Assembly: GCA_963662545.2 (NCBI GenBank)
Contig: CAXXLL010000002.1
Location: forward strand, 992,001-1,056,000
Length of the DNA stretch: 64,000 bases
Direction: 5' to 3'
From: Gammaproteobacteria bacterium
GTDB taxonomy: Bacteria > Pseudomonadota > Gammaproteobacteria > Ga0077536
Shown here in pieces: positions 1-64,000 of the stretch (the stretch's first letter is position 1; each line of letters opens with the position of its first letter). The position numbers and the translations under genes were made by a program. The notes beneath the pieces are model-generated. The model made no database searches. It was not told the DNA's origin and saw only the letters and a program-made list of their open reading frames with translations.

Positions 1-115
1 TCGTCGTATTGAACTTAGCACCATAAAATTGCGGCGTGGACCGGAGCCGAATTCATTGGCCTTTTGCCATACTGCGGCGCTTCCGGTGGCCTGTTCGCAA
101 TGATTTTCTTTCGCA

Positions 116-225
116 ACCTAACGCTAGGATAACCGGCGTGTTACAGCCAGCTCATTTGGGGCGAAAATGCGAAGCCGCCCCAAATGAGCTGGCTGTAACA
201 CGTCCGGTTGATCCATTTGTTAGGC
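116..225 (-). repeat. attC site (cassette 4)
   Basis: ACCTAAC at 116-122 and GTTAGGC at 219-225 bound a long imperfect palindrome; similar to the three other copies. Confidence 0.93.
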
Positions 226-267
226 GGCAGTTTTTCGAACCAATTTCGACCTCTACTTTCATTCCGG

Positions 268-783
268 TTATTCACATCTAAGCCAGTCCAAATCTTCATT
301 CGCTGGTGTTATATCCAGGTTCGTTTCGTTCAGGCGTCCTTCTATATGAATCGTAAGCGTTTCGGGCGGCAAGTGCTTCCAAGCTTCCCACCATTGACGC
401 CCTCCAGGTGAAAGCACGAAAGATAAGTACAGACTCTCACTTTTTCTGAAAAGCGCCTCATCTTGGAGCATGCCGCTTTTGTACAGCGTCCAAACTTGAT
501 AATAGCCGTTCGTAAGCAACTGCATTTTGGAATGAAACACTGCTTTCCCGTTTCGATCTAGTTCGCCGAATCGGCTTAGCCCTTCTCTAAAATTCTCGGC
601 AGCTTTTTCGTCAGACGTCATAGCAGCATAGGCATCTACGAACTCCTTCACAGCCTCTTTCAACGCCTGCGCCGACTGTTGCCGGTTGTTTTGCCTGATC
701 TGTACTGACAGATAGCCAAGAGTCGCGACTACAGCTACGACACCAATAATTTCCGCAATAGCGCCGACAGCTTCCCAGTTCAT
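268..783 (-). CDS. Integron cassette protein of unknown function with an N-terminal TM helix
   Basis: 171-aa ORF fills the space between two attC sites; hydrophobic N-terminus MNWEAVGAIAEIIGVVAVVATLGYLSVQIRQN. Confidence 0.85.
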   Translation of the reverse strand: MNWEAVGAIAEIIGVVAVVATLGYLSVQIRQNNRQQSAQALKEAVKEFVDAYAAMTSDEKAAENFREGLSRFGELDRNGKAVFHSKMQLLTNGYYQVWTLYKSGMLQDEALFRKSESLYLSFVLSPGGRQWWEAWKHLPPETLTIHIEGRLNETNLDITPANEDLDWLRCE

Positions 784-800
784 AAAAAGTTTCTACTGCC

Positions 801-911
801 GCCTAACGCTAGGATAACCGACGTGTTGCAGCTGGTTTGTTTTCGACGAAAATGCGCAGCACGGCTAAAACAAGCCAGCTGCAACACGGCCGGTTGATCC
901 ACTGGTTAGGC
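801..911 (-). repeat. attC site (cassette 3)
   Basis: GCCTAAC 801-807 to GTTAGGC 905-911; the TAA stop of ORF 906-1442 lies inside the inverse core site. Confidence 0.93.
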
Positions 912-1442
912 GTCATTTTCCTTTGTCCAGTGTTGCGGTTGGTAAAACGGAACGGCCTCAATGATCGACGGCGCATCGGGACCGAGTTCGCTGAGTTTTT
1001 TGTCGAACAGCCCCACGAATCTTGGGTCATATACGGTTTTTACGACTTTCCACCACGAGCGAACGCCGGATGGGCTTAACATCATTATGGTCATCGCCTC
1101 ACGCGACGAATACGTGACATCGTCTATGGCTCCGCGATTCCACAACAGCCAGCAAGTTTCGCACCACCTGATGTAGGCGTGTAGGTATAGATGCGCCCTA
1201 GCTTGTTCTTGGGCGGACAATGATTCCCAATCGCTCGCGGCTCGGACAAAAACGCGTGTTAGTTCTTCATCATCGCGAAGATCTTGGACAAGATCTTTTT
1301 CGGTGTTGTTAATCTCGATAATCGCATCGCCATGCAACTGGTTCGTGTGTTGACGTATCTGGGTCGCTAGGTATAACAGTGTGACGACTGTTGCTACCGC
1401 TGCGAGGATTTCTCCAACGCTGCCGAGGTCTTGAATGGTCAT
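906..1442 (-). CDS. Integron cassette protein of unknown function, paralogue of 268-783
   Basis: 178 aa; same N-terminal motif (G..GEI.A.VA.V.TL.YLA.QIRQ) and a C-terminal SP.G.R.WW motif. Confidence 0.85.
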   Translation of the reverse strand: MTIQDLGSVGEILAAVATVVTLLYLATQIRQHTNQLHGDAIIEINNTEKDLVQDLRDDEELTRVFVRAASDWESLSAQEQARAHLYLHAYIRWCETCWLLWNRGAIDDVTYSSREAMTIMMLSPSGVRSWWKVVKTVYDPRFVGLFDKKLSELGPDAPSIIEAVPFYQPQHWTKENDA

Positions 1443-1465
1443 AGGACGAATGTAATCGTAATGAC

Positions 1466-1575
1466 GCCTAACGCTAGGATAACCTGCGTGTTACAGCGTG
1501 CTTCTTTTTAGCGAAAATGCGAAGCTGCTGAAAAGAATCACGCTGTAACACGTCAGGTTGATCCATTTGTTAGGT
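1466..1575 (-). repeat. attC site (cassette 2)
   Basis: GCCTAAC 1466-1472 to GTTAGGT 1569-1575 with a palindromic core. Confidence 0.93.
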
Positions 1576-1710
1576 GGCGGGGCGATTAACGAAGCCTGGG
1601 CCATATTTCTTTTGCATTTGACAGAGGTGGACCCCGGCGGTTGGACAGAGAACAGGAGCTGATAAGTGGAATCTTCTAGCTTAGGAATCTCGTGAGAGAA
1701 GGAGCAGAAG

Positions 1711-2001
1711 ATGACCCGAAGAAAGCGACGTAATCACGCATCGGCGTTCAAGGCCAAGGTCGCTCTGGCGGCGGTGAAGGGCGAACGCACACGGGCCGAG
1801 CTGGCCGAGCAGTTCGACGTTCATCCTAATCAGAGCCAGGACTGGAAGAAGCGCCTGGTGGAAGGCGCCGAGGACGTGTTTGGCGTGAACGCTGTGGAGG
1901 CCCAGCACAACGAAAAGGGGGTAGAGAAGCTCCACGCCAAGATCGGGCAGTTGGCGATGGAGAACGATTTTTTATCCACAGTGCTCGGGCGCGACCGATG
2001 A
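1711..2001 (+). CDS. IS3-family transposase OrfA (HTH)
   Basis: RRNHASAFKAKVAL...ELAEQFDVHPNQ HTH; T-TTT-TTA heptamer at 1968-1974 could allow a -1 frameshift into the open orfB frame. Confidence 0.9.
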   Translation: MTRRKRRNHASAFKAKVALAAVKGERTRAELAEQFDVHPNQSQDWKKRLVEGAEDVFGVNAVEAQHNEKGVEKLHAKIGQLAMENDFLSTVLGRDR

Positions 2002-2843
2002 GCGAGCGCCGGCAACAAATTCACACAGCGCATAAGGTGCCCAGGACGCGGCGCTGCGAATTGCTCGAGGTGGCACGCTCGAGCGCGTACTACCGTCCCG
2101 AGCCGGTCAGCGAGACAGATCTGATGCTGATGCGGCTGATCGACGAGATCCACCTGCAGTGGCCGTTTTACGGCCGTCGGCGGATCCGCGACGAACTGGA
2201 AGATCGCGGCCATGTGGTCAACCGCAAGCGGGTCCAACGTCTGATGCGTCAGATGGATTTGAGGGCTTTGTATCCACGACGCCGAACGAGCCAGTCCGGG
2301 AAGGGACACAAGATCTACCCGTACCTGCTCAGGGATCTGGCTATCGAACGGCCGAACCAGGTCTGGGCGAGCGACATCTGCTACCTCCCGATGGCCAGAG
2401 GGTTCATGTACCTGGTGGCCATCATGGACTGGCATTCGCGCCGGGTGCTGTCGTGGCGCGTGTCGAACACGTTGGATACGGACTTCTGTATCGAGGCGCT
2501 GGAAGAGGCCCTGCAGCGTTTCGGCGCGCCGGAAATCTTCAACACCGATCAGGGGTCCCAGTTTACCTCCGAGGCGTTCACCGGCGTACTCAAAGACCAG
2601 GGCATCAAGATCAGCATGGATGGCAAGGGGCGCTGGGTGGACAACGTGTTCGTTGAACGGCTCTGGCGCAGCGTGAAATATGAGGACGTATACTTACGCG
2701 CCTATGCAACGCCAACCGAGCTTCGTGTCGGATTGGACCGGTACTTCAAGTTCTACAACACTAAGCGCCGTCACAGCGCGCTGGACCGACGCACCCCGGA
2801 TGCGGTGTACTTCGATTTGGCTGGCCGCACGTTGGCAGCCTGA
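1998..2843 (+). CDS. IS3-family transposase OrfB (DDE/rve)
   Basis: WASDICY, FNTDQGSQFTS and DNVFVERLWRSVKYE motifs; -1 frame relative to orfA with an ATGA overlap. Confidence 0.92.
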   Translation: MSERRQQIHTAHKVPRTRRCELLEVARSSAYYRPEPVSETDLMLMRLIDEIHLQWPFYGRRRIRDELEDRGHVVNRKRVQRLMRQMDLRALYPRRRTSQSGKGHKIYPYLLRDLAIERPNQVWASDICYLPMARGFMYLVAIMDWHSRRVLSWRVSNTLDTDFCIEALEEALQRFGAPEIFNTDQGSQFTSEAFTGVLKDQGIKISMDGKGRWVDNVFVERLWRSVKYEDVYLRAYATPTELRVGLDRYFKFYNTKRRHSALDRRTPDAVYFDLAGRTLAA

Positions 2844-2994
2844 AACCTAAGGAAGATTTCACTTACGGCACTGTCCAAGTTTCGGGGTCCATTTCTGACA
2901 GCGTGTTTAGTTGCACTTTACTTGGAAATCTAAGCAGCATATTGCACATCACACATCATTATCACAGTGAAAGTAGCAACTGTTGTAACTCTAT

Positions 2995-3408
2995 CTAAAG
3001 AACACACTTCAACAGGCCGCCAAATCCCCAGATGATTGTGCCACCGATTAGGATTGCCGCATAAACGCTAGCGACACGCTTTTCGCTACTTTCTTTCTGT
3101 CTAAGTACAAATCTCTTCGCATGTGCAACGGTTCCCGACGCCTCTTCTTCAATCTCGGCGTCGCTTGCCGCCATCTCGATACTGTCTTTTTTGGTTTCTA
3201 AATCAGATATAACTCCTTCGAATCCCTTTGCATAGAGTGTATTGATTTCTAGATATCCGAAAAATATTCCTACGCAAACAATTAGGGCTCCTGACCGTGA
3301 AAAGAAATCGGGCCAAAGCCAAATAAATTCGGCTATGAGTCCAAAAGCGGCAAAGATTATCGCCGCTCCAATCGCCAGTTTCTCTTCGCTATAGAATTTA
3401 GCGGTCAC
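2995..3408 (-). CDS. Integron cassette membrane protein of unknown function
   Basis: 137 aa with three hydrophobic segments and lower GC; starts just after the recombination core at 3440-3446. Confidence 0.75.
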   Translation of the reverse strand: MTAKFYSEEKLAIGAAIIFAAFGLIAEFIWLWPDFFSRSGALIVCVGIFFGYLEINTLYAKGFEGVISDLETKKDSIEMAASDAEIEEEASGTVAHAKRFVLRQKESSEKRVASVYAAILIGGTIIWGFGGLLKCVL

Positions 3409-3439
3409 TGGTCACCCTTGGTCTGAAATATTTTATGCC

Positions 3440-3548
3440 ACCTAACGCTAGGATAACCGGCGTGTTACAGCTGGCTCATTTGGAGTGAAAATGCGCAGCC
3501 GCTTCAAATGAGCCAGCTGTAAACGTCCGGTTGATCCTTTTGTTAGGT
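3440..3548 (-). repeat. attC site (cassette 1)
   Basis: ACCTAAC 3440-3446 to GTTAGGT 3542-3548; the brnA stop codon lies inside the inverse core site. Confidence 0.93.
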
Positions 3549-3818
3549 TTTTTCATTTCCGTGCGCTTCCATATAAGTTCTAAGGACGGCGTTTATACGA
3601 GTTTGATACCCTTTCCCCTGATTCCGAAACCATTTAAGTACATCTGAGTCGAGTCGAACGGTGATGCTCGATTTCTTCGATGGCATTCGAAGCTCCGCGG
3701 ACTTAAAGAACTCTGGATCAAGCGGTGGGATATCTGACGTATCAATGTCGGTATCCGTCTGAGATTGGACTTCATCCCAATCGGTTTTTGATCGCTTTTT
3801 CGAAGGCTTTGCGCTCAT
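3543..3818 (-). CDS. brnA: BrnA antitoxin
   Basis: C-terminal ITVRLDSDVLKWFR..GKGYQTRINAVLR ribbon-helix-helix motif; overlaps brnT. Confidence 0.92.
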   Translation of the reverse strand: MSAKPSKKRSKTDWDEVQSQTDTDIDTSDIPPLDPEFFKSAELRMPSKKSSITVRLDSDVLKWFRNQGKGYQTRINAVLRTYMEAHGNEKT

Positions 3819-4062
3819 GATTCAATGCTTTCCTCAACGAGATAATTCGGATGATTTCTCCATCATTACGTTCCGTAAATGCGACCACTGCACATATCGA
3901 TTCGAGGAGCCCGATACCCAGCCATCTCGGTTCGCCATAGTCTTCACGGCTATCGAGTAGGCTAAGTACTGGACCTTCGAATAGGGTGACAGCGTCGCGG
4001 AAATCGAGGCCGTGTTTGCGAAGATTTTCCTTTCTCTTCGATTCGTCCCACTCGAATTCCAT
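3772..4062 (-). CDS. brnT: BrnT ribonuclease toxin
   Basis: MEFEWDESKRKENLRKHGLDF...DYGEPR...IRIISLRKA motifs. Confidence 0.93.
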   Translation of the reverse strand: MEFEWDESKRKENLRKHGLDFRDAVTLFEGPVLSLLDSREDYGEPRWLGIGLLESICAVVAFTERNDGEIIRIISLRKALNHERKAFEKAIKNRLG

Positions 4063-4069
4063 CGAATGG

Positions 4070-4098
4070 AGTGTAGTTACATAACGTAACTACGTCAA
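4070..4098 (-). promoter_or_regulatory. sigma-70 promoter of brnTA with overlapping palindromic operator
   Basis: Minus strand TTGACG-17 bp-TACACT; inverted repeat GTAGTTAC-N5-GTAACTAC at 4073-4093. Confidence 0.8.
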
Positions 4099-4112
4099 TT
4101 AAGGTTTCGGAA

Positions 4113-4130
4113 ACCTAACAGTTATATGGA
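4113..4130 (-). other. Candidate attI recombination site
   Basis: Minus-strand GTTAGGT at 4113-4119 opens the first cassette, complements that cassette's inverse core, has no attC palindrome upstream and lies 5' of intI. Confidence 0.75.
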
Positions 4131-4266
4131 AAGAACGAGTAAATAGTGTAATAGACAGAATCCATTTTGTTGACTAAATAGGGAATCTGTATAGTCCTGG
4201 GGAGCTCGCTTGGATTAGCGCGTGTTTCTCGCTCAATTTACCCCCGAAGAACAAGGAGGTTCTGAC

Positions 4267-4596
4267 ATGGGCACTTCGCTTTCGCATCCTGGCGTTCCCG
4301 GATTCTGGGACCGCTTCATCGTAATTGCCGGCTCGCTGGAGCTTACTCGGAAACAGCTGCGCTGGCACGTACGGCGTGCCGAGCACTATTTGCGGGCGTA
4401 TCCCGACAAGCTCGTGACCGAGCACCAGGCCACCGATGTGAGCGCGTACCTGTCGGAATTAGGCAGAAGAACCGGGATAGAGCCATGGCAGTTCGTCCAG
4501 AGCGTGGATGCTATACGGACCCTGTTCGAGACAGTGGGTGATCTTGGTTGGCCGGGTAGGTTCGACTGGGACTATTGGAAGGGCAGTGCACGTTAG
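4267..4596 (+). CDS. N-terminal extension (SAM-like domain) of a long-form integron integrase, ending at an in-frame TAG
   Basis: Strong SD AAGGAGGT at 4253-4260; same frame as intI; only TAG 4594-4596 separates the two. Confidence 0.7.
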   Translation: MGTSLSHPGVPGFWDRFIVIAGSLELTRKQLRWHVRRAEHYLRAYPDKLVTEHQATDVSAYLSELGRRTGIEPWQFVQSVDAIRTLFETVGDLGWPGRFDWDYWKGSAR

Positions 4597-4653
4597 CTCG
4601 AGCCCTCGCACGCGACCATCGCCCGCGAGGCTGACGGGCCCGCGCGGCCCATA

Positions 4654-5670
4654 TTGGCGCGGGTCGAGGACCGGGCCGAGCGAGGGTGGATGGACAATAT
4701 CCGTGCGGCCCATGGCGAGGTGATTCGTCGTCTGATCACGCAGATCCGCCGGCGTGCCTATTCGATCAGGACCGAACAGGCCTATGAGCTCTGGTTGTGC
4801 CGCTTCATCCGCTTTACCGGGACTGACGATCCCGCAGTGCTCGGTGGGGGTGAGGTCATTCGCTTTCTGGAGTACCTTGCCGTCGAACGCCGCGTCGCGG
4901 TGAGCACGCAGAACCAGGCGTTCAATGCACTGGTATTCTTTTACAACAATGTGCTCGAACTCCCACTCGGTGAACTCGGCGGTTTTAAGCGGGCGAAGCG
5001 CCCGCGTCGATTGCCCGTGGTGCTGACCCGCGAAGAGGTGCGCAGACTGCTTGCTGGAATCGACGGCCTGCATGGCCTGATGGCGCGTCTTATCTATGGC
5101 ACGGGCATGCGTCTGATGGAATGCATCCGCCTGCGAGTCCAGGACATCGATTTCGATTACCGGCAAATCGTGATCCGGAATGCGAAGGGTGCAAAGGACC
5201 GGCTCGTCCCGCTGCCCGGCGTTTTGATTGAAACGATGCGTAAGCATCTCGCGGACGTCCGGGCGACGCATCTCGAAGATCTCGACCGGGGCCTCGGCGT
5301 GGTCTACCTGCCCGATGCACTGGACCGCAAGTATCCCAACGCCGCGCGCGAATGGATATGGCAGTACGCGTTTCCGAGTGGGCGCCTTTCCGTCGACCCG
5401 CGTTCGGGCCGAACCCGCCGCCATCATATTCACGAGAACAGCCTGCAGAAGGCGGTCAAGCGTGCGGCGCAGGCTGCAGCCGTCAGCAAGAAGGTCAGCA
5501 CGCATACGCTGCGCCACTCGTTTGCGACGCATCTGCTCGAATCGGGCTACGACATCCGCACGGTGCAGGAGTTGCTAGGCCACGCGGACGTATCAACGAC
5601 GATGATTTACACCCACGTACTGAACCGTGGTGGCAAAGGAGTGCAAAGCCCGCTGGATAAGCTCGGGTGA
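4654..5670 (+). CDS. intI: Integron integrase (tyrosine recombinase)
   Basis: Catalytic R (GTGMR), K (KGAKDR), [15 protein letters not shown] and Y (TMIYTHV) plus the integron-specific [20 protein letters not shown] insertion; start uncertain (4267 via readthrough, 4654 or 4690). Confidence 0.95.
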
Positions 5671-5813
5671 ATCCCGGGCGTCGAGGGATTTCGTACTCGA
5701 ATCCGCCGCGTCGCTCGCCGCCAGCAGGCGGGGCGGCGGAATGGGGAGATCGCTTACGCGTATTCCGAGGTATGTTTACCGATGTCGCGGAATTTCGCGT
5801 ACCGATACACCCA

Positions 5814-7457
5814 TCAACGCACCCGTTTCCTGAGATTGGCTGTCAATCGTGCGAGCGCCGGCGAATAATCATCCTGGGCAAGGCGCACGTGAATGATCGC
5901 GAGTTGGGTTGTGTCGGTCAGTGCCGAGGCCAATGCGTCTGCGAATTCGCCTTCGGTTTTCGCTTCGTAGCCGCGTCCGGCCCCGATCAGCTTCGGGATT
6001 TCTGCAAATGCCCAGGGATGGACGTCATTAAAGGGGCCGTCGAGTATGGGTCGTTCGGTGCCGTAGCCCTGGTTGTCGAATAGGACGACGATCGGTGTGA
6101 GACCGTAGCGAGCAGAGGTCGTGAGTTCCATTCCGGTCATCTGGAAAGCCCCGTCGCCGACCAGGACGAGCGGCCGCCATCCCGGTTCCGCGAGTTCGAG
6201 TGCGATGCTTGCCGGAATCGCAAAGCCGAGCGAGGCGTAGTAGGCGCAGGCGATGAATTCGGTGCGGGAGTGTATGGTCAGATCGATCGCCCCGAATAGC
6301 GCGTCACCCGGATCGGCCACCACGGCGATGTCTTTGGACAGGGTTGCATCGAGACATTCGAACACGCGAGATACCGTGATCGGCTCGTTGGCTGCTGCTT
6401 CGAAGGACGTCGGGTCGATGTGGCAGCTATCGGGGAGTGCGCCGCGGTCGACTAGATCCGCCCGGCACAGGGAGTCGAGAAAGGTCGCCAGATCGATGCC
6501 GCGGTAGTGGTGCCGGCGTATGCCGAGTTCATCGGCCGAAGCCGCGATGATCCGGGCCGGATCGAGATGCGCCGTGAAGATCCCGGTATTGAGGTCGGTC
6601 AGCATCGCGCCCAGGTTCAGCACGCAGTCGCTGTCCTCGACCGCCGCACGCACCATCTCGTTCGACAGCCCGCCGGCGTAGACGCCGACGAAGCCCGGCA
6701 GATCCTCGTTCACCACGGATTTACCCATGATAGTCGTTGCGAATCGTATGCCGGATTTCTGAATGAACTGGATCAATCGATCCTGCAAGCCAAAGCGGTG
6801 GATCTCGACACCGGCGAGCACGATGGGACGTTCGGCGGCGTTGAGCATGGCGACCGCCTCGTCGAGCGCCTCTTTGAGGACGGCGGGATCGATAGTCCTC
6901 TGGAGCCGTTCCCGCGCATGTTCGTGGTCGTCTTCTACACGTAGATCCACGCAGTCGCGCGGGATCTCGATGTAGACGGGACGCTTGTGGCGCGCCGCCG
7001 CGTCGAGCATGCGGATGATCTCCTGATGCGCGGTGGCCGGATCATCCAGCTTCGTTTGCGCCACGGTGATTTCCTGAAAGATGCGCATCTGCGTGTCGAA
7101 ATCGCGTACGCGATGGTGCAGCAGGGCGTCGCCCGTGATCTCGCGCACGCCCGGTGCGCCGCTGATGACGACCACGGGCGAGCGCTCGGCAAAGGCCTGG
7201 GCGGTGGAGTTGACGAGCTTGAGGCCACCCACGCCATAGGTGACGCAGGCGACGCCGAGCCCGCGCACGCGTGCGTAGGCATCGGCTGCGAATCCCGCGC
7301 CCTGTTCGTCGCAGGTGTTGATGAGCTGCAGGGGAGATTGCGTGATTTCGTCGAACAATCCCAGCGCGTAATCACCGGGGATCCCGAAGACGTGATCGAC
7401 CTTGCGCGCGAGGAGTTCCTCGATCAGGATCCGGGCAATGGTCCGCGGGGCTGTCAT
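5814..7457 (-). CDS. TPP-dependent alpha-keto acid (indolepyruvate/phenylpyruvate-type) decarboxylase
   Basis: FGIPGDY, TCDEQGAGFAADAYAR, LLHH and GDGAFQMTG...DNQGY TPP motif. Confidence 0.9.
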   Translation of the reverse strand: MTAPRTIARILIEELLARKVDHVFGIPGDYALGLFDEITQSPLQLINTCDEQGAGFAADAYARVRGLGVACVTYGVGGLKLVNSTAQAFAERSPVVVISGAPGVREITGDALLHHRVRDFDTQMRIFQEITVAQTKLDDPATAHQEIIRMLDAAARHKRPVYIEIPRDCVDLRVEDDHEHARERLQRTIDPAVLKEALDEAVAMLNAAERPIVLAGVEIHRFGLQDRLIQFIQKSGIRFATTIMGKSVVNEDLPGFVGVYAGGLSNEMVRAAVEDSDCVLNLGAMLTDLNTGIFTAHLDPARIIAASADELGIRRHHYRGIDLATFLDSLCRADLVDRGALPDSCHIDPTSFEAAANEPITVSRVFECLDATLSKDIAVVADPGDALFGAIDLTIHSRTEFIACAYYASLGFAIPASIALELAEPGWRPLVLVGDGAFQMTGMELTTSARYGLTPIVVLFDNQGYGTERPILDGPFNDVHPWAFAEIPKLIGAGRGYEAKTEGEFADALASALTDTTQLAIIHVRLAQDDYSPALARLTANLRKRVR

Positions 7458-7606
7458 CGCGCACCGGCGATCATGCTAACGCCATCATTTTCCGTCGGGA
7501 TCTCGAAATCGTCGTGGCAACGGGGTGAGTAGGTGTCCACCTTGCATGCCACCCAGACACTGGAAAATTCAAGTTCGTCGGCGAGCACGCTCTGTCCCCA
7601 GTTCTG

Positions 7607-8062
7607 TCAGTTAACGACCTGGTAGACGTTGTACTCGACGCGTCCGGAGCGCAACCGGCCCTGGCCGACGCAGACGATGTTGTTGACCCAGGCGTAACGC
7701 GGATCGCCGGTCTGCATGCGCGGCGTCGTGAAGAAATACTGGTCGCCATATTCCGTCTCGCCCTCGCCGGTGCTGAGCGCTTTTTGAATGGCGGGCGTCA
7801 ACTCGAGCTTGCCGGTGTACTCGACATAGATCATGGCCCCGTCGTGCGTTTCGAACGTGGCGCGCACGTCGAGGTGGCCGTAGTCTTCGGTCATGGTCAG
7901 CCAATCGGCGCAGCCGTTTTCACGGATTTTTCCCTTGAGTTTTTTACCCTCGAATTCGCCGCCGTGTACTTCGACGATCAGGCGGGTTCCATAGGCTCCG
8001 GCGCCGACTTCGAGGCCTTCACCGATGTTCGCATGGAAACTGAGCAATGGTTCGAATTTCAT
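7607..8062 (-). CDS. DUF3237 family beta-barrel protein
   Basis: GGEFEG.KLKG, ADW, LDVRATFETHDGA.IYVEY.G and YFFTTPRMQTGDPRY.WVN motifs. Confidence 0.88.
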   Translation of the reverse strand: MKFEPLLSFHANIGEGLEVGAGAYGTRLIVEVHGGEFEGKKLKGKIRENGCADWLTMTEDYGHLDVRATFETHDGAMIYVEYTGKLELTPAIQKALSTGEGETEYGDQYFFTTPRMQTGDPRYAWVNNIVCVGQGRLRSGRVEYNVYQVVN

Positions 8063-8165
8063 GTTGGTTTCTCCGTTGTTTTGGATCGTCGATCAATGCA
8101 TTTTAGCCTGTGCGCTACCGTCGTTCCGTTCGTCCGCAAGCGGGCGAAAAACGTCTCATCACCCG

Positions 8166-8621
8166 TCAGCCATTCACGACCTGATAGACTTCGTATTCGA
8201 CACACCGTGCCAACAAACGGCCCCGGGCGATGCAAACGATATTGTTGACCCAGCGATAGCGCGGATCGCCCGTCTGCATTCGCGGCGTGGTGAAAAAATA
8301 CGCCTCGCCGAACCCCGTATCACCTTCGCCCGCGAGCGCGGCTTGGATCGCCGGCGTCAATTCCAGACGCCCGAAGTACTCGACGTAGATGCGGGCATCG
8401 TCGTGGGTGACGAAGGTCGCCCTGACGTCGAGGTGGGCGAAATCCTCGGTCATCGTCAGCCAGTCGGCGCTGCCGGCGGCGCGAATCGACCCTTTGAGCT
8501 TGCCGCCTTCGAAGTGACCGCCGTTACTCTCGCCGATGAAGCGATGGCCGTAGGGACCGCCGCCGACGTCGAGCCCATCCCCGATGTCGATCGTGAAATT
8601 CATCAGTGCTTCGAGTTTCAT
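8166..8621 (-). CDS. DUF3237 family protein (tandem paralogue)
   Basis: Same length (151 aa) and motifs as 7607-8062. Confidence 0.88.
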   Translation of the reverse strand: MKLEALMNFTIDIGDGLDVGGGPYGHRFIGESNGGHFEGGKLKGSIRAAGSADWLTMTEDFAHLDVRATFVTHDDARIYVEYFGRLELTPAIQAALAGEGDTGFGEAYFFTTPRMQTGDPRYRWVNNIVCIARGRLLARCVEYEVYQVVNG

Positions 8622-8698
8622 GGTGTCTGGGTTGTCAAAGCAGGCCGTATCGTTTGCGCCAAACCGGATCTCATGGTCATTCTATGCCTGCTCACATC

Positions 8699-10324
8699 TC
8701 AGGCGGCGGTCTCGCCTGCCATGTTCGGTTTCAGATCGCCGCTCTCGAACATCTCGACGAGGAGATATTTCTGTATCTTGCCGGACGGTGTCATCGGATA
8801 AGCGTCGAGTTCGATCCATATCTTGGGCGTCTTATGGGGCGCCAGATGCTCGCGCATGAAGTCGTGCAGCTCGTCCGCATTCGTGGCCATGCCTTCGGCA
8901 ACGCGGATGAAGGCGGCCACCTGTTCGCCCCAGCGTTCGTCCGGAATACCGACCACCGCGGCCTCGGCGATCGCCGGATGCTTGAAAAGGACGTCTTCGA
9001 TCTCCCGCGGGTAGACGTTCTCTCCGCCGCGAATGATCATGTCCTTGAGCCGGCCCTGAACGTAGAAGTAACCGCGCTTGTCCATTGAGCACAGATCGCC
9101 GGTGTGCAGCCAGCCGTCCGCGTCGATTGTACTGGCGGTGGCTTCGGGCATGTCGAAGTATTCCTGCATCGTCAAATAACCGCGCGTACAGAATTCGCCG
9201 GTTTCGCCGACCGGCACAGTCTCGCCCGTTTCGGTGTCCACGATTTTGACTTCGGCTTGGGGCAGGGCCCGGCCCAGGGATTCACTCGTATCCTCGGGCG
9301 TATCGTCGAGGCGCGTGCTGGTGACGACCGGCGAGGTTTCAGTCTGTCCGAAGATGATCGAAAACTCGCAGCCGAACTCTCGCTTGATGCGCTTGACGAT
9401 CTCGATGGGCACGACCGCGCCGCCGGAAATGATCACTTCCAGCGACGACAGGTCGCGCGGCGTCGCGCGCTGCGCCTCGAGCAGCGCGATCAGCATGGTC
9501 GGTACGGCGAGCGTGAATTGCGCGCGTTCCTGCTCGATCAGATCCAGGTACAGATTCGGTTCGAATTCCGGCACCAGGACCAGCGTTCCCCGCGTCTGCA
9601 AAGTGCCGAGTACGCTGACCACGCAGCCGCCCGTATGAAACAGCGGCATCGCGGAAATATCGATGGTGCCGTCGCCGACGCCGCGCAGAATAGCCATATG
9701 CCGCGAGTTGTTGGTCACGCCGTGATGGGTGAGCAGCGCGCCCTTGGGGAAACCAGTGGTGCCCGAGGTGTATTGGATCATGATTGAGTCACCGGGCGCG
9801 ACCGCGGGCAGGGAGCGGTCCGCAATGCCTTTCGCCACCATCTCCGGCAGTTCGTCGAGCGCGAGTGCTACATCGAGGTCGGGCAGCTTGGTGACCACGG
9901 CATCGACCTTCGCGCGCATGTCGACCCCGCGGTAGGTGGGCGCGAAGAACAGGCCGCGTGCGCGCGACTGCTTGAGCACGTATTCGAGCTCCGATTCGCG
10001 ATACGCCGGGTTCACGGTTACGAGAACCATGCCGGCGAGTGCGAGCCCGTATTGCACTACGATCCACTCGATGCAGTTGGGGGCCCATATGGCGACGTGG
10101 TCGCCCGGCTCGAATAAGCCGCGTAGCGCATGCGCCATGGCCTCCGATTCGGCGAGCAGTTCCGCATAGCTCAGTTTTCTACGCGAGGCTGGATCGGCAG
10201 TCCCCTCGATCAGCGCCGTCTTGTCCGGGATGGACGCGGCAACCTCGCGCAAGGTTCCTCCGGCGGTTGTTTCGAGCAGTGGCTGCTCGCCGGTCGCCGC
10301 CCAGTATGATGTCGTCAACGCCAT
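8699..10324 (-). CDS. AMP-dependent acyl-CoA synthetase/ligase
   Basis: YTSGTTGFPKG, FGQTETSP, GWLHTGDL, GRLKDMIIRGGENVYPREIE and TPSGKIQK motifs. Confidence 0.93.
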   Translation of the reverse strand: MALTTSYWAATGEQPLLETTAGGTLREVAASIPDKTALIEGTADPASRRKLSYAELLAESEAMAHALRGLFEPGDHVAIWAPNCIEWIVVQYGLALAGMVLVTVNPAYRESELEYVLKQSRARGLFFAPTYRGVDMRAKVDAVVTKLPDLDVALALDELPEMVAKGIADRSLPAVAPGDSIMIQYTSGTTGFPKGALLTHHGVTNNSRHMAILRGVGDGTIDISAMPLFHTGGCVVSVLGTLQTRGTLVLVPEFEPNLYLDLIEQERAQFTLAVPTMLIALLEAQRATPRDLSSLEVIISGGAVVPIEIVKRIKREFGCEFSIIFGQTETSPVVTSTRLDDTPEDTSESLGRALPQAEVKIVDTETGETVPVGETGEFCTRGYLTMQEYFDMPEATASTIDADGWLHTGDLCSMDKRGYFYVQGRLKDMIIRGGENVYPREIEDVLFKHPAIAEAAVVGIPDERWGEQVAAFIRVAEGMATNADELHDFMREHLAPHKTPKIWIELDAYPMTPSGKIQKYLLVEMFESGDLKPNMAGETAA

Positions 10325-10375
10325 GGTTAATTTCTCCCGTTTAGTGCGACAGCGACGATCGATCGTTTTGTCGAC

Positions 10376-11644
10376 TCATTCTTTAACGCCCTTGGGCGCC
10401 CGCTGTTTCATGAAGCCGAATAGATAGCCCGCGACGCGCCGCATCTGGATCTCCTCGGCGCCCTCGGTGATGCGGTAGCGGCGGTGATGCCGGTAGATGT
10501 GTTCGAACGGCTTGTGCCGCGAATAGCCCAGCCCACCGTGCACCTGCATCGCGCGATCGGCGGCTTCGCAGCACATGCGGTTCGACCAGTAGTTGCACAT
10601 CGAGACCTTGTCCGACACGGAAAACGGCCCGTGAACATCCATCATCCAGGCTGTCTTGTGAATGAGCGCGCGCACCATCTCACACTGGGTCTGCAATTCC
10701 ACCAGCGGAAACTGGATCCCCTGGTTGCTCGCAAGCGGCTTGCCGAAGGGTTTGCGCTCTTTGGCGTAGGCGACCGATTCGTTGACGCAGTACTGAGCGG
10801 CGCCCAGGCTCGACGCCGCCTGGCGGATGCGGTTTTCGTTGAAGAAATGCTGCACCACCTGCAAGCCGCCGCCTTCCTCGCCGAGAATGGCGTCGTGCGG
10901 GACGGGTACGTCCTTGAGGCTGACGCGGCCGTGATCGGTCGGCATATTGAAGGTCCAGAGCATTTCTTCGACGCGAAAGCCTTGCGCATCCGTCGGCACC
11001 AGAAACGCTGTGATCCCTTCGGCATCACCCGCCTTACCGCTGGTGCGCGCGAAGATGAGGTCGCAGGGTGCGCTATGAATACCCGTATTCCAGGTTTTCT
11101 CGCCGTTGATGCGCCAGCCGTCGCCGTCGCGCACGGCTGTCGTGTCCATGTGAGTGGCATCGGAGCCATGCTCGGGCTCGGTGATCCCAAAGGCGATGAA
11201 GACGCTGCCGTCGGCCAGCGGTTCAGCCCACTCGGCTTTTTGCGACGCGCTCCCGTATTCGAGGATCAAGAGCAGGCCGACGTTATTGGCGACGATCGCG
11301 TGTTCGTTCTGCAAATCGCAATGCAGTCCGAGCCCCTTGGATGCCAGGTGTTCCCGGATCACGGCCATGCCGAGGTTGGTGCCGTCGCGCCCGCCGTATT
11401 CCTTCGGGGATGCGTAACGATAGTGTCCGGCGGCATCCGCGCGCCGGCGGGCCTCGGCCAACAGCGCTTCCCAGTCTTCGCTGGGGATCCCGCCCTTGTC
11501 CCAATTCGTGCGCGCGTATTCGCGGCGGTGGTCGAAGAAGCGGATGTTGTCGTCCTCCTCCTCCAGCGGTTTGATCTCGCGCTCGATGAACGCGTCGAGT
11601 TCCACGAGATAATCGGCGAGGGCCGGGGGGAGATCGAAATTCAC
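10376..11644 (-). CDS. Acyl-CoA dehydrogenase
   Basis: FGITEPEHGSDA, INGEKTW, QVHGGLGY and ITEGAEEIQ motifs; GTG start at 11644 overlaps the upstream TGA. Confidence 0.92.
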   Translation of the reverse strand: MNFDLPPALADYLVELDAFIEREIKPLEEEDDNIRFFDHRREYARTNWDKGGIPSEDWEALLAEARRRADAAGHYRYASPKEYGGRDGTNLGMAVIREHLASKGLGLHCDLQNEHAIVANNVGLLLILEYGSASQKAEWAEPLADGSVFIAFGITEPEHGSDATHMDTTAVRDGDGWRINGEKTWNTGIHSAPCDLIFARTSGKAGDAEGITAFLVPTDAQGFRVEEMLWTFNMPTDHGRVSLKDVPVPHDAILGEEGGGLQVVQHFFNENRIRQAASSLGAAQYCVNESVAYAKERKPFGKPLASNQGIQFPLVELQTQCEMVRALIHKTAWMMDVHGPFSVSDKVSMCNYWSNRMCCEAADRAMQVHGGLGYSRHKPFEHIYRHHRRYRITEGAEEIQMRRVAGYLFGFMKQRAPKGVKE

Positions 11645-12798
11645 GATACTTCCTTCAGCAGTTCGCGGGCGATGATCACGCGCTGAATTTCGCTCGTGCC
11701 TTCGTAGATCGAGGTGACGCGGGCATCGCGCGCGTAACGTTCGAGCGGGTACTCTCGTGTATAACCAACGCCGCCCATCAATTGCAAGGCGGTGTAGCAG
11801 GCGCGGTTGGCAGCCTCGGTCGCGTAGAGCTTGGCCATCGAGGCGGCCTTGATGTAGGGCCGTCCGGCTTCCTTGAGATAGGCGGCGTTCATGATCAGCA
11901 GGCGCGTGGCTTCGAGTTCGGTATAGGTATCGGCCAGCATCCATTGAATGCCCTGAAAGTCGCCGATCTTGCGGCCGAACTGTTCGCGCTCGGTTACGTA
12001 CCGACGTGCGATGTCCATCGCCGCGGTGGCGATGCCGAGCGCGAGCGAACCGATCCCGATACGCCCGCCCGTCAACTCTCCCACGGCCACGCGGAAGCCG
12101 TCATTCGGTTCACCGAGCAGCGCATCGTGGGGGATCCGGCATTCTTCGAAATGCATGGGGTTGGTGCTCGACGCACGCTGTCCCATTTTGAGCTCGGCCT
12201 TGCCGATCGTCATTCCCGGCGTGCCCGCTTCGATCAGAAAGCAGGAGATCCCTTTACCCTGTGAGCGCTCGGCATCCGTTACCGCCCAAACCACGAAGAC
12301 GCCGGCATATTCGGCGCCCGTGATCCACATCTTGGTGCCGTTCAATACCCATTCATCGCCGTCTTGCACCGCGCGCGTCTTCAAGCCCGACGGATCAGAA
12401 CCTGCACCGGCTTCCGAAAGGCAGAAAGCGCCGCTGGCATACTCTCCCGAGCAGAGTTTGGGGATGTAGTGCTTTTTCTGCGCCTCGCTGCCGATGGATT
12501 GGATGATTTCACCGACGAGGTTCGTCACCGACATCGAGAGCGCACTCGACGCGCAACTGCGTGCAATCTCCGTGACAGCGACGCTGAAGGCGACGACGCC
12601 GGCACCCGTGCCGCCATAATCGCTGTTGACGTTCAAGCCCATGAACCCGAGATCAGCGAGTTGCTTGAGCTTTTCGAGATATAGCAGACGCTTGTCGGGG
12701 GATTCGAGGTCGGCCGCGATCGGCGCGAGCTCGGTCTCGGAGAAACGCCGCGCGGTGTCCTGTATCAGGGCCTGTTCTTCAGTCAGATCGAGATGCAT
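11641..12798 (-). CDS. Acyl-CoA dehydrogenase
   Basis: FCLSEAGAGSD, LNGTKMWIT, REQFG and IYEGTSEIQR motifs; start placed at MHLDLTEEQ. Confidence 0.93.
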   Translation of the reverse strand: MHLDLTEEQALIQDTARRFSETELAPIAADLESPDKRLLYLEKLKQLADLGFMGLNVNSDYGGTGAGVVAFSVAVTEIARSCASSALSMSVTNLVGEIIQSIGSEAQKKHYIPKLCSGEYASGAFCLSEAGAGSDPSGLKTRAVQDGDEWVLNGTKMWITGAEYAGVFVVWAVTDAERSQGKGISCFLIEAGTPGMTIGKAELKMGQRASSTNPMHFEECRIPHDALLGEPNDGFRVAVGELTGGRIGIGSLALGIATAAMDIARRYVTEREQFGRKIGDFQGIQWMLADTYTELEATRLLIMNAAYLKEAGRPYIKAASMAKLYATEAANRACYTALQLMGGVGYTREYPLERYARDARVTSIYEGTSEIQRVIIARELLKEVS

Positions 12799-13026
12799 GG
12801 GTGATTTCGACGGATGAGCGAGCGAGAATAGTGCCGCAGAAAAACGGCATGAACAAGGCGGGTGCGCATTGCGTTTTGCCCGCCAGCGGGCGAGCCGGAG
12901 TAATGAGAAAGCCATTTAAAATGGCTTTCTCCCGGCGAGCGCCCGGCCACGGATGGTCGGGCTGGGCTTAAACGAAGCCCGCGGCGTAACGCCAAGGATG
13001 GCAAGTACGGAAGGATTGATAGGGGG

Positions 13027-13049
13027 GTAGGAGCCCGCTTGCGGGCGAA
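13027..13049 (+). repeat. GTAG-type REP
   Basis: GTAGGAGCCCGCTTGCGGGCGAA, identical to 19503-19525. Confidence 0.75.
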
Positions 13050-13109
13050 CCCTTATCCCGAACCCCGGCGCCCTAACGGGCCGGTAACGGATCTCAATAG
13101 AAACCCGAA

Positions 13110-13613
13110 CTACGGCAGTTCACGCCCCAACCAGTCTCGATAAAAGACTTCCAGGTTTGGCTTGAAATTGACCAGGATCGGGTAGCCCGGTGGTACCGCA
13201 TCGACTTCGAGCTGACGGGCGCAATCGGGGCAGAAGAATTCCCGGATCTCGTTTTTCTCCGGATCCGGGCAGCGTGGACCGGGGTAGATCTCGCCGAGGC
13301 TCTCCTCGGTATCGCGCACGTTGATGAGCGCGTTGGTCTTCCAGTTCTCCCGGTAATCGCCGAGTTCATAGCCGCACAGACACTTCACCGCGTAGATCCC
13401 CTCGGCGTTCTTGACGATCATGAGATACGGGCTCAAGGGCAGGACGATGGGCTCATCCCAATCCATCCGCGACTGCAGGACCTCGATGTAGGTATCGAAG
13501 CGCTGCGGGTCTTTGTAGGACGATTGTATGTGATGGACGTCGTCCCACGGCAGTTCGCCGTCTATCAACTGGCCCAGTGTGGCCCGGTCCAGTTCTACGA
13601 TTTGTCCACTCAT
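13110..13613 (-). CDS. acxC: Acetone carboxylase gamma-subunit-like protein
   Basis: KCLCG and EFFCPDC zinc ligands; YKDP.RF..Y and VPPGYP motifs; third gene of the trio. Confidence 0.85.
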   Translation of the reverse strand: MSGQIVELDRATLGQLIDGELPWDDVHHIQSSYKDPQRFDTYIEVLQSRMDWDEPIVLPLSPYLMIVKNAEGIYAVKCLCGYELGDYRENWKTNALINVRDTEESLGEIYPGPRCPDPEKNEIREFFCPDCARQLEVDAVPPGYPILVNFKPNLEVFYRDWLGRELP

Positions 13614-13615
13614 GT

Positions 13616-15901
13616 TCAGAACTCCAGGGGATCGTCGGCGACGCGGGATTTACCGGAACGCAGGGCGACCGGATTGACGTCGCGTATCGACGGAATATCG
13701 AATGTGAATGTTTCGTCGAAGCCCCAGAATTCGCGGTACTCCCTGATCCACTTCTCGGAATGGGAGCTGACGTCTTTGAATATTTCGAGCACGACCATGG
13801 GCAGATCGTATTTTTCGATGCGTGCCCGCTGCTGCTTGATCCATTCTCTGGCCGGCACGCCTTTTGACTTGCGCGCAGCGAGCATCGACTGGCGGCGAGC
13901 CTCGGTTGCTTCGCGATTGACCACGTAGCAGTCTTCCGCCTCGTCGCGTTCGATCACGGCGCCGCAGATCTGCTCGACCATCTCCGGCGTCACGATGCCG
14001 TTTTCGAGATCCTTCTCGATCAGGGCCGCATCGCGATCGATCGGATCACCGAAACCGCCCATGCCCCGGTACTGCATCAACAGCACGTCGCCTTCGGTCA
14101 TCGGTTTGTCCGCCGTCATGTTGCCGTGCGAGATCTTGCAGTTGCCATTGATGAGCCGTGTGATCTCCGGATCACAGGGGTCGGGGCCTTCACCGGTTGG
14201 TAATTCGTCCTGATTGGCGATGCGTTCCTTGATGTCCGTATCCGTCAGGAGATAGATGTAATGAATCTTGCCGGGATAGCCGCCGAACAGGCCCTGGTGA
14301 TCGAAAGCCCGCGCCTGGCATAGCTCGGTCGTCAACACCAGTTGATTGGATCGGTGGGTCATGAGGCATGACTGCCAGCCGTTGCCACCGCGGTATTTAC
14401 CGAAGCCGTGACAATTTGGCAGGATCTTGCGGGACAGATACAGTTGTGGAAATAATTGCTCCCAGATTTCGGCATTACCCATGTCGGATTCCGGGTTCCA
14501 CAGCACGTAGCCGAAATCAATGCCGTCCGCGATGCCGCGCGCACCGCTGCCCTGGGCGGCAAGTTCGAAATTCGTGCCGCCAAAGACTTTCCCATACTGA
14601 TCGATGCCGCCGGCGTCGTAGCAGGGCGTCAATGCGCCGAAGAGGAAGGTTTCCTCGACGAAACCGCGCATGTAAGTCGACCTCGCCATCATGCGGTACC
14701 AGTTGGCCCAGCTCGGCATGACCAGGTTCCAGCCAAGCGAGGTGGACGCATACTTATTGTCGGGCCAGGCGACCGTGCCTTTGGAGAACTTGAGTTCGCA
14801 GCCGAGCACGCTGCCGTGGTTGATGCGGCCGTCGGTGTTCAGAGCCTGCGACATGGAGACGAAGAGACCGCCTTCGAGCGCCGCGGGTGTGGCGTTCCCC
14901 GACCAGTAGCGCCAGGAGCCGAAACCGTCGAAATCGATGGTCATCTTGCCGTCGCCGTCGATCACCATCTCCATCGGTTCGATGATAGTGACGTCGCCGT
15001 CGGCCAGGGGCGAGAGGCCCGGCGCGCCTTCCATCATCTGGTCGCAGGTGGTGACTTCCTTGTAGGTCCCGGGAATCAACATCGTCTTGACGCGTTCGAG
15101 CTGCGCCCGGCGGGCGCCCTCGATATATTCATTGGTCGCCTGTTTGTAGTAATCGGTGCCGAATTCCTTGATCGTCTTGAGCACTTGGTCCCGCGCGCTC
15201 AGAGCGCCCGTGACGCGCGCCTTGGTGTCCAGTATCCACAGGTCGGGCGAACGCACGCTGCGCTCCGCGCGGACTTCGTAATACTTGTAGATCTGATCGT
15301 TCTCGCCGATGCGTTCGGCGCAGATGATTAATCCCTCGGTGAAACGTTCCGACGACAGGACCGGCATGCTGCCCGGCGTGATACCACCGACCTCGAGCAC
15401 GTGCGTGACCATGCCGGCCCAGCCCAGCAACTCGCCGTCCTGGAAAATCGGGGTGATGTCCATGACGTCCGGTATGTGCACGCCGCCGATGTAAGTGTCG
15501 TTGTTCTCGAAGATGTCGCCGTGCTTGAAGCCCGGATCCAGTTCGTAATCGTGGGCGAGCATCCATTTGATGAAGCGGCTCATGGTGTGGACATGGACCA
15601 TGATGCCGCCCGAGAAGACGATCGCGTCGCCTTCGGGCGTATAAAGGCCGACGACCGATTCGCCGACTTCGCGGGTACCCGGCGAACAGGCGACGCGTGA
15701 GCCAACCTGTTGCGAGCCGATGACGATCGACTGCAATCTTGAATAGAGCAATTCGTAGCGGATGACGTCCTCTTCCTCCAAAGAGAGCTTCTCGACACCG
15801 TTGTAGTGGCCGGTGGCTTCAAACAGACGCTTGGAATTTTCCATTCGCGCGCGCAGTGAGAATTGAACAGTCGATTCTTCCAGGGGACGTGTTGCACTCA
15901 T
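13616..15901 (-). CDS. acxB: Acetone carboxylase alpha-subunit-like (hydantoinase B family)
   Basis: NND..IGGVHIPD and VTHV metal-binding region, GFGKYRGG, GGFGDPIDR; 761 aa. Confidence 0.85.
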   Translation of the reverse strand: MSATRPLEESTVQFSLRARMENSKRLFEATGHYNGVEKLSLEEEDVIRYELLYSRLQSIVIGSQQVGSRVACSPGTREVGESVVGLYTPEGDAIVFSGGIMVHVHTMSRFIKWMLAHDYELDPGFKHGDIFENNDTYIGGVHIPDVMDITPIFQDGELLGWAGMVTHVLEVGGITPGSMPVLSSERFTEGLIICAERIGENDQIYKYYEVRAERSVRSPDLWILDTKARVTGALSARDQVLKTIKEFGTDYYKQATNEYIEGARRAQLERVKTMLIPGTYKEVTTCDQMMEGAPGLSPLADGDVTIIEPMEMVIDGDGKMTIDFDGFGSWRYWSGNATPAALEGGLFVSMSQALNTDGRINHGSVLGCELKFSKGTVAWPDNKYASTSLGWNLVMPSWANWYRMMARSTYMRGFVEETFLFGALTPCYDAGGIDQYGKVFGGTNFELAAQGSGARGIADGIDFGYVLWNPESDMGNAEIWEQLFPQLYLSRKILPNCHGFGKYRGGNGWQSCLMTHRSNQLVLTTELCQARAFDHQGLFGGYPGKIHYIYLLTDTDIKERIANQDELPTGEGPDPCDPEITRLINGNCKISHGNMTADKPMTEGDVLLMQYRGMGGFGDPIDRDAALIEKDLENGIVTPEMVEQICGAVIERDEAEDCYVVNREATEARRQSMLAARKSKGVPAREWIKQQRARIEKYDLPMVVLEIFKDVSSHSEKWIREYREFWGFDETFTFDIPSIRDVNPVALRSGKSRVADDPLEF

Positions 15902-15931
15902 GCTTAAATGCTCCTGTCGATCAGGGTACGA

Positions 15932-18067
15932 TTAAATATTTTCCAACCACAAGAATCGGCGCGCGTCCATGCGTGCTTTCCGGGTCGGCGGCACGAGCAG
16001 GGTCGTTGCCGGATGCTCGAGAATGGCGAGACCCGCGACGACATTGCCCGGCTGCATGCTGTCCATGTCGTAGATGCCTGCTTTTTGCCAGCTCTGCTCG
16101 AAGTAGACGTCACGCTCGCCCTTATAGGCGGCCTCGGGCGGCGTCGCGCCCTGCAATGGAAACACCGGGAACTCGGGCTTGCGTGTCTCGATGGACGCGA
16201 CCAGCGCGACCTGGAAGATCGCATAACCGGCCTTGGGATACCGCGCCGCTTTCGCGAACATCTTGGTGTAGAGATCTTCAAAGCTGTCCAGCAGGTGGTT
16301 GACGTTTTCGACCGTGCCCTGCCAGTCGCCATCGAACGGCACCTCGACCTCGTCGAGTTGCCCGCCATAGCGCACGAAGGCGATGCGGCGATATTCGATT
16401 TTCGAGAGGTCCATGCCTTCGCGTTCGAAACTTTCGTGGGCCTCGGCTTCGAGATCGTTCCAGAGATCGGTCAGACCTTTAGCCACTGTTTCCCGAGTGG
16501 TGCGATCGGCGGTTTGTGCCAGGGAGAAGAGGCTAGAGCGCGTGTAACGGTGCGAATAATCGGTGGTGGTGCAGCCGAAGGCCGAGAACGCGGCCGCGAA
16601 GGGAAAGGTCACGACGCCCTTGAACGGCTGGTTTTCTGACACCCCGGCGAGTATCAGGGGCCCGGCGCCGCCGTAGCCCATGATGACGTAGTCGGCGACG
16701 TCGCCGCCGCGCACGTGGATCGCCCGTTGGGTCGCGTCCTGCGCCTGCTGCAGCCAGAGCTTGAGAATACCGTCCGCGGCGTCGTAGACGTCGAGTCCAA
16801 TCTTCGATGCGATCTGTTTCTCGAGTTCTTCCCTGGCCGCCGGGATGTTCAGCACGACTTTGCCGCCCAGGAAATTGTCCTTGTTGAGGTAGCCGTTGAT
16901 CGCGAGGCAGTCTGTCACCGTCGGTTGGCGGTTGCCACGATCGAAGCACACGGGTCCAGGGTTGGCACCGGCGCCTTCCGGACCCATGATGATGCGGTTG
17001 GTGATCGGGTCGACCGAGAGATAAAGCCCGGCGCCACCGCGGATACTATCGAGTTCGATGCTCGGCAGCGCCAGCCGGAAGCGGGCGATCTCGGGCTCAT
17101 TGTTGAGGTTGAAGGTCGCATTCGTAATGAGACCGAAGTCGTAGCTGGTGCCGCCCATGTCGACGGCGAGAACGTTTTTCTCGCCCAGGATCTGCGCGAT
17201 GTAATGCGCGCCCAGCATGCCGCCGATGGGACCTGAGATCAGCGTTTCGTGCAGCCGCGGGTGGCGGATGTTGGCGAGACCGCCGTAGGAAAGCATCGTC
17301 GTCAACTGTTTGCGATAACCCCTGGCCTTCGCGCTATCCTCTACGCTGTGCAGCTGCTTGCGCACCGGGTCCGCGGCATAGGCCTCGATGGTGGTCGCGT
17401 TCACTCGTTGGTTCTCGCGGATCACCGGTCGGACATGCGACGAGATGTAAATCGGGATATCGATCCCTTTTTCGGTCATGACCTCGCGACAGATCGTTTC
17501 CATACGCTGTTCGTTGTGCGGGTTCGCGTAGGAATGCAGAAAGCAGATGGCAAGGCCTTCCAGATCGTGGTCGAGCAATTCTTCGGCCACGCGCCGCCCA
17601 TCCTTTTCATAGAGCGGGATTGGGATATCGCCGAACATGTCGGTCCGCTCCGATACGCCGCGAACGCGCCGCCGGGGAATCAAGGGCTCATTGTGTACGT
17701 GGGTCGTCGAATGCAGGCGATCGGCGTGCGAATACCCGGACCAGACCTGCCGCCCCTGTTCCATCAAAAGGATATCTTCGAAGCCCTTCGAAGTAATGAG
17801 TCCGATCTTCTTGCCGGTACGCGTCAGCAAGGTGTTGATCATGGTGGTGCCGGAATAGACGGCGACCTCGAACTGTGTAAAGGCTTCGCGCTCGTCGAGG
17901 TTCCACTGCTCGAAAGCGTCTTCGGCGGATTCGATGAAACCCTCGGATTCGTCCCAGGGCGTGGTCGGCGCCTTGCCGATGACGAAATTGCCTTCGCTGT
18001 CGACGAGAAAGGTATCGGTCATAGTGCCACCCGCATCCATGGCGAGTCCGAGTACTTGTCGCGACAT
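15932..18067 (-). CDS. acxA: Acetone carboxylase beta-subunit-like (hydantoinase A family, ATP-binding)
   Basis: DAGGTMTD, TLISGPIGG, DMGGTSYD, GANPGPVC and YGGAGP motifs. Confidence 0.85.
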   Translation of the reverse strand: MSRQVLGLAMDAGGTMTDTFLVDSEGNFVIGKAPTTPWDESEGFIESAEDAFEQWNLDEREAFTQFEVAVYSGTTMINTLLTRTGKKIGLITSKGFEDILLMEQGRQVWSGYSHADRLHSTTHVHNEPLIPRRRVRGVSERTDMFGDIPIPLYEKDGRRVAEELLDHDLEGLAICFLHSYANPHNEQRMETICREVMTEKGIDIPIYISSHVRPVIRENQRVNATTIEAYAADPVRKQLHSVEDSAKARGYRKQLTTMLSYGGLANIRHPRLHETLISGPIGGMLGAHYIAQILGEKNVLAVDMGGTSYDFGLITNATFNLNNEPEIARFRLALPSIELDSIRGGAGLYLSVDPITNRIIMGPEGAGANPGPVCFDRGNRQPTVTDCLAINGYLNKDNFLGGKVVLNIPAAREELEKQIASKIGLDVYDAADGILKLWLQQAQDATQRAIHVRGGDVADYVIMGYGGAGPLILAGVSENQPFKGVVTFPFAAAFSAFGCTTTDYSHRYTRSSLFSLAQTADRTTRETVAKGLTDLWNDLEAEAHESFEREGMDLSKIEYRRIAFVRYGGQLDEVEVPFDGDWQGTVENVNHLLDSFEDLYTKMFAKAARYPKAGYAIFQVALVASIETRKPEFPVFPLQGATPPEAAYKGERDVYFEQSWQKAGIYDMDSMQPGNVVAGLAILEHPATTLLVPPTRKARMDARRFLWLENI

Positions 18068-18221
18068 ACTTAAGGTTCTCCTTAATAAGGCTCAATTCAC
18101 AGCTGGTGTACCGGCTGCGGTGGACGTTGGGTAGCAACCGCACATTCTAGCTTTCATTGCGGCAGCGCGCCGCATTTTTGCTGCAAAGCAACAAAAATGT
18201 AATACCCTCGCGTCATTGCTC

Positions 18222-19370
18222 TCATGCCACCACGCCATTCCCTTTCAGCGCCGCGAACTCGTCCGCGAATCCCCAGTCTCTCAACACCGCCTCGGTGTCG
18301 CTCCCGTGCGCCGACGGCGGTTTCTGGATCTTCCCCGGCGTACGGCTGAAACGCGGCGCGGGCGCGGGCTGCACGACGCCGTCCTCCGTAACAAAGGTCT
18401 GGCGCGCGACATTGTGCGGGTGGCCGGGCGCCTCGCTCAGGGTGAGCACCGGGGCGAAGCAGACGTCCGTACCTTCGAGGACCGCACACCATTCGTCGCG
18501 CGTCTTGGTCTTGATCAGGTCGGCCATCTTGACCGACATGTCTGTCCATTGCGTACGATCCCGGTGTGCGGTGTGGTCCGGGTCTTCGAAGCCAGTGCGT
18601 TCAAGCAGTTCCGCGTAGAACTTCGATTCGATCGAAGCGATCGAAATATAGCGGCCGTCGGCGGTTTCGTAGGCGTCGTAGAAATGCGCGCCGCCGTCGA
18701 GGATGTTGCTCTCGCGATCGTCGGTCCACAGGCCCGCGGCGTGCATGCCGTAGATGGCGGTCATCAATGTCGCCACGCCGTCGGTCATGGCCGCGTCGAC
18801 GACCTGCCCCTGACCCGATTTCTGCGCTTCGAGCAGTGCCGCCACCACGCCCAGCGCAAGCAGCATGCCGCCGCCGCCGAAATCACCGACCAGATTAAGC
18901 GGTGGGGAGGGCGGCTGGTCTTTGCGGCCGATGGGATAGCCCGCGCCGGCCAGCGAAATGTAGTTGATGTCGTGGCCGGCCGCCTTGGCCAGCGGGCCGT
19001 CCTGGCCCCAGCCCGTGACGCGGCCGTACACCAGTTTCGGATTGCGCTTCAAGCAATCGTCGGGTCCGAGACCGAGCCGCTCGGTCACCCCCGCGCGAAA
19101 TCCCTCGATGAGCGCATCCGATGTATCGACCATACGCAGGATCAATTCGACCCCTTCGGGATTTTTGAGATCCACCGCGATCGAACGGCGGCTGCGGTCG
19201 AGCAGGGCGAACCTGGGATCCATCTTTATGCCGAGGCCGGCGTCGACCAGGCGGTCCACGCGCACGACTTCGGCGCCCATGTCCGCCAGCAACATGGCGC
19301 ACATGGGATTGGGGCCGATCCCGGCCAGTTCAATCACTTTATATCCGACTAAGGGTCCGCTTGCGGTCAT
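18222..19370 (-). CDS. CaiB/BaiF family III CoA-transferase / alpha-methylacyl-CoA racemase-like
   Basis: VIELAGIGP, LIEGFR.GVTERLGLGP, GHDINY and NLVGDFGGG motifs. Confidence 0.92.
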   Translation of the reverse strand: MTASGPLVGYKVIELAGIGPNPMCAMLLADMGAEVVRVDRLVDAGLGIKMDPRFALLDRSRRSIAVDLKNPEGVELILRMVDTSDALIEGFRAGVTERLGLGPDDCLKRNPKLVYGRVTGWGQDGPLAKAAGHDINYISLAGAGYPIGRKDQPPSPPLNLVGDFGGGGMLLALGVVAALLEAQKSGQGQVVDAAMTDGVATLMTAIYGMHAAGLWTDDRESNILDGGAHFYDAYETADGRYISIASIESKFYAELLERTGFEDPDHTAHRDRTQWTDMSVKMADLIKTKTRDEWCAVLEGTDVCFAPVLTLSEAPGHPHNVARQTFVTEDGVVQPAPAPRFSRTPGKIQKPPSAHGSDTEAVLRDWGFADEFAALKGNGVVA

Positions 19371-19460
19371 CAACCTGTCCTCTCGAATCTGTTTATAGAT
19401 GGTTACGGGAATGGCGGAATTAGAGCACAAACGCTATCCGGCAAAATGATGGCGTGATTA

Positions 19461-19525
19461 TTCGCCCGCAAGCGGGCTCCGACGGCATGGAACGAACGCT
19501 CCGTAGGAGCCCGCTTGCGGGCGAA
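19461..19525. repeat. Inverted REP doublet
   Basis: Reverse copy 19461-19483 (one mismatch) and forward copy 19503-19525 of the REP at 13027. Confidence 0.75.
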
Positions 19526-19539
19526 TCGACAAGCGCGCG

Positions 19540-22500
19540 TCAGGGCGGACCGAAACCGCCGCCGCCCGGTGTTTCAATCACGACCACGTCACCCGCGTTA
19601 ACCTCAGCACGGGCATTACCCGGTAATTCCTCGATGACGCCTGAGACGCGCTCGATCCAGTTTCGGCCGGTAGCGCCTGGGTCGCCGCCCGCCATGCCGT
19701 ACGGCGGTACGCGGCGATGGCCGGACAGGATTGAAACGGTCATGGGTTCGAGGAACCTTATCGCGCGGTGCACGCCGTTGCCGCCGGTATAGGTCCCGTT
19801 GCCGCCGCTGCGCTGACGGATCGAGAAGTTTTCCAGACGAACCGGAAAGCGCCATTCCAGCACTTCGGGATCGGTCAGGCGCGTGTTGGTCATGTGCGTG
19901 TGGATCGCGTCCGCGCCGTCGAAATCGGGTCCGGCCCCGGCGCCGCCGCAGATCGTTTCGTAATACTGGTGGGTGTCATTGCCGAAGGTGAAGTTGTTCA
20001 TCGTGCCCTGCGCCGCCGCCATGACGCCGAGTGCGCCGTAAAGACAATCGGTAATGCACTGCGAGGTCTCGACGTTACCGGCTACCACGGCGCCGGGCGG
20101 CCGCGGATTCAGCATGCTGCCCGCTGGGACGATCAGGCGCACCGGTTTCAGGCAGCCGTCATTCAGCGGGATATCCTCGTCGATGAGGCTGCGCAGGACG
20201 TAGATGACAGCCGCCCGGCAGACGGCCGCCGGGGCGTTGAAGTTGTTGTCCGTCTGTAGCGAGGTCCCGGTGAAATCGATCTGGGCCTGGCGTTTCTCAC
20301 GATCGATGTCGATTTTAACGCAAACCGTGTTGCCGTCGTCCATGGCGTATTCGAATCTGCCGGAGTGCAGCTTGCCGAGCAGGCGGCGCACGCAGGCCTC
20401 GGCGTTATCCTGCACGTGGTGCATGTAGGCATGCACCACCTTGAGGCCGAAGTGGGCGACCATGGCGCGGAGTTCGTGCACGCCTTTTTCGTTAGCCGCG
20501 ATCTGTGCCTTGATGTCGGCCACGTTTTGATCGGGATTGCGCGCCGGATAGGTCCCGCCGCCCAGGAGTTCGTACAGTGCACGTTCACGGAAGATGCTCG
20601 CTTCGACTATGAGGAAGTTGTCGATCAGCACGCCTTCATCGTCAAGAGTGCGGCTGTCCGGCGGCATCGATCCGGGCGTGATACCGCCAATGTCCGCCTG
20701 GTGCCCGCGCGAGGCGACGAAGAAGAGGATGTCGTGTTCCTGCTCGGTGCCGTGCTCGCCGAAGACGGGTGTGATCACGGTTACGTCCGGCAGGTGCGTA
20801 CCACCGTGGTAGGGATCGTTCAGCATGTAGACGTCGCCGGCTTGCATGGTGCCGAGGCGCGCCTGCCTGACGTAGCGAACGCTTTCACCCATCGAGCCCA
20901 GGTGCACGGGAATGTGCGGTGCATTCGCGATCAGCTCACCGGCGGCATCGAAAATCGCGCACGAGAAATCGAGGCGCTCCTTGATGTTCACGGAATATGC
21001 CGTGTTCTGCAATGCGGCCCCCATCTGCTCCGCGATCGACATGAAGAGGTTGTTGAACACCTCGAGCATGATCGGATCGGCGTCAGTGCCGAGGCTGGTC
21101 TCGCGTGCTAGCGGCTTGATCCGCTCGATGACCATGGTGGCGCCGTGCCCCACTGTGCAGGCCCAGCCGGGTTCCACCACCGTGGTGCTCGTGGGTTCGA
21201 TGATGACCGCAGGACCGATGACCAAGGTGCCGGGGGACAGGGCGTCCCGATCGAAAAACGGCGTATCGTGAAAGCGCCCGCCCGTGAAGACGGGCTTGAC
21301 CAGCATCGGTTCGGGCGAACGCAAGAGGGTTGCATCGCCGTCCACGATCGATACCTTTTCGAGCACTTCCTGTGTGGCCCCGACGGCTTCAACCGCGACC
21401 GCTTCGACCATCAGGTTCTTATCCGGCAGGACGAAGCCGTACTGGGCGCGGTGCGCTACCTCGAAGCGCGACCGAAGAGCCTTCGCGTCGCCGAACGCGA
21501 CGACAATTGCAGTGTCCGAACCACCATAACGGACGTGCACTTTGTGCTGTATCGACATCTGCTCAGCGATGAATCCCTGGGTGGTCAATTCGGCCAGCGC
21601 TTCGCGTTCTAGTTCTTGAAGCGCTGCTTCCAGGCGCGGGATCAGCGGTGCATCCAGTTCCGCTTCGACCGCACGTTCGCGCAGCGCGCGTATGTCCGCG
21701 AGCCCCATCCCGTAAGCGGACAGCACGCCCGCGAATGGATGCAGAAAGATGCGCGTCATGCCGAGTGCATCGGCGACGTGACAAGCATGCTGTCCACCGG
21801 CGCCGCCGAAACAATTGAGGGTGTATCCGGTGACGTCGTAACCGCGCTGTACCGAGATTTCCTTGATGGCGTTCGCCATATTTTCGACGGCGATGCGCAA
21901 GAAACCCTCGGCGATCGCCTCCGCGCTCTGATCGCTGCCGGTCGCCGCGTTGATCTCTTGAGCGAATCGCTTGAATTCGACACCTACGATGCCTACGTCG
22001 AGGGGTTTATTGGCGTCCGGGCCGAACTGCGACGGAAAAAAGCGCGGGTCGAGCTTGCCGAGCATCACATTGCAGTCGGTCAAGGCGAGCGGACCGCCGC
22101 GGCGGTAGCAGGCGGGACCGGGATTTGCGCCCGCGGAGTCCGGACCGACCCGCAGGCGCAAGCCGTCGAAATGCAGGATGGAGCCGCCGCCGGCGGCGAC
22201 GGTGTGGATGCGCATCATCGGAACCTGCATGCGTACCCCCGCGACCTTGGTATCAAAGGCCCGTTCGAAAGTGCCGGCGTAATGCGAAACGTCGGTCGAG
22301 GTACCGCCCATGTCGAAGCTGATGATCTTGTCGAAACCGGCCTGTTCGCCGGTGCGTACCGCCCCGATGATGCCGCCCGCGGGACCGGACAGGATGCTGT
22401 CCTTGCCCTGGAACAGGCGCGCATCGGTGAGTCCGCCGTTCGACTGCATGAACATCAGGCGCACCCCGTCGAGTTCGCTCGCCACCCGGTCGACGTAACG

Positions 22501-23193
22501 TTTCAGGATAGGCGTCAAGTAGGCGTCGACGACCGTGGTGTCGCCGCGGCTGACGAACTTCATCAAGGGGCTGACTTCGTGTGAAACTGAGATCTGCGTG
22601 AATCCGATGCCGCGGGCTATCTCGGCCAGACGTGCTTCGTGATCGTGATAGCGATAGCCGTGGAGCAAGACGATCGCAATCGATCGAATGCCACCGGCGT
22701 AGGCCTCGAGCAAAGCGGTGCGCGCCTGCCCTTGATCGAGCGGAGCCAGCACCTCGCCGTCCGCGCCGACCCGCTCAGTGATCTCGACGACGCGCTCGTA
22801 GAGCATTTCCGGCAGCACGATCTGCCGCGCGAAGAGGTCGGGCCGATTCTGGTAGCCAATGCGCAAGGCGTCCCGAAAACCGTGCGTGACGGCAAGCACC
22901 GTTCGTTCGCCCTGGCGCTCGAGCAACGCATTCGTTGCGACTGTCGTGCCCATCTTGACGGCTTCGATCGAGGCGCCCGGTATGGCCGCGTCCGGCGCGA
23001 TGCCGAGCAGATCACGAATGCCCTGGAGCGCCGCATCATCGTACTGATCGGGGTTTTCGGACAGCAGTTTGTAGGTCACGAGAATACCGTCGGGGCGCCG
23101 GGCGACGACATCGGTGAACGTGCCGCCGCGATCGATCCAGAATTGCCACCCGCGTGGTTCCCGCTGCTTTTCGGGTTCGAGTTGTACGTTCAT
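19540..23193 (-). CDS. 5-oxoprolinase-type fused hydantoinase A/B protein
   Basis: 1217 aa; [46 protein letters not shown] and ETPGGGGFG motifs. Confidence 0.93.
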
Positions 23194-23368
23194 CGCGTTG
23201 TTCTATTCGGGTGGTCTCCACCCTCGAGGAATTCCAATCCTCGGGTTTCAGTGCCCAAAAACTTATCATGGCCGGATGGACAAAAGAACGATGGCATCTG
23301 AATCGTGATCCGGCGGTATACTCGCGGTTCCAATTCAAACGCCCAATTAATCTCCAAAGGGAGGCATT

Positions 23369-23662
23369 ATGACTTGTGTTGTATTACTCGAACTCGAGGT
23401 AAAAGAAGAAGCGGTCGAAGGATTAATGGCGGGTCTCAAGGACATTTTTCCAGACACCCGGGCTTACGAGGGGTGCATTGATGTCTACGCATCCCAGGAT
23501 CAAGACAAACCCACCACGATCGTCATGGTCGAAAGATGGGAGAGCCGTGCGCACTATGAGAAGTACTTCGCCTGGCGCACCGATCGCGGCGACATCGAAA
23601 ACATGTCGCAGGCGCTCTCGGGGCCGCCGAGCATCCGGTATTTTGATCCGATCGGCGCCTGA
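23369..23662 (+). CDS. Antibiotic biosynthesis monooxygenase (ABM) family protein
   Basis: 97 aa; DTRAYEGC and VERWESRAHYEKY.AWR motifs; SD GGAGG. Confidence 0.85.
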   Translation: MTCVVLLELEVKEEAVEGLMAGLKDIFPDTRAYEGCIDVYASQDQDKPTTIVMVERWESRAHYEKYFAWRTDRGDIENMSQALSGPPSIRYFDPIGA

Positions 23663-23774
23663 TCCGCGATGTAACTGCCGGCGGGTGATTGATCATCCGC
23701 CGGTAGGTTTCGCCTCCAGGATCCTGCTTGCCATTTTTTGACTGGCCCGCAGGGCGGGCCTTGTCGCGACGAGG

Positions 23775-24251
23775 CTAGTCGCCGCCCGATGTCAGCACGC
23801 TTTTAGCCGCCATCGCTAGCAAAACGACGACCAGAACTACACTCGGCAAACCTGGTAGGAAGCCGATGATGCCGATGATGTCCGACTCGCCGAGCGGGCT
23901 GTCGCCCAGGGTGAGTGCTCGATTTCCCGATGCATTCCCAAGCCAGTAGAAAACAGTGAAGGACCAGGCAATGTATATAAACCCGTAGGCCGTGACACGC
24001 TGCATCAGGGGACTTAGACGCAGCGCCGGCATGGCTAAGGCAATAACGATTACCAATATGCCGTTTAAAGCGCCGCCGGTATGGGCTCTGACCCAACCTT
24101 CGCTCGTCCCGTATATCGAGAGAGGCACGATTTTTCCCGGCCAGATCTCGATTCCGCCAATCAGTAAAAACATCAACATGAAGCCGGCAAACATCGAAGC
24201 CAGGACGACCAGCAGTCCGTTTCCGATCATGATTCGTTGCAGTCGTTCCAT
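23775..24251 (-). CDS. styC: Styrene-oxide isomerase (StyC)-like membrane heme protein
   Basis: GG.EI.PG, EGW.RAH.G.ALNG, FY...N...NR.LT.G....G..DI motifs colinear with Pseudomonas StyC as recalled. Confidence 0.8.
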   Translation of the reverse strand: MERLQRIMIGNGLLVVLASMFAGFMLMFLLIGGIEIWPGKIVPLSIYGTSEGWVRAHTGGALNGILVIVIALAMPALRLSPLMQRVTAYGFIYIAWSFTVFYWLGNASGNRALTLGDSPLGESDIIGIIGFLPGLPSVVLVVVLLAMAAKSVLTSGGD

Positions 24252-24284
24252 GGTATTTCTCTCTATTTGGCGATCGTTTTCCGC

Positions 24285-25229
24285 TTAATCAGCTTGCAGG
24301 CCAGTAAATGGCACCGGTATGTCCGGATGATCTGTGTCGACGAGAGGAAGCAGGGCATCCGACGGCAAGGCCGCATGGCCGGCGATCCAGTCTTTCATCC
24401 ACTGCGGGTCGTCTTCGCATCGCGGGTTATGCCATGGCAGCAGTGCGCGCAGCAAATACGGACCGACGTTGCGAACAACTGCGAAAATTTCGCGAATAAT
24501 TCCGGCGATACACTTAGGATGGTAGAGCTTACCGTCTTTCTTCAGGGCGGTAAGCATACCGATCACCCCAAACCCGACGACGTGGAAAGACCCGTGAAAG
24601 ACGCCTATGGCTCGCGGAAGGTATTGGCCGGAATAAGCCATGTAGGCGTCGAACGCGACCGTTTTGTGTTCGGTCTCTTCCACCATGTGCATGAGCCAGA
24701 ATGAAGATACGTACGGAGACGCACCCGTGAACAGTTGCCTTCTCTTATTGATGAGCCAATGGGTGAAGCCGTTGGTCATGGACTCGAATCCGGCGCTATA
24801 CGCAAGCCGTGTGCGCAAGCTTTTCTTTGACAATCTGTCATACGACGCCGCCAGGCGAGCTTCCACCCCAGCGAGCTCGGGATAGCCGTTAGCCTTCAAT
24901 AGCTCGTTCAAGCGCCTATGGCATTGATAATGGCGCGCTTCCTGGCCATTAAAGCCGCGCATGTCTTCCAGTATCTCGGGCTCGCTGATAAATGCGCTCG
25001 CCTCTTGATTTGTTTTTATGAGATAGGGCTCCAGATACGGCATGGTCAGAGACAAGCCGTTAAACAAGTGAGAGCGGGCGTTATTGCCAGGAACCCATAG
25101 GGCCGGGTCCAGGTCGTCCGGGAACTCGAAAGCGAATGGCCGCACGATGATCTCGTCGACCTCCTTCGGTTCGTAGTGATATTTTCGACGGCTCGTGCGC
25201 CGCGTCTGGTCGTCCTTCATCGCCATCAT
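24285..25229 (-). CDS. Ferritin-like diiron protein (predicted metal-dependent hydrolase family)
   Basis: P..E, F.GQEARH, FE..T and H..EETEHK.VAFD motifs. Confidence 0.82.
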   Translation of the reverse strand: MMAMKDDQTRRTSRRKYHYEPKEVDEIIVRPFAFEFPDDLDPALWVPGNNARSHLFNGLSLTMPYLEPYLIKTNQEASAFISEPEILEDMRGFNGQEARHYQCHRRLNELLKANGYPELAGVEARLAASYDRLSKKSLRTRLAYSAGFESMTNGFTHWLINKRRQLFTGASPYVSSFWLMHMVEETEHKTVAFDAYMAYSGQYLPRAIGVFHGSFHVVGFGVIGMLTALKKDGKLYHPKCIAGIIREIFAVVRNVGPYLLRALLPWHNPRCEDDPQWMKDWIAGHAALPSDALLPLVDTDHPDIPVPFTGLQAD

Positions 25230-25543
25230 GCTGCTACCCCCGTTCAGGAGCATGAACTCATTAAATCACAGACGCCATGGGCGCGCGCCTATCGGCGCGC
25301 ACAGCGGACGTCTTCCAAAGCTTGCTATCGCCGAGGCCTGTACCAGTCGCGTTAAAGCCTCCACCGTGCGATTCGTCCGATTTGGAATAGTGTTTGTACC
25401 CGGCTCTATATTCAAAAACGCAATATATTTATTTCCTTTTATTACTTCGGGATGTGTCCGTCATCCCCTAACATCGCCACGCATGTACAGGAGGCATGTG
25501 GGAATGGACCGGACTTTTGCAACATTTGGCCTTTGCGGCAGTC

Positions 25544-26761
25544 ATGTATACATACGATTCAATTGATCAAGGTTTCGTTGACGAGCGGGTCGCGCAATTC
25601 AGGGACCAAACCCGCCGATTTCTCGCCGGAGAACTAGGCGAAGACGAATACCGGCCACTGCGCCTGCGTAATGGCCTTTATATCCAGCGTCACGCGCCGA
25701 TGCTGCGCGTCGCGATTCCTTATGGAATGCTTTCTTCCAGGCAGTTGCGCAAACTCGCCACTATCGCCAGAACCTACGATCGCGGGTACGGACATTTCAC
25801 CACCCGCCAAAACATTCAATATAACTGGCCTCGCCTGGAAGACGTGCCCGACATTCTGGCTGACCTGGCTGACGTGCAAATGCATGCCATCCAAACGAGT
25901 GGCAATTGCGTACGCAACATCACTACGGATCATTTTGCGGGTATCGCGCCCGATGAAATCGTGAATCCGCTGGTATGGGCCGAACTCATCCGGCAGTGGT
26001 CGACTCTGCACCCGGAATTCGGTTTTCTGCCGCGTAAGTTCAAGATCGCCATCAGCGGCGCAGAGAACGATCGCGCGGCGATCAAGCTCCACGATATCGG
26101 CTTGCAGGCCGTCAAAGATGCCGGCGGCGAAGTGGGGTTTCGTGTTTACGTCGGCGGTGGTATGGGGCGCACGCCGATCATCGGGCAGGTGATCCGTGAA
26201 TTTTTGCACTGGCGCGACTTGCTGACCTACCTCGACGCGATCCTGCGGGTCTATAACCGCCACGGCCGGCGCGACAACATCTATAAGGCCCGCATCAAAA
26301 TACTCGTCAAACAGCTGACGCCCGCGCGATTTACCGACGAGGTAGAGCACGAGTGGGCATATCTGAAGGGACGCGACGGCACCTTGATCGAAGAGGAAGT
26401 CCGGCGTGCAACCGAGCAGTTCACGCAGCCGGCCTACGAAGATCTCGCGGACACCGACGACGAATTCGAGGCAACATTGAAGTCCGAGCGTGGCTTCGCA
26501 CGTTGGACTGAACGCAATGTGTACCCGCACAGAGTTTCCGGCTACGCGGCGGTCACGATATCTCTGAAGAAAACTGGCGTGCCGCCGGGCGACGCCAGCG
26601 CGAACCAGATGGATGCCATCGCCCGTCTTGCGGATTTGTTCAGTTTCGGCGAATTGCGCGTGACGCACGAACAGAACCTGGTGCTTGCGGACGTTCGCAA
26701 GGGCGACCTTCACGAATTGTGGAAGGCGCTGCGCGCACTGGGACTGGCGCGACCGAGGTAG
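25544..26761 (+). pseudogene. cysI: 3'-truncated sulfite/nitrite reductase hemoprotein (CysI-like)
   Basis: MY.YD..DQ, RPLRL.NGLY.Q, HFTTRQN, TSGNCVRN and LPRKFKIA present, but the ORF stops before any of the C-terminal Cys ligands of the [4Fe-4S]/siroheme centre. Confidence 0.8.
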
Positions 26762-26783
26762 ATGCTCCCGATCCCGCCGCCCT

Positions 26784-26912
26784 GTTATGACCGTAAAGGA
26801 TGAATTTTTGTCGGCACCTTATACCGCGTGGACAGCAATCGGTGTTGACGAGTTGTTTCCCGACCGAGGTCTGGTAGAGATAGAAATGATCGTTCATGCG
26901 CCTGGTGACTGA
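26784..26912 (+). pseudogene. C-terminal fragment of a RidA/YjgF-family gene
   Basis: VKDEF..APYTAWTAIGV.EL....GLVEIE; the N-terminal two-thirds are missing. Confidence 0.65.
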
Positions 26913-26944
26913 CCCCGGCGCGTTGCTGCTTTCCGTCGGGTCTA

Positions 26945-27430
26945 CTAGCGGGCGATCTCCTTGTGAGGCGCCCACTTATCTTTCGGATCCCGCCAGATGG
27001 TGAGGAAATCTCCCTTATCGTGAACCTCGAGGAAGGTGCATCCATCGGCACCAGCCGTCCAGGTATAAATCTGACCTTCGGGCGCAAAGAATCCCATGCC
27101 TTTCGTCAGCGCCTTCTTGTCGTCACCGTAGTGAAGTGAACCCTCGATGATGAAGTCTATCTGGTTACAATCGTGATGATGACGTGGGACGCACGTGCCA
27201 GGCGCGATCGTGTATTGGATCAGGCTGATCGTCGGTAGATTCAAGATCTCTTTCTCGACGATTCGATCGCCGAAGTGTTCGATGCCGTCAAAGGTGATCT
27301 GCCCGGCCGCAACGAGGTCAGCAAAATTCACCGCTGGGAGTTCGTTGATGTCGTAAAAGAAGGCCCTTATACGCTTGGGCTTCTCCTCTGCTTGGGCTCC
27401 GGCGCGTGTCTCAGTTTGAACGTTGGCCAT
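26945..27430 (-). CDS. Cupin domain protein
   Basis: PG..VPRHHHDCNQIDFIIEG.L and G..F.APEG..Y motifs; SD GGAGGT before ATG 27430. Confidence 0.8.
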   Translation of the reverse strand: MANVQTETRAGAQAEEKPKRIRAFFYDINELPAVNFADLVAAGQITFDGIEHFGDRIVEKEILNLPTISLIQYTIAPGTCVPRHHHDCNQIDFIIEGSLHYGDDKKALTKGMGFFAPEGQIYTWTAGADGCTFLEVHDKGDFLTIWRDPKDKWAPHKEIAR

Positions 27431-27720
27431 CCCTACCTCCTGCCTGTGACGAAGGTTCCAAACGAGCCCTTGTAACAAACTCTGCGGGAGCTCGTGAAGG
27501 AGTGTTGCAAGTGCGTGCAAGGCAACTGCATTTTATATCGAAGTGCCATGGAGTATAGGCGAAATAAAGGCACCGAACTAGCGAAATTATAGCCTTCTCC
27601 GACGCCTCGCTACTGCGGCATCATCGCGGGTCTCGCGGTGTTGTTCGTCCGTTTCCCGGTCGAACCGCGGCGACAGGAACAATAGCCCGCATATTGCGTC
27701 AAGGCGTTGCGATGTGCCGG

Positions 27721-27884
27721 CTAGTGTGCTGTCCCGTAATAAACCTTCATAATTCGCTGGTCCTCGCACCACGCTGCGGCGTTGCTCGTCGTTGCCGTAT
27801 TCCCGATACGACGCCTCCTCGCGCCTTGCACCGCGGCACGAGTCCTGCGCGACTTATCGAAGTTTATTACGGGACAGCCAACTA
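27721..27884. repeat. 165-bp CTAG-flanked palindromic element (MITE-like), copy 1
   Basis: Nearly identical to 36227-36391; its right-hand CTAG is split by IS630. Confidence 0.85.
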
Positions 27885-29029
27885 AATAGGTGTTCCAAAA
27901 ACTCGATCAAATAAAAAGAACTCAGGTGACATTCAGAGATCAGAGGTTGTATCGAGCAATCTACGTTCCCGAAAGAGGTCACCTGAGTATGGATAGTTTA
28001 GTGTCATTGACGCGCTCACAGAAACGTCGCTTTAAGCGGTTGATTCAACGCAGCGATAACGGGCGGGTGGTTCGCCGCGCTCAAGTCCTGTTGCAGTTAG
28101 CTTCAGGCGTCTCACCGACGGCCGTGTCACGCAGTTTGTCGGTCGCGCGTTCAACGGTTTATCGATGGGTCACGCAATTCCAGACCGCGGGTGAAGCCTT
28201 TCTCGAGGCGTGCGGCTCGGGCCGGCGGGCGTATACGGTGGATGACACCCTGTTGGAGACGCTCGCCGAGTTAGTTGAGCAGCCGCCCAGTGATTATGGC
28301 TACCTGCGCAGTACGTGGACGAGCGAGATGCTGGCCGAGACGCTGAATTCGTTGCTGTCACGGCCCATTCACGCCTCTACGGTACGTCGCTGGCTAGTTA
28401 ATTTGGGATTCGGCTGGCGTCGTGCTCGTCCGACCTTACATCTGCGCGACCCACGGGCAGCCACGCGCCTGAAAGCCATTCATCGTGCGTTGTCTCGAGC
28501 CCCATCGGGGCATGAAGTGTTTTACGCCGATGAGGTCGATATCGACCTCAATCCCAAAATCGGTTTCCTTTGGTCTACTCAAGGTTGTCAACGTGCCATC
28601 CCCACGCCTGGGCAAAACCGGAAACGCTATCTGGCGGGCGCGCTGCACGCACGAACCGGTCGCGTTGCGTATGTCGAGGGCACACGGAAAAACAGCGACC
28701 TATTCCTTTGCCTGCTCGACCACCTGCGGCAAACTTACCGCGCCGCGCGTCGAATTATCTTGATCGTGGATAACTACATCATCCACAAATGTCGCTTGGC
28801 ACACGTCTGGCTAAAGCACAATCCGAAATTCCGATTGCTGTTCCAGCCGGCCTATCAGCCCTGGGTCAATGACATTGAGAAACTCTGGAAACAGTTGCAC
28901 GACAATGTCACCCGGAATCATCGTTACTCGACCATCGACCGTCTGATGGACGCAGTACGTGCCTTCATGCGTGCGGCAAGTCCATTCCCGGGAAACTGCC
29001 CGAGTGTCGCAAGATTTGGATCACCTATT
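27885..29029 (+). mobile_element. IS630-family insertion sequence
   Basis: IRs AATAGGTGTTCCAAA / TTTGGATCACCTATT with TA duplicated at 27883-27884 and 29030-29031. Confidence 0.9.
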
Positions 29030-29032
29030 TAG
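27989..29032 (+). CDS. IS630-family DDE transposase
   Basis: N-terminal HTH; FYADE, IVDNYIIHK and P.Y.PW.N.IEKLW motifs; stop codon formed by the target TA. Confidence 0.92.
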   Translation: MDSLVSLTRSQKRRFKRLIQRSDNGRVVRRAQVLLQLASGVSPTAVSRSLSVARSTVYRWVTQFQTAGEAFLEACGSGRRAYTVDDTLLETLAELVEQPPSDYGYLRSTWTSEMLAETLNSLLSRPIHASTVRRWLVNLGFGWRRARPTLHLRDPRAATRLKAIHRALSRAPSGHEVFYADEVDIDLNPKIGFLWSTQGCQRAIPTPGQNRKRYLAGALHARTGRVAYVEGTRKNSDLFLCLLDHLRQTYRAARRIILIVDNYIIHKCRLAHVWLKHNPKFRLLFQPAYQPWVNDIEKLWKQLHDNVTRNHRYSTIDRLMDAVRAFMRAASPFPGNCPSVARFGSPI

Positions 29033-29097
29033 TGTGAAGTGGTTTAACCATGGTAATGTGGATCGTTAACTTACCCGCTTCAAGAGATCGTAGGGTC

Positions 29098-30237
29098 ATG
29101 GAGAAAAAAGCGCTGGCCGTTATCCTCGGCTTGCTAATCAGCAGCACTGTTGCTTTCGCCGAACTCGAATTCGAAGTACTGACAACGGAGCGTCTCCCCG
29201 CCGAGCCCAACCCCCACTGGGTGTGGGTCAACGATATCAACTTCTTCAGCCTGCTGGATGGCAAAGCCTATCTGATCGACGGCGACAACGGCCGTTTTCT
29301 CGGCATGCTGGGGCTCGGGTATTTCCACAACAAGATCATATTTCCCGCGGATGGAAACGTGATTTATACGACCCAGACCTACTATTCGCGTGGCGCTTAC
29401 GGCGAGCGCACCGATTTCATCGGCATTTATGACGCGCGGGATTTGAAACCGATCGGTGAGATCGCCATCCCGAATAAACGCCTGACCGGGATACCTACCC
29501 AGGGCCACACAGCCATCACCGACGAGGATCGATTTATCCTCATCTACAACTTCACGCCGGCGCAATCTGTCACGGTCGTCGATGTGAAAGCGAGCAAAAC
29601 CTTGGGTGAAATCGAAACGCCCGGCTGCTCCCTGGTCTACCCGACAGGCTCGCATCGCTTTTTTATGATCTGCGGCGATGGATCCTTGGTTTCCCTGCAA
29701 CTCGATGACCGTGGCCGGGAAATTGACAAGACGGTTACTAAACCGGTTTTCGACCCGCTGGAAGATCCGATCGAGGAAGACGGCGTTCGCATCGGTAATC
29801 GATGGTCGTTCGTGTCCCGCGAGGGATATGTGTACACGTTCAACGGCGGCGCGGCGGATTTAGCGCTCTCGACCCCCTGGTCATTGCAGAGCACGGCCGA
29901 GCGCAAAGCGTCCTGGCGTGTCGGCGGTTTTCAGATAATCACCGCCCATGCGGCGAGTGGGCGCATGTTCGTCCTGATGCATAAGGGCGGTAAATTTACG
30001 TTTCAGGATCCCGCTGAAGAGATCTGGGTCTACGACCTTGAGCAGAAAGTCCGGCTACAACGCATCAAAGCCAAGCATCCAGCGACTGCCGTGCGGGTCA
30101 GTCAGGACCCCGAGCCGTTGTTGTATACGACGTTTATGGGTGATCCGATCCTCGATGTCTACGATGCCAATACCGGCAAACACCTGCGGACCGTGGAACA
30201 GCTGGGCATCTCACCGACATTTCTGCAAACCCCATGA
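29098..30237 (+). CDS. mauB: TTQ amine dehydrogenase large (beta-propeller) subunit, MauB/AauB-like
   Basis: Signal peptide; TYYSRG.YGERTD, YNFTPAQSV.VVD, TPGC..VYP and CGDGSL motifs. Confidence 0.88.
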   Translation: MEKKALAVILGLLISSTVAFAELEFEVLTTERLPAEPNPHWVWVNDINFFSLLDGKAYLIDGDNGRFLGMLGLGYFHNKIIFPADGNVIYTTQTYYSRGAYGERTDFIGIYDARDLKPIGEIAIPNKRLTGIPTQGHTAITDEDRFILIYNFTPAQSVTVVDVKASKTLGEIETPGCSLVYPTGSHRFFMICGDGSLVSLQLDDRGREIDKTVTKPVFDPLEDPIEEDGVRIGNRWSFVSREGYVYTFNGGAADLALSTPWSLQSTAERKASWRVGGFQIITAHAASGRMFVLMHKGGKFTFQDPAEEIWVYDLEQKVRLQRIKAKHPATAVRVSQDPEPLLYTTFMGDPILDVYDANTGKHLRTVEQLGISPTFLQTP

Positions 30238-30294
30238 AGAACGAGACAAAGGCGATTGGCAATCCCGGCAGCCGCGCCGCGTCAGGAGGTAGCG

Positions 30295-30816
30295 ATGTCC
30301 CGGTTGGATAGCTGGTCGGAGCGTATTTCCCGCAATCTCGCGAAGCGCACCTCGCGACGCAGTTTCCTCACCCGCCTGGGGACTGTGCTGGCGGGTACTG
30401 CCGCATACCCACTGTTGCCGGTCGCGCGCGGCGCGACCGAGGTGCAAGGCGAGCCCGAAGACCCAGGTGATCCGACTAACTGCAATTACTGGCGCTACTG
30501 CGGCATGGACGGCGCGTTGTGCTCATGCTGCGGAGGCACGACGAGCAGCTGTCCGCCCGGCACCGAGCCCTCGGTGGTGAGCTGGATCGGCACTTGCCGT
30601 AACCCGGCCGACAACAAGGACTACGTGATCTCCTATCACGATTGCTGCGGCAAAACGATCTGCCCGCGCTGCACGTGCACCCGCAATGAAGGCGTCGGAC
30701 CCATTTATAGACCCGCCAAGAGTAATGAGATCAACTGGTGCACGGCGAATGCCAATATGGTCATCAACTGCTCGAATGCCGCGATCATCGGGGTGGCGAC
30801 GAAGCCCGATCATTAA
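30295..30816 (+). CDS. mauA: TTQ amine dehydrogenase small subunit, MauA/AauA-like
   Basis: Tat motif SRRSFL; C.YWRYC..DG, CPPGT, SW.GTC.NP, Y.DCCG and INWC motifs, so both TTQ tryptophans are present. Confidence 0.92.
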   Translation: MSRLDSWSERISRNLAKRTSRRSFLTRLGTVLAGTAAYPLLPVARGATEVQGEPEDPGDPTNCNYWRYCGMDGALCSCCGGTTSSCPPGTEPSVVSWIGTCRNPADNKDYVISYHDCCGKTICPRCTCTRNEGVGPIYRPAKSNEINWCTANANMVINCSNAAIIGVATKPDH

Positions 30817-30932
30817 TCAAAGCCAGGCATCGATCCCCTTTTACTGCAACGCCATATTCCGGATTTACCAGATGTCCGGGCTGGGGACCTTTAACTTCGG
30901 CTTGCCCGGCAACGTCGGTTTAGAGTTCGGAA

Positions 30933-30962
30933 TACCCGCAGCGCCGTAACGCGCTGCGGGTA
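30933..30962. terminator. Hairpin between convergent genes (possible bidirectional terminator)
   Basis: TACCCGCAGCGC-N6-GCGCTGCGGGTA perfect stem; no strong U-tract. Confidence 0.5.
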
Positions 30963-30987
30963 ACGAACGTAGATCCTTAGCCCGTGC

Positions 30988-31389
30988 TCAATCGATGAGC
31001 GCGATGCACTCGATCTCGAGCATCAGTTCGGGCGCCGCTAGGCGCGTGCAACCGATCCAAGTCGAGGCCGGTGGCGCGGAAGCCGCTTCTTCATAGAACT
31101 TGATGCGAACGTCGTTGTTCGCTTCGAGCGCTTCTATGTCGGTGGTAAAGACGGTTTCCTTGATCACGTTCTGGAAAGTTGCGCCGTTCGCTTCCAGAAT
31201 TTCCTTGAGATCCGTGTAGACCGCCGCGATCTGGGCTTTCATGTCACCCTCGCCGATGATGTTCCCCTCGGCGTCCCAGCTGACGCAGCCCGAGATGTAC
31301 AAAGTATTGCCGGCCTTGACCGCTTGAGCGTAGTAGAATCCTTTCTCTAGTTCGGGACGTTTGTGATAGATCTGATTGGCGTTGGGCAT
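30988..31389 (-). CDS. RidA/YjgF/UK114 family protein
   Basis: YAQAVKAGNTLYISG, PPASTWIG and L..PELMLEIECIA motifs. Confidence 0.9.
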   Translation of the reverse strand: MPNANQIYHKRPELEKGFYYAQAVKAGNTLYISGCVSWDAEGNIIGEGDMKAQIAAVYTDLKEILEANGATFQNVIKETVFTTDIEALEANNDVRIKFYEEAASAPPASTWIGCTRLAAPELMLEIECIALID

Positions 31390-31538
31390 GGTGTTCCTCC
31401 GAATTATCGTTCTCTCATCAATACTGACGGATCGACGTGCCGGGTGGAGTCAGTGACCCCGCCCGGACGACTTGAGAGTTTACACGTATTGGCGGCTTGC
31501 GCCGCGGTTGATTAGAAGTTGATACGAACGGTTGCAGT

Positions 31539-31868
31539 GACCCACCGCTAGGCCGCGTCGGCATGACCGAGCGCGAGGTGCGCGCATCGGGCCGCCGCGC
31601 ACTGATCGGCAAACGCATGATGACGCGCGTCGGTCGTGCGCGGGAATTCGGCGACACGCGGGGCTTCATGAAGGTCATCGTCGACGCTGACACCGAAGAA
31701 ATCCTCGGTGCCGCCATCCTCGGGCTCAATGGCGACGAAGCCGTGCAGTCGCTACTCGACATGATGTACGCAGGGAAACCCTACACAACCATTGCCAGGG
31801 CCGTGCACATACATCCCACCGTCTCGGAACTGATACCAACGATGTTGCAGGATTTGAAACCGCTTTAG
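31539..31868 (+). pseudogene. C-terminal dimerisation-domain fragment of a pyridine nucleotide-disulfide oxidoreductase
   Basis: DPPLGRVGMTE...ILGAAILG..GDE...HIHPTVSE; in-frame stop upstream at 31509; FAD and NAD domains absent. Confidence 0.8.
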
Positions 31869-31918
31869 GGCAGCGACGACGAGGGCGGCTTGGCCGTGCC
31901 TTCGTTAATGTGCGGGAT

Positions 31919-32869
31919 CTACAGAGTCTCTGCGAATTCCCTGATCCGCGCGGCCAGCGCCTCGGGCTGATCGAGCGACAGGAAGTGCCCGGCATGCGCG
32001 ATGGTCACTGAGCTTGCCCGCGGGATCTCGCTCACCGTGCGTCGCCGGTCCACCTCGCGTGACCAGTCCTTATCACCGTAGATGACCAGTACCGGGACAG
32101 CGATATCCGCGTAGCACGCATGTATCGCCGGCCAGCGCTCGATCAGGCGCAGCAGGTAATGGAACTGACGATAGTGATCTCGCTGGTGCCCGGCGACCAT
32201 CATCTCATTCAGCAAGGCGGGCGGAATCGACTTCGGATCGGCCACACCGCCTTTGAACAGCGCCGCCTCGATAAACGCGTTTCGTAGCCTGAGAAAAGTC
32301 GTACCGATGATGGGTACCGGTCCCAGGGTAAACAGGATCCGAAGCAGCAGGCTGCCGCGTACGGACCAGCGCCGACCGTAATCGAAGGTGTTGATCGCCA
32401 CCACCGCGCGGATCGCGGGATGGCCGTCGGCGGCCATCAGGAGTGGGATATTGGCCCCGATAGATTGGCCGGCCACGATGGCGTCCTTGATCTCCAGTGC
32501 CTCCAGGAATCCTGCTACGGACTCGGTTAGCAGCTCGACGCTTACCGGCTCACGCGGGATGTCGGACCAGCCGTGCGCCGGTAGATCGGGTGCATAGACA
32601 GTAAAACGCTCGGCGAGCTCCGCTATCATTTTCTGGTAGATGTCGAGTTGGGTGCGCATGGTGTGCAGCAGGATGAGCGCTGGGCCGTCGCCGGTTTTCA
32701 CGTAGCGCATTTCATGTCCGTTCACCGAGACGTAGTGCATAGACAGGTGCGGCCCCCAACTGAACGCGCTGGGTGCGTCTGGATGTCGCCGCAGTCTCTC
32801 GACCAACAGCGACACGAATACGACTCCCAATCCGGATGCGGCGAGCGCCAAGATGATTTGACCGATCAT
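31919..32869 (-). CDS. Alpha/beta hydrolase with N-terminal TM anchor
   Basis: YAPDLPAHGWS, GQSIG nucleophile elbow, YGDKD and AGHF motifs. Confidence 0.88.
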   Translation of the reverse strand: MIGQIILALAASGLGVVFVSLLVERLRRHPDAPSAFSWGPHLSMHYVSVNGHEMRYVKTGDGPALILLHTMRTQLDIYQKMIAELAERFTVYAPDLPAHGWSDIPREPVSVELLTESVAGFLEALEIKDAIVAGQSIGANIPLLMAADGHPAIRAVVAINTFDYGRRWSVRGSLLLRILFTLGPVPIIGTTFLRLRNAFIEAALFKGGVADPKSIPPALLNEMMVAGHQRDHYRQFHYLLRLIERWPAIHACYADIAVPVLVIYGDKDWSREVDRRRTVSEIPRASSVTIAHAGHFLSLDQPEALAARIREFAETL

Positions 32870-32886
32870 ATGGACGTCTCCTTCTG

Positions 32887-33792
32887 TCAGGCCGCGGACG
32901 ATAACGGGCGTTCGCCGATGAATTCGGCACGATGTGCCCGCACGAAATCAGCGAGTTCCTGCGGCGCCTGGCCGCCGATCCGTTCAACGACGTCGGTTCG
33001 GGCACTGAAGATCCCGTGCTGGTGATCTTCGGCCACGGCCGCGAGGTGGTCTGCAAGAAATCGGGGAAACCCGATCGGGCCAACCAGCGCTTCGTGCCAA
33101 GCATCCACGGGTATATTCACGTAGTCGACGGAGCGGCCGAGTATATCGCCGATGACTTCGGCCATCTCGACGAGCGTCATGTTGCGCGGGCCGGTCAGGA
33201 CCAATCGTTGTCCGACATGCGGTGCCGGGTCCTCGAGCAGGCCGACGACGACGCGTGCAATGTCCGCGGCGGCCACGGGCGCATGCCGGGCATCGCCGAA
33301 AGGCAGCAGCATCTTCCCTTCGTTCATCAGGGTCGGGCCGGTGAAGAGATAGAGGTCCTCGGCGAAGAACGTGGGACGAATGTGGGCGGCGCCAATATGG
33401 GCCCAGTCCAGGATGTGCTCCGATTGCCAGTGCTGATAGGCCAGCTTGCTGCGGGCGTGCTCGCGTGCCGAGATCTGCGACATGTTGACGAGCGCTTTCA
33501 CTTCGGCCCGGTGCGCGGCGATGGCGATGTTCGTCGTCGCTTCGACCAGCCGGTCCGCCGTCGGGTAGCAGAAGTAAGCGCGCTCTACGCCGCGCATGGC
33601 CGCGTGCAGTGAGGGCAGGTCGAGGAAGTCGCCGACCACGGTATCGGCACCGCGGGCGGCCAGGCGTTCGGCCCGGATATCCCATGTGCGCACCATGGCG
33701 CGCACGGGGTGTCCGCGTGCAATTAGCTGCTCGACTACGTGCGAGCCGGCCTTGCCGGTCGCGCCCGTAACCAGGATTGGTTTGTCGTTCAT
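32887..33792 (-). CDS. NmrA-like NAD(P)H-binding protein
   Basis: ILVTGATGKAG, IRPTFFAE and V...DIARV motifs. Confidence 0.9.
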   Translation of the reverse strand: MNDKPILVTGATGKAGSHVVEQLIARGHPVRAMVRTWDIRAERLAARGADTVVGDFLDLPSLHAAMRGVERAYFCYPTADRLVEATTNIAIAAHRAEVKALVNMSQISAREHARSKLAYQHWQSEHILDWAHIGAAHIRPTFFAEDLYLFTGPTLMNEGKMLLPFGDARHAPVAAADIARVVVGLLEDPAPHVGQRLVLTGPRNMTLVEMAEVIGDILGRSVDYVNIPVDAWHEALVGPIGFPRFLADHLAAVAEDHQHGIFSARTDVVERIGGQAPQELADFVRAHRAEFIGERPLSSAA

Positions 33793-33871
33793 GAGAGTGT
33801 CCTTTTTGCGTTGCTCGGTTGAATTCAAATGGAACAGGCGCAGCGAAAATCCGCTGCGCCTGTCAGCGCCG

Positions 33872-34294
33872 TTATGAGCGGCTGTCCTCGAATTGCTCCT
33901 GGTCGGCGATCTTGATCTCGGTCCGCCGGTCTAACGGGCGATACTTCTCGAGATTTGCCGATTCGTCGTTGGCATAGCTTCGAATGTTGATGAAGTAGTA
34001 CATCGAGGGATAGGGCGACGTTTCGTGCACCTCTGCACTCGTGACTGTCTGCCGGCGCGCGGCCTGACTCTCGTGGTACCAGCCTTCGCCCGTTTTAAGA
34101 GAGCCCGGGCTGCCCGTCGCGAACGATGCGTCGGGCGAGATGTGGGCGGGCGGGAAGACGGGGTCTGCCTGGCCGGGGTTGGCGGAGAGGGCGAGGAGCC
34201 CTGCCAGCAAAGCGACGGTAAGCGGCCGCACGCGGGGGGCCGGCGCATCGTGCACCGCGGCGAGTGGGGTTTGATATGACTGACGATTGTTCAT
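33872..34294 (-). CDS. Hypothetical exported protein
   Basis: SD AGGAG before ATG 34294; signal-like LTVALLAGLLALSANPGQA; first gene of the apparent operon with nmrA-like and hydrolase genes. Confidence 0.55.
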   Translation of the reverse strand: MNNRQSYQTPLAAVHDAPAPRVRPLTVALLAGLLALSANPGQADPVFPPAHISPDASFATGSPGSLKTGEGWYHESQAARRQTVTSAEVHETSPYPSMYYFINIRSYANDESANLEKYRPLDRRTEIKIADQEQFEDSRS

Positions 34295-34432
34295 GCTCGG
34301 TCTCCTGATTTGCGAAACATTAAGTAGATGTCGGGAGTGAGTATTGCCGGTAGGAAACGCGGCCAGAAGTTTCAATAAGTCAGTAACGCGACGTTACAAT
34401 GTGCCGTAACGCGGACGGAGGCTCGCGCTACG

Positions 34433-36028
34433 GTGCAAGAATCCATGGGGAAAGAACAACGGGGTGCGCCTGACCAGGCATTGATCGCGGCCGCGTTGGA
34501 GCGAATTCTCTCAGACCCGATCTTGGTCCAGGCGGGTCGCCAGAGCCGTTTGCTGCGCTACATCATCGAAGAGACCGCGGCCGGCCGCAGCGCCAAGATC
34601 AACCAGTACTCGATCGCCGTGGACGTCTTCGATCGGGACGCCGATTTCGATCCTGCCGTCGATTCGATCGTGCGCGTCGAGTTTGGCAGGCTGCGATCAA
34701 AGCTGGGCGAGTTCTACCAGGCCCACCCGGACGAACGCGTGATCTTCAGGCTGCCGAAGGGGCGCTATTTTGCGGACATCGAAATTAACACCCCCACGGG
34801 CGGCGTTCCGGTCAGTGCCGGCATCAACGACCGCCCGTCGGTTGCCGTCCTGCCGTTTATCAACTTCAGCAGTGATGCGGAAGGTGAGTATTTTGCCGAC
34901 GGCATGACCGACGACCTGATCACCGACTTGTCGAGGCTGTCAGGATTGAGGGTGATCGCGCGCAACTCGGTGTTCGTCTACAAGGGACGCGACGTCCCCG
35001 TGCACGTGATTGGCGAGGAATTAGGCGTCGATCACGTCTTGGAGGGCAGCGTGCGCCGCCAGGGCAATCGGCTGCGGATCAACGCGCAACTCATCTATTG
35101 TCCCAGCGGGGAACATCTGTGGGCCGATCGGTTCGACCGGGAAGTTGAAGACGTCTTCCAGGTGCAGGATGAGGTCGGTCGGCGAATCGTCAACGCTCTG
35201 TCCATCGCGCTCAGTGCTACGGATCGATTCCGCTTCTCCGAACGCGGTACGCGGAACCTGCAGGCCTATGACTGTGTCCTCAGAGCGGTACCCTACGACT
35301 GGTCGCGCGAAGGCATTGAGACGGCGTACGCCCTTTACGACCAGGCCATCGCACTCGACCCGGAATATGCGCTGCCGCACGCGAAGATGGGCGAAAATCG
35401 CTGGTACGCGTGGTGGAGCGCCTGGAGTGAGCAGAATGCCATCGACCATGCGGCGCATCTTGCCGAGCGCGCGCTGAAGCTCGATGACGAGCTTGCTGAT
35501 GGTCATGCGATCTTCGGGTTCATCCAGTTCTGGCTTGGTGATTTCGAGTTGGCCGACGCCCACGGTGAGCGCGCGATCGCTCTCGATCCCGGCAACGTGC
35601 GTGCTCTGGAACGGCGGGTGATCTCCCTGGCTTATCGCGCCCGCTTCGAAGAGGCGCAGGGCTATCTGGAGCGTGCCAGATCGCTCAACCCGCACGAACC
35701 CTATTTCTATCCGCGGGGCCTGCTGGCGTATATGGGAGGCGAGGTGGATGAAGCCTTAACGCTCTTCTCGGAGAGCGCGGCGCGCTTCCCGGCGTTCATG
35801 CCGACGCGGCAGTTCCTCGCCTCAATCCATGCGCTTCGCGGCGATAAGGAAATTGCGTATGGACACGTCTCGGAAATGCAGCGCATCAGTCCGGAATTGA
35901 ATTTGGAGCGAGCCCTGAACGTTTCGCTGGCGCTGAAAAGCGACGCGGTGGTACGGATGCGCGAGGGTTTGAAGGCTGCCTGGGCGATGCACCGTCCTCA
36001 GAAGAGGGCGAAACCCCGGAAACGCTAG
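34433..36028 (+). CDS. TolB_N-like/TPR regulator with putative N-terminal DNA-binding domain
   Basis: ALERIL..RLLRYIIEE..FDPAVDSIVRVE..RLR.KL; PSVAVLPF.NFS...EYFADGMTDDLIT; C-terminal TPRs. Confidence 0.82.
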   Translation: MQESMGKEQRGAPDQALIAAALERILSDPILVQAGRQSRLLRYIIEETAAGRSAKINQYSIAVDVFDRDADFDPAVDSIVRVEFGRLRSKLGEFYQAHPDERVIFRLPKGRYFADIEINTPTGGVPVSAGINDRPSVAVLPFINFSSDAEGEYFADGMTDDLITDLSRLSGLRVIARNSVFVYKGRDVPVHVIGEELGVDHVLEGSVRRQGNRLRINAQLIYCPSGEHLWADRFDREVEDVFQVQDEVGRRIVNALSIALSATDRFRFSERGTRNLQAYDCVLRAVPYDWSREGIETAYALYDQAIALDPEYALPHAKMGENRWYAWWSAWSEQNAIDHAAHLAERALKLDDELADGHAIFGFIQFWLGDFELADAHGERAIALDPGNVRALERRVISLAYRARFEEAQGYLERARSLNPHEPYFYPRGLLAYMGGEVDEALTLFSESAARFPAFMPTRQFLASIHALRGDKEIAYGHVSEMQRISPELNLERALNVSLALKSDAVVRMREGLKAAWAMHRPQKRAKPRKR

Positions 36029-36226
36029 CCCGGAAATTTCACCAGGATTCAAAAATTAGCCCCATGCTGGCGAAGCAGCTCGGGCCTAAACCCGAATAGG
36101 GCGGCGGGCCATTTAAGTGAGACGGTGAAAACAGATGTTACTCATTGAATGTACCCGAATACGGCGCCGGCGCGGTACTTGTAAAGTACGGTGGCTCGTG
36201 CGCTCCCTTCTTTCGTCCAGCCTTGC

Positions 36227-36391
36227 CTAGTGTGCTGTCCCGTAATAAACCTTCATAATTCGCTGGTCCTCGCACCACGCTGCGGCGTTGCTCGTCGTTG
36301 CCGTATTCCCGATACGACGCCTCCTCGCGCCTTGCATCGCGGCACGAGTCCTGCGCGACTTATCGAAGTTTATTACGGGACAGCACACTAG
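36227..36391. repeat. 165-bp CTAG-flanked palindromic element, copy 2
   Basis: Terminal IR CTAGTGTGCTGTCCCGTAATAAAC / GTTTATTACGGGACAGCACACTAG. Confidence 0.88.
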
Positions 36392-36411
36392 CACGTATAC
36401 TCGGCGATGCC

Positions 36412-37632
36412 ATGGCGCCATCTTCGAAACACCTGCTGAGCCGCTTTCGCGTCCTCGATCTGACGCGGGCCGTCGCCGGGCCGACGTGTACCCGCATGTT
36501 CGCGGAACTGGGCGCCGAGGTCATCAAGATTGAGTCCGCGCCAGACGGCGATATGGCCCGTTCGATATCGAAGCTCCGCAACGAACGCAGCCTCTACTAT
36601 ATCCAGCACAATTTGAACAAGAAAAGCGTCTGCATTGATTTTCGGAAACCCGGCGGACTCGATCTCATTCGCGAACTCGTGCCACACTGCGATGTCGTCG
36701 TCGAAAATTACAAGCCCGGCGTGATAGCGAACATGGGCATGAGTTTCGACGATCTGAAACGCATGCGAAAGGACATCATCCTGTGTTCAATCTCAGCGCT
36801 CGGACAGACCGGCCCTTTGTCGGGCAAGCCCGGTTACGACTACATCGGGCAAGCCTATTCCGGCATCACATCGATGATCGGCGCAAAGGGCGAAGCCCCT
36901 TACATCCCGCTCGCGGCCATGGGGGACGTCAGCACCGGTGTCACGGCCGCCTTCGCGATCACGGCCGCGCTGCTCGACCGCGCGGAGACGGGGGAGGGGC
37001 AGCATCTCGATATCGGCCTGCTCGACTGCTACTACCATTACCATGAACTCAACGTCCATCGATACAGTGGCAGCAACGGCGCCTTGAATCCGACGCGAGA
37101 GGGCCGCCACCTGTCATATATCTGTCCCGCAGGGGTTTATCAAGCGACCGGCGGCTCGATCGTTTTGATAGCGTTCATGCAGCATTGGGCCGATCTATGC
37201 GCCGCGATGGAGCGCCCGGATCTGATCGACGACGCGTGTTTCGCCACCGACGAGGCACGGCTGGAGCGCCTCGATGAGGTCGTGGCCATGGTCGAGCGCT
37301 GGCTTCAGACCTTCCCGGACGTGGATTCTGTCATCGCAAGGATGGAGGCCCACGGCGTGCCATGTGCACCGGTGCTGAGCGTTGAGGAAACGATCACCCA
37401 CCCGCATCTCGTCGAGCGTGGCACGGTGAGAACGATACGCGACCCGATCGCGGGCGAGTTCGCGATCCCGGGGATGCCGGTCAAGACTTCTGCCTACCCG
37501 ACGCATCCCGCCTACGTCGCGCCGCGCCTGGGCGAACACAACCGAGAGGTCCTGCGCGACATTCTCGGCAAGAGTGCGGACGAAATCGAGGCTTTCGAGA
37601 ACGACGGTCTCCTGCACAGCGGTGAGGTCTAG
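36412..37632 (+). CDS. CaiB/BaiF family III CoA-transferase
   Basis: RVLDLTRAVAGP, LGAEVIKIE, N.NKKSV, VVENYKPG, PGYD and D.STG motifs. Confidence 0.92.
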   Translation: MAPSSKHLLSRFRVLDLTRAVAGPTCTRMFAELGAEVIKIESAPDGDMARSISKLRNERSLYYIQHNLNKKSVCIDFRKPGGLDLIRELVPHCDVVVENYKPGVIANMGMSFDDLKRMRKDIILCSISALGQTGPLSGKPGYDYIGQAYSGITSMIGAKGEAPYIPLAAMGDVSTGVTAAFAITAALLDRAETGEGQHLDIGLLDCYYHYHELNVHRYSGSNGALNPTREGRHLSYICPAGVYQATGGSIVLIAFMQHWADLCAAMERPDLIDDACFATDEARLERLDEVVAMVERWLQTFPDVDSVIARMEAHGVPCAPVLSVEETITHPHLVERGTVRTIRDPIAGEFAIPGMPVKTSAYPTHPAYVAPRLGEHNREVLRDILGKSADEIEAFENDGLLHSGEV

Positions 37633-37670
37633 TCGGCACTAATCGCGTCCGTTTCGTCGCTCCTCGAAAC

Positions 37671-38549
37671 TTACGCAATGAACTCAGCGGTCAACTCGAG
37701 GAACCCTTCAAGCTGGTCATGGTGAACCCAATGACCCGCGTTTTCGAAACCGACCGTTCGTGCGTTCCGAAAATGAGCGGCCCTCCCATCTATTGCCGGG
37801 TCTGACGCCCAGCTTTCCTTCCCATTGACCAGCAGGGTCGGGCAGTTGATGCGATTCCATAATCCATGCAGCTCCGATGCAGGTACGTCATAAGGCGGCC
37901 AGGAGCGGACGTAGTTGTCGAATTTCCAGGAGAAGCTGCCATCCTCGTTCTGATCAATGCCATGCACGGTCAAATGGCGGGCCTGTTCGGGAGAGAGATG
38001 CTTGTTCTCGGCCTGCATGCGCTTAAAGGCTTCCTCGATCGTGCCATAGCGCCGCGGCACTCGCGCAGCTAAGCCCCGCCGTTCATCGATCCACGCCCGC
38101 ATCCGGTCATCCAGAGTCCGGCTCGCCCGTTTCGCCAGCAGTTCCGGTGACAAGCCCAGGCCTTCGATCGCCACCAGCCTGCGCACTGAATCGGGATAAA
38201 TGCCGGTGTAGCGCAGCGCGATATTGCCGCCCAGCGAATGGCCGATGAGGGTGACCGGCGCCAGGTTTTGCTGATGGATGAGCTGTGCCAGGTCGTAGAC
38301 ATAGCCGGCCATGTCGTATTGACCGTCGGCCGACCATTCGCTGTCGCCGTGGCCGCGCAAATCAGGGGCGATCACATGCCAGCTTTCGCGCAGAGCGAGC
38401 GCGACCCAGTCCCAGTTCCGGCAGTGATCGCGACCGCCATGAACCAGCAACAGAGGCTTTGCGGTCGGATTTCCCCAATCGACGTAGTGCAGTCGCAGGC
38501 GTTGCGAAAAGTAACTGTGCGACGTGGGGCCTGATATCTCATCGGACAT
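37671..38549 (-). CDS. Alpha/beta hydrolase
   Basis: LVHGG.DH, APDLRGHGDS, GHSLGG and AGHWVHHDQ motifs. Confidence 0.92.
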   Translation of the reverse strand: MSDEISGPTSHSYFSQRLRLHYVDWGNPTAKPLLLVHGGRDHCRNWDWVALALRESWHVIAPDLRGHGDSEWSADGQYDMAGYVYDLAQLIHQQNLAPVTLIGHSLGGNIALRYTGIYPDSVRRLVAIEGLGLSPELLAKRASRTLDDRMRAWIDERRGLAARVPRRYGTIEEAFKRMQAENKHLSPEQARHLTVHGIDQNEDGSFSWKFDNYVRSWPPYDVPASELHGLWNRINCPTLLVNGKESWASDPAIDGRAAHFRNARTVGFENAGHWVHHDQLEGFLELTAEFIA

Positions 38550-38673
38550 AAGAAACTCTCGTGTACGGCAATCGCCGTTAAGATTAGAACGGTTTTCGGC
38601 TCCGGGAAAGGATGTACGCTGCCGGCGTGACTATTTATAAATTACTCGGGCTTCTTACTACTTGCTCAACGGA

Positions 38674-39129
38674 TCACCGTTCAGGCGTCGCGCATCTAGG
38701 GCCCAGCGGTAATCGCCGATCCTCACAATAGCGCTTGTTCTGGTGGCCGGAGATTCTCAGGCTCGCGAATCCTTCGTTGCTGGTCACAACAAGGTGTGCC
38801 CTGAATACTCCCTCATGGGGGTCGTTCGTTGAACGCGGTCCTTGTGGATCGAAACTGAAGAGGATCATGCAACTACCACCATTCGCCAGGGTGAACGGGC
38901 AGCTGTGGGCGACGATCTTGAAGTTTGCGTCATCGAGGGTGACGGTGATGTCCGTAAATCGCTCACCTACGGCAGATCGGACGTACGCGATTTCTACCAC
39001 GGGCAGGCTCGTTCGATAGCCGAAATCGAATTCAGCAATCGTTTCGAACGCAAAGAAATCGGCAAAGAATAAATCGGCCGTCGCCGAATGTGCGGCAATA
39101 GAACATGCAAAGAGCATTGCTGGGACCAT
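38674..39129 (-). CDS. Hypothetical exported protein with possible Ig-like (ASH/choice-of-anchor D-like) domain
   Basis: Signal-like start, then F.I...SC..TLANGGSC.I.F.FDP...A.LVV.SN pattern. Confidence 0.5.
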   Translation of the reverse strand: MVPAMLFACSIAAHSATADLFFADFFAFETIAEFDFGYRTSLPVVEIAYVRSAVGERFTDITVTLDDANFKIVAHSCPFTLANGGSCMILFSFDPQGPRSTNDPHEGVFRAHLVVTSNEGFASLRISGHQNKRYCEDRRLPLGPRCATPER

Positions 39130-39280
39130 TTTTCCCACTGGAGCCCTCTTATGGAACCAGCCGTATAAAACGCCTCGTAGTCTACTATAGGAAATATGAG
39201 CAAGCCGACTGGTGGAATCGTGGCTGGATTGGCACGGAGAAAATCGAATTGTTTCGCCTAAACCCTTCAAGGGCGAACGG

Positions 39281-39589
39281 ATGAAAGCATCGTTTAAGCT
39301 AATTGCAGCCCTTTTGCTCATCCCGAGTCTCGCAATCCATGGCGCGGAGCTGAACCTGGAAGCAACCAATGGGAACGCGCCGGTGATGCAATGCATCGAG
39401 TGGTCGGAGTTCGTACAATCGATGGCGGATACCGGGATAGAGCGCTTTCTGGTGCTCGCTAGGGAATACATTCAGCAATCGAAATGGCCCTTCGTCGAAC
39501 TTGCCGGAAAGTTCGTGCAAGTCAACCATCTCAATGGCAGCCGTGTGGCCGGCGCGATGGCATTCATCGAGTGCCGGGGGATCCCGTGA
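39281..39589 (+). CDS. Hypothetical small exported protein
   Basis: MKASFKLIAALLLIPSLAIHGA signal peptide; two Cys. Confidence 0.5.
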   Translation: MKASFKLIAALLLIPSLAIHGAELNLEATNGNAPVMQCIEWSEFVQSMADTGIERFLVLAREYIQQSKWPFVELAGKFVQVNHLNGSRVAGAMAFIECRGIP

Positions 39590-39700
39590 CGTAAAATGGG
39601 GTCGACCAAAACGAAACAGCAAATGATTCTCAAAATCAAGGCAAGGCTTGAAGCACAGTTGCGCGAAAACTAATAACGAAGCACACGGGAGCCCCGAGAA

Positions 39701-40843
39701 ATGACCGTCACAAAAGAAGAACTGTTGGAACGAACGACTTCCCTGCTTCCTGCGATCGCATCGCGTGCCCTGCAGAGCGAAGAACAACGCCGACCCCACG
39801 ACGACTCCATCCGGGAGCTGATCGACGCCGGGGTGATGCAATCCCTCGTGCCGCAACGGTTCGGCGGGCACGAACTCGGTCTGGACACATTGGCCGGCGT
39901 CGGGCGTTTGGTCAGCAGCGTTTGCCTGTCCACCGGTTGGGTTACCGCGTTTTATCTCGGCCACAACTGGATGATCACCAAATTCTCGGAACAAGTGCAG
40001 CGTGAAGTTTTTGCCGATCGCCCGTTTGCGTTGATTCCGATTCAACCGTCGCCGAACGTACAGATCAAAAAGGTGGCCGGGGGCTACGAGATCAGCGGCC
40101 GTTCGAACTTCAGCTCCGGCATCATGCACGCCGACTGGGTGATTGTTGCCAAAGCCGGGGGCGAGGATGCGCGGGCATTCGTGGTCCCGGTCAGTGACGT
40201 CGAAATCGACGACGTGTGGTTCATGAGCGGGATGGCGGGAACGGGCAGCAACGATGTCGTGGTCGATCAATTGTTCGTGCCCGAGCACCGATCCCTGCCG
40301 ACCGAGGCGCTTTTCAACAACACCGAATCGATTCACGAGAACCCGATTTATTCGATTCCACTGATGCCGTTCATTTACTGCGAGGTGATGGGCGTTTATT
40401 GCGGCGGGCTCGAAGGCGCAACCGCAGCCTACGACACCTTCGTGCAGAACAAGAGGATGACCTGGGGCGGAGACTTGCTGGCCAAGAAGCAGGCGACACA
40501 CATCAACCTCGGCGCGGCCCATGCCCGGGCCCGGGCCGCCCGATTGTTATTGGATCGACTCACACAGGATACTCAAGAGATCGCAGAAAAGCGGGATTTC
40601 AACCTGCACGCGCGCCTCGACCTAAAGCTGCGGGCCGGCTACATCGCGAATCTGTGCCGCGAAGGGGTCAACGAAATGATGGCTCGTGCCGGGACCCGAA
40701 GTTTTCAGATTGAAGCGCCGCTGCAGCGTTATTTTCGCGATCTCAATACGCTGGCCACCCACGCCTTCCTAGACTGGGAGGTTTGCCGCGAACTCTACGG
40801 CCGGCACCGCCTCGGCCTCGAACCCAATCACCCGCTGATCTGA
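39701..40843 (+). CDS. Flavin-dependent monooxygenase oxygenase component (acyl-CoA dehydrogenase fold, HsaA/HpaH-like)
   Basis: VPQRFGG.E, STGWV, FSSGI.HADW, D.W..SGMAGTGS.D and LQRYFRD..T...H motifs. Confidence 0.85.
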   Translation: MTVTKEELLERTTSLLPAIASRALQSEEQRRPHDDSIRELIDAGVMQSLVPQRFGGHELGLDTLAGVGRLVSSVCLSTGWVTAFYLGHNWMITKFSEQVQREVFADRPFALIPIQPSPNVQIKKVAGGYEISGRSNFSSGIMHADWVIVAKAGGEDARAFVVPVSDVEIDDVWFMSGMAGTGSNDVVVDQLFVPEHRSLPTEALFNNTESIHENPIYSIPLMPFIYCEVMGVYCGGLEGATAAYDTFVQNKRMTWGGDLLAKKQATHINLGAAHARARAARLLLDRLTQDTQEIAEKRDFNLHARLDLKLRAGYIANLCREGVNEMMARAGTRSFQIEAPLQRYFRDLNTLATHAFLDWEVCRELYGRHRLGLEPNHPLI

Positions 40844-40846
40844 AAG

Positions 40847-41061
40847 GGGTCAAGTCTTCACTATCTACAACCGGACCCACTCGCTTCGCACTGCAGGCCC
40901 GCGCAATCAGTGTTCGATCGATACGGACATCAAATTATTGACGGTGCGGGTTAGACGGAATGCCCGGATGGAAGATAATTTCGACGATGCCTGGAAATGG
41001 AGGCGACCATCGAGAGCACGGCTGAGGTGCTTTGATCGTGTATAAAGTGAAGACTTGACCC
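40847..41061. repeat. 16-bp inverted repeats enclosing ~180 bp (REP-like or MITE)
   Basis: GGGTCAAGTCTTCACT at 40847-40862 and AGTGAAGACTTGACCC at 41046-41061. Confidence 0.65.
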
Positions 41062-41125
41062 TTTCATCAGGAACACCGCGATGCCCGCTACCAGCTGCCT
41101 GACTGCGTCGATGCTCGAGATCGGA

Positions 41126-41551
41126 ATGAAGCACCAAGCGGAGCTTTCATTTTCACACGAGCAAGTTGAACGCTACTGTGAGTTATGCGGTGATATGAAT
41201 GCCATCCATCGGGACGTGGCCGCGGCACAACTTCGATTCCCCGACGTCAATGACATCGTCGTTCCCGGGGGATTGATCCAGATTACGGTAACCGGCTTAT
41301 TCGGAACCGTGTTTCCGGGTGACGGGAGCCTGGGGTTGACGTTTACGCCGGAGCGCTTTCGCAAACCGGTCTGTCCCGATGAAACAGTCGTTGTTACCAT
41401 AGAAGTGACGAGAATCCGCGGCGAGCTGGTCGAGGTGAATGTGTCGATCCACGATGCCGATCAGAGTCAAATCGGTGCCGCCAAGTCGCGGATTCTTGCG
41501 CCGAACGACTCTTATCACAGCTGGTGGACGGCACAACAGGCGGGCGCCTGA
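41126..41551 (+). CDS. MaoC-family (hot-dog fold) dehydratase
   Basis: L.GDMNAIHRD, IVVPG, GT.FPG.G and F.KPV motifs. Confidence 0.8.
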   Translation: MKHQAELSFSHEQVERYCELCGDMNAIHRDVAAAQLRFPDVNDIVVPGGLIQITVTGLFGTVFPGDGSLGLTFTPERFRKPVCPDETVVVTIEVTRIRGELVEVNVSIHDADQSQIGAAKSRILAPNDSYHSWWTAQQAGA

Positions 41552-41651
41552 GGATTTTGATTCAGGCTCTTAACTTTCGACAACCCGACCACTTCCCCCT
41601 GGGCTGCAGGCCCGCGCGGCCTTATCCAATTTATGGTCACGGCGCACTGGC

Positions 41652-41981
41652 TCAGAACGTATGGATCCAGGCCGCCGCCGTCACCCACGGTCCATCAGCT
41701 TCGCCCGCCATATAACTGGCACCAAGGTGGTCGCAACCGTCAAGTTCGATGGACACTACCTCGCCGGCGGCTGATCGCAAGGTATCCGCCATCACCTGTG
41801 CCTGTTTACGCAGATGCGGGAAATCGTCGCTGCCATAGGCGATCAGGAAAGGCGGCGGCTTGTCGACAAACGCGAGCGGGCTTGCGCTCGTTTCCTTGCT
41901 TTGTTCATCCAGAAATCTCGGCCGCATCGACAAACCGGATCCCGGGCCGAATGTGTAAGCTCCGGAGATAGGTAAGCATCC
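41652..41981 (-). pseudogene. 5'-truncated alpha/beta hydrolase (esterase/formamidase-like) remnant
   Basis: GCLPISGAY...ASP...PPFLIAYG.DD...DH C-terminal part only; nucleophile region absent. Confidence 0.65.
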
Positions 41982-42773
41982 GAAGGACTCAGCATCGTCG
42001 ACGGCCAGGTCGTCATAACGGGCGGCGCGGAGCCGCTTATGTCACTCGAGGACATCGGCCGTCTCATCCATTTCAATACCCATGAGCTGCCCGAGGATTT
42101 TGAACCCGAGCTGGTCGTCACGCGGCATTACAGCCAACGCGAGCAACTCCTGATCTACGCGAACTGTTCGTTAGCAGGTTGTTGAAAAACTCGTTTTTCG
42201 ACAGCCTGTGCCCGGCACAGGGATGTGCCGGCATCAATCGAGCACTCTATGTGCTTGATTGATGGAGCAAGACGGAAACCGTGTTTTTGTCTTGCGAGTT
42301 GAAAAACGATAGGGACATCGTTTTTCAACAACCTGTTAGGGGTCGCTCTGGAGCTTGACATCGACACCGGCGCCGTCGAACTGCAGAAGATCTGGGCGGT
42401 CGATGATTGCGGGCGGATCATCAATGAGAAACTGGTCGCCGAGCAGATGCGCGGCGGCGTGGTTCAGGGCATCGGATCCGCCTTGTACGAAGAGTGCCTT
42501 TATGACGACCAGGGTCAGCTGCTGAACGGTACCCTGGTCGACTATCTGGTGCCGATGGCGGGTGAGATGCCGGATATCGAGTGCGCGCATATCGAGACAC
42601 CCACCAAGGCAACGGAACTCGGCGCCAAGGGTTGCGGCGAGGCCGGCACCATCGGCACCCCGGCTGCGATCATGAATGCGATCAACGACGCCTTGGAACC
42701 CTTCGGCGTCGAGATAACGACGCAGCCGTTTACGCCGGAAAGGATCCTGCGCGCGCTTGGGAAAATCGAGTAG
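41976..42773 (+). pseudogene. C-terminal remnant of a CoxL/xanthine dehydrogenase-family molybdopterin subunit, interrupted by a MITE
   Basis: DTG.V......AVDDCGRIIN...Q.RGGVVQGIG.ALYEE and GAKGCGEAG motifs; frame is restored when 42175-42339 is removed. Confidence 0.85.
42175..42335. mobile_element. 161-bp MITE with TTAG target duplication (IS5/IS1182-like ends)
   Basis: 16-bp perfect TIR CAGGTTGTTGAAAAAC / GTTTTTCAACAACCTG; TTAG at 42171-42174 and 42336-42339. Confidence 0.88.
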
Positions 42774-42779
42774 CGGGTG

Positions 42780-43664
42780 CTAAAAAACCGCGGCGGCAAG
42801 CTCATCGAGCTCCGCCAACAGCTCCTTCTCGTCGTGTCCCCGCAACCAGAGGACCGCGGTATCGGCACCGGCCTTGGCCATCTCGCGCAATTCCGCGGCC
42901 GTGCGGAACATACCCTCCGGTGCAAACAACGCGATCTCCAGCGACGCGGGATCGCGATCGAACTGCGCCGCATACTTCGCGATCTCGGCCTTGCCGTCGG
43001 CGAGTTCCTGAGGGTCGGCGCAAAACGGCAGCCAGCCATCGCCCCACTCGGCGACGCGTTTGTACACCCGGGGCGAACCGATGCTGCCCAGCAGGATTGG
43101 CGGATGCGGTTTGCGGCTGGGTTTCGGAAAACAGGCCATGGGGTCGAAATCGTAGTATTTGCCGTGATATTCCGCATCATCTTCCGTCCACAAGGCCTTC
43201 ATCGCGTGGATCGAATCCTTAGTCTGTGTCCAGCGGTGCGCAAAGTCTCCACCCATCGCCGTGCATTCGGGTTCATTCCAGCCGGCGCCGATCCCAAATA
43301 CGAAGCGGCCGTTTGAATAGTGATCGATCGAGGCGATCTCTTTCGCCATGTGCAGCGGGTTGCGTTCGGGCACCAGCAAGATACCGGTACCAAGACGGAT
43401 CGTTGAAGTCGTCGCGGACGCACGCGACAAGGCGATCAAGGGATCCGGCATCTTGAACAGGTATGCTGGCGGGGCGTCATCGGGGCCCTTGCCCGGATAA
43501 TCGTCCGCGGAACCCTTCGGGATTATGGTGTGGTCCGGCACCCAATAAGAATCAAAGCCAAGATCTTCGGCTCGCTTTGCGATAGCCGCCGGATCACCCG
43601 CCGGCCGGTCGACCAGGACCTGAAATACACCGACCCCCATTCCATCTACTGTCTTCTTGGCCAC
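42780..43664 (-). CDS. LLM-class (luciferase-like, probably F420-dependent) oxidoreductase
   Basis: AEDLGFDSYWVPDH, IRLGTGIL, RNPLHMAKEIASID, GIGAGW and GDGWLP motifs. Confidence 0.88.
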   Translation of the reverse strand: MAKKTVDGMGVGVFQVLVDRPAGDPAAIAKRAEDLGFDSYWVPDHTIIPKGSADDYPGKGPDDAPPAYLFKMPDPLIALSRASATTSTIRLGTGILLVPERNPLHMAKEIASIDHYSNGRFVFGIGAGWNEPECTAMGGDFAHRWTQTKDSIHAMKALWTEDDAEYHGKYYDFDPMACFPKPSRKPHPPILLGSIGSPRVYKRVAEWGDGWLPFCADPQELADGKAEIAKYAAQFDRDPASLEIALFAPEGMFRTAAELREMAKAGADTAVLWLRGHDEKELLAELDELAAAVF

Positions 43665-43845
43665 CTGATTCTCCTTACTCTGTTTCTTTATCGATTCGCC
43701 GGCCTCAGTCCGGGGTCCCCATTGGACGACGCCTCGATATCGAAGGCAAGCCCGGAATTAAACCTATCTCAATGTTATCCGCGTGTGCGTTGTGCCTTGA
43801 AAGTGCGGATGCAAGGCGCACATGCGGATAATTCTGAGACAGGTT

Positions 43846-44631
43846 TTACTTACCAGTCCATCGTGGCGGGCGCTTCTCGGCGAACGCTCGCGCGCCTTCC
43901 TTGCGGTCGGCTGAGGTGTAGCAGACTTTGAACGCAGGATAGGTTTTTTGGCGGCGCATGGCGTCTTGCAGGCTGGGCTCGTCAAGACCGCACATCACGG
44001 TCTGCTTGGATGCCCGCGTTGCAAGCGGCGCGCAGCGGAGTATTTTCTCGCACCATTCGTTCACCGTGGCGTCGAGCGCTTGGTGATCGACGAGCTGGGT
44101 GACAAAGCCCATTCGATATCCTTCTTCGGCGTCGACCATGTCGGCGCTCAGAATGAGCCCCATCGCTTGCTTGAGACCGATCTGGCGTGCCAGACGATGC
44201 ATGCCGCCGCCCAGGGCGACCGCTCCGACTAGAGGCTCCGGGAGTCCGAACTTCGACCGGCGGGTCGCGATCAGAATGTCGCACGCCAGGGCGAGCTCGA
44301 AGCCGCCGCCGACGGCGACACCATCCACCGCGGCGATCACCGGTTTGTCGAGATCGAAACGCTCGATGAGGCCCGCGTATCCGCTCCTCGGGTAAACGTT
44401 CGGCTTGCCGGCTTTTGCAATCGCTTTCAAATCGCTCCCTGCAGAAAACGCCCGTTCTCCAGCCCCGGCTACCACGCACAAGTGTTGTTCGTCATTGGCG
44501 GCAAATTGGTCGAACGCTTCCTGCAATTCGTCATGCATTTTCTGGTTGATCGCGTTCAAGACTTCGGGACGATTCATGGTGACCCGCGTGATGTTGGCGG
44601 TCGTCGCAACTTCGATATATTCGAAACTCAA
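43846..44631 (-). CDS. Enoyl-CoA hydratase/isomerase
   Basis: NRPEVLNA, AFSAGSDL, AVGGGFELALACD, FGLPE and AFAEKRPP.W motifs; TTG start at 44631 inferred. Confidence 0.92.
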   Translation of the reverse strand: MSFEYIEVATTANITRVTMNRPEVLNAINQKMHDELQEAFDQFAANDEQHLCVVAGAGERAFSAGSDLKAIAKAGKPNVYPRSGYAGLIERFDLDKPVIAAVDGVAVGGGFELALACDILIATRRSKFGLPEPLVGAVALGGGMHRLARQIGLKQAMGLILSADMVDAEEGYRMGFVTQLVDHQALDATVNEWCEKILRCAPLATRASKQTVMCGLDEPSLQDAMRRQKTYPAFKVCYTSADRKEGARAFAEKRPPRWTGK

Positions 44632-44787
44632 GAGCGTATCCCTCTTTGCTTGGTTCTGACGAAGATACGAAATTACGGGGCACACGACAAATGTCGAGCA
44701 GATCGCGATCGTCAACCGAGGATTGTGGCCGGGAGTATATGCGGAATGGGAGTCCAAGGGGTGCGTGAAGCATGATGCCAGGGTTGT

Positions 44788-46995
44788 GTGCACGTTCAGA
44801 CCCGGCCATTTATTTTCCTCGCCGGCACGTTAACTTTTTCTTCTGGTGGCCGACAAAGTGCCCGTTCGATGTTCATTTGCTTGCATTGGAACAAGGGCAT
44901 CCTGTTAGATTTCATGGTGTGCGCTTTTATCGATCTTTCCGCTGATAACGGTAAGATTGGCAAATTCGAGAGCGAACCCTTATCAGGTCCATCCAAGATA
45001 TTTTCTGCAACCGTGCTTGGCTTCAGTCGTTTAACGCCCCCTCCCTGGCCGCTCATTGTCGTGCTCCTCACGGGTGTGATGTTGCCAGCAGGTTTTACCT
45101 GGGCGAATGAGACAGACAGCGAAACAAATGACGATAGGAATACCGCAGAGCCATATACGGATCAGTACCTCGATGAGTTTGATGCCGACGAAATACCGAT
45201 TGATATCGGCGATGAACATGAAGGGCTGCCGCGGAGCTTCGCCGCCAACTATCGGACCTATGTCGATGCGCGCGAGATGATCAGACCGCTGGTCGAGCAC
45301 GGCCTGGATTTTCTTTGGTACCAGGAAACGGATGGATACGGCAGTTTCAACGCTACATTCGAACAACTCTTTAACAACGACGGCCGACCGAATCGAGATT
45401 CTCAAGGCGAGCGGTTTCAGTTGGAAAACCGGGATTTCGTCATCAATGAGAATTATGCCGCCGATACTCGACTCGGACATTTCCGCAGTGAATCCAACAG
45501 ATTGCTCGCGACGAGTTATCGGTTCTTTCTGCCGACCACCTTGCTGCAAGGCGGAACGACGCGCATCCATAGCGATCGGGCGGAGTTTGACGTCACTGCG
45601 GGCTATATCGGCGGGCTGCAAGGGACAGCAGCGCGCGGGTTTCGCAAAACTCGAGGAACCCTGCTAGGCGCCAGCGGCCAATTTTCGATCGATGACAATT
45701 GGAGTGCCTCCGCGCAATTCTGGGATACCAACGACGCCGGCATCGCCGGACGCAACCATCAAGTAGGTGGTGGGGCCGTTCAGTATTTGAGCGACGACCT
45801 GACCCAGAGGCATCAACTGCGTGGCCTGAAAGACAGTAAGGGCCAATTCGGCTCGTGGTACGACGGCGTATCTATCCTTGGACGGTGGCGCCATCGATAT
45901 GGCGCGTTTCACTTTGAGCGCGGCCTGCGGTGGACGGACGTGCAAATCGATAACGACCGGCAAGGTTTGTTCTGGCGCGGCGATTTCAGTTCGTTTCGGT
46001 GGCGCTGGACCCTGGGCTCCGAGGTGTCGAGGAACAACCTCGACGAGCTTGCGACTGTCGCCGGCAATGTCGTGACCAACTCGTTCGTCAACGGCAGCTG
46101 GCAGTTTCGTCGGAAAACGCAAATCGGCGGCCTGGTCACCGTGCGCACGCAACATGCGGATTCCGGTATCGCACGGGGTGACGGCCATACCGCTGAATTA
46201 CGTGCCTTCCTCGCACACGACTTTGCCTTCGGTTTGAGCCGGCTGGAACTGCGCTTCTTAAACGAGAACCTGCCTGCTATAGAACGCGCGGAAACGCAGC
46301 TCAGATGGGATCACGATTGGGCGATCGCATACCTTGATCGTTTTACGACAGAGTTTGAATTCACGCAGGATACATTCGAAGCGCAGGAGGTACTGCTGGG
46401 TATCATCGCCCAAAAAGACCTTACGGACACGGTGAGTGGCGGCTTGGATTTTCAATTGACCCACCGCCAGGACGAGAATGGCGTCGATTCGCGCGCCTAC
46501 AATTGGGGCTTCGGATTTCATTGGTTGGCGCACAGGGACGTCACCATTGACCTGAGTGCGACGGCGGGCCGCGTCACCACCGATCCCGTGATCGGCCCGT
46601 CACGTACCCTTGATGACCTAACGGTACTGTTGAGCGTGAGCTTTGTGAAACAACGAGGACGACCGGCACGAATGAGTGGTTACTCAACGGGACAACGCGG
46701 TAGCGGCACTATCAAAGGGCATGTGTTCTTCGATACGAACCGCAATGGTAAGCGGGATGGCGGTGAACGCGGGCTGCCGCGAATCACGGTATATCTTGAT
46801 GGCCACTTCCGTGCAGAAACGAATACCGCGGGAGAATTCGAATTCGAACGAGTCGGAGCCGGCGAACACTGGTTGCGTATCGCAGTGGAGGAAGCACCCT
46901 TACCCTTCGGCCTCGAAGACGAATCGCCGCAATCGCTCATCGTGCCGATACGCGGGATCGGGCGGATCGACTTCGGTCTGATCGAAATTGAATAG
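44788..46995 (+). CDS. Outer-membrane beta-barrel usher-like protein with C-terminal SdrD-B/prealbumin-like domain (true start probably near 45013-45079)
   Basis: Many alternating amphipathic strands; C-terminal I.GHVFFDTNRNGKRDGGERGL..ITVYLDG....TN.AGEF.F; adjacent to chaperone and pilin-like genes. Confidence 0.7.
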   Translation: MHVQTRPFIFLAGTLTFSSGGRQSARSMFICLHWNKGILLDFMVCAFIDLSADNGKIGKFESEPLSGPSKIFSATVLGFSRLTPPPWPLIVVLLTGVMLPAGFTWANETDSETNDDRNTAEPYTDQYLDEFDADEIPIDIGDEHEGLPRSFAANYRTYVDAREMIRPLVEHGLDFLWYQETDGYGSFNATFEQLFNNDGRPNRDSQGERFQLENRDFVINENYAADTRLGHFRSESNRLLATSYRFFLPTTLLQGGTTRIHSDRAEFDVTAGYIGGLQGTAARGFRKTRGTLLGASGQFSIDDNWSASAQFWDTNDAGIAGRNHQVGGGAVQYLSDDLTQRHQLRGLKDSKGQFGSWYDGVSILGRWRHRYGAFHFERGLRWTDVQIDNDRQGLFWRGDFSSFRWRWTLGSEVSRNNLDELATVAGNVVTNSFVNGSWQFRRKTQIGGLVTVRTQHADSGIARGDGHTAELRAFLAHDFAFGLSRLELRFLNENLPAIERAETQLRWDHDWAIAYLDRFTTEFEFTQDTFEAQEVLLGIIAQKDLTDTVSGGLDFQLTHRQDENGVDSRAYNWGFGFHWLAHRDVTIDLSATAGRVTTDPVIGPSRTLDDLTVLLSVSFVKQRGRPARMSGYSTGQRGSGTIKGHVFFDTNRNGKRDGGERGLPRITVYLDGHFRAETNTAGEFEFERVGAGEHWLRIAVEEAPLPFGLEDESPQSLIVPIRGIGRIDFGLIEIE

Positions 46996-47032
46996 TGCTG
47001 CGGCGCAGCTGCCCGAGATCGGCGGTGGCCCG

Positions 47033-47863
47033 TTATTCTTCGTTCAGTGGTGTGTCATCCAATTTCAGATTACCGCCATCCCATTCGATCAAGCCGGTCA
47101 TGGAGGCGGGCAGCGAGAGTTGCAAGGGGGGCGGTTCCCGATATTCGGGACCGCTCACCGACTGCAGCCCTATCGGCATACTGCGACCCGGTAAAACAGG
47201 AAAAGGCACGACTACAAGCTCGATGTTCGACCCGTCGCTCTGCCTGATGTTGACGCTGCCGAATGGCCGTCCATGCGCATTACCGGAATTGAAGAAATCG
47301 AGATAGGCCGCCTGCCGGCCATCCTCGCTTTCAATGACTCGAGCGCCGCGAAATTCCAAGTTCGCCGTGACGTCACCGATGACGACATACACGACAATGG
47401 CAATTTGGCCGGTTATTGGAATGCTGATATTACCTAATTGCGTCGTCTCAATGCTCTCCGGGGTTGGAGAAATTAAAATCGCAAAGCGGCATTCGCCCGC
47501 GCTGGCGTCGGCTGGAACCTGGATTTCGAATCGATATTTCTTGATTTGCTGAGGCGCGAGTTTTATCCGTCCGCGCTCGATTCGCGACCATGGCCGGCAC
47601 GAGTTCTCCGACAAGCCCGCGTCGACAGGTCGTATAACGACGCCACCCTGAGGATTGATGTCCCAGTCGGCCGTGCGGATGACGTATTCGGCCGTTTCCT
47701 CATCGTTATTCTGGATGTGGATGACGTGACGGACTTTGTCGCCGGGATCCGCCTTGAGTTCAAAATTCGGTGGGCTCACACGCGCTGCAAACGTCGCGGC
47801 ATGCGCTTGCCAAGCCACCGCAAATCCACACAGAAAGCAGGCGCCGATCAAGCACCTGTACAT
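47033..47863 (-). CDS. Periplasmic pilus chaperone-like protein (two Ig-like domains)
   Basis: Signal peptide; VSP..FEL...PG, I.LAP...K..RF.I.VP, then N.GNAHGR and PVLPG..(PapD/CooB-like pattern). Confidence 0.75.
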   Translation of the reverse strand: MYRCLIGACFLCGFAVAWQAHAATFAARVSPPNFELKADPGDKVRHVIHIQNNDEETAEYVIRTADWDINPQGGVVIRPVDAGLSENSCRPWSRIERGRIKLAPQQIKKYRFEIQVPADASAGECRFAILISPTPESIETTQLGNISIPITGQIAIVVYVVIGDVTANLEFRGARVIESEDGRQAAYLDFFNSGNAHGRPFGSVNIRQSDGSNIELVVVPFPVLPGRSMPIGLQSVSGPEYREPPPLQLSLPASMTGLIEWDGGNLKLDDTPLNEE

Positions 47864-47929
47864 ACTAAACTCGAAATTAATTGCCTCTCCCCCGCCATAC
47901 GCGCCGTTGTTGGTAATAAATGAGTGTCG

Positions 47930-48403
47930 CTACATCAATTCAATCTCATAGATCGGCTCGAAGCGCAGCGCGCCTGTTAGCGAGCGTGCATCGAGATTCA
48001 TGGTGAACGTAAAAAATTCGATGAGTAACGGGTCGCTCACGCGACCTTCGAAAATCAGCGCGCGGTTGCCGGGTGTCGTATGTCCGGCCAGAAAGTTTCC
48101 TCGGGTACGCCATTCGAGTTTCAGTCCGGCGCTATTCCCAAGCCCTTTTATCTGCTCCGGCAAGCGCAAGAAAATGCGTGCGTTTTGACCTACGAAATCA
48201 CGGGTATCGAGGCGCACCTCGGCATTCGGCACCCGCGCTGTAAGCGCGTTCAGCTCACGTTCGGACAGCGTGAACATATTGCCGTTATTCTGCCATTCGA
48301 GCTTGATGTTGAACTGTTGTCTGGGTGACGCCGAGTCGTCCAGGATCTGGGCACACGCCCAGGGCGCACAAAGGAGAAGAAACCAGGCGCAATACCGCAT
48401 CAC
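47930..48403 (-). CDS. Exported beta-rich accessory/minor subunit of the pilus-like locus
   Basis: Signal peptide; translationally coupled (GTGA) to the upstream pilin-like gene. Confidence 0.65.
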   Translation of the reverse strand: MMRYCAWFLLLCAPWACAQILDDSASPRQQFNIKLEWQNNGNMFTLSERELNALTARVPNAEVRLDTRDFVGQNARIFLRLPEQIKGLGNSAGLKLEWRTRGNFLAGHTTPGNRALIFEGRVSDPLLIEFFTFTMNLDARSLTGALRFEPIYEIELM

Positions 48404-48900
48404 GGTACCGCCGCAGTGTAGGTCACCGTACCCGCATAAGTACCGGAAGCGATCAGGTTGGTGTTGGCATAGCTGAACGTATGCGTGTCGATTACCACGA
48501 ACGCCGCGACGATAGGGCCTAGAATCACTTGTGCCGGCGTCCCCGCAAACGTACCCGACGGAATATCACCCGCTGCGGCGACCCAACTGATTTCTGTGAA
48601 CGGAATGGTCTCGAAACCATTATTCAACGGCGTTGACGAGTCGACCGTAAGGGTAAATACCTTGAATGGGATACTGAACGGTTGACGCGCATAGGCGCCG
48701 ACGAACATAGCTGGCGTGCCGCCAATGGGCGTGCCGTCGCCAACGTTGGTCACGGGGACATTGACATCCACCGTTGAAACGCCCGCCGGTTGTCCCACCC
48801 GCACGCCGATTTGAGCCGGGCCGAATCCAATGAAGAACACGGCTGCACTCGCGTCCGCCACGAGAGCGCTTACGAGCAAAAACAAAAGGAGGTTTTTCAT
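48400..48900 (-). CDS. Pilin-like exported protein
   Basis: MKNLLLFLLVSALVADASA signal; IPF.EISW, TFSYAN and C-terminal SGTYAGTVTYTAAVP. Confidence 0.75.
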   Translation of the reverse strand: MKNLLLFLLVSALVADASAAVFFIGFGPAQIGVRVGQPAGVSTVDVNVPVTNVGDGTPIGGTPAMFVGAYARQPFSIPFKVFTLTVDSSTPLNNGFETIPFTEISWVAAAGDIPSGTFAGTPAQVILGPIVAAFVVIDTHTFSYANTNLIASGTYAGTVTYTAAVP

Positions 48901-48922
48901 CGGTCTAGTCTCAGCGAACTTC

Positions 48923-48967
48923 AAAAGTGAAGCCCCGCACGCTAAAAGTCTAGCATAGCGGGGCTTC
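48923..48967 (-). terminator. Stem-loop after the major pilin-like gene (partial terminator or mRNA stabiliser)
   Basis: GAAGCCCCGC...GCGGGGCTTC stem followed by ACTTTT on the minus strand. Confidence 0.6.
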
Positions 48968-48999
48968 GGTCCTCGGGGAGGAGGCGGGAGAGAATCCCG

Positions 49000-49593
49000 T
49001 TACAGCGCTACCGCCGTATAGGTCGCCGTACCGGTGTAAAGGCCGGATTGCGGCGGCGTCGCCGGATTATCGTAGGTGTATGTCCATACGCTGCTGCGAT
49101 CGACAACGCCCGTCGAGGTCACCGCTACGGCCGAGGTGTTGTTGCTGCTGTCGGACAGAGTCGGAGCCGGAATGCCGCCGCCGCCGGTGTCAGCGGAATT
49201 GATCTGCGCCCAACTAATGGTGCTCGTGCCGTTGCTCAAACCCGTTGCGCCGCTCGTGACTTCGGTGATTTGAACGGAACCGCCGTTACCGCGAATTTCA
49301 ACGGTAACTTGACCGGTACCAACGTCACCACCTGTGCCGGCCATACCGAGCGTTGGTGCCAACACATCGGCGACCGACGGTGCAAACGAGATCGTATCGA
49401 CGATTCCAGCCGAACCGACGCGGAATGACAGGAAGGCCGGAATCGTTATCTGGAAATCCAGATCGACGTTCGCACCTGCACCGCCTGGTAGAGCAGCAGC
49501 ACCGGTTACAATCTGCGTATCAGCCAGCGAACCCTGCGCGTAAGCTAACGAAGCAACGATGGCAGCGCTAACTAATGTCTTATTGAGTTTCAT
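49000..49593 (-). CDS. Major pilin-like exported protein
   Basis: Sec signal; mature part rich in Gly/Thr/Ala/Ser and Cys-free; C-terminal SGLYTGTATYTA; first gene after the sigma-54 promoter. Confidence 0.78.
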   Translation of the reverse strand: MKLNKTLVSAAIVASLAYAQGSLADTQIVTGAAALPGGAGANVDLDFQITIPAFLSFRVGSAGIVDTISFAPSVADVLAPTLGMAGTGGDVGTGQVTVEIRGNGGSVQITEVTSGATGLSNGTSTISWAQINSADTGGGGIPAPTLSDSSNNTSAVAVTSTGVVDRSSVWTYTYDNPATPPQSGLYTGTATYTAVAL

Positions 49594-49654
49594 CACGTTT
49601 CTCCCGCAATTGCGAATTTAAAAAATTGGATTAAAAATTTTGTTGCCAGAGATA

Positions 49655-49672
49655 TTGCAAGCGGTGTGCCAA
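49655..49672 (-). promoter_or_regulatory. sigma-54 (-24/-12) promoter
   Basis: Minus strand TTGGCACACCGCTTGCAA matches TGGCAC-N5-TTGC. Confidence 0.82.
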
Positions 49673-49691
49673 TCTGGAACCGCGGATTATT

Positions 49692-49864
49692 TGTGCGGCA
49701 CGTCACAAGCCGCCGGCAGTGGTTTGTGATCGGTTTCACATGCGGGGGACGCTTACGTGACGGGCGTCACAAGCTCACTTTCTCTGCTGTCGCTCAGGAA
49801 CGACAGATCTTTGGAAACTGGAAATACTGCCTTTGAACCGGTTAATTTCGTGACCCCCTTCACA
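49692..49864. promoter_or_regulatory. Four TGTGA-N6-TCACA-type boxes
   Basis: 49692-49707 TGTGC-N6-TCACA; 49725-49740 TGTGA-N6-TCACA; 49756-49771 and 49849-49864 CGTGA-N6-TCACA. Confidence 0.75.
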
Positions 49865-49926
49865 AAAACCGGGGGTACCGTAGAATGTAGGTATAGTAAT
49901 CACGATGCCTGCCGATACGGCTAAAC

Positions 49927-50265
49927 ATGATGGTTTTCAGGGGTTTATCGAAGTTGCAAGCGCGCCGCACCCAATGTGTTGGGGTGTTGCTGATCTCGTT
50001 GGGTCTAATGACGGCGTTTACCGTGTCGGCTGATGATTCAATCGGGGTCGGCGGCAACCGCAGTGCCGCGGCTCAGCTAGGTTTCAAAATTCTGATCCCG
50101 CAGGAGCTTAGCGCTGTCTTTCAAACCGGCAGTGATTCGAGGCCTGTCGTCTTCTCGTCCGGTGGACAGGTGAGTTTTACTGTAGATACCTATCGGTCGT
50201 CCGAAGATAGGGGCGCTTCAAATCTCGCGACCCCTCTCAATATTGCGACCGTCGCCGTTCCCTGA
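49927..50265 (+). CDS. Short pilin-like exported protein, divergent from the pilin operon
   Basis: Signal peptide; AQLGFKILIPQEL resembles VDLDFQITIPAFL and SSGGQVSFT resembles GNGGSVQIT of the major subunit; ends TVAVP. Confidence 0.65.
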   Translation: MMVFRGLSKLQARRTQCVGVLLISLGLMTAFTVSADDSIGVGGNRSAAAQLGFKILIPQELSAVFQTGSDSRPVVFSSGGQVSFTVDTYRSSEDRGASNLATPLNIATVAVP

Positions 50266-50270
50266 AGCAC

Positions 50271-50435
50271 CTAGTGCACCGTCCCGCGAAAAACTTCCAT
50301 AATTCGCTGGTCTTTTTCGTCCCCGGCGGCGTTGCTCGTCCTTGCGTAGAGCCCGCTACGCGGCGTCCTCGCGCCTTGCCAGGAACGAAAAATCCGGTGC
50401 GACTTACGCAACTTTTTCGCGGGACGGCACACTAG
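50271..50435. repeat. 165-bp CTAG-flanked palindromic element, diverged copy 3
   Basis: Same length and conserved blocks (CATAATTCGCTGGTC, GCGGCGTTGCTCGTC, CCTCGCGCCTTGC, GCGACTTA) with compensated stems. Confidence 0.82.
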
Positions 50436-50865
50436 GTCAATTTGGGGAAATGACGCCCGCCTCCAATAAGTTTGCAAGGCCGTCTTCGATAGGCAGCGGC
50501 ATCGCCCCAGTCGACTAGCCCGCCTTCGTGCAATAGGCCGGCTACAGCAACGGGTTTTCGACCGGGTGCGTCAACGCCGTAATTTTCACCACTAACAAGT
50601 CCGTCGTGTCACTGCCGCACTGCATCGTGATGGGGTTGCTGGATTTGGCCACCCTGGGTCTAGTTGCGCAGCGTTAGCTGCGCACTACCTGACGCGCCCG
50701 CCACTATCCGCTCACAACATGTGCTCGCCTGCAGTTTCGTTCCGTCTCTCGGGCGGTTGTGGCGAAGGCTTTGCTGACCCAAATCGGTCCCCCACACGAT
50801 GGGGTTTTCGCACGATGTATCATTGACGTCTACTCGGTTGTAGGTGTGGTTTCGGGGGTGGCATT

Positions 50866-52032
50866 ATGCTGACGGCGACGAAAGATCAGAACTTGGTGAC
50901 GACGATCACGGGTTCATTACCGAGGCCCCATTGGTACGCGGAGAATCTCGCGGGCCGCTCCATTTCGAATGCGTATCTTGGAGACTTCAAGTTCCACGAG
51001 CAGTACCGCGACGCGGTCTCGTGCTGTATCGCCGATCAACGGTGCGCGGGCCTCGATATATTCACCGACGGAGACATGCGCTTCGACATGGACCTCGGCG
51101 GGCGCGCCTGGTTCGGCTACGTGTTTGACCGGATGTCCGGCATCGAGGACAGCGCGCTGCGCTCGCTGCCGTTCGGCGGTTCGCCGCGCGAGGCACAAGC
51201 GGGCGACATCTTTAATGAAATCATGGCGACGCGTCTACCGCCGCGGGTTACGGGCCCGGTGGGGCCGGGCCGACTCGAATACGATTTGGTCTGGAAGATT
51301 GCTCAGGGACTGTCTTCCCGCCCGGTCAAATTCGGCGCGTGTTCAGCACAGCTCGTCGATATGTTGGTCGTCAACGAGTTTTACAAGGATCGGGCCGAAA
51401 CGATCATGGCGCTTTCGGCCGCGAAGAACGAGGCCTACCACGCGCTTGCGGATGCCGGATGCCCGGTGATTCAGGTCGAAGAACCCTGCTTTCATTTCGT
51501 CGAGGACGTCGAATGGGACGTATCGCCGGAGGTGTACGTGGATGCTTTCAATGTCGAAGTCGCGGGCCTGCGCGATAAGGCCGAAGTGTGGTGCCACACC
51601 TGCTGGGGCAACCCGTATGCCCAGAACCTGGGCTACGGGGCGAAATATAAACCCGTGCTGCAATATCTCGACCAACTTGACGTCGACGTGATCACCTTCG
51701 AAATGAAGTACGCCGACTATCTCGAGCTCAAGGAGGTGGCGGCGGCCATCGGCAAGGACAAGAAGATAGCGATAGGCGTCATCTCGCACCGCGCCCTGCA
51801 GGTCGAGACGCCGGAAGAAGTTGCCGATGACATTCGTAGAGCGCTCGAGCTCATCGACGCGGGGCGCTTGATCCTGAGCAGCGATTGCGGTTTCGGCCGC
51901 CAGGGGATCAGCCGCAAGCATGCGTTCTACAAGATGGTCTCACTGGTTCGCGGCGCGAACATCGTGCGCCGCGAACTCGGTCTGGACGAAGTCTCCGTGC
52001 TGGCGGAACAAGCCAATCTGTCCTACTTGTAG
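50866..52032 (+). CDS. Cobalamin-independent methionine synthase II (MetE C-terminal-like) family protein
   Basis: TGSLPRP, GLDI.TDG, IQVEEP, HTCWGN and SSDCGFG zinc ligands. Confidence 0.88.
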   Translation: MLTATKDQNLVTTITGSLPRPHWYAENLAGRSISNAYLGDFKFHEQYRDAVSCCIADQRCAGLDIFTDGDMRFDMDLGGRAWFGYVFDRMSGIEDSALRSLPFGGSPREAQAGDIFNEIMATRLPPRVTGPVGPGRLEYDLVWKIAQGLSSRPVKFGACSAQLVDMLVVNEFYKDRAETIMALSAAKNEAYHALADAGCPVIQVEEPCFHFVEDVEWDVSPEVYVDAFNVEVAGLRDKAEVWCHTCWGNPYAQNLGYGAKYKPVLQYLDQLDVDVITFEMKYADYLELKEVAAAIGKDKKIAIGVISHRALQVETPEEVADDIRRALELIDAGRLILSSDCGFGRQGISRKHAFYKMVSLVRGANIVRRELGLDEVSVLAEQANLSYL

Positions 52033-52196
52033 TGGTCAGGCTTATACGCGCGGTAAATAGAAAATAGATTAGCCATTATATTGCGAAGGCGCTTTCCGCC
52101 TTGGTTTGCCCGAATTCAAATTAGTAATCTGTCCGCGCATTATCCGCAATTATTCGAGCGATGATAATGACCAAGATCAGCGATAATCCGATCATC

Positions 52197-53498
52197 TCAG
52201 AGCGCGCTCTGGCGCCCATCAAATGTACGACGCCCGCAATCGGCAACGATGAGCAACTCCGTCAATGCGTGATAAGACCGTGCCTGCAAACCCGTGATAC
52301 TGAGGATTTTTTGCAACCGCGAATAGATCGTATTGGGGTGCACCGACAGCCTCTGCGCGGCTTTCAATACATTCATATCCGCGTTCGCGTATGCGCGTAA
52401 GGTCGCGACCAGAGAGCCGCCAAGCTTGTCATCAGCCAGAAAGAACTCATGCGTCCAAGCTGGCAGTACTCGCTGCAATTCATCGCCTGCTAAATGTAAC
52501 ATCAGACGCCGCGCCGGTACTTCGGAGATATGTACGACCCGGTGAGTTACCTCGGCGAGTTCGAGGGCGAGCAGTGCCTCTCTATAGGCCGTCGGAATCT
52601 GCGAAGTTGATGGCACGTCATTGCTGAGGCCGATTAAGACCGCGTTGCCGACCATCGATAGCCCGGACCTTACCCGTCTGCCGAGCGCTGTGTGCGGCGC
52701 CGTCCAACCGGACAGTCGGCAGGTATCGGAAAATACGATGGCGACCTTGTCGTGACGCAAATCGATGAGGCGACGCGACGGTGATCTCTGCAAAATCTTA
52801 TCGATTGAATCGACCAATCGACGTGCGCGATCAAGATTGATCATTTCTGAAGGATCTACGGGCTGCACCATTGCCACACAAAACGACTGATGTTTGTCGA
52901 GATAGCCGGCGTCGCGTAATACCTTCGCCACGCGCCCGTCCGACTCATCGTAGCCATCGAGCAAAATGGTGAGCAATTCCGCGCGCTGGTCCCCAGCGAC
53001 ATCGGCGAGCAAACGCGTTTGGGACAAATAGGCGCCCGCAGCGATCGAAGTGATCGCATCGGTATATTCGACCGTGAAATCCAAAGTAGCAGCGGCAAGT
53101 TGCTGCGCTTCTTCCGGGGACGATACCGACGCCAGTATCGCCTCACGGACCCAGCGCGAAAAGACCTTGTGACTGCAGCGGTACGCGTGCAGCGTCGCCT
53201 CCAATGAAAAACGGTGCTCAGCGCGCCGCCGGGCGTGCTCGCGCACGAAATCGAAGGTATCTACAGGACCGCCGCCAAGCAAATGTAGCATTTCACTCGT
53301 ATGCCGAGCGAGATCAGGCACGTCGTCGGGGTTCCTGGATTCAGAGAATGCCGGTATCGCGGCTAGGATTGCTTCGCTTTGTTCGGCATTGATGGCCGCG
53401 GAATTATCAGCTAGATGCCTGACGGCGACCGGCAGGAGTGGGTTGCGGCTGAGCTTCCGCAGTGCTTCATTGAGGGCCTTGGTATGATAATCGGACAT
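52197..53498 (-). CDS. PucR/CdaR-family transcriptional regulator
   Basis: C-terminal LVATLRAY...DMNV.KAA.RL.VHPNTI.SRL.KI HTH; start approximate. Confidence 0.88.
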   Translation of the reverse strand: MSDYHTKALNEALRKLSRNPLLPVAVRHLADNSAAINAEQSEAILAAIPAFSESRNPDDVPDLARHTSEMLHLLGGGPVDTFDFVREHARRRAEHRFSLEATLHAYRCSHKVFSRWVREAILASVSSPEEAQQLAAATLDFTVEYTDAITSIAAGAYLSQTRLLADVAGDQRAELLTILLDGYDESDGRVAKVLRDAGYLDKHQSFCVAMVQPVDPSEMINLDRARRLVDSIDKILQRSPSRRLIDLRHDKVAIVFSDTCRLSGWTAPHTALGRRVRSGLSMVGNAVLIGLSNDVPSTSQIPTAYREALLALELAEVTHRVVHISEVPARRLMLHLAGDELQRVLPAWTHEFFLADDKLGGSLVATLRAYANADMNVLKAAQRLSVHPNTIYSRLQKILSITGLQARSYHALTELLIVADCGRRTFDGRQSAL

Positions 53499-53696
53499 TG
53501 GCCTCATTGTGCACTTTACACATTTAGCAGTGCTATTTATCAGCACTTTACCCACTGTCAGGGGGTTCTGCTGATGATAGTCTCTAGTTTTATCAGCCTA
53601 TGCAACTGTAAGGCGTCATGCCGCAGTAGCCGGAAGGCTGCGTTTCAACAGCCGGGCCGACAGTCATTCCAACTCGTTAAATCGGAGATCCGAAAA

Positions 53697-54011
53697 ATGT
53701 CGAAATATCTATTTGTGTATCACGGCGGCAGCGTTCCAGAAACGAAGGAAGATCAAGCAAAAGTAATGGACGCCTGGGGGCAGTGGTTTGGATCGCTGGG
53801 TAGTGCCGTTGTCGATGGTGGCAATCCGGTCGGCAAGTCATCGACAGTGCAGAGCAACGGTTCGGTTGTTGATAACGGGGGTTCCAATCCTGTCAGTGGC
53901 TTTAGCTTAATCGAAGCTTCGGATGTCGATGACGCGGTTACAAAAGCGCAAGGGTGCCCTATTCTTGGCGCGGGCGGTTCGGTCGAACTTGCGGAAGCGT
54001 TTGATATGTAG
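53697..54011 (+). CDS. YciI/DGPF-like small protein
   Basis: MSKYLFVYHGG...W..WF..LG..VVDGGNP...SGFSLIEA.D.D.A...A.GCP. Confidence 0.8.
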   Translation: MSKYLFVYHGGSVPETKEDQAKVMDAWGQWFGSLGSAVVDGGNPVGKSSTVQSNGSVVDNGGSNPVSGFSLIEASDVDDAVTKAQGCPILGAGGSVELAEAFDM

Positions 54012-54016
54012 GTGAG

Positions 54017-54068
54017 GGGGTCAGGTCGTTCATTGCCGCAACCATACGGCAATGAACGACCTGACCCC
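54017..54068. repeat. Perfect 22-bp hairpin (GGGGTCAG-ended REP-like element; possible terminator between convergent genes)
   Basis: GGGGTCAGGTCGTTCATTGCCG-N8-CGGCAATGAACGACCTGACCCC. Confidence 0.8.
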
Positions 54069-54088
54069 AAAGATCCGGACTTGCCCGA

Positions 54089-56002
54089 CTATTGCGGGTC
54101 GAGCAGGTAGCTGTCGCCCTCGCGCATATTTTCTTTGAGCCACGTAGCGGCGCCGGCTTCGGTCGGTTGCAGCATCGGTACCTCGCCTCTTGTGGCTGTG
54201 ATCTTGGCGCGAAGCTTTGCAGTGGCGATCTCGTCCAGCTGGAAGGTCTCCGGATCCATTACGACGCCGTAGTTGTCCCGAGCCGTCTTGAAGCTGATGA
54301 TCTCGTCGCGCACGTGTTCACACACTTTTTCCGCCGGGCGAGCTAGCGGGTCACCGTAACCGCCCCCGCCCGAAGAGACACCCACCCAGACCTCACCGGG
54401 CTCGATTTTCATGTAGCCCTTGCTCGAGCAGTAATCGCGGTGCCCGGCTTCCAGATTTTCGCGGTAGTTGCCGCCGCCGATGCCGGGCGTGCCCCCGAAC
54501 AAACCAAAGGGCGGGTTCGACGCGCCGTCGCCCGTCACATGGCAATCCATGGGCGTGCCATAAGGCCGCACGACGATATTGATGCCGGCACCCCCCATGG
54601 TGTTGCCATGACCCATGGAATCGGTCTCGATTTCATGCTTATCGATCATGAGCGGGTAGAGCAGTTCGCTCATCTCGGTGCTCAGGATCTTGAGGCCGCC
54701 GAGACCAGACGAAAGCATGATCAAGGGCCAGCCGTCGGCATTTTTCGAAGCGCCGCCGCCGGAGCCCCCGTTGAAGAACATCGCAGCCCAGTCCACCGGT
54801 TCGTCGCCGCGCTCGTCGACGCCCGAGATTGAAGGGACGCAGTGGAATCCGCCGTAACCCGCGGACGATCGTTCCGGAACTGCCTGCGCCAGCGCTTTCC
54901 ACACCACCTCCTGTTCCTGAGCGGCAGGACACAGCGTCGCCATGGCGGTTGCCGCCGGGTATTTGGCTTTAACGATCGAGCCTTCCGGGGCGTCGCAACT
55001 GATATGTCTCAAGCAGCCTTCGTTATGCGGAATGTTGGGATCGATGGCGCACAGCACCGGGATTCCGGCCGAGGCCTCCATCACGCCCTGCGTGCCGTTG
55101 GTGCCGCCCGCGCCCTGGGGCGAGCTGCCCGCAAAATCGACGTGGATATGATCGCCTTCGACTTTGACTTCGGCGCACACCTTGAGGTTGGTGTTGCCCA
55201 TGCCGTCGGAGTCGATCCACGATTCCGCGAAATAGCTGCCGTCGGGTATGTTGTGGATCTCTTCGCTGGTGCGCCGGTCGGCGTAGTCGAGAATCGCGTC
55301 GATGTAATGGGTCAGCTCTTCGGGACCGTATTCATCGACGAGTTCCACCATCCGCCGCTTGCCGGTCCAGATGGAGCCGAGCTGCGCCATCAGATCGCCG
55401 TACAGCAGGTCGCGATAACGCACGTTGGCGAGATACATGTTGATCACATCGGTACGCGGCTCGCCTTTTTCGTAGAACTTGATCGGCGGCAGTTGCAGCG
55501 CTTCCTGCCACACGTTCTTGGCGCTCGGCGCGACGCTGGTTGCCTCGTAGGCGCCGCAGTCGAGCTGGTGCCCCTTGGTCACGGCCCAGAACAGGTGTTC
55601 GCCCTTGTAGAACACGGGGCAGGCGGTGACGAAATCGCCGACGTGGGTGTTACCGCTGTAGGGGTCGTTGCTGACGATGACGTCGCCGTCGTAGACCTTG
55701 CCCTCGAAGGCATTGACCATGGAGTGCAGAATCACGTGCAGCGAATTGGTATGGATAGGCAGTGCATCCATCATGCACACCTGTCGCGCCTTGGCGTCGT
55801 AGATGGCACAGGAGAAGTCGCGCGCCAGCGCCAGGATCGACGTCCATGCCGTGTACTCCAAGGTCAAGGTCATCTCCCTCGCAATGGTATTGAAGCGGTT
55901 CAAAATCACGGAAAACGTGATCGGGTCGATGTTTTCATCGGCCAACAGCGGGATCTTGTCGTGCTGGGAATCGAAATCCTTAACCGGTTGTACAGTACTC
56001 AT
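54089..56002 (-). CDS. Hydantoinase B/oxoprolinase family protein
   Basis: DPITF.V, DFSCAIYD, NDPY.GNTH..D, H..D.G and GGGGYGDP motifs. Confidence 0.92.
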   Translation of the reverse strand: MSTVQPVKDFDSQHDKIPLLADENIDPITFSVILNRFNTIAREMTLTLEYTAWTSILALARDFSCAIYDAKARQVCMMDALPIHTNSLHVILHSMVNAFEGKVYDGDVIVSNDPYSGNTHVGDFVTACPVFYKGEHLFWAVTKGHQLDCGAYEATSVAPSAKNVWQEALQLPPIKFYEKGEPRTDVINMYLANVRYRDLLYGDLMAQLGSIWTGKRRMVELVDEYGPEELTHYIDAILDYADRRTSEEIHNIPDGSYFAESWIDSDGMGNTNLKVCAEVKVEGDHIHVDFAGSSPQGAGGTNGTQGVMEASAGIPVLCAIDPNIPHNEGCLRHISCDAPEGSIVKAKYPAATAMATLCPAAQEQEVVWKALAQAVPERSSAGYGGFHCVPSISGVDERGDEPVDWAAMFFNGGSGGGASKNADGWPLIMLSSGLGGLKILSTEMSELLYPLMIDKHEIETDSMGHGNTMGGAGINIVVRPYGTPMDCHVTGDGASNPPFGLFGGTPGIGGGNYRENLEAGHRDYCSSKGYMKIEPGEVWVGVSSGGGGYGDPLARPAEKVCEHVRDEIISFKTARDNYGVVMDPETFQLDEIATAKLRAKITATRGEVPMLQPTEAGAATWLKENMREGDSYLLDPQ

Positions 56003-56036
56003 CAGGAATCCTCCTGTTTACTCTCTACGCCCCATT

Positions 56037-58100
56037 TCAGAGCTCTAGGACGAAATCACCGTACTCATTCACTTCAAGCTTCTGGCCCGGAAAGACCACG
56101 ATGGTCGTGTTCTGCTGCTCCACGACGGCGGGACCGGTGATCATCATACCGCGATTGAGCCGATCTCCGTCGTAAATTTTGGTGTCGCGATAGTCGTCGA
56201 TATCGCCGAAATAGACCCGACGCGTCCCTTTCTGGACCTTGGTGACGGGTTCGCCGGTCTCCGGCAGCTCGGGAGTTTGTGGCGACTGCACGGCCCGGTG
56301 CGCGATCACGCGCCAGTGGAAGAAGTCGACCGAACTCTCGCGCACGCTGTAACTGAACATGCGTTCGTGCAGATCGTGGAACGCCTCGGCCATTTCATCG
56401 ATATGCGCCTCGGTCAACGGCCCGTCGGCCTTGAGCGGCACCGTCAGCTCGTGGATCTGCGCCGGATACTTGGCATCCGCGAAGCGCGTGAGGGTTACCT
56501 CGCCCTCGGGAAAACCCTCCTCGATCATATCGTCGAGCGCCTTGCGTTCCAGATCGGCGATGACTTTGTTGGTGCCTTCCAGATCGAAGCGCTCGGTGTT
56601 GGTCGCAAAGGCCTGCATGTAATCATGACGTACGTCGCTGACGATCATGCCGACGGAGCAGAACACGCCACTGTAGCGCGGAATAATCGCAGTTTTCATG
56701 CCGAGCGTGCGGCCGAGCATGCCGGCGTGGATAGCGCCCGCCCCGCCCCCGACCACGAGCGAGTAATGTCGTGGATCGATCCCGCGCTCGATCGAGACCA
56801 CGCGGATCGCGTCCACCATGTTGTTGTTGATGATCCGGAATATGCCGTGCGCCGCTTCGGGCACCGTCAAACCGAGCGGCTTTGCAATAAGGTTCTCAAT
56901 CGCACGTTCGGAGAGCTCAACATTAATCTCGCGCCGCCCGCCGAGAAAATAATCCGGATTGATATAACCCAGGACGACGTTCGCATCGGTGCATGTGGGA
57001 TCGGTGCCGCCCTGAGCGTAACACACCGGTCCCGGTTCGGCGCCCGCGCTCTGCGGACCGACCTGCAGTGCGCCGCCCTTGTCAATCCAGGCGATGCTGC
57101 CGCCGCCGGCCCCTACGGAATGCACGTCGACTGCGGCGACGCCGACCGGCAAGTCGTGCACGCGAAGCTCGCGCGTCAAAGTCGGCGTGCCGTCGGTCAC
57201 CATCGAGACATCGAAACTGGTACCGCCCATGTCGATCGTGATCACATTCTCCATCCCGACTCGCTGGGAACAATGGAGCCCGGCTATGGGTGCCGCCGCC
57301 GGACCGGAGGCCAGCGTGTAAATCGGCCGATGCAGAATCTTGTTGACCGTCGAGCTGCCGCCATTGAGCTGCATGATCAAGAGCGGATGACGAAAACCGT
57401 TACCGTGCAGGAACTCTTCGAGTTCCACCATGTAGCGTGCAATGCCCGGGATCACGTAGGCGCTCAACACCGCGCAGGTCGTGCGCTCCCATTCGCGGAT
57501 CATCGGCAGCACATCGGAACTCAACACCACCGGCACGCCCGGCAGTTTCTCTTCGATGATCGCTTTAACGCGCCGCTCGTGAGCGGCGTTCATGATCGAC
57601 CACAAAAAGGCGACTGCCACCGATTCGACACCAGCATTTTTGAGCTTCGCGGCGGCGGCATGCACCGAATCTTCCTCGAGCGGTGCTACGACCTCACCGG
57701 TGTAGTTCACGCGCTCCTTGATCGGAATGCGCAGGTAGCGTGGAATGAAATCTTCCGGCGGTTGCAGTTGGATGTTGTAGCGGTCGGGTTTGAAGCCATC
57801 GCGAAAGTGAATGACGTCGCGGAATCCCTCGGTGCATAACAGTGCGGTCTTAGGTCCGTTGCGCTGAATGACTGTGTTGGTGGCAATGGTCGAACCGTGG
57901 ACGAACAAATCGAGGCGATCGAGGAATTTGTCGAGGCTCATTTCAGCCTGTTCGGCCAGAGCGCGAATCCCTCGCTGAATCGCTTCAGTGGGGTTTTTAG
58001 GGGTCGTCGCCTCTTTCCACAGCGCAATGTGGCCATCTTTGTCGAGTAGGGAGAAATCGGTGAAGGTGCCGCCGATATCGACACCCAGAACGTAGTGCAT
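56037..58100 (-). CDS. Hydantoinase A/oxoprolinase family protein
   Basis: GVDIGGTFTD, HGSTIATN, SGPAA, DMGGTSFD, GAGGGS and SAGAEPGP motifs. Confidence 0.93.
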   Translation of the reverse strand: MHYVLGVDIGGTFTDFSLLDKDGHIALWKEATTPKNPTEAIQRGIRALAEQAEMSLDKFLDRLDLFVHGSTIATNTVIQRNGPKTALLCTEGFRDVIHFRDGFKPDRYNIQLQPPEDFIPRYLRIPIKERVNYTGEVVAPLEEDSVHAAAAKLKNAGVESVAVAFLWSIMNAAHERRVKAIIEEKLPGVPVVLSSDVLPMIREWERTTCAVLSAYVIPGIARYMVELEEFLHGNGFRHPLLIMQLNGGSSTVNKILHRPIYTLASGPAAAPIAGLHCSQRVGMENVITIDMGGTSFDVSMVTDGTPTLTRELRVHDLPVGVAAVDVHSVGAGGGSIAWIDKGGALQVGPQSAGAEPGPVCYAQGGTDPTCTDANVVLGYINPDYFLGGRREINVELSERAIENLIAKPLGLTVPEAAHGIFRIINNNMVDAIRVVSIERGIDPRHYSLVVGGGAGAIHAGMLGRTLGMKTAIIPRYSGVFCSVGMIVSDVRHDYMQAFATNTERFDLEGTNKVIADLERKALDDMIEEGFPEGEVTLTRFADAKYPAQIHELTVPLKADGPLTEAHIDEMAEAFHDLHERMFSYSVRESSVDFFHWRVIAHRAVQSPQTPELPETGEPVTKVQKGTRRVYFGDIDDYRDTKIYDGDRLNRGMMITGPAVVEQQNTTIVVFPGQKLEVNEYGDFVLEL

Positions 58101-58557
58101 GTTATTTCCTCTTATTTTCTGTTCGCAGCAGGGATCCTAATACCCCGGACTCGGGGTGACATTTATTTCCGAAAACTTCACGGTTAACCGTCCCTCTCAC
58201 TCATTCAGGAAGAACAGGAAAATACGTTTCAACACAATCATACGGCGGTGCGAGGACGCCGACCACCCATACCGAACTTCGACCTCAACCAATTCATTTC
58301 GTGCTAAGTTACGGTGCGCGCTTACATAAACATCCGGTGTTGGCTCAAAGGAGCCTCTTAGGCGCGTTCAATTCTGACACCGTCTGTAAGATCAGGTCTG
58401 AGCTATACGACCTACGTCTCGAGCCGGGGCGCCTTTCATCAATCAGCAGGGGCATGAGCGCGCGAATAAAAATAACGGCGGCGTCTTATGTAGAAACTGG
58501 AGCTACTCGAATGCGAAACTGTAAATTGAATCGTAATCACCAGAACTAAAGGTTGCA

Positions 58558-61011
58558 ATGAACGCGAACATCTTTCCCGCCCACGCCCGTGCCGTCGTCG
58601 TCGGCGGCGGCGTCATCGGTTGTTCGACGGCCTACCATCTCGCGAAGCTCGGTTGGACCGATGTGGTCCTGCTCGAGCGCAAGCAGGTCAGTTCGGGCAC
58701 GACCTGGCACGCCGCCGGACTCATCACCACGCTACGGGACAGTGAGAGCCAGACCCGCCTGGCGCAGTATTCGCTTAAGCTCTACGAGGATTTGGAAACG
58801 GAAACCGGTCAGGCGACCGGGTTCATTAAGTGCGGCTCTATCCAACTCGCGGCGACGGCCGAGAAAGCCGAGGAGATGCGCCGCGGCTGTGCGATGGCGC
58901 GCATTTTCGGGGTTGAGAACGAGGAGATCTCACCCGGCCAGATCAAGGAACTCTTTCCACTGGCCTACGTCGACGATCTCTTAACCGGCTTCTACTTTCC
59001 GGACGACGGCCGGGTCAATCCGGCCGATGTCGGGCAGGCGCTGGCCAAGGGCGCGCGACAGTACGGCGTCAACATCATCGAGGATACGCCAGTGACCGCC
59101 TTGATCGTCGAGAACGGCCGTGCGACCGGTGTGCGAACGGACAAGGGCGAGATCTGCGCCGAGGTCGTCGTGCTGTGCCCGGGCATGTGGGGCCGCGAGG
59201 TCGGGCTGATGGCGGGCGTCGACATTCCGCTGCAGGCGGCCGAGCATTACTACCTCATATCGGAGCCCATCGACGGCGTGCACAATCGGCTGCCGATCCT
59301 GCGCGACCCGGGCCGCTGCGCGTATGCGCGCGAGGAAGCCGGTAAGATCCTGCTGGGTTTCTTCGAACCCGGCGCCGCGCCCTGGGGCGTCGATGGTATT
59401 CCGGAGCATTTCTGTTTCGACGAGATCCAGCCCGATTGGGAGCGAATGGAGCCGCATATTCAACGCGGGATGGAGCGCTTACCCATCCTGTTCGATACGG
59501 GTATTCGCCAGTTTTTCTGCGGTCCCGAATCCTTTACGCCGGATCACAACTACCTCATGGGCCGCGCGCCTTACGTCGACCAGCTCTTCGTCGCCTGTGG
59601 CTTCAATTCCCTGGGGATCCTCTCGGGCGGTGGCGCGGGCTACGTCGTGGCGAACTGGATTAACGATGGCGTACAGCCGATGGATATCTGGGACGTCGAC
59701 ATCCGTCGCATTCAGCCCTGCCACAACAATAAGTCTTTCGTGGTGGATCGCGTGGTGGAGTCGCTCGGAATCGCCTACCAGATGCACTGGCCGAATCGCC
59801 AGTGGGAGACCGGGCGCAACATCAAGTTATCCATCCTGCACGACCGCCTCGCGGCCGCCGGCGCGTGTTTCGGTGAATCGGCCGGGTGGGAGCGGCCGAA
59901 CTGGTATGCCAAGCCGGGTCAGAAGCCCGTATATGAATACGACTTCGGCCGCCAGAACTGGTTCGAGAACAATGCCGAGGAACACCGCGCCGTGCGTGAA
60001 GCCGTGGGTGTCTTCGAGCAGACCTCCTTCGCCAAGATCTTCGTGCAGGGACGGGATGCGGAACGCGTTTTGAATCGCATCGCCACCGCGGACATGGCGA
60101 TGCCGCTCGGCAAGGTCGCCTACACGCAGTTCTTAAACGTGCGCGGCGGGGTCGAGGCCGATCTGACCGTTACCCGCCTGGCCGAAGATCGCTATCTGGT
60201 CGTGACGGCCGCGTTCACTTGCACCCAAGTCCATGCTTGGATCCGGGAGAATATTCCGGACGATGCCGCCTGCGTGACCACCGACGTCACGGGCGCCTAT
60301 GCGATGTTAAACGTACAGGGCCCGAATTCTCGCGCGCTCCTGTCGCAGATCTCTAGCGCCGATTTCACCACCGAATCATTTCCCTTCGGCACCATGCAGC
60401 ACATCGAGATCGGCTACCAGTCGGCGATGGCCGTGCGACTCTCCTATACGGGCGAACTCGGCTGGGAGCTCTACATCCCGACTGAGATGGCGTTACCCGT
60501 ATACGACCGCCTGATCGAAGCGGGCGCCGACCACGGCCTCAAGCATTGCGGCTACCACACCCTCAACACCCTGCGCATCGAGAAAGCCTATCGCGAGTGG
60601 GCGCATGACATGGGACCGCTGGAGACTCTGCTCGAAGCCGGTCTTGGGTTTACCTGCGCCTGGGACAAGCCCGGTGGGTTCATCGGGCGTGAATCATTGA
60701 TCGCCGAGCGCGAAGCGAACCCGCTCAACCGGCGGCTGGTGCAGTTCCTGCTGGACGACCCCGAGCCGATGCTGGTGCACAACGAGCCCATCCTGCGCGA
60801 CCGTGAAAGGGTCGGTTACACGACCTCGGCAGGCTATGCACACACCCTCGGCGCCTGCGCGGCGATGGGCTATGTCAATCACGAAGACGGTGTGACGGAC
60901 GCCTTCGTCGCTGATGGAAGCTATACGCTCGAACAGGCCAACCGCACGTACACGGCGAAAGCCTCATTGAAGCCGATGTACGATCCGAAGAGCGAGCGTA
61001 CCCGGTCTTAA
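58558..61011 (+). CDS. GcvT-family FAD-dependent oxidoreductase (sarcosine/dimethylglycine dehydrogenase-like)
   Basis: VVGGGVIG, SGTTWHAAG, GPESFTPD, GWERPNWY, SYTGELGWELY and LRIEKAY motifs. Confidence 0.93.
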   Translation: MNANIFPAHARAVVVGGGVIGCSTAYHLAKLGWTDVVLLERKQVSSGTTWHAAGLITTLRDSESQTRLAQYSLKLYEDLETETGQATGFIKCGSIQLAATAEKAEEMRRGCAMARIFGVENEEISPGQIKELFPLAYVDDLLTGFYFPDDGRVNPADVGQALAKGARQYGVNIIEDTPVTALIVENGRATGVRTDKGEICAEVVVLCPGMWGREVGLMAGVDIPLQAAEHYYLISEPIDGVHNRLPILRDPGRCAYAREEAGKILLGFFEPGAAPWGVDGIPEHFCFDEIQPDWERMEPHIQRGMERLPILFDTGIRQFFCGPESFTPDHNYLMGRAPYVDQLFVACGFNSLGILSGGGAGYVVANWINDGVQPMDIWDVDIRRIQPCHNNKSFVVDRVVESLGIAYQMHWPNRQWETGRNIKLSILHDRLAAAGACFGESAGWERPNWYAKPGQKPVYEYDFGRQNWFENNAEEHRAVREAVGVFEQTSFAKIFVQGRDAERVLNRIATADMAMPLGKVAYTQFLNVRGGVEADLTVTRLAEDRYLVVTAAFTCTQVHAWIRENIPDDAACVTTDVTGAYAMLNVQGPNSRALLSQISSADFTTESFPFGTMQHIEIGYQSAMAVRLSYTGELGWELYIPTEMALPVYDRLIEAGADHGLKHCGYHTLNTLRIEKAYREWAHDMGPLETLLEAGLGFTCAWDKPGGFIGRESLIAEREANPLNRRLVQFLLDDPEPMLVHNEPILRDRERVGYTTSAGYAHTLGACAAMGYVNHEDGVTDAFVADGSYTLEQANRTYTAKASLKPMYDPKSERTRS

Positions 61012-61280
61012 GCCGCGTCCGTCGATTTACCCCCTCTGTTTGAGTAAATTCGCTGCGTTAACAACGATTTAGCCGCCCCCGAAAGTTAGCTGTCCCGGAA
61101 TTTTCGGCGCCCGCCAGGCCGGGCATATCCTAAAGAAATGCTGTTCCCGCCCGATAACCAGCAACAGGGTTCGTGCGCCTCGCGAAGCTATGCAGCAGAT
61201 GTCTCTGGCAGACCTTGGATTTCGGCGCCGAGCCCCCTAAGACCCACGAAAAAGGCAAAAGAACCCAAGGATCGCCCCCT

Positions 61281-63059
61281 ATGCAGGCCGCACGGGAACA
61301 GATGACCAGAATTCTGCTGATCGAGGATGATGAGGCCGATTACGAGTTGACCTGCGCCATGCTCGATGACGTATCCGGTGTTCACTACGAGATCGATTGG
61401 GCACGCGATTACGACGACGGGCTCAAGGCCATTCGTTCGGCTGCGCACGACGTGTGTCTGCTCGACAATCGGCTTGGTGGCCGCAGCGGTCTCGAACTGC
61501 TTGATGCGTGCGGCGGTGCCATCGCTGCGTTACCGATCATCATCTTGACCGGTGTGGCCGACCGGCAGGTCGATGAAGCCGCCATGGAAGCAGGTGCTGC
61601 GGATTTTCTGGTTAAGGATCAACTCAGTCCCAATATTCTGGAACGGGCGGTCCGCTATGCGACCGAACGTCACCGCTTGCGCGCCGAACTCGAGCATTTA
61701 GCGAAATACGACGCCCTCACCGGTCTCGCCAGCCGCGTCCTGTTTCAGGATTTTCTCGACGGTGCGATGGCGCGCGCCGAACGCGGCAAGCGCCCCTTGG
61801 CACTGCTGTTTCTGGATCTGGACCACTTTAAATACATTAACGATACCTTCGGCCACGTAACCGGCGACGCGTTGCTGGCCGCGGTTGCCCAGCGCCTGAA
61901 GACGTGCGTGCGCACGGGTGATCTGGTCGCGCGTCTCGGCGGCGACGAGTTCGCCATCGTTCTCGATGATATCGGTACGACGGATAACGCGGCGCGGGTC
62001 GCGCGGAATATCGTCGAGGCGCTAAAGCAGCCATGCGAAATCGCCGGGCACGAAATTCACGCACAGACGAGTATCGGTATTGCGCTATATCCTAATGGCG
62101 TCAGTGATAGCGCCGAATTGATCAAGGCCGCCGATACGGCGATGTACGAAGCCAAGCGCCAGGGACGCAACACTTACCGTTTTTTTGCCCCGTCGATGCA
62201 GCAGGCCGCACGGGTCGCAGTCGACCTCGAGGCGGCGCTTGCGCAGGACGTCGCAAAGGACCAGTTCGCGATTCATTTTCAACCGCAGGTCGATGCCGCC
62301 ACGGGCATCATTGTGGGGATGGAAGCGCTGGCCCGGTGGCGGCGACATCCGCCATCGACATTCATTCCCGCAGCCGAACGCTCCGGCCTGATCATCCCGC
62401 TGGGCGATCGACTACTGCGGCGGGCATGCACGCACTTCAGTCGTTGGTGGCAGTCGGGACTGGCGGGTGTGGACGCGCGTCTAGCGGTCAACGTCTCGGC
62501 GGTACAACTCAAGGGCGACATCTTGATTGAAAGTGTATTAAAGGCGCTTGCGGCAAGCGGCCTGCCCGCGCATGTACTCGAACTCGAATTGACCGAAACG
62601 GCGGTGATGGACGATCCAGATAACGCGGTCGCCGTGCTGGAGCAGCTCGATCGATTGGGCGTGATAATCGTGACGGATGATTTTGGTACCGGTTATTCCT
62701 CGCTCACCTATCTCAACCGGCTGCCAATCCGGGCGCTCAAGATTGACTATTCCTTTGTCAAGGACATCGGCATCGACGAACAAAGCGAAACCATCATCAA
62801 GGCGACTATCGGTCTGACGCAAAATCTCGGTCTCGATGTCGTGGCCGAAGGTGTTGAAACCGAAGCGCAGGCCGCCTTCCTGCTCGATAACGGTTGTCGC
62901 GTGATGCAGGGCTGGCTGTTCAGCCGCGCGCTGCCGCCGGAGGCGATGGAACGCCGGCTTGCGGCGGGGCCGTTCGCCCCCCTGCGATTTGGAGGGTATG
63001 ACCATGCCGATGTAACCGGAGCAACCATCGTCACGGTCGGTGCTCTGGCGAGGAATTAG
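61281..63059 (+). CDS. Response regulator with REC-GGDEF-EAL domains
   Basis: ILLIEDD..LLD REC; RTGD I-site and GGDEF; EALARW, ELELTE, DDFGTGYSS and AEGVET; start at 61281 or 61302. Confidence 0.93.
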   Translation: MQAAREQMTRILLIEDDEADYELTCAMLDDVSGVHYEIDWARDYDDGLKAIRSAAHDVCLLDNRLGGRSGLELLDACGGAIAALPIIILTGVADRQVDEAAMEAGAADFLVKDQLSPNILERAVRYATERHRLRAELEHLAKYDALTGLASRVLFQDFLDGAMARAERGKRPLALLFLDLDHFKYINDTFGHVTGDALLAAVAQRLKTCVRTGDLVARLGGDEFAIVLDDIGTTDNAARVARNIVEALKQPCEIAGHEIHAQTSIGIALYPNGVSDSAELIKAADTAMYEAKRQGRNTYRFFAPSMQQAARVAVDLEAALAQDVAKDQFAIHFQPQVDAATGIIVGMEALARWRRHPPSTFIPAAERSGLIIPLGDRLLRRACTHFSRWWQSGLAGVDARLAVNVSAVQLKGDILIESVLKALAASGLPAHVLELELTETAVMDDPDNAVAVLEQLDRLGVIIVTDDFGTGYSSLTYLNRLPIRALKIDYSFVKDIGIDEQSETIIKATIGLTQNLGLDVVAEGVETEAQAAFLLDNGCRVMQGWLFSRALPPEAMERRLAAGPFAPLRFGGYDHADVTGATIVTVGALARN

Positions 63060-63077
63060 GTTGTGAACACCGAAACA

Positions 63078-64000
63078 ATGGACGTCTTTGCGTCGCGAAG
63101 TGCGAGCCCGAATCCCGCTACCCGTATACACCGGCGAATCCTGATCTATTGGCTGACTGCCGCAGGGCTTGCGGCGGCATACGCGGTATTGCGGGGCGCC
63201 ACCTGGCAGGGCACTGCTAACTTGCACACGGGCATGGAAACAGTCGCAACCATCCTCGCCCTAATGGCAGGGCTATTACTGTTACGCCGCTGGCGCCGTG
63301 TCGGCGGCTCGCTGCCGCTCATCCTCGGCGTCGGATTCATCGGCACCGGATTCCTCGACGGTTACCACGCACTGGTGACCTCGGCGGCGTTGAAACACTA
63401 CCTGCCGTCCGACCTGGCCTCGTTGATCCCGTGGAGTTGGATCGCCTCGCGGCTCTATCTCTCATTGCTGCTGTTAATGAGCATCGCGGTATGGCGGCGC
63501 GAGCAGCGCCTGGGCGCCGCCGGGCGCGTCGATACCGACACCATTTTCCTCGGCTGCATCGCGTTGACCCTGCTCAGCTTTCTGTTCTTCTCCCTGGTGC
63601 CGCTGCCGCCGGCTTATTACCCCGAAATACTCTTTCATCGCCCCGAGGAATTCGTCCCGGCGATTTTCTTTGGCATCGCACTGTCGGGCTACCTTCGCAA
63701 GGGCGACTGGCGCCACGACGTCTTCGAGCATTGGCTGGTGCTGGCGCTGATCATCAATCTGGTCGCGCAGGTGGTGTTCATGTCCTTTTCCGGGCGGCTG
63801 TTCGATTTCGAGTTCGATGCTGCGCACATGCTGAAGAAGCTGAGCTATATGTGCGTGCTGTGTGGGCTGGTATGGAGCCACCTGCAGGGCAGCGATCGGC
63901 GCCAGCCGGCAAGCCTTGTTGGCGGAACGCCGCATAGGGGTGCGGTGCTCGCCGGCGTTTCGTTCGGCATTGCCCGGCAGATCGTGCTCATGATCTCGCT
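63078..64000 (+). CDS. Membrane sensor protein with MASE3-like N-terminal domain (runs off window)
   Basis: Open frame from ATG 63078, absent from the ORF track because it has no stop: LHT.ME, GF.GTGFLDGYH, WSW.ASR, AH.LK..SY and multiple TM helices. Confidence 0.8.
   Translation, partial: MDVFASRSASPNPATRIHRRILIYWLTAAGLAAAYAVLRGATWQGTANLHTGMETVATILALMAGLLLLRRWRRVGGSLPLILGVGFIGTGFLDGYHALVTSAALKHYLPSDLASLIPWSWIASRLYLSLLLLMSIAVWRREQRLGAAGRVDTDTIFLGCIALTLLSFLFFSLVPLPPAYYPEILFHRPEEFVPAIFFGIALSGYLRKGDWRHDVFEHWLVLALIINLVAQVVFMSFSGRLFDFEFDAAHMLKKLSYMCVLCGLVWSHLQGSDRRQPASLVGGTPHRGAVLAGVSFGIARQIVLMIS

Follow-up and report, generated by a model that had tools for sequence, protein, structure and literature searches.

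The locus at positions 44788-50265 of the window, the whole 64,000-nucleotide stretch of gammaproteobacterial DNA analysed here, probably specifies a surface-fibre (pilus) system of diderm bacteria that relies on a chaperone and on donor strands and whose part families are undescribed, a reading to which we give a probability of about 0.6. The initial annotation had placed a cluster of six exported-looking proteins here; all the ORFs and quoted motifs were recovered, and each ORF begins with a signal-peptide-like N-terminus, as judged by eye. The features are the following.

45013..46995, + strand: outer-membrane barrel protein (likely GTG start at 45013, ORF open from 44788; homologues)
46717..46995, + strand: C-terminal beta-sandwich of the barrel, SdrD_B / CarboxypepD_reg-like (Pfam, PDB profile)
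47033..47863, - strand: periplasmic two-domain chaperone-like protein, 276 aa (AF2, Foldseek, profile searches)
47930..48403, - strand: accessory exported protein, 157 aa (synteny, motif, language-model neighbours)
48400..48924, - strand: second (minor) subunit, 174 aa (hhalign to the major family, synteny)
48929-48967, - strand: stem-loop of 17 pairs separating the major from the second subunit gene (folding against shuffles)
49000..49596, - strand: major subunit, 198 aa (homologues, AF2, Foldseek, complex model)
49927..50265, + strand: divergently encoded mini protein, 112 aa (hhalign to the major family)

A five-gene cassette

Five of these genes form the conserved cassette, in the order subunits (one or more major, then second), accessory, chaperone and barrel. 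A relative of the chaperone is encoded at 427 genome loci, of which 80 were fetched and searched by phmmer with the window proteins as queries (E<=1e-3); several are cut by contig ends, and all but 2 come from metagenome-assembled genomes. Co-occurrence of the genes, a check suggested with the initial annotation, proved tight: the barrel gene lies next to the chaperone gene in 80/80 loci, and the accessory, second subunit and major subunit genes were found in 78/80, 72/80 and 64/80, respectively, while any further flanking gene was common to at most 21/80. The same order recurs across the 80 fetched loci, so the clustering far exceeds what chance would give. In 47/80 loci the barrel gene is convergent, as in the window, and in 33/80 it is co-directional and lies directly 3' of the chaperone gene. 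All the hosts are labelled as diderm lineages.

Subunits, stem-loop, accessory and mini protein

The major subunit carries a signal peptide, an N-terminal extension of about 27 residues with alternating hydrophobics (VDLDFQITIP) and the C-terminal strand YTGTATYTA, and it ends GLYTGTATYTAVAL. The second subunit, ending GTYAGTVTYTAAVP, has the C-terminal strand motif that it was said to share, and it is paralogous to the major subunit (hhalign of the family alignments: probability 99.8%, E 3e-29) and lacks about 15 residues of the extension, with the gap opposite the LDFxIxIP segment of the major subunit. All 114 homologues of the major subunit are unnamed or "hypothetical". In the 69 loci with room upstream, the major gene is present once in 42, twice in 16, three times in 2 and four times in 1.

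The subunits had been described as Cys-free and WxL/CS1-like. No Cys was seen in the mature subunits by eye, so that part of the description stands, but the WxL part does not: neither the 104 major-type nor the 48 second-subunit sequences matched a WxL or fimbrial (including SCPU) Pfam family, and no WxL chain was found among the best 50 fold matches of the major subunit. The likeness to WxL proteins is located in the chaperone, not in the subunits. As for CS1, CfaB did rank first among the fold matches of the AF2 model (pLDDT 91.2), but weakly (E 2.5e-3, TM 0.36-0.45). The top ranks were nearly all strand-exchange pilins, including FimG, FimF, FimA, the PapG pilin domain, CsuA/B, CS17, CS20 and TasA; these matches are weak (TM 0.24-0.54, all with E above 0.001).

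The stem-loop reported 3' of the major gene was borne out by folding: with its 17 pairs, the 91-nt fold has an MFE of -41.5 kcal/mol (z -5.5), and none of 200 shuffles was as stable. It is missing from the terminator scan list because its T-tail is short, and it is probably a partial terminator or RNA stabiliser favouring the major subunit.

The accessory gene is coupled, as annotated, to the second-subunit gene, whose stop its start overlaps by 4 bp. Its mature product begins with a conserved LDDSxSPxQ motif and matched no Pfam or PDB sequence, and sequence comparison did not detect it as a subunit paralogue. The language-model neighbours of its homologue P0190 (Saf-Nte_pilin, 0.94; AfaD, 0.93; PsaS, 0.92; SEF14, 0.92) are taken as a lead only.

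The mini protein has a signal peptide, an N-terminal strand motif (GFKILIPQEL, resembling DFQITIPAFL of the major subunit) and a short body ending V-A-V-P; hhalign aligned it with the major family over 47 N-terminal columns (probability 68.6%, E 4.6e-5). A promoter-like site lies near its gene, at 49859-49886. It is 46% identical to a copy at another locus (L001), and true representatives numbered only 3 among 1.84 billion proteins. Its designation as a mini-subunit with the shared motif and ending could be kept, but not its membership of the conserved system: it is a real but lineage-specific protein outside the cassette.

A WxL-like chaperone modelled in donor-strand complementation

The chaperone has a signal peptide and, by eye, no C-terminal hydrophobic helix; C89 and C125 form an invariant Cys pair. 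The proposed two-domain chaperone fold was recovered by AF2 (pLDDT 92.5). In Foldseek, the first match was the Enterococcus WxLIP chaperone (9i25_C, E 6.1e-10), followed by CfaA, CsuC, YadV, EcpB, FimC and Caf1M (E 2e-9 to 8e-6); RbmA, CEP192 and ciliary proteins, which are not chaperones, were also among the matches. The only relatives at the sequence level are WxLIP and PF06030: the PDB profile search found EfmWxLIP1 at E 0.0027, and PF06030 matched 30/47 family members (best E 5.2e-6), all below Pfam's cut-off. PapD_N matched 0/47 and PF11797 was never matched in the same 47 sequences, and hhalign to a small E. coli reference alignment (FimC, YadV, SfmC, EcpB, EcpE) gave a probability of 2.0%.

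Modelling of the chaperone with the major subunit, another check named in the initial annotation, yielded an ipSAE of 0.85 (runs 0.84, 0.85 and 0.87), against 0.01 for the best of 3 controls. Both partners had a pLDDT of at least 84 and the runs agreed in at least 93% of contacts. The benchmark mark for ipSAE is reached by 116/157 solved complexes and 2/215 mismatched pairs, counts that are only roughly valid here because our own alignments were used, and part of the score could stem from solved chaperone-pilin complexes that the model had learned. In the model, a chaperone strand with alternating Ile at the end of domain 1 (about 146-156) lies between the first and last strands of the subunit. 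Its contacts with the last strand are parallel (chaperone 148 to subunit 190/191, 153 to 193-195 and 155 to 194-196), residues 153/154 touch both subunit 56-58 and 194-195, and chaperone 27-30 pairs antiparallel with subunit 58-55. Subunit residues 26-52, the conserved N-terminal extension, are outside the interface. The modelled geometry is that of donor-strand complementation.

An outer-membrane barrel without usher matches

The barrel ORF (44788..46995, + strand) spans 735 aa; the likely GTG start at 45013 gives a normal signal peptide ending in TWA, before NE (by eye), and the database protein P0056, identical to the window barrel, starts at 45079. The search recovered 17 homologues. The barrel gene is interrupted in close relatives. 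A crude alignment scan counted about 21 amphipathic beta segments ahead of the tail, which contains FFDTNRNGKRDG and the DxNxNG calcium-type motif. This tail, annotated as SdrD-B-like on a convergent gene, matched Pfam SdrD_B at E 1.4e-5 (ORF residues 644-698), below Pfam's cut-off; across the family, SdrD_B was found in 38/42 members and CarboxypepD_reg in 30/42. The PDB profile search matched the SdrD and UafA B-domains (best E 1.5e-7) and, up to E<=10, otherwise only one NOMO2 chain (E 1.2) and no usher.

A place within a described usher clade had been named as grounds for rejecting the annotation, and the searches put the barrel outside such clades. Pfam Usher matched 0/42 family members at E<=0.01 and was absent from the window protein at E<=1; hhalign to FimD, HtrE, SfmD and EcpC gave a probability of 1.9%, its sensitivity being limited by E. 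coli reference alignments of just 4 and 5 sequences. The protein, at about 660 aa, falls about 200 aa short of these four ushers (about 840-880 aa). The ESM Atlas neighbours of P0062, a 42%-identical homologue, are unnamed "outer membrane beta-barrel" proteins with SdrD_B/CarboxypepD_reg, from Pseudomonadota, Acidobacteriota and Bacteroidota, which the P0062 Atlas model resembles over 457-557 residues (TM 0.52-0.68 by query). These clusters are without described function and serve as leads, not as a family definition.

Relation to known pilus systems and alternative readings

The cassette resembles the alternative (class 5, CFA/I-CS1) and archaic (Csu, CupE) chaperone-usher pili in its two-domain periplasmic chaperone, whose best fold matches include CfaA and CsuC, in its small Cys-free beta-sandwich subunits (best match CfaB, weak), in the modelled chaperone strand parallel to the subunit's last strand and in the clustering of its subunit genes with those for the chaperone and the outer-membrane barrel. 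It could therefore be an ordinary but very divergent member, with a shortened usher and a diverged PapD-like chaperone beyond the reach of sequence methods. This reading draws on a chaperone fold for which CfaA, CsuC, FimC and Caf1M are nearly as good matches as WxLIP, on class-5 and type-1 pilins as the subunit's best fold matches, on the classical complementation geometry of the complex model, and on the barrel's C-terminal beta-sandwich, which may recall the C-terminal domains of ushers. We consider it unlikely, since sequence-level membership is absent for chaperone (PapD_N 0/47), barrel (Usher 0/42) and subunits (fimbrial/SCPU 0/104 and 0/48), hhalign against the ushers and chaperones of E. 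coli stays at about 2% with references of 4 and 5 sequences, the chaperone's only sequence link is to WxLIP/PF06030, and the barrel, smaller than the E. coli ushers, has a single SdrD_B/CarboxypepD_reg-like domain at its end. The cassette further differs from class 5 and archaic pili in its gene order and in the convergent barrel of 47/80 loci.

The WxL/Elr pilus of Enterococcus and other Bacillota (PDB 9i25, 9i1y) shares with the cassette the chaperone nearest by sequence (E 0.0027; PF06030 30/47) and top by fold, a pair of small paralogous subunits encoded beside it and a donor strand at the end of domain 1, modelled here at 142-157 and located at 141-152 in ElrE (bioRxiv 10.64898/2026.10.17.759780). 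That the locus is strictly a diderm member of this system, with WxL-fold subunits and a DUF916/DUF3324 chaperone, nevertheless seems quite improbable: no PF06030 match reaches Pfam's cut-off, PF11797 is not matched at all, the subunits are not detectably WxL by Pfam or fold, and none of the six proteins ends in an LPxTG anchor (by eye). WxL chaperones are membrane-anchored, by a C-terminal helix in 96.7%, and the system is reported only in Bacillota, in 48/4,698 genera (bioRxiv 10.64898/2026.10.17.759780), whereas the chaperone here is soluble and periplasmic with its invariant C89/C125, and all 80 loci have diderm hosts and an outer-membrane barrel gene. Instead of a fibre, the products could form a periplasmic or surface complex that does not polymerise (adhesins acting as monomers, a coat or a binding module), with the barrel as porin or anchor; this reading is likewise of low probability. 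Polymerisation is indeed something we infer, proteins with two Ig-like domains, like small beta-sandwiches, serve many functions, the chaperone's fold matches include RbmA, CEP192 and ciliary proteins, and the barrel's Atlas neighbours are functionally undescribed; against this stand the conserved alternating-hydrophobic extension left outside the modelled interface, the tandem amplification of major-subunit genes (69 loci), the stem-loop 3' of the major gene and the strand-exchange pilins heading the subunit's fold matches. Weighing against the fibre reading itself are the weakness of those matches, the convergent, not co-transcribed, barrel gene in the window and its interruption in close relatives.

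A proposed model for fibre assembly

In the fibre model that we favour, the major subunit, second subunit and accessory would reach the periplasm via Sec, where each subunit would be captured by the 276-aa chaperone. The last strand of chaperone domain 1 (about 146-156) would insert between the first (55-58) and C-terminal (190-197) strands of the subunit, parallel to the latter, and the chaperone N-terminal strand (27-30) would pair with the first, leaving the extension (26-52, conserved LDFxIxIP) free. Chaperone-subunit complexes may dock on the barrel's periplasmic C-terminal SdrD_B-like domain; at the barrel, the next subunit to arrive would use its free extension to displace the chaperone strand from the previous one by donor-strand exchange, and the growing fibre would exit through the outer-membrane barrel. 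The second subunit, with only a short extension, is a candidate for the distal, first-incorporated position, the stem-loop would raise the major-to-minor ratio, and the lineage-specific mini protein, with an extension but a truncated body, might end the chain. The analysis shows the gene set and its conservation, the fold of the chaperone and a modelled complementation interface; from these we infer fibre formation, export by way of the barrel and what the second subunit, accessory and mini protein do. The initial proposal of a distinct, apparently uncharacterised fibre-assembly pathway is supported by the lack of an usher match in the searches above, the tight co-occurrence and the complementation model, and the cassette probably represents a new chaperone/barrel fibre pathway.

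Organization of the locus

The initial annotation had described six clustered, exported-looking proteins as a non-canonical chaperone-usher-like pilus system. All six reading frames are present, together with a stem-loop.

Features of the locus (coordinates in the window, strand, description)
44788..46995, + strand, barrel ORF, 735 aa
47033..47863, - strand, chaperone-like protein, 276 aa
47930..48403, - strand, accessory, 157 aa
48400..48924, - strand, second subunit, 174 aa
48929-48967, - strand, stem-loop of 17 pairs, from RNA folding of a 91-nt stretch
49000..49596, - strand, major subunit, 198 aa
49927..50265, + strand, mini protein, 112 aa

Judged by eye, each of the six proteins has a signal-peptide-like N-terminus. 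Initiation of the barrel at a GTG at 45013 gives, also by eye, a normal signal peptide ending in TWA and followed by NE, and its identical database copy, P0056, has a later start (45079), from which the signal peptide would be missing. Several details of the initial annotation were borne out: the subunits contain no cysteine, the major and second subunits share a C-terminal strand (ending ...YTGTATYTAVAL and ...YAGTVTYTAAVP, respectively), the accessory gene is coupled to that of the second subunit by a 4-bp overlap, the DxNxNG tail of the barrel is present as D-T-N-R-N-G, and an F.I.IP..L segment is common to the mini protein and the major subunit. The stem-loop was likewise recovered, the 91-nt fold having an MFE of -41.5 kcal/mol (z -5.5) that 0/200 shuffles equalled.

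The cassette is flanked by unremarkable genes for metabolism and regulation (ECH_1, Bac_luciferase, Meth_synt_2 and a PucR-type regulator). A divergent intergenic region of 330 bp (49597-49926) separates the major subunit and mini genes; it holds a promoter-like site at 49859-49886 on the + strand (10/12 matches), and the promoter scan called no site for the subunit operon. Site counts from the terminator and promoter scans were at or below the shuffled expectation. Elsewhere in the window, G+C dips at 1-4000 (0.51-0.52) and 24001-30000 (0.54-0.56) from a level of about 0.59-0.62, and these two stretches may be acquired regions.

Five genes form a conserved unit

A pattern-based scan covering one genome for each GTDB species yielded 447 stretches, 427 of them with a chaperone relative. 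In the best 80 of these 427 loci, every ORF was searched by phmmer (E ≤ 1e-3) for matches to the six proteins of the window. The resulting counts are lower bounds because contig ends truncate several of these loci.

Presence of the window proteins in the best 80 of 427 loci
Barrel, 80/80
Accessory, 78/80
Second subunit, 72/80
Major subunit, 64/80
Mini protein, 2/80

Failure of the genes to occur together had been named beforehand as a finding against the pilus proposal; the cassette genes do co-occur, with the barrel (80/80) and the accessory (78/80) the most constant. Gene order in these best 80 loci is invariant: major subunit (1-4 copies), second subunit, accessory, chaperone, barrel. Convergent barrel genes occur in 47/80 loci and co-directional ones in 33/80, the called ORF of co-directional barrels often abutting or overlapping the chaperone stop. 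A Betaproteobacteria MAG contig (L046:5856-16250) carries two full cassettes as a tandem pair, in which the barrel of one is convergent and that of the other co-directional; the two architectures therefore represent separate subfamilies of paralogues that are able to coexist. A sixth conserved gene was sought and rejected, every other flanking family occurring in at most 21 of the 80 loci; the unit therefore consists of five genes.

Major-subunit genes are amplified in tandem at some loci, with up to four copies (L040:116-3945); amplification upstream of the second subunit was also seen at L021 and L023, both of which contain nearly identical duplicates. Such amplification is suggestive of variation in the main subunit of the fibre.

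Going by record titles, of the best 80 loci 76 belong to Pseudomonadota, mostly Beta- and Gammaproteobacteria, three to Desulfobacterales or 'Deltaproteobacteria', one to Nitrospiraceae and none to Bacillota. Only two of the 80 are not labelled MAG: L038 (Hydrogenophaga sp. 5NK40-0174) and L044, the complete genome of Betaproteobacteria bacterium GR16-43, both of them carriers of the cassette. The homologue search returned 55 relatives of the chaperone, 114 of the major subunit and 17 of the barrel; where named, these are 'hypothetical', except for two JGI labels reading 'fimbrial chaperone protein'. NCBIfam gave no family for the six cassette proteins, bar one chance-level match at E 0.18.

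The mini protein is a lineage-specific gene

The mini protein was rejected as a core component, being present in 2/80 loci and having three true representatives among 1.84 billion proteins; a fourth match, P0200, is spurious, being a repeat protein. All three preserve the reading frame, the signal peptide and the motifs. The copy in L001, the closest relative of the window, is 46% identical, against 84-95% for neighbouring genes between the same two genomes, and hhalign with the major-subunit family gave 68.6% (E 4.6e-5, 47 columns), covering only the signal peptide and the N-terminal strand motif. The mini gene is thus real, fast-evolving and lineage-specific. With a putative donor strand but an incomplete acceptor body, its product could plausibly end the chain.

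The chaperone resembles WxL-interacting proteins

From an alignment of 47 sequences, AF2 gave a model (pLDDT 92.5) that has two beta-sandwich domains and, together with Foldseek, predicts the two-domain Ig-like fold of chaperones. The top Foldseek matches in the PDB were an Enterococcus faecium WxL-interacting protein (9i25_C, E 6.1e-10; 9i1y_A, E 1.1e-9), followed by the chaperone-usher chaperones CfaA, CsuC, YadV, EcpB, FimC, CupB2 and Caf1M (E 2e-9 to 8e-6). TM by query was low (0.39-0.46), as it would be if the two domains met at a different angle.

In Pfam, the window chaperone matched WxLIP_PGBD (PF06030) at E 1.5e-4, with 22.2 bits below the cut-off of 27.3; 30/47 family members matched at E ≤ 0.1, the best at 5.2e-6 and none reaching the cut-off. 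PF11797 (DUF3324) was found in 0/47 members, and so were, at E ≤ 0.1, the PapD-like families PF00345 (PapD_N) and PF02753. The family profile retrieved EfmWxLIP1 from the PDB at E 0.0027; the single sequence retrieved nothing at E ≤ 10. Comparison with FimC, YadV, SfmC, EcpB and EcpE by hhalign gave 2.0%, a reference of five sequences having limited reach. Judged by sequence, the sole link of the chaperone is to WxLIP.

By eye, the chaperone ends ...GNLKLDDTPLNEE without a hydrophobic stretch that could form a C-terminal transmembrane helix, as does the family consensus. Two cysteines, C89 and C125, in the motifs SCRPW and GECRF, are invariant in the 47-sequence alignment and probably form a periplasmic disulfide. 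The lack of a C-terminal hydrophobic helix and the cysteine pair fit a soluble periplasmic protein. One homologue of 414 aa, P0022, carries a fused SPOR peptidoglycan-binding domain (PF05036), a fusion absent from the window.

Subunits and accessory protein

The second subunit is a paralogue of the major one (hhalign 99.8%, E 3e-29) that lacks about 15 residues opposite the conserved LDFxIxIP segment of the latter. The major-subunit model (pLDDT 91.2) gave weak PDB matches (best E 2.5e-3, none at E ≤ 0.001, TM 0.24-0.54), and nearly all of those ranked highest in the top 50 are strand-exchange pilins or fibres: CfaB came first, with FimG, FimF, FimA, the PapG pilin domain, PapE, PapA, CsuA/B, CS17, CS20 and SafA among the other pilins, and TasA, TLP-1, archaeal bundling pili and cannulae among further fibres.

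The description of the subunits as WxL-like did not hold: 104 major-type and 48 second-subunit sequences gave no WxL Pfam match, and no WxL chain was among the top 50 fold matches of the major subunit although 9i25 was in the library. Fimbrial, SCPU and CS1-type Pfam families were equally absent from these 104 and 48 sequences at E ≤ 0.1. Pfam matched neither the window subunits nor the mini protein, and the major-subunit profile found no pilin in the PDB, the only match being a chance one to borneol dehydrogenase (E 0.074).

For the accessory, Pfam gave only a chance-level match to DUF1302 (E 0.14), no sequence or profile relative was found, and the PDB profile search gave nothing useful. It was rejected as a subunit paralogue, hhalign giving 5.0% with the family of the major subunit and 19.5% with that of the second. 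The neighbours that a language model gave for the accessory homologue P0190 were unnamed clusters, then Saf-Nte_pilin (0.94), AfaD (0.93), PsaS (0.92) and SEF14 (0.92), which we take only as a lead that the accessory might be a third pilin-like protein.

A modelled chaperone-subunit complex shows donor-strand geometry

The mature chaperone (23-276) and the mature major subunit (26-198) were folded together, each with its own alignment. The complex reached ipSAE values of 0.84, 0.85 and 0.87, against 0.01 for the best of three controls, with a partner pLDDT of at least 84 and agreement between runs in at least 93% of contacts. The ipSAE mark that it passed is reached by 116/157 solved complexes and 2/215 mismatched pairs, a calibration that is only approximate here because our own alignments were used. 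The pass may also reflect in part likeness to solved chaperone-pilin complexes.

In the model, chaperone residues 142-157 (QLGNISIPITGQIAIV, the final strand in domain 1) lie parallel to the subunit's C-terminal strand, residue 148 contacting subunit 190/191, 153 contacting 193-195 and 155 contacting 194-196. Residues 153/154 are also predicted to contact subunit 56-58, so that strand 148-155 would have subunit 55-58 on one side and 190-196, to which it is parallel, on the other, and the N-terminal chaperone strand 27-30 is modelled antiparallel to subunit 58-55. Such an arrangement would amount to donor-strand complementation, the incomplete fold of the subunit being completed by a strand of the chaperone. 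It is the geometry of chaperone-usher pili and, in the available sections of a preprint on the WxL/Elr pilus, of ElrE-ElrD, where residues 141-152 of the chaperone ElrE form the donor strand (bioRxiv 10.64898/2026.10.17.759780). Subunit residues 26-52 are placed outside the interface. The one feature of the model that would point to subunit-to-subunit donor-strand exchange into a polymer is the conserved free N-terminal extension.

The barrel carries no usher signal

The tail of the window barrel matched SdrD_B in Pfam at E 1.4e-5, with 25.7 bits below the cut-off of 29.7. Within the family, SdrD_B occurs in 38/42 tails and CarboxypepD_reg in 30/42, and OMP_b-brl and DUF481 in 1/42 members each. 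Membership in a described usher clade had been set beforehand as evidence against a distinct system, and no usher signal emerged: Pfam Usher (PF00577) matched 0/42 members at E ≤ 0.01 and the window protein not at all at E ≤ 1; the family profile retrieved from the PDB, at E ≤ 10, no usher, only SdrD/UafA B-domains and one NOMO2 chain (E 1.2); and hhalign with FimD, HtrE, SfmD and EcpC gave 1.9%.

An usher combines a 24-strand barrel with a plug and with periplasmic domains at its N and C termini. A crude alignment scan counted about 21 amphipathic beta segments in residues 53-528 of P0056, and Pfam points to one beta-sandwich domain at the C-terminus. This domain would lie in the periplasm and dock chaperone-subunit complexes. 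The Atlas model (pTM 0.66) of P0062, a 42%-identical homologue, is similar to unnamed 'outer membrane beta-barrel' clusters (TM by query 0.52-0.68) that carry SdrD_B/CarboxypepD_reg domains and come from Pseudomonadota, Acidobacteriota and Bacteroidota.

The window's own barrel copy is intact. In L001, whose chaperone is 90% identical, the barrel gene (10863-12833, - strand) is interrupted by an in-frame TAA at a position that encodes Gln in the window (IDNDR, stop, GLFW), and four near relatives (P0057-P0060, 82-87% identical) are fragments of window ORF residues 89-521, 43-435, 394-735 and 90-427. Either the barrel is decaying in the window's clade or these are assembly errors.

Discussion

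Most likely, with a probability that we put at roughly 0.6, the cassette represents a new form of chaperone-assisted, donor-strand-based fibre assembly whose outer-membrane barrel is not an usher. A true usher system that has diverged very far would account for a cassette that works like the chaperone-usher pathway, but sequence comparison placed no cassette protein in the chaperone, usher or pilin families of that pathway, and we consider this explanation improbable. We judge equally improbable a complex that does not polymerize: the conserved N-terminal extension of the major subunit lies free of the modelled interface, and the highest-ranked fold matches of this subunit are nearly all strand-exchange pilins and fibres.

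The nearest relatives of the chaperone are the WxLIP chaperones that serve the WxL/Elr pilus, which would favour outright membership in the WxL family. According to the available sections of the preprint, WxL chaperones are membrane-anchored, 96.7% having a C-terminal transmembrane helix, are disjoint from PapD-type chaperones, and belong to a system found only in Bacillota (48/4,698 genera, screened at Pfam thresholds) (bioRxiv 10.64898/2026.10.17.759780). By eye, the cassette chaperone lacks this helix, and it does not carry the pair of PF06030 (DUF916) and PF11797 (DUF3324) above threshold by which WxL/Elr chaperones are recognized; WxL-domain subunits were not detected, and no counterpart of the sortase-anchored LPxTG base subunit was seen, none of the six proteins having, by eye, an LPxTG motif with a hydrophobic tail and no further neighbour gene being conserved. 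Because the chaperone is sub-threshold, apparently soluble and paired with a barrel, and the subunits are not detectably WxL, the cassette is best not counted as a member of the WxL system as those sections describe it; strict membership is the least probable of the explanations considered. The accessible part of PMC10599100 makes no mention of Gram-negative relatives, and no published description of this Gram-negative cassette was found in the literature searched, which covers only a minority of subscription journals.

Within donor-strand fibre assembly with a non-usher barrel, we tentatively suggest, at less than even odds, that the cassette is the diderm sister of the WxL/Elr pilus, its chaperone sharing DUF916 ancestry and its barrel being a new non-usher assembly or secretion platform. 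If so, it would represent a third outer-envelope route for chaperone-guided donor-strand exchange, the lineage of WxL chaperones would extend beyond Bacillota, and two chaperone families that are disjoint in the available sections of the preprint would be linked (bioRxiv 10.64898/2026.10.17.759780). Cultured or complete carriers, L038 and L044, exist, and the cassette is therefore testable.

Pili built by donor-strand exchange are both textbook material and targets for drugs. To our knowledge, all such pili known in Gram-negative bacteria use a PapD-type chaperone and an usher. The cassette, present in at least 427 species-level genomes with a chaperone relative as marker, is predicted by modelling to use the same donor-strand chemistry, but with a WxLIP-related chaperone and a barrel without usher signal. 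If confirmed, it would provide a new outer-membrane export platform, an evolutionary bridge from Gram-positive to Gram-negative chaperone families, and a function for five 'hypothetical' families common in Beta- and Gammaproteobacteria of soil, groundwater and wastewater.
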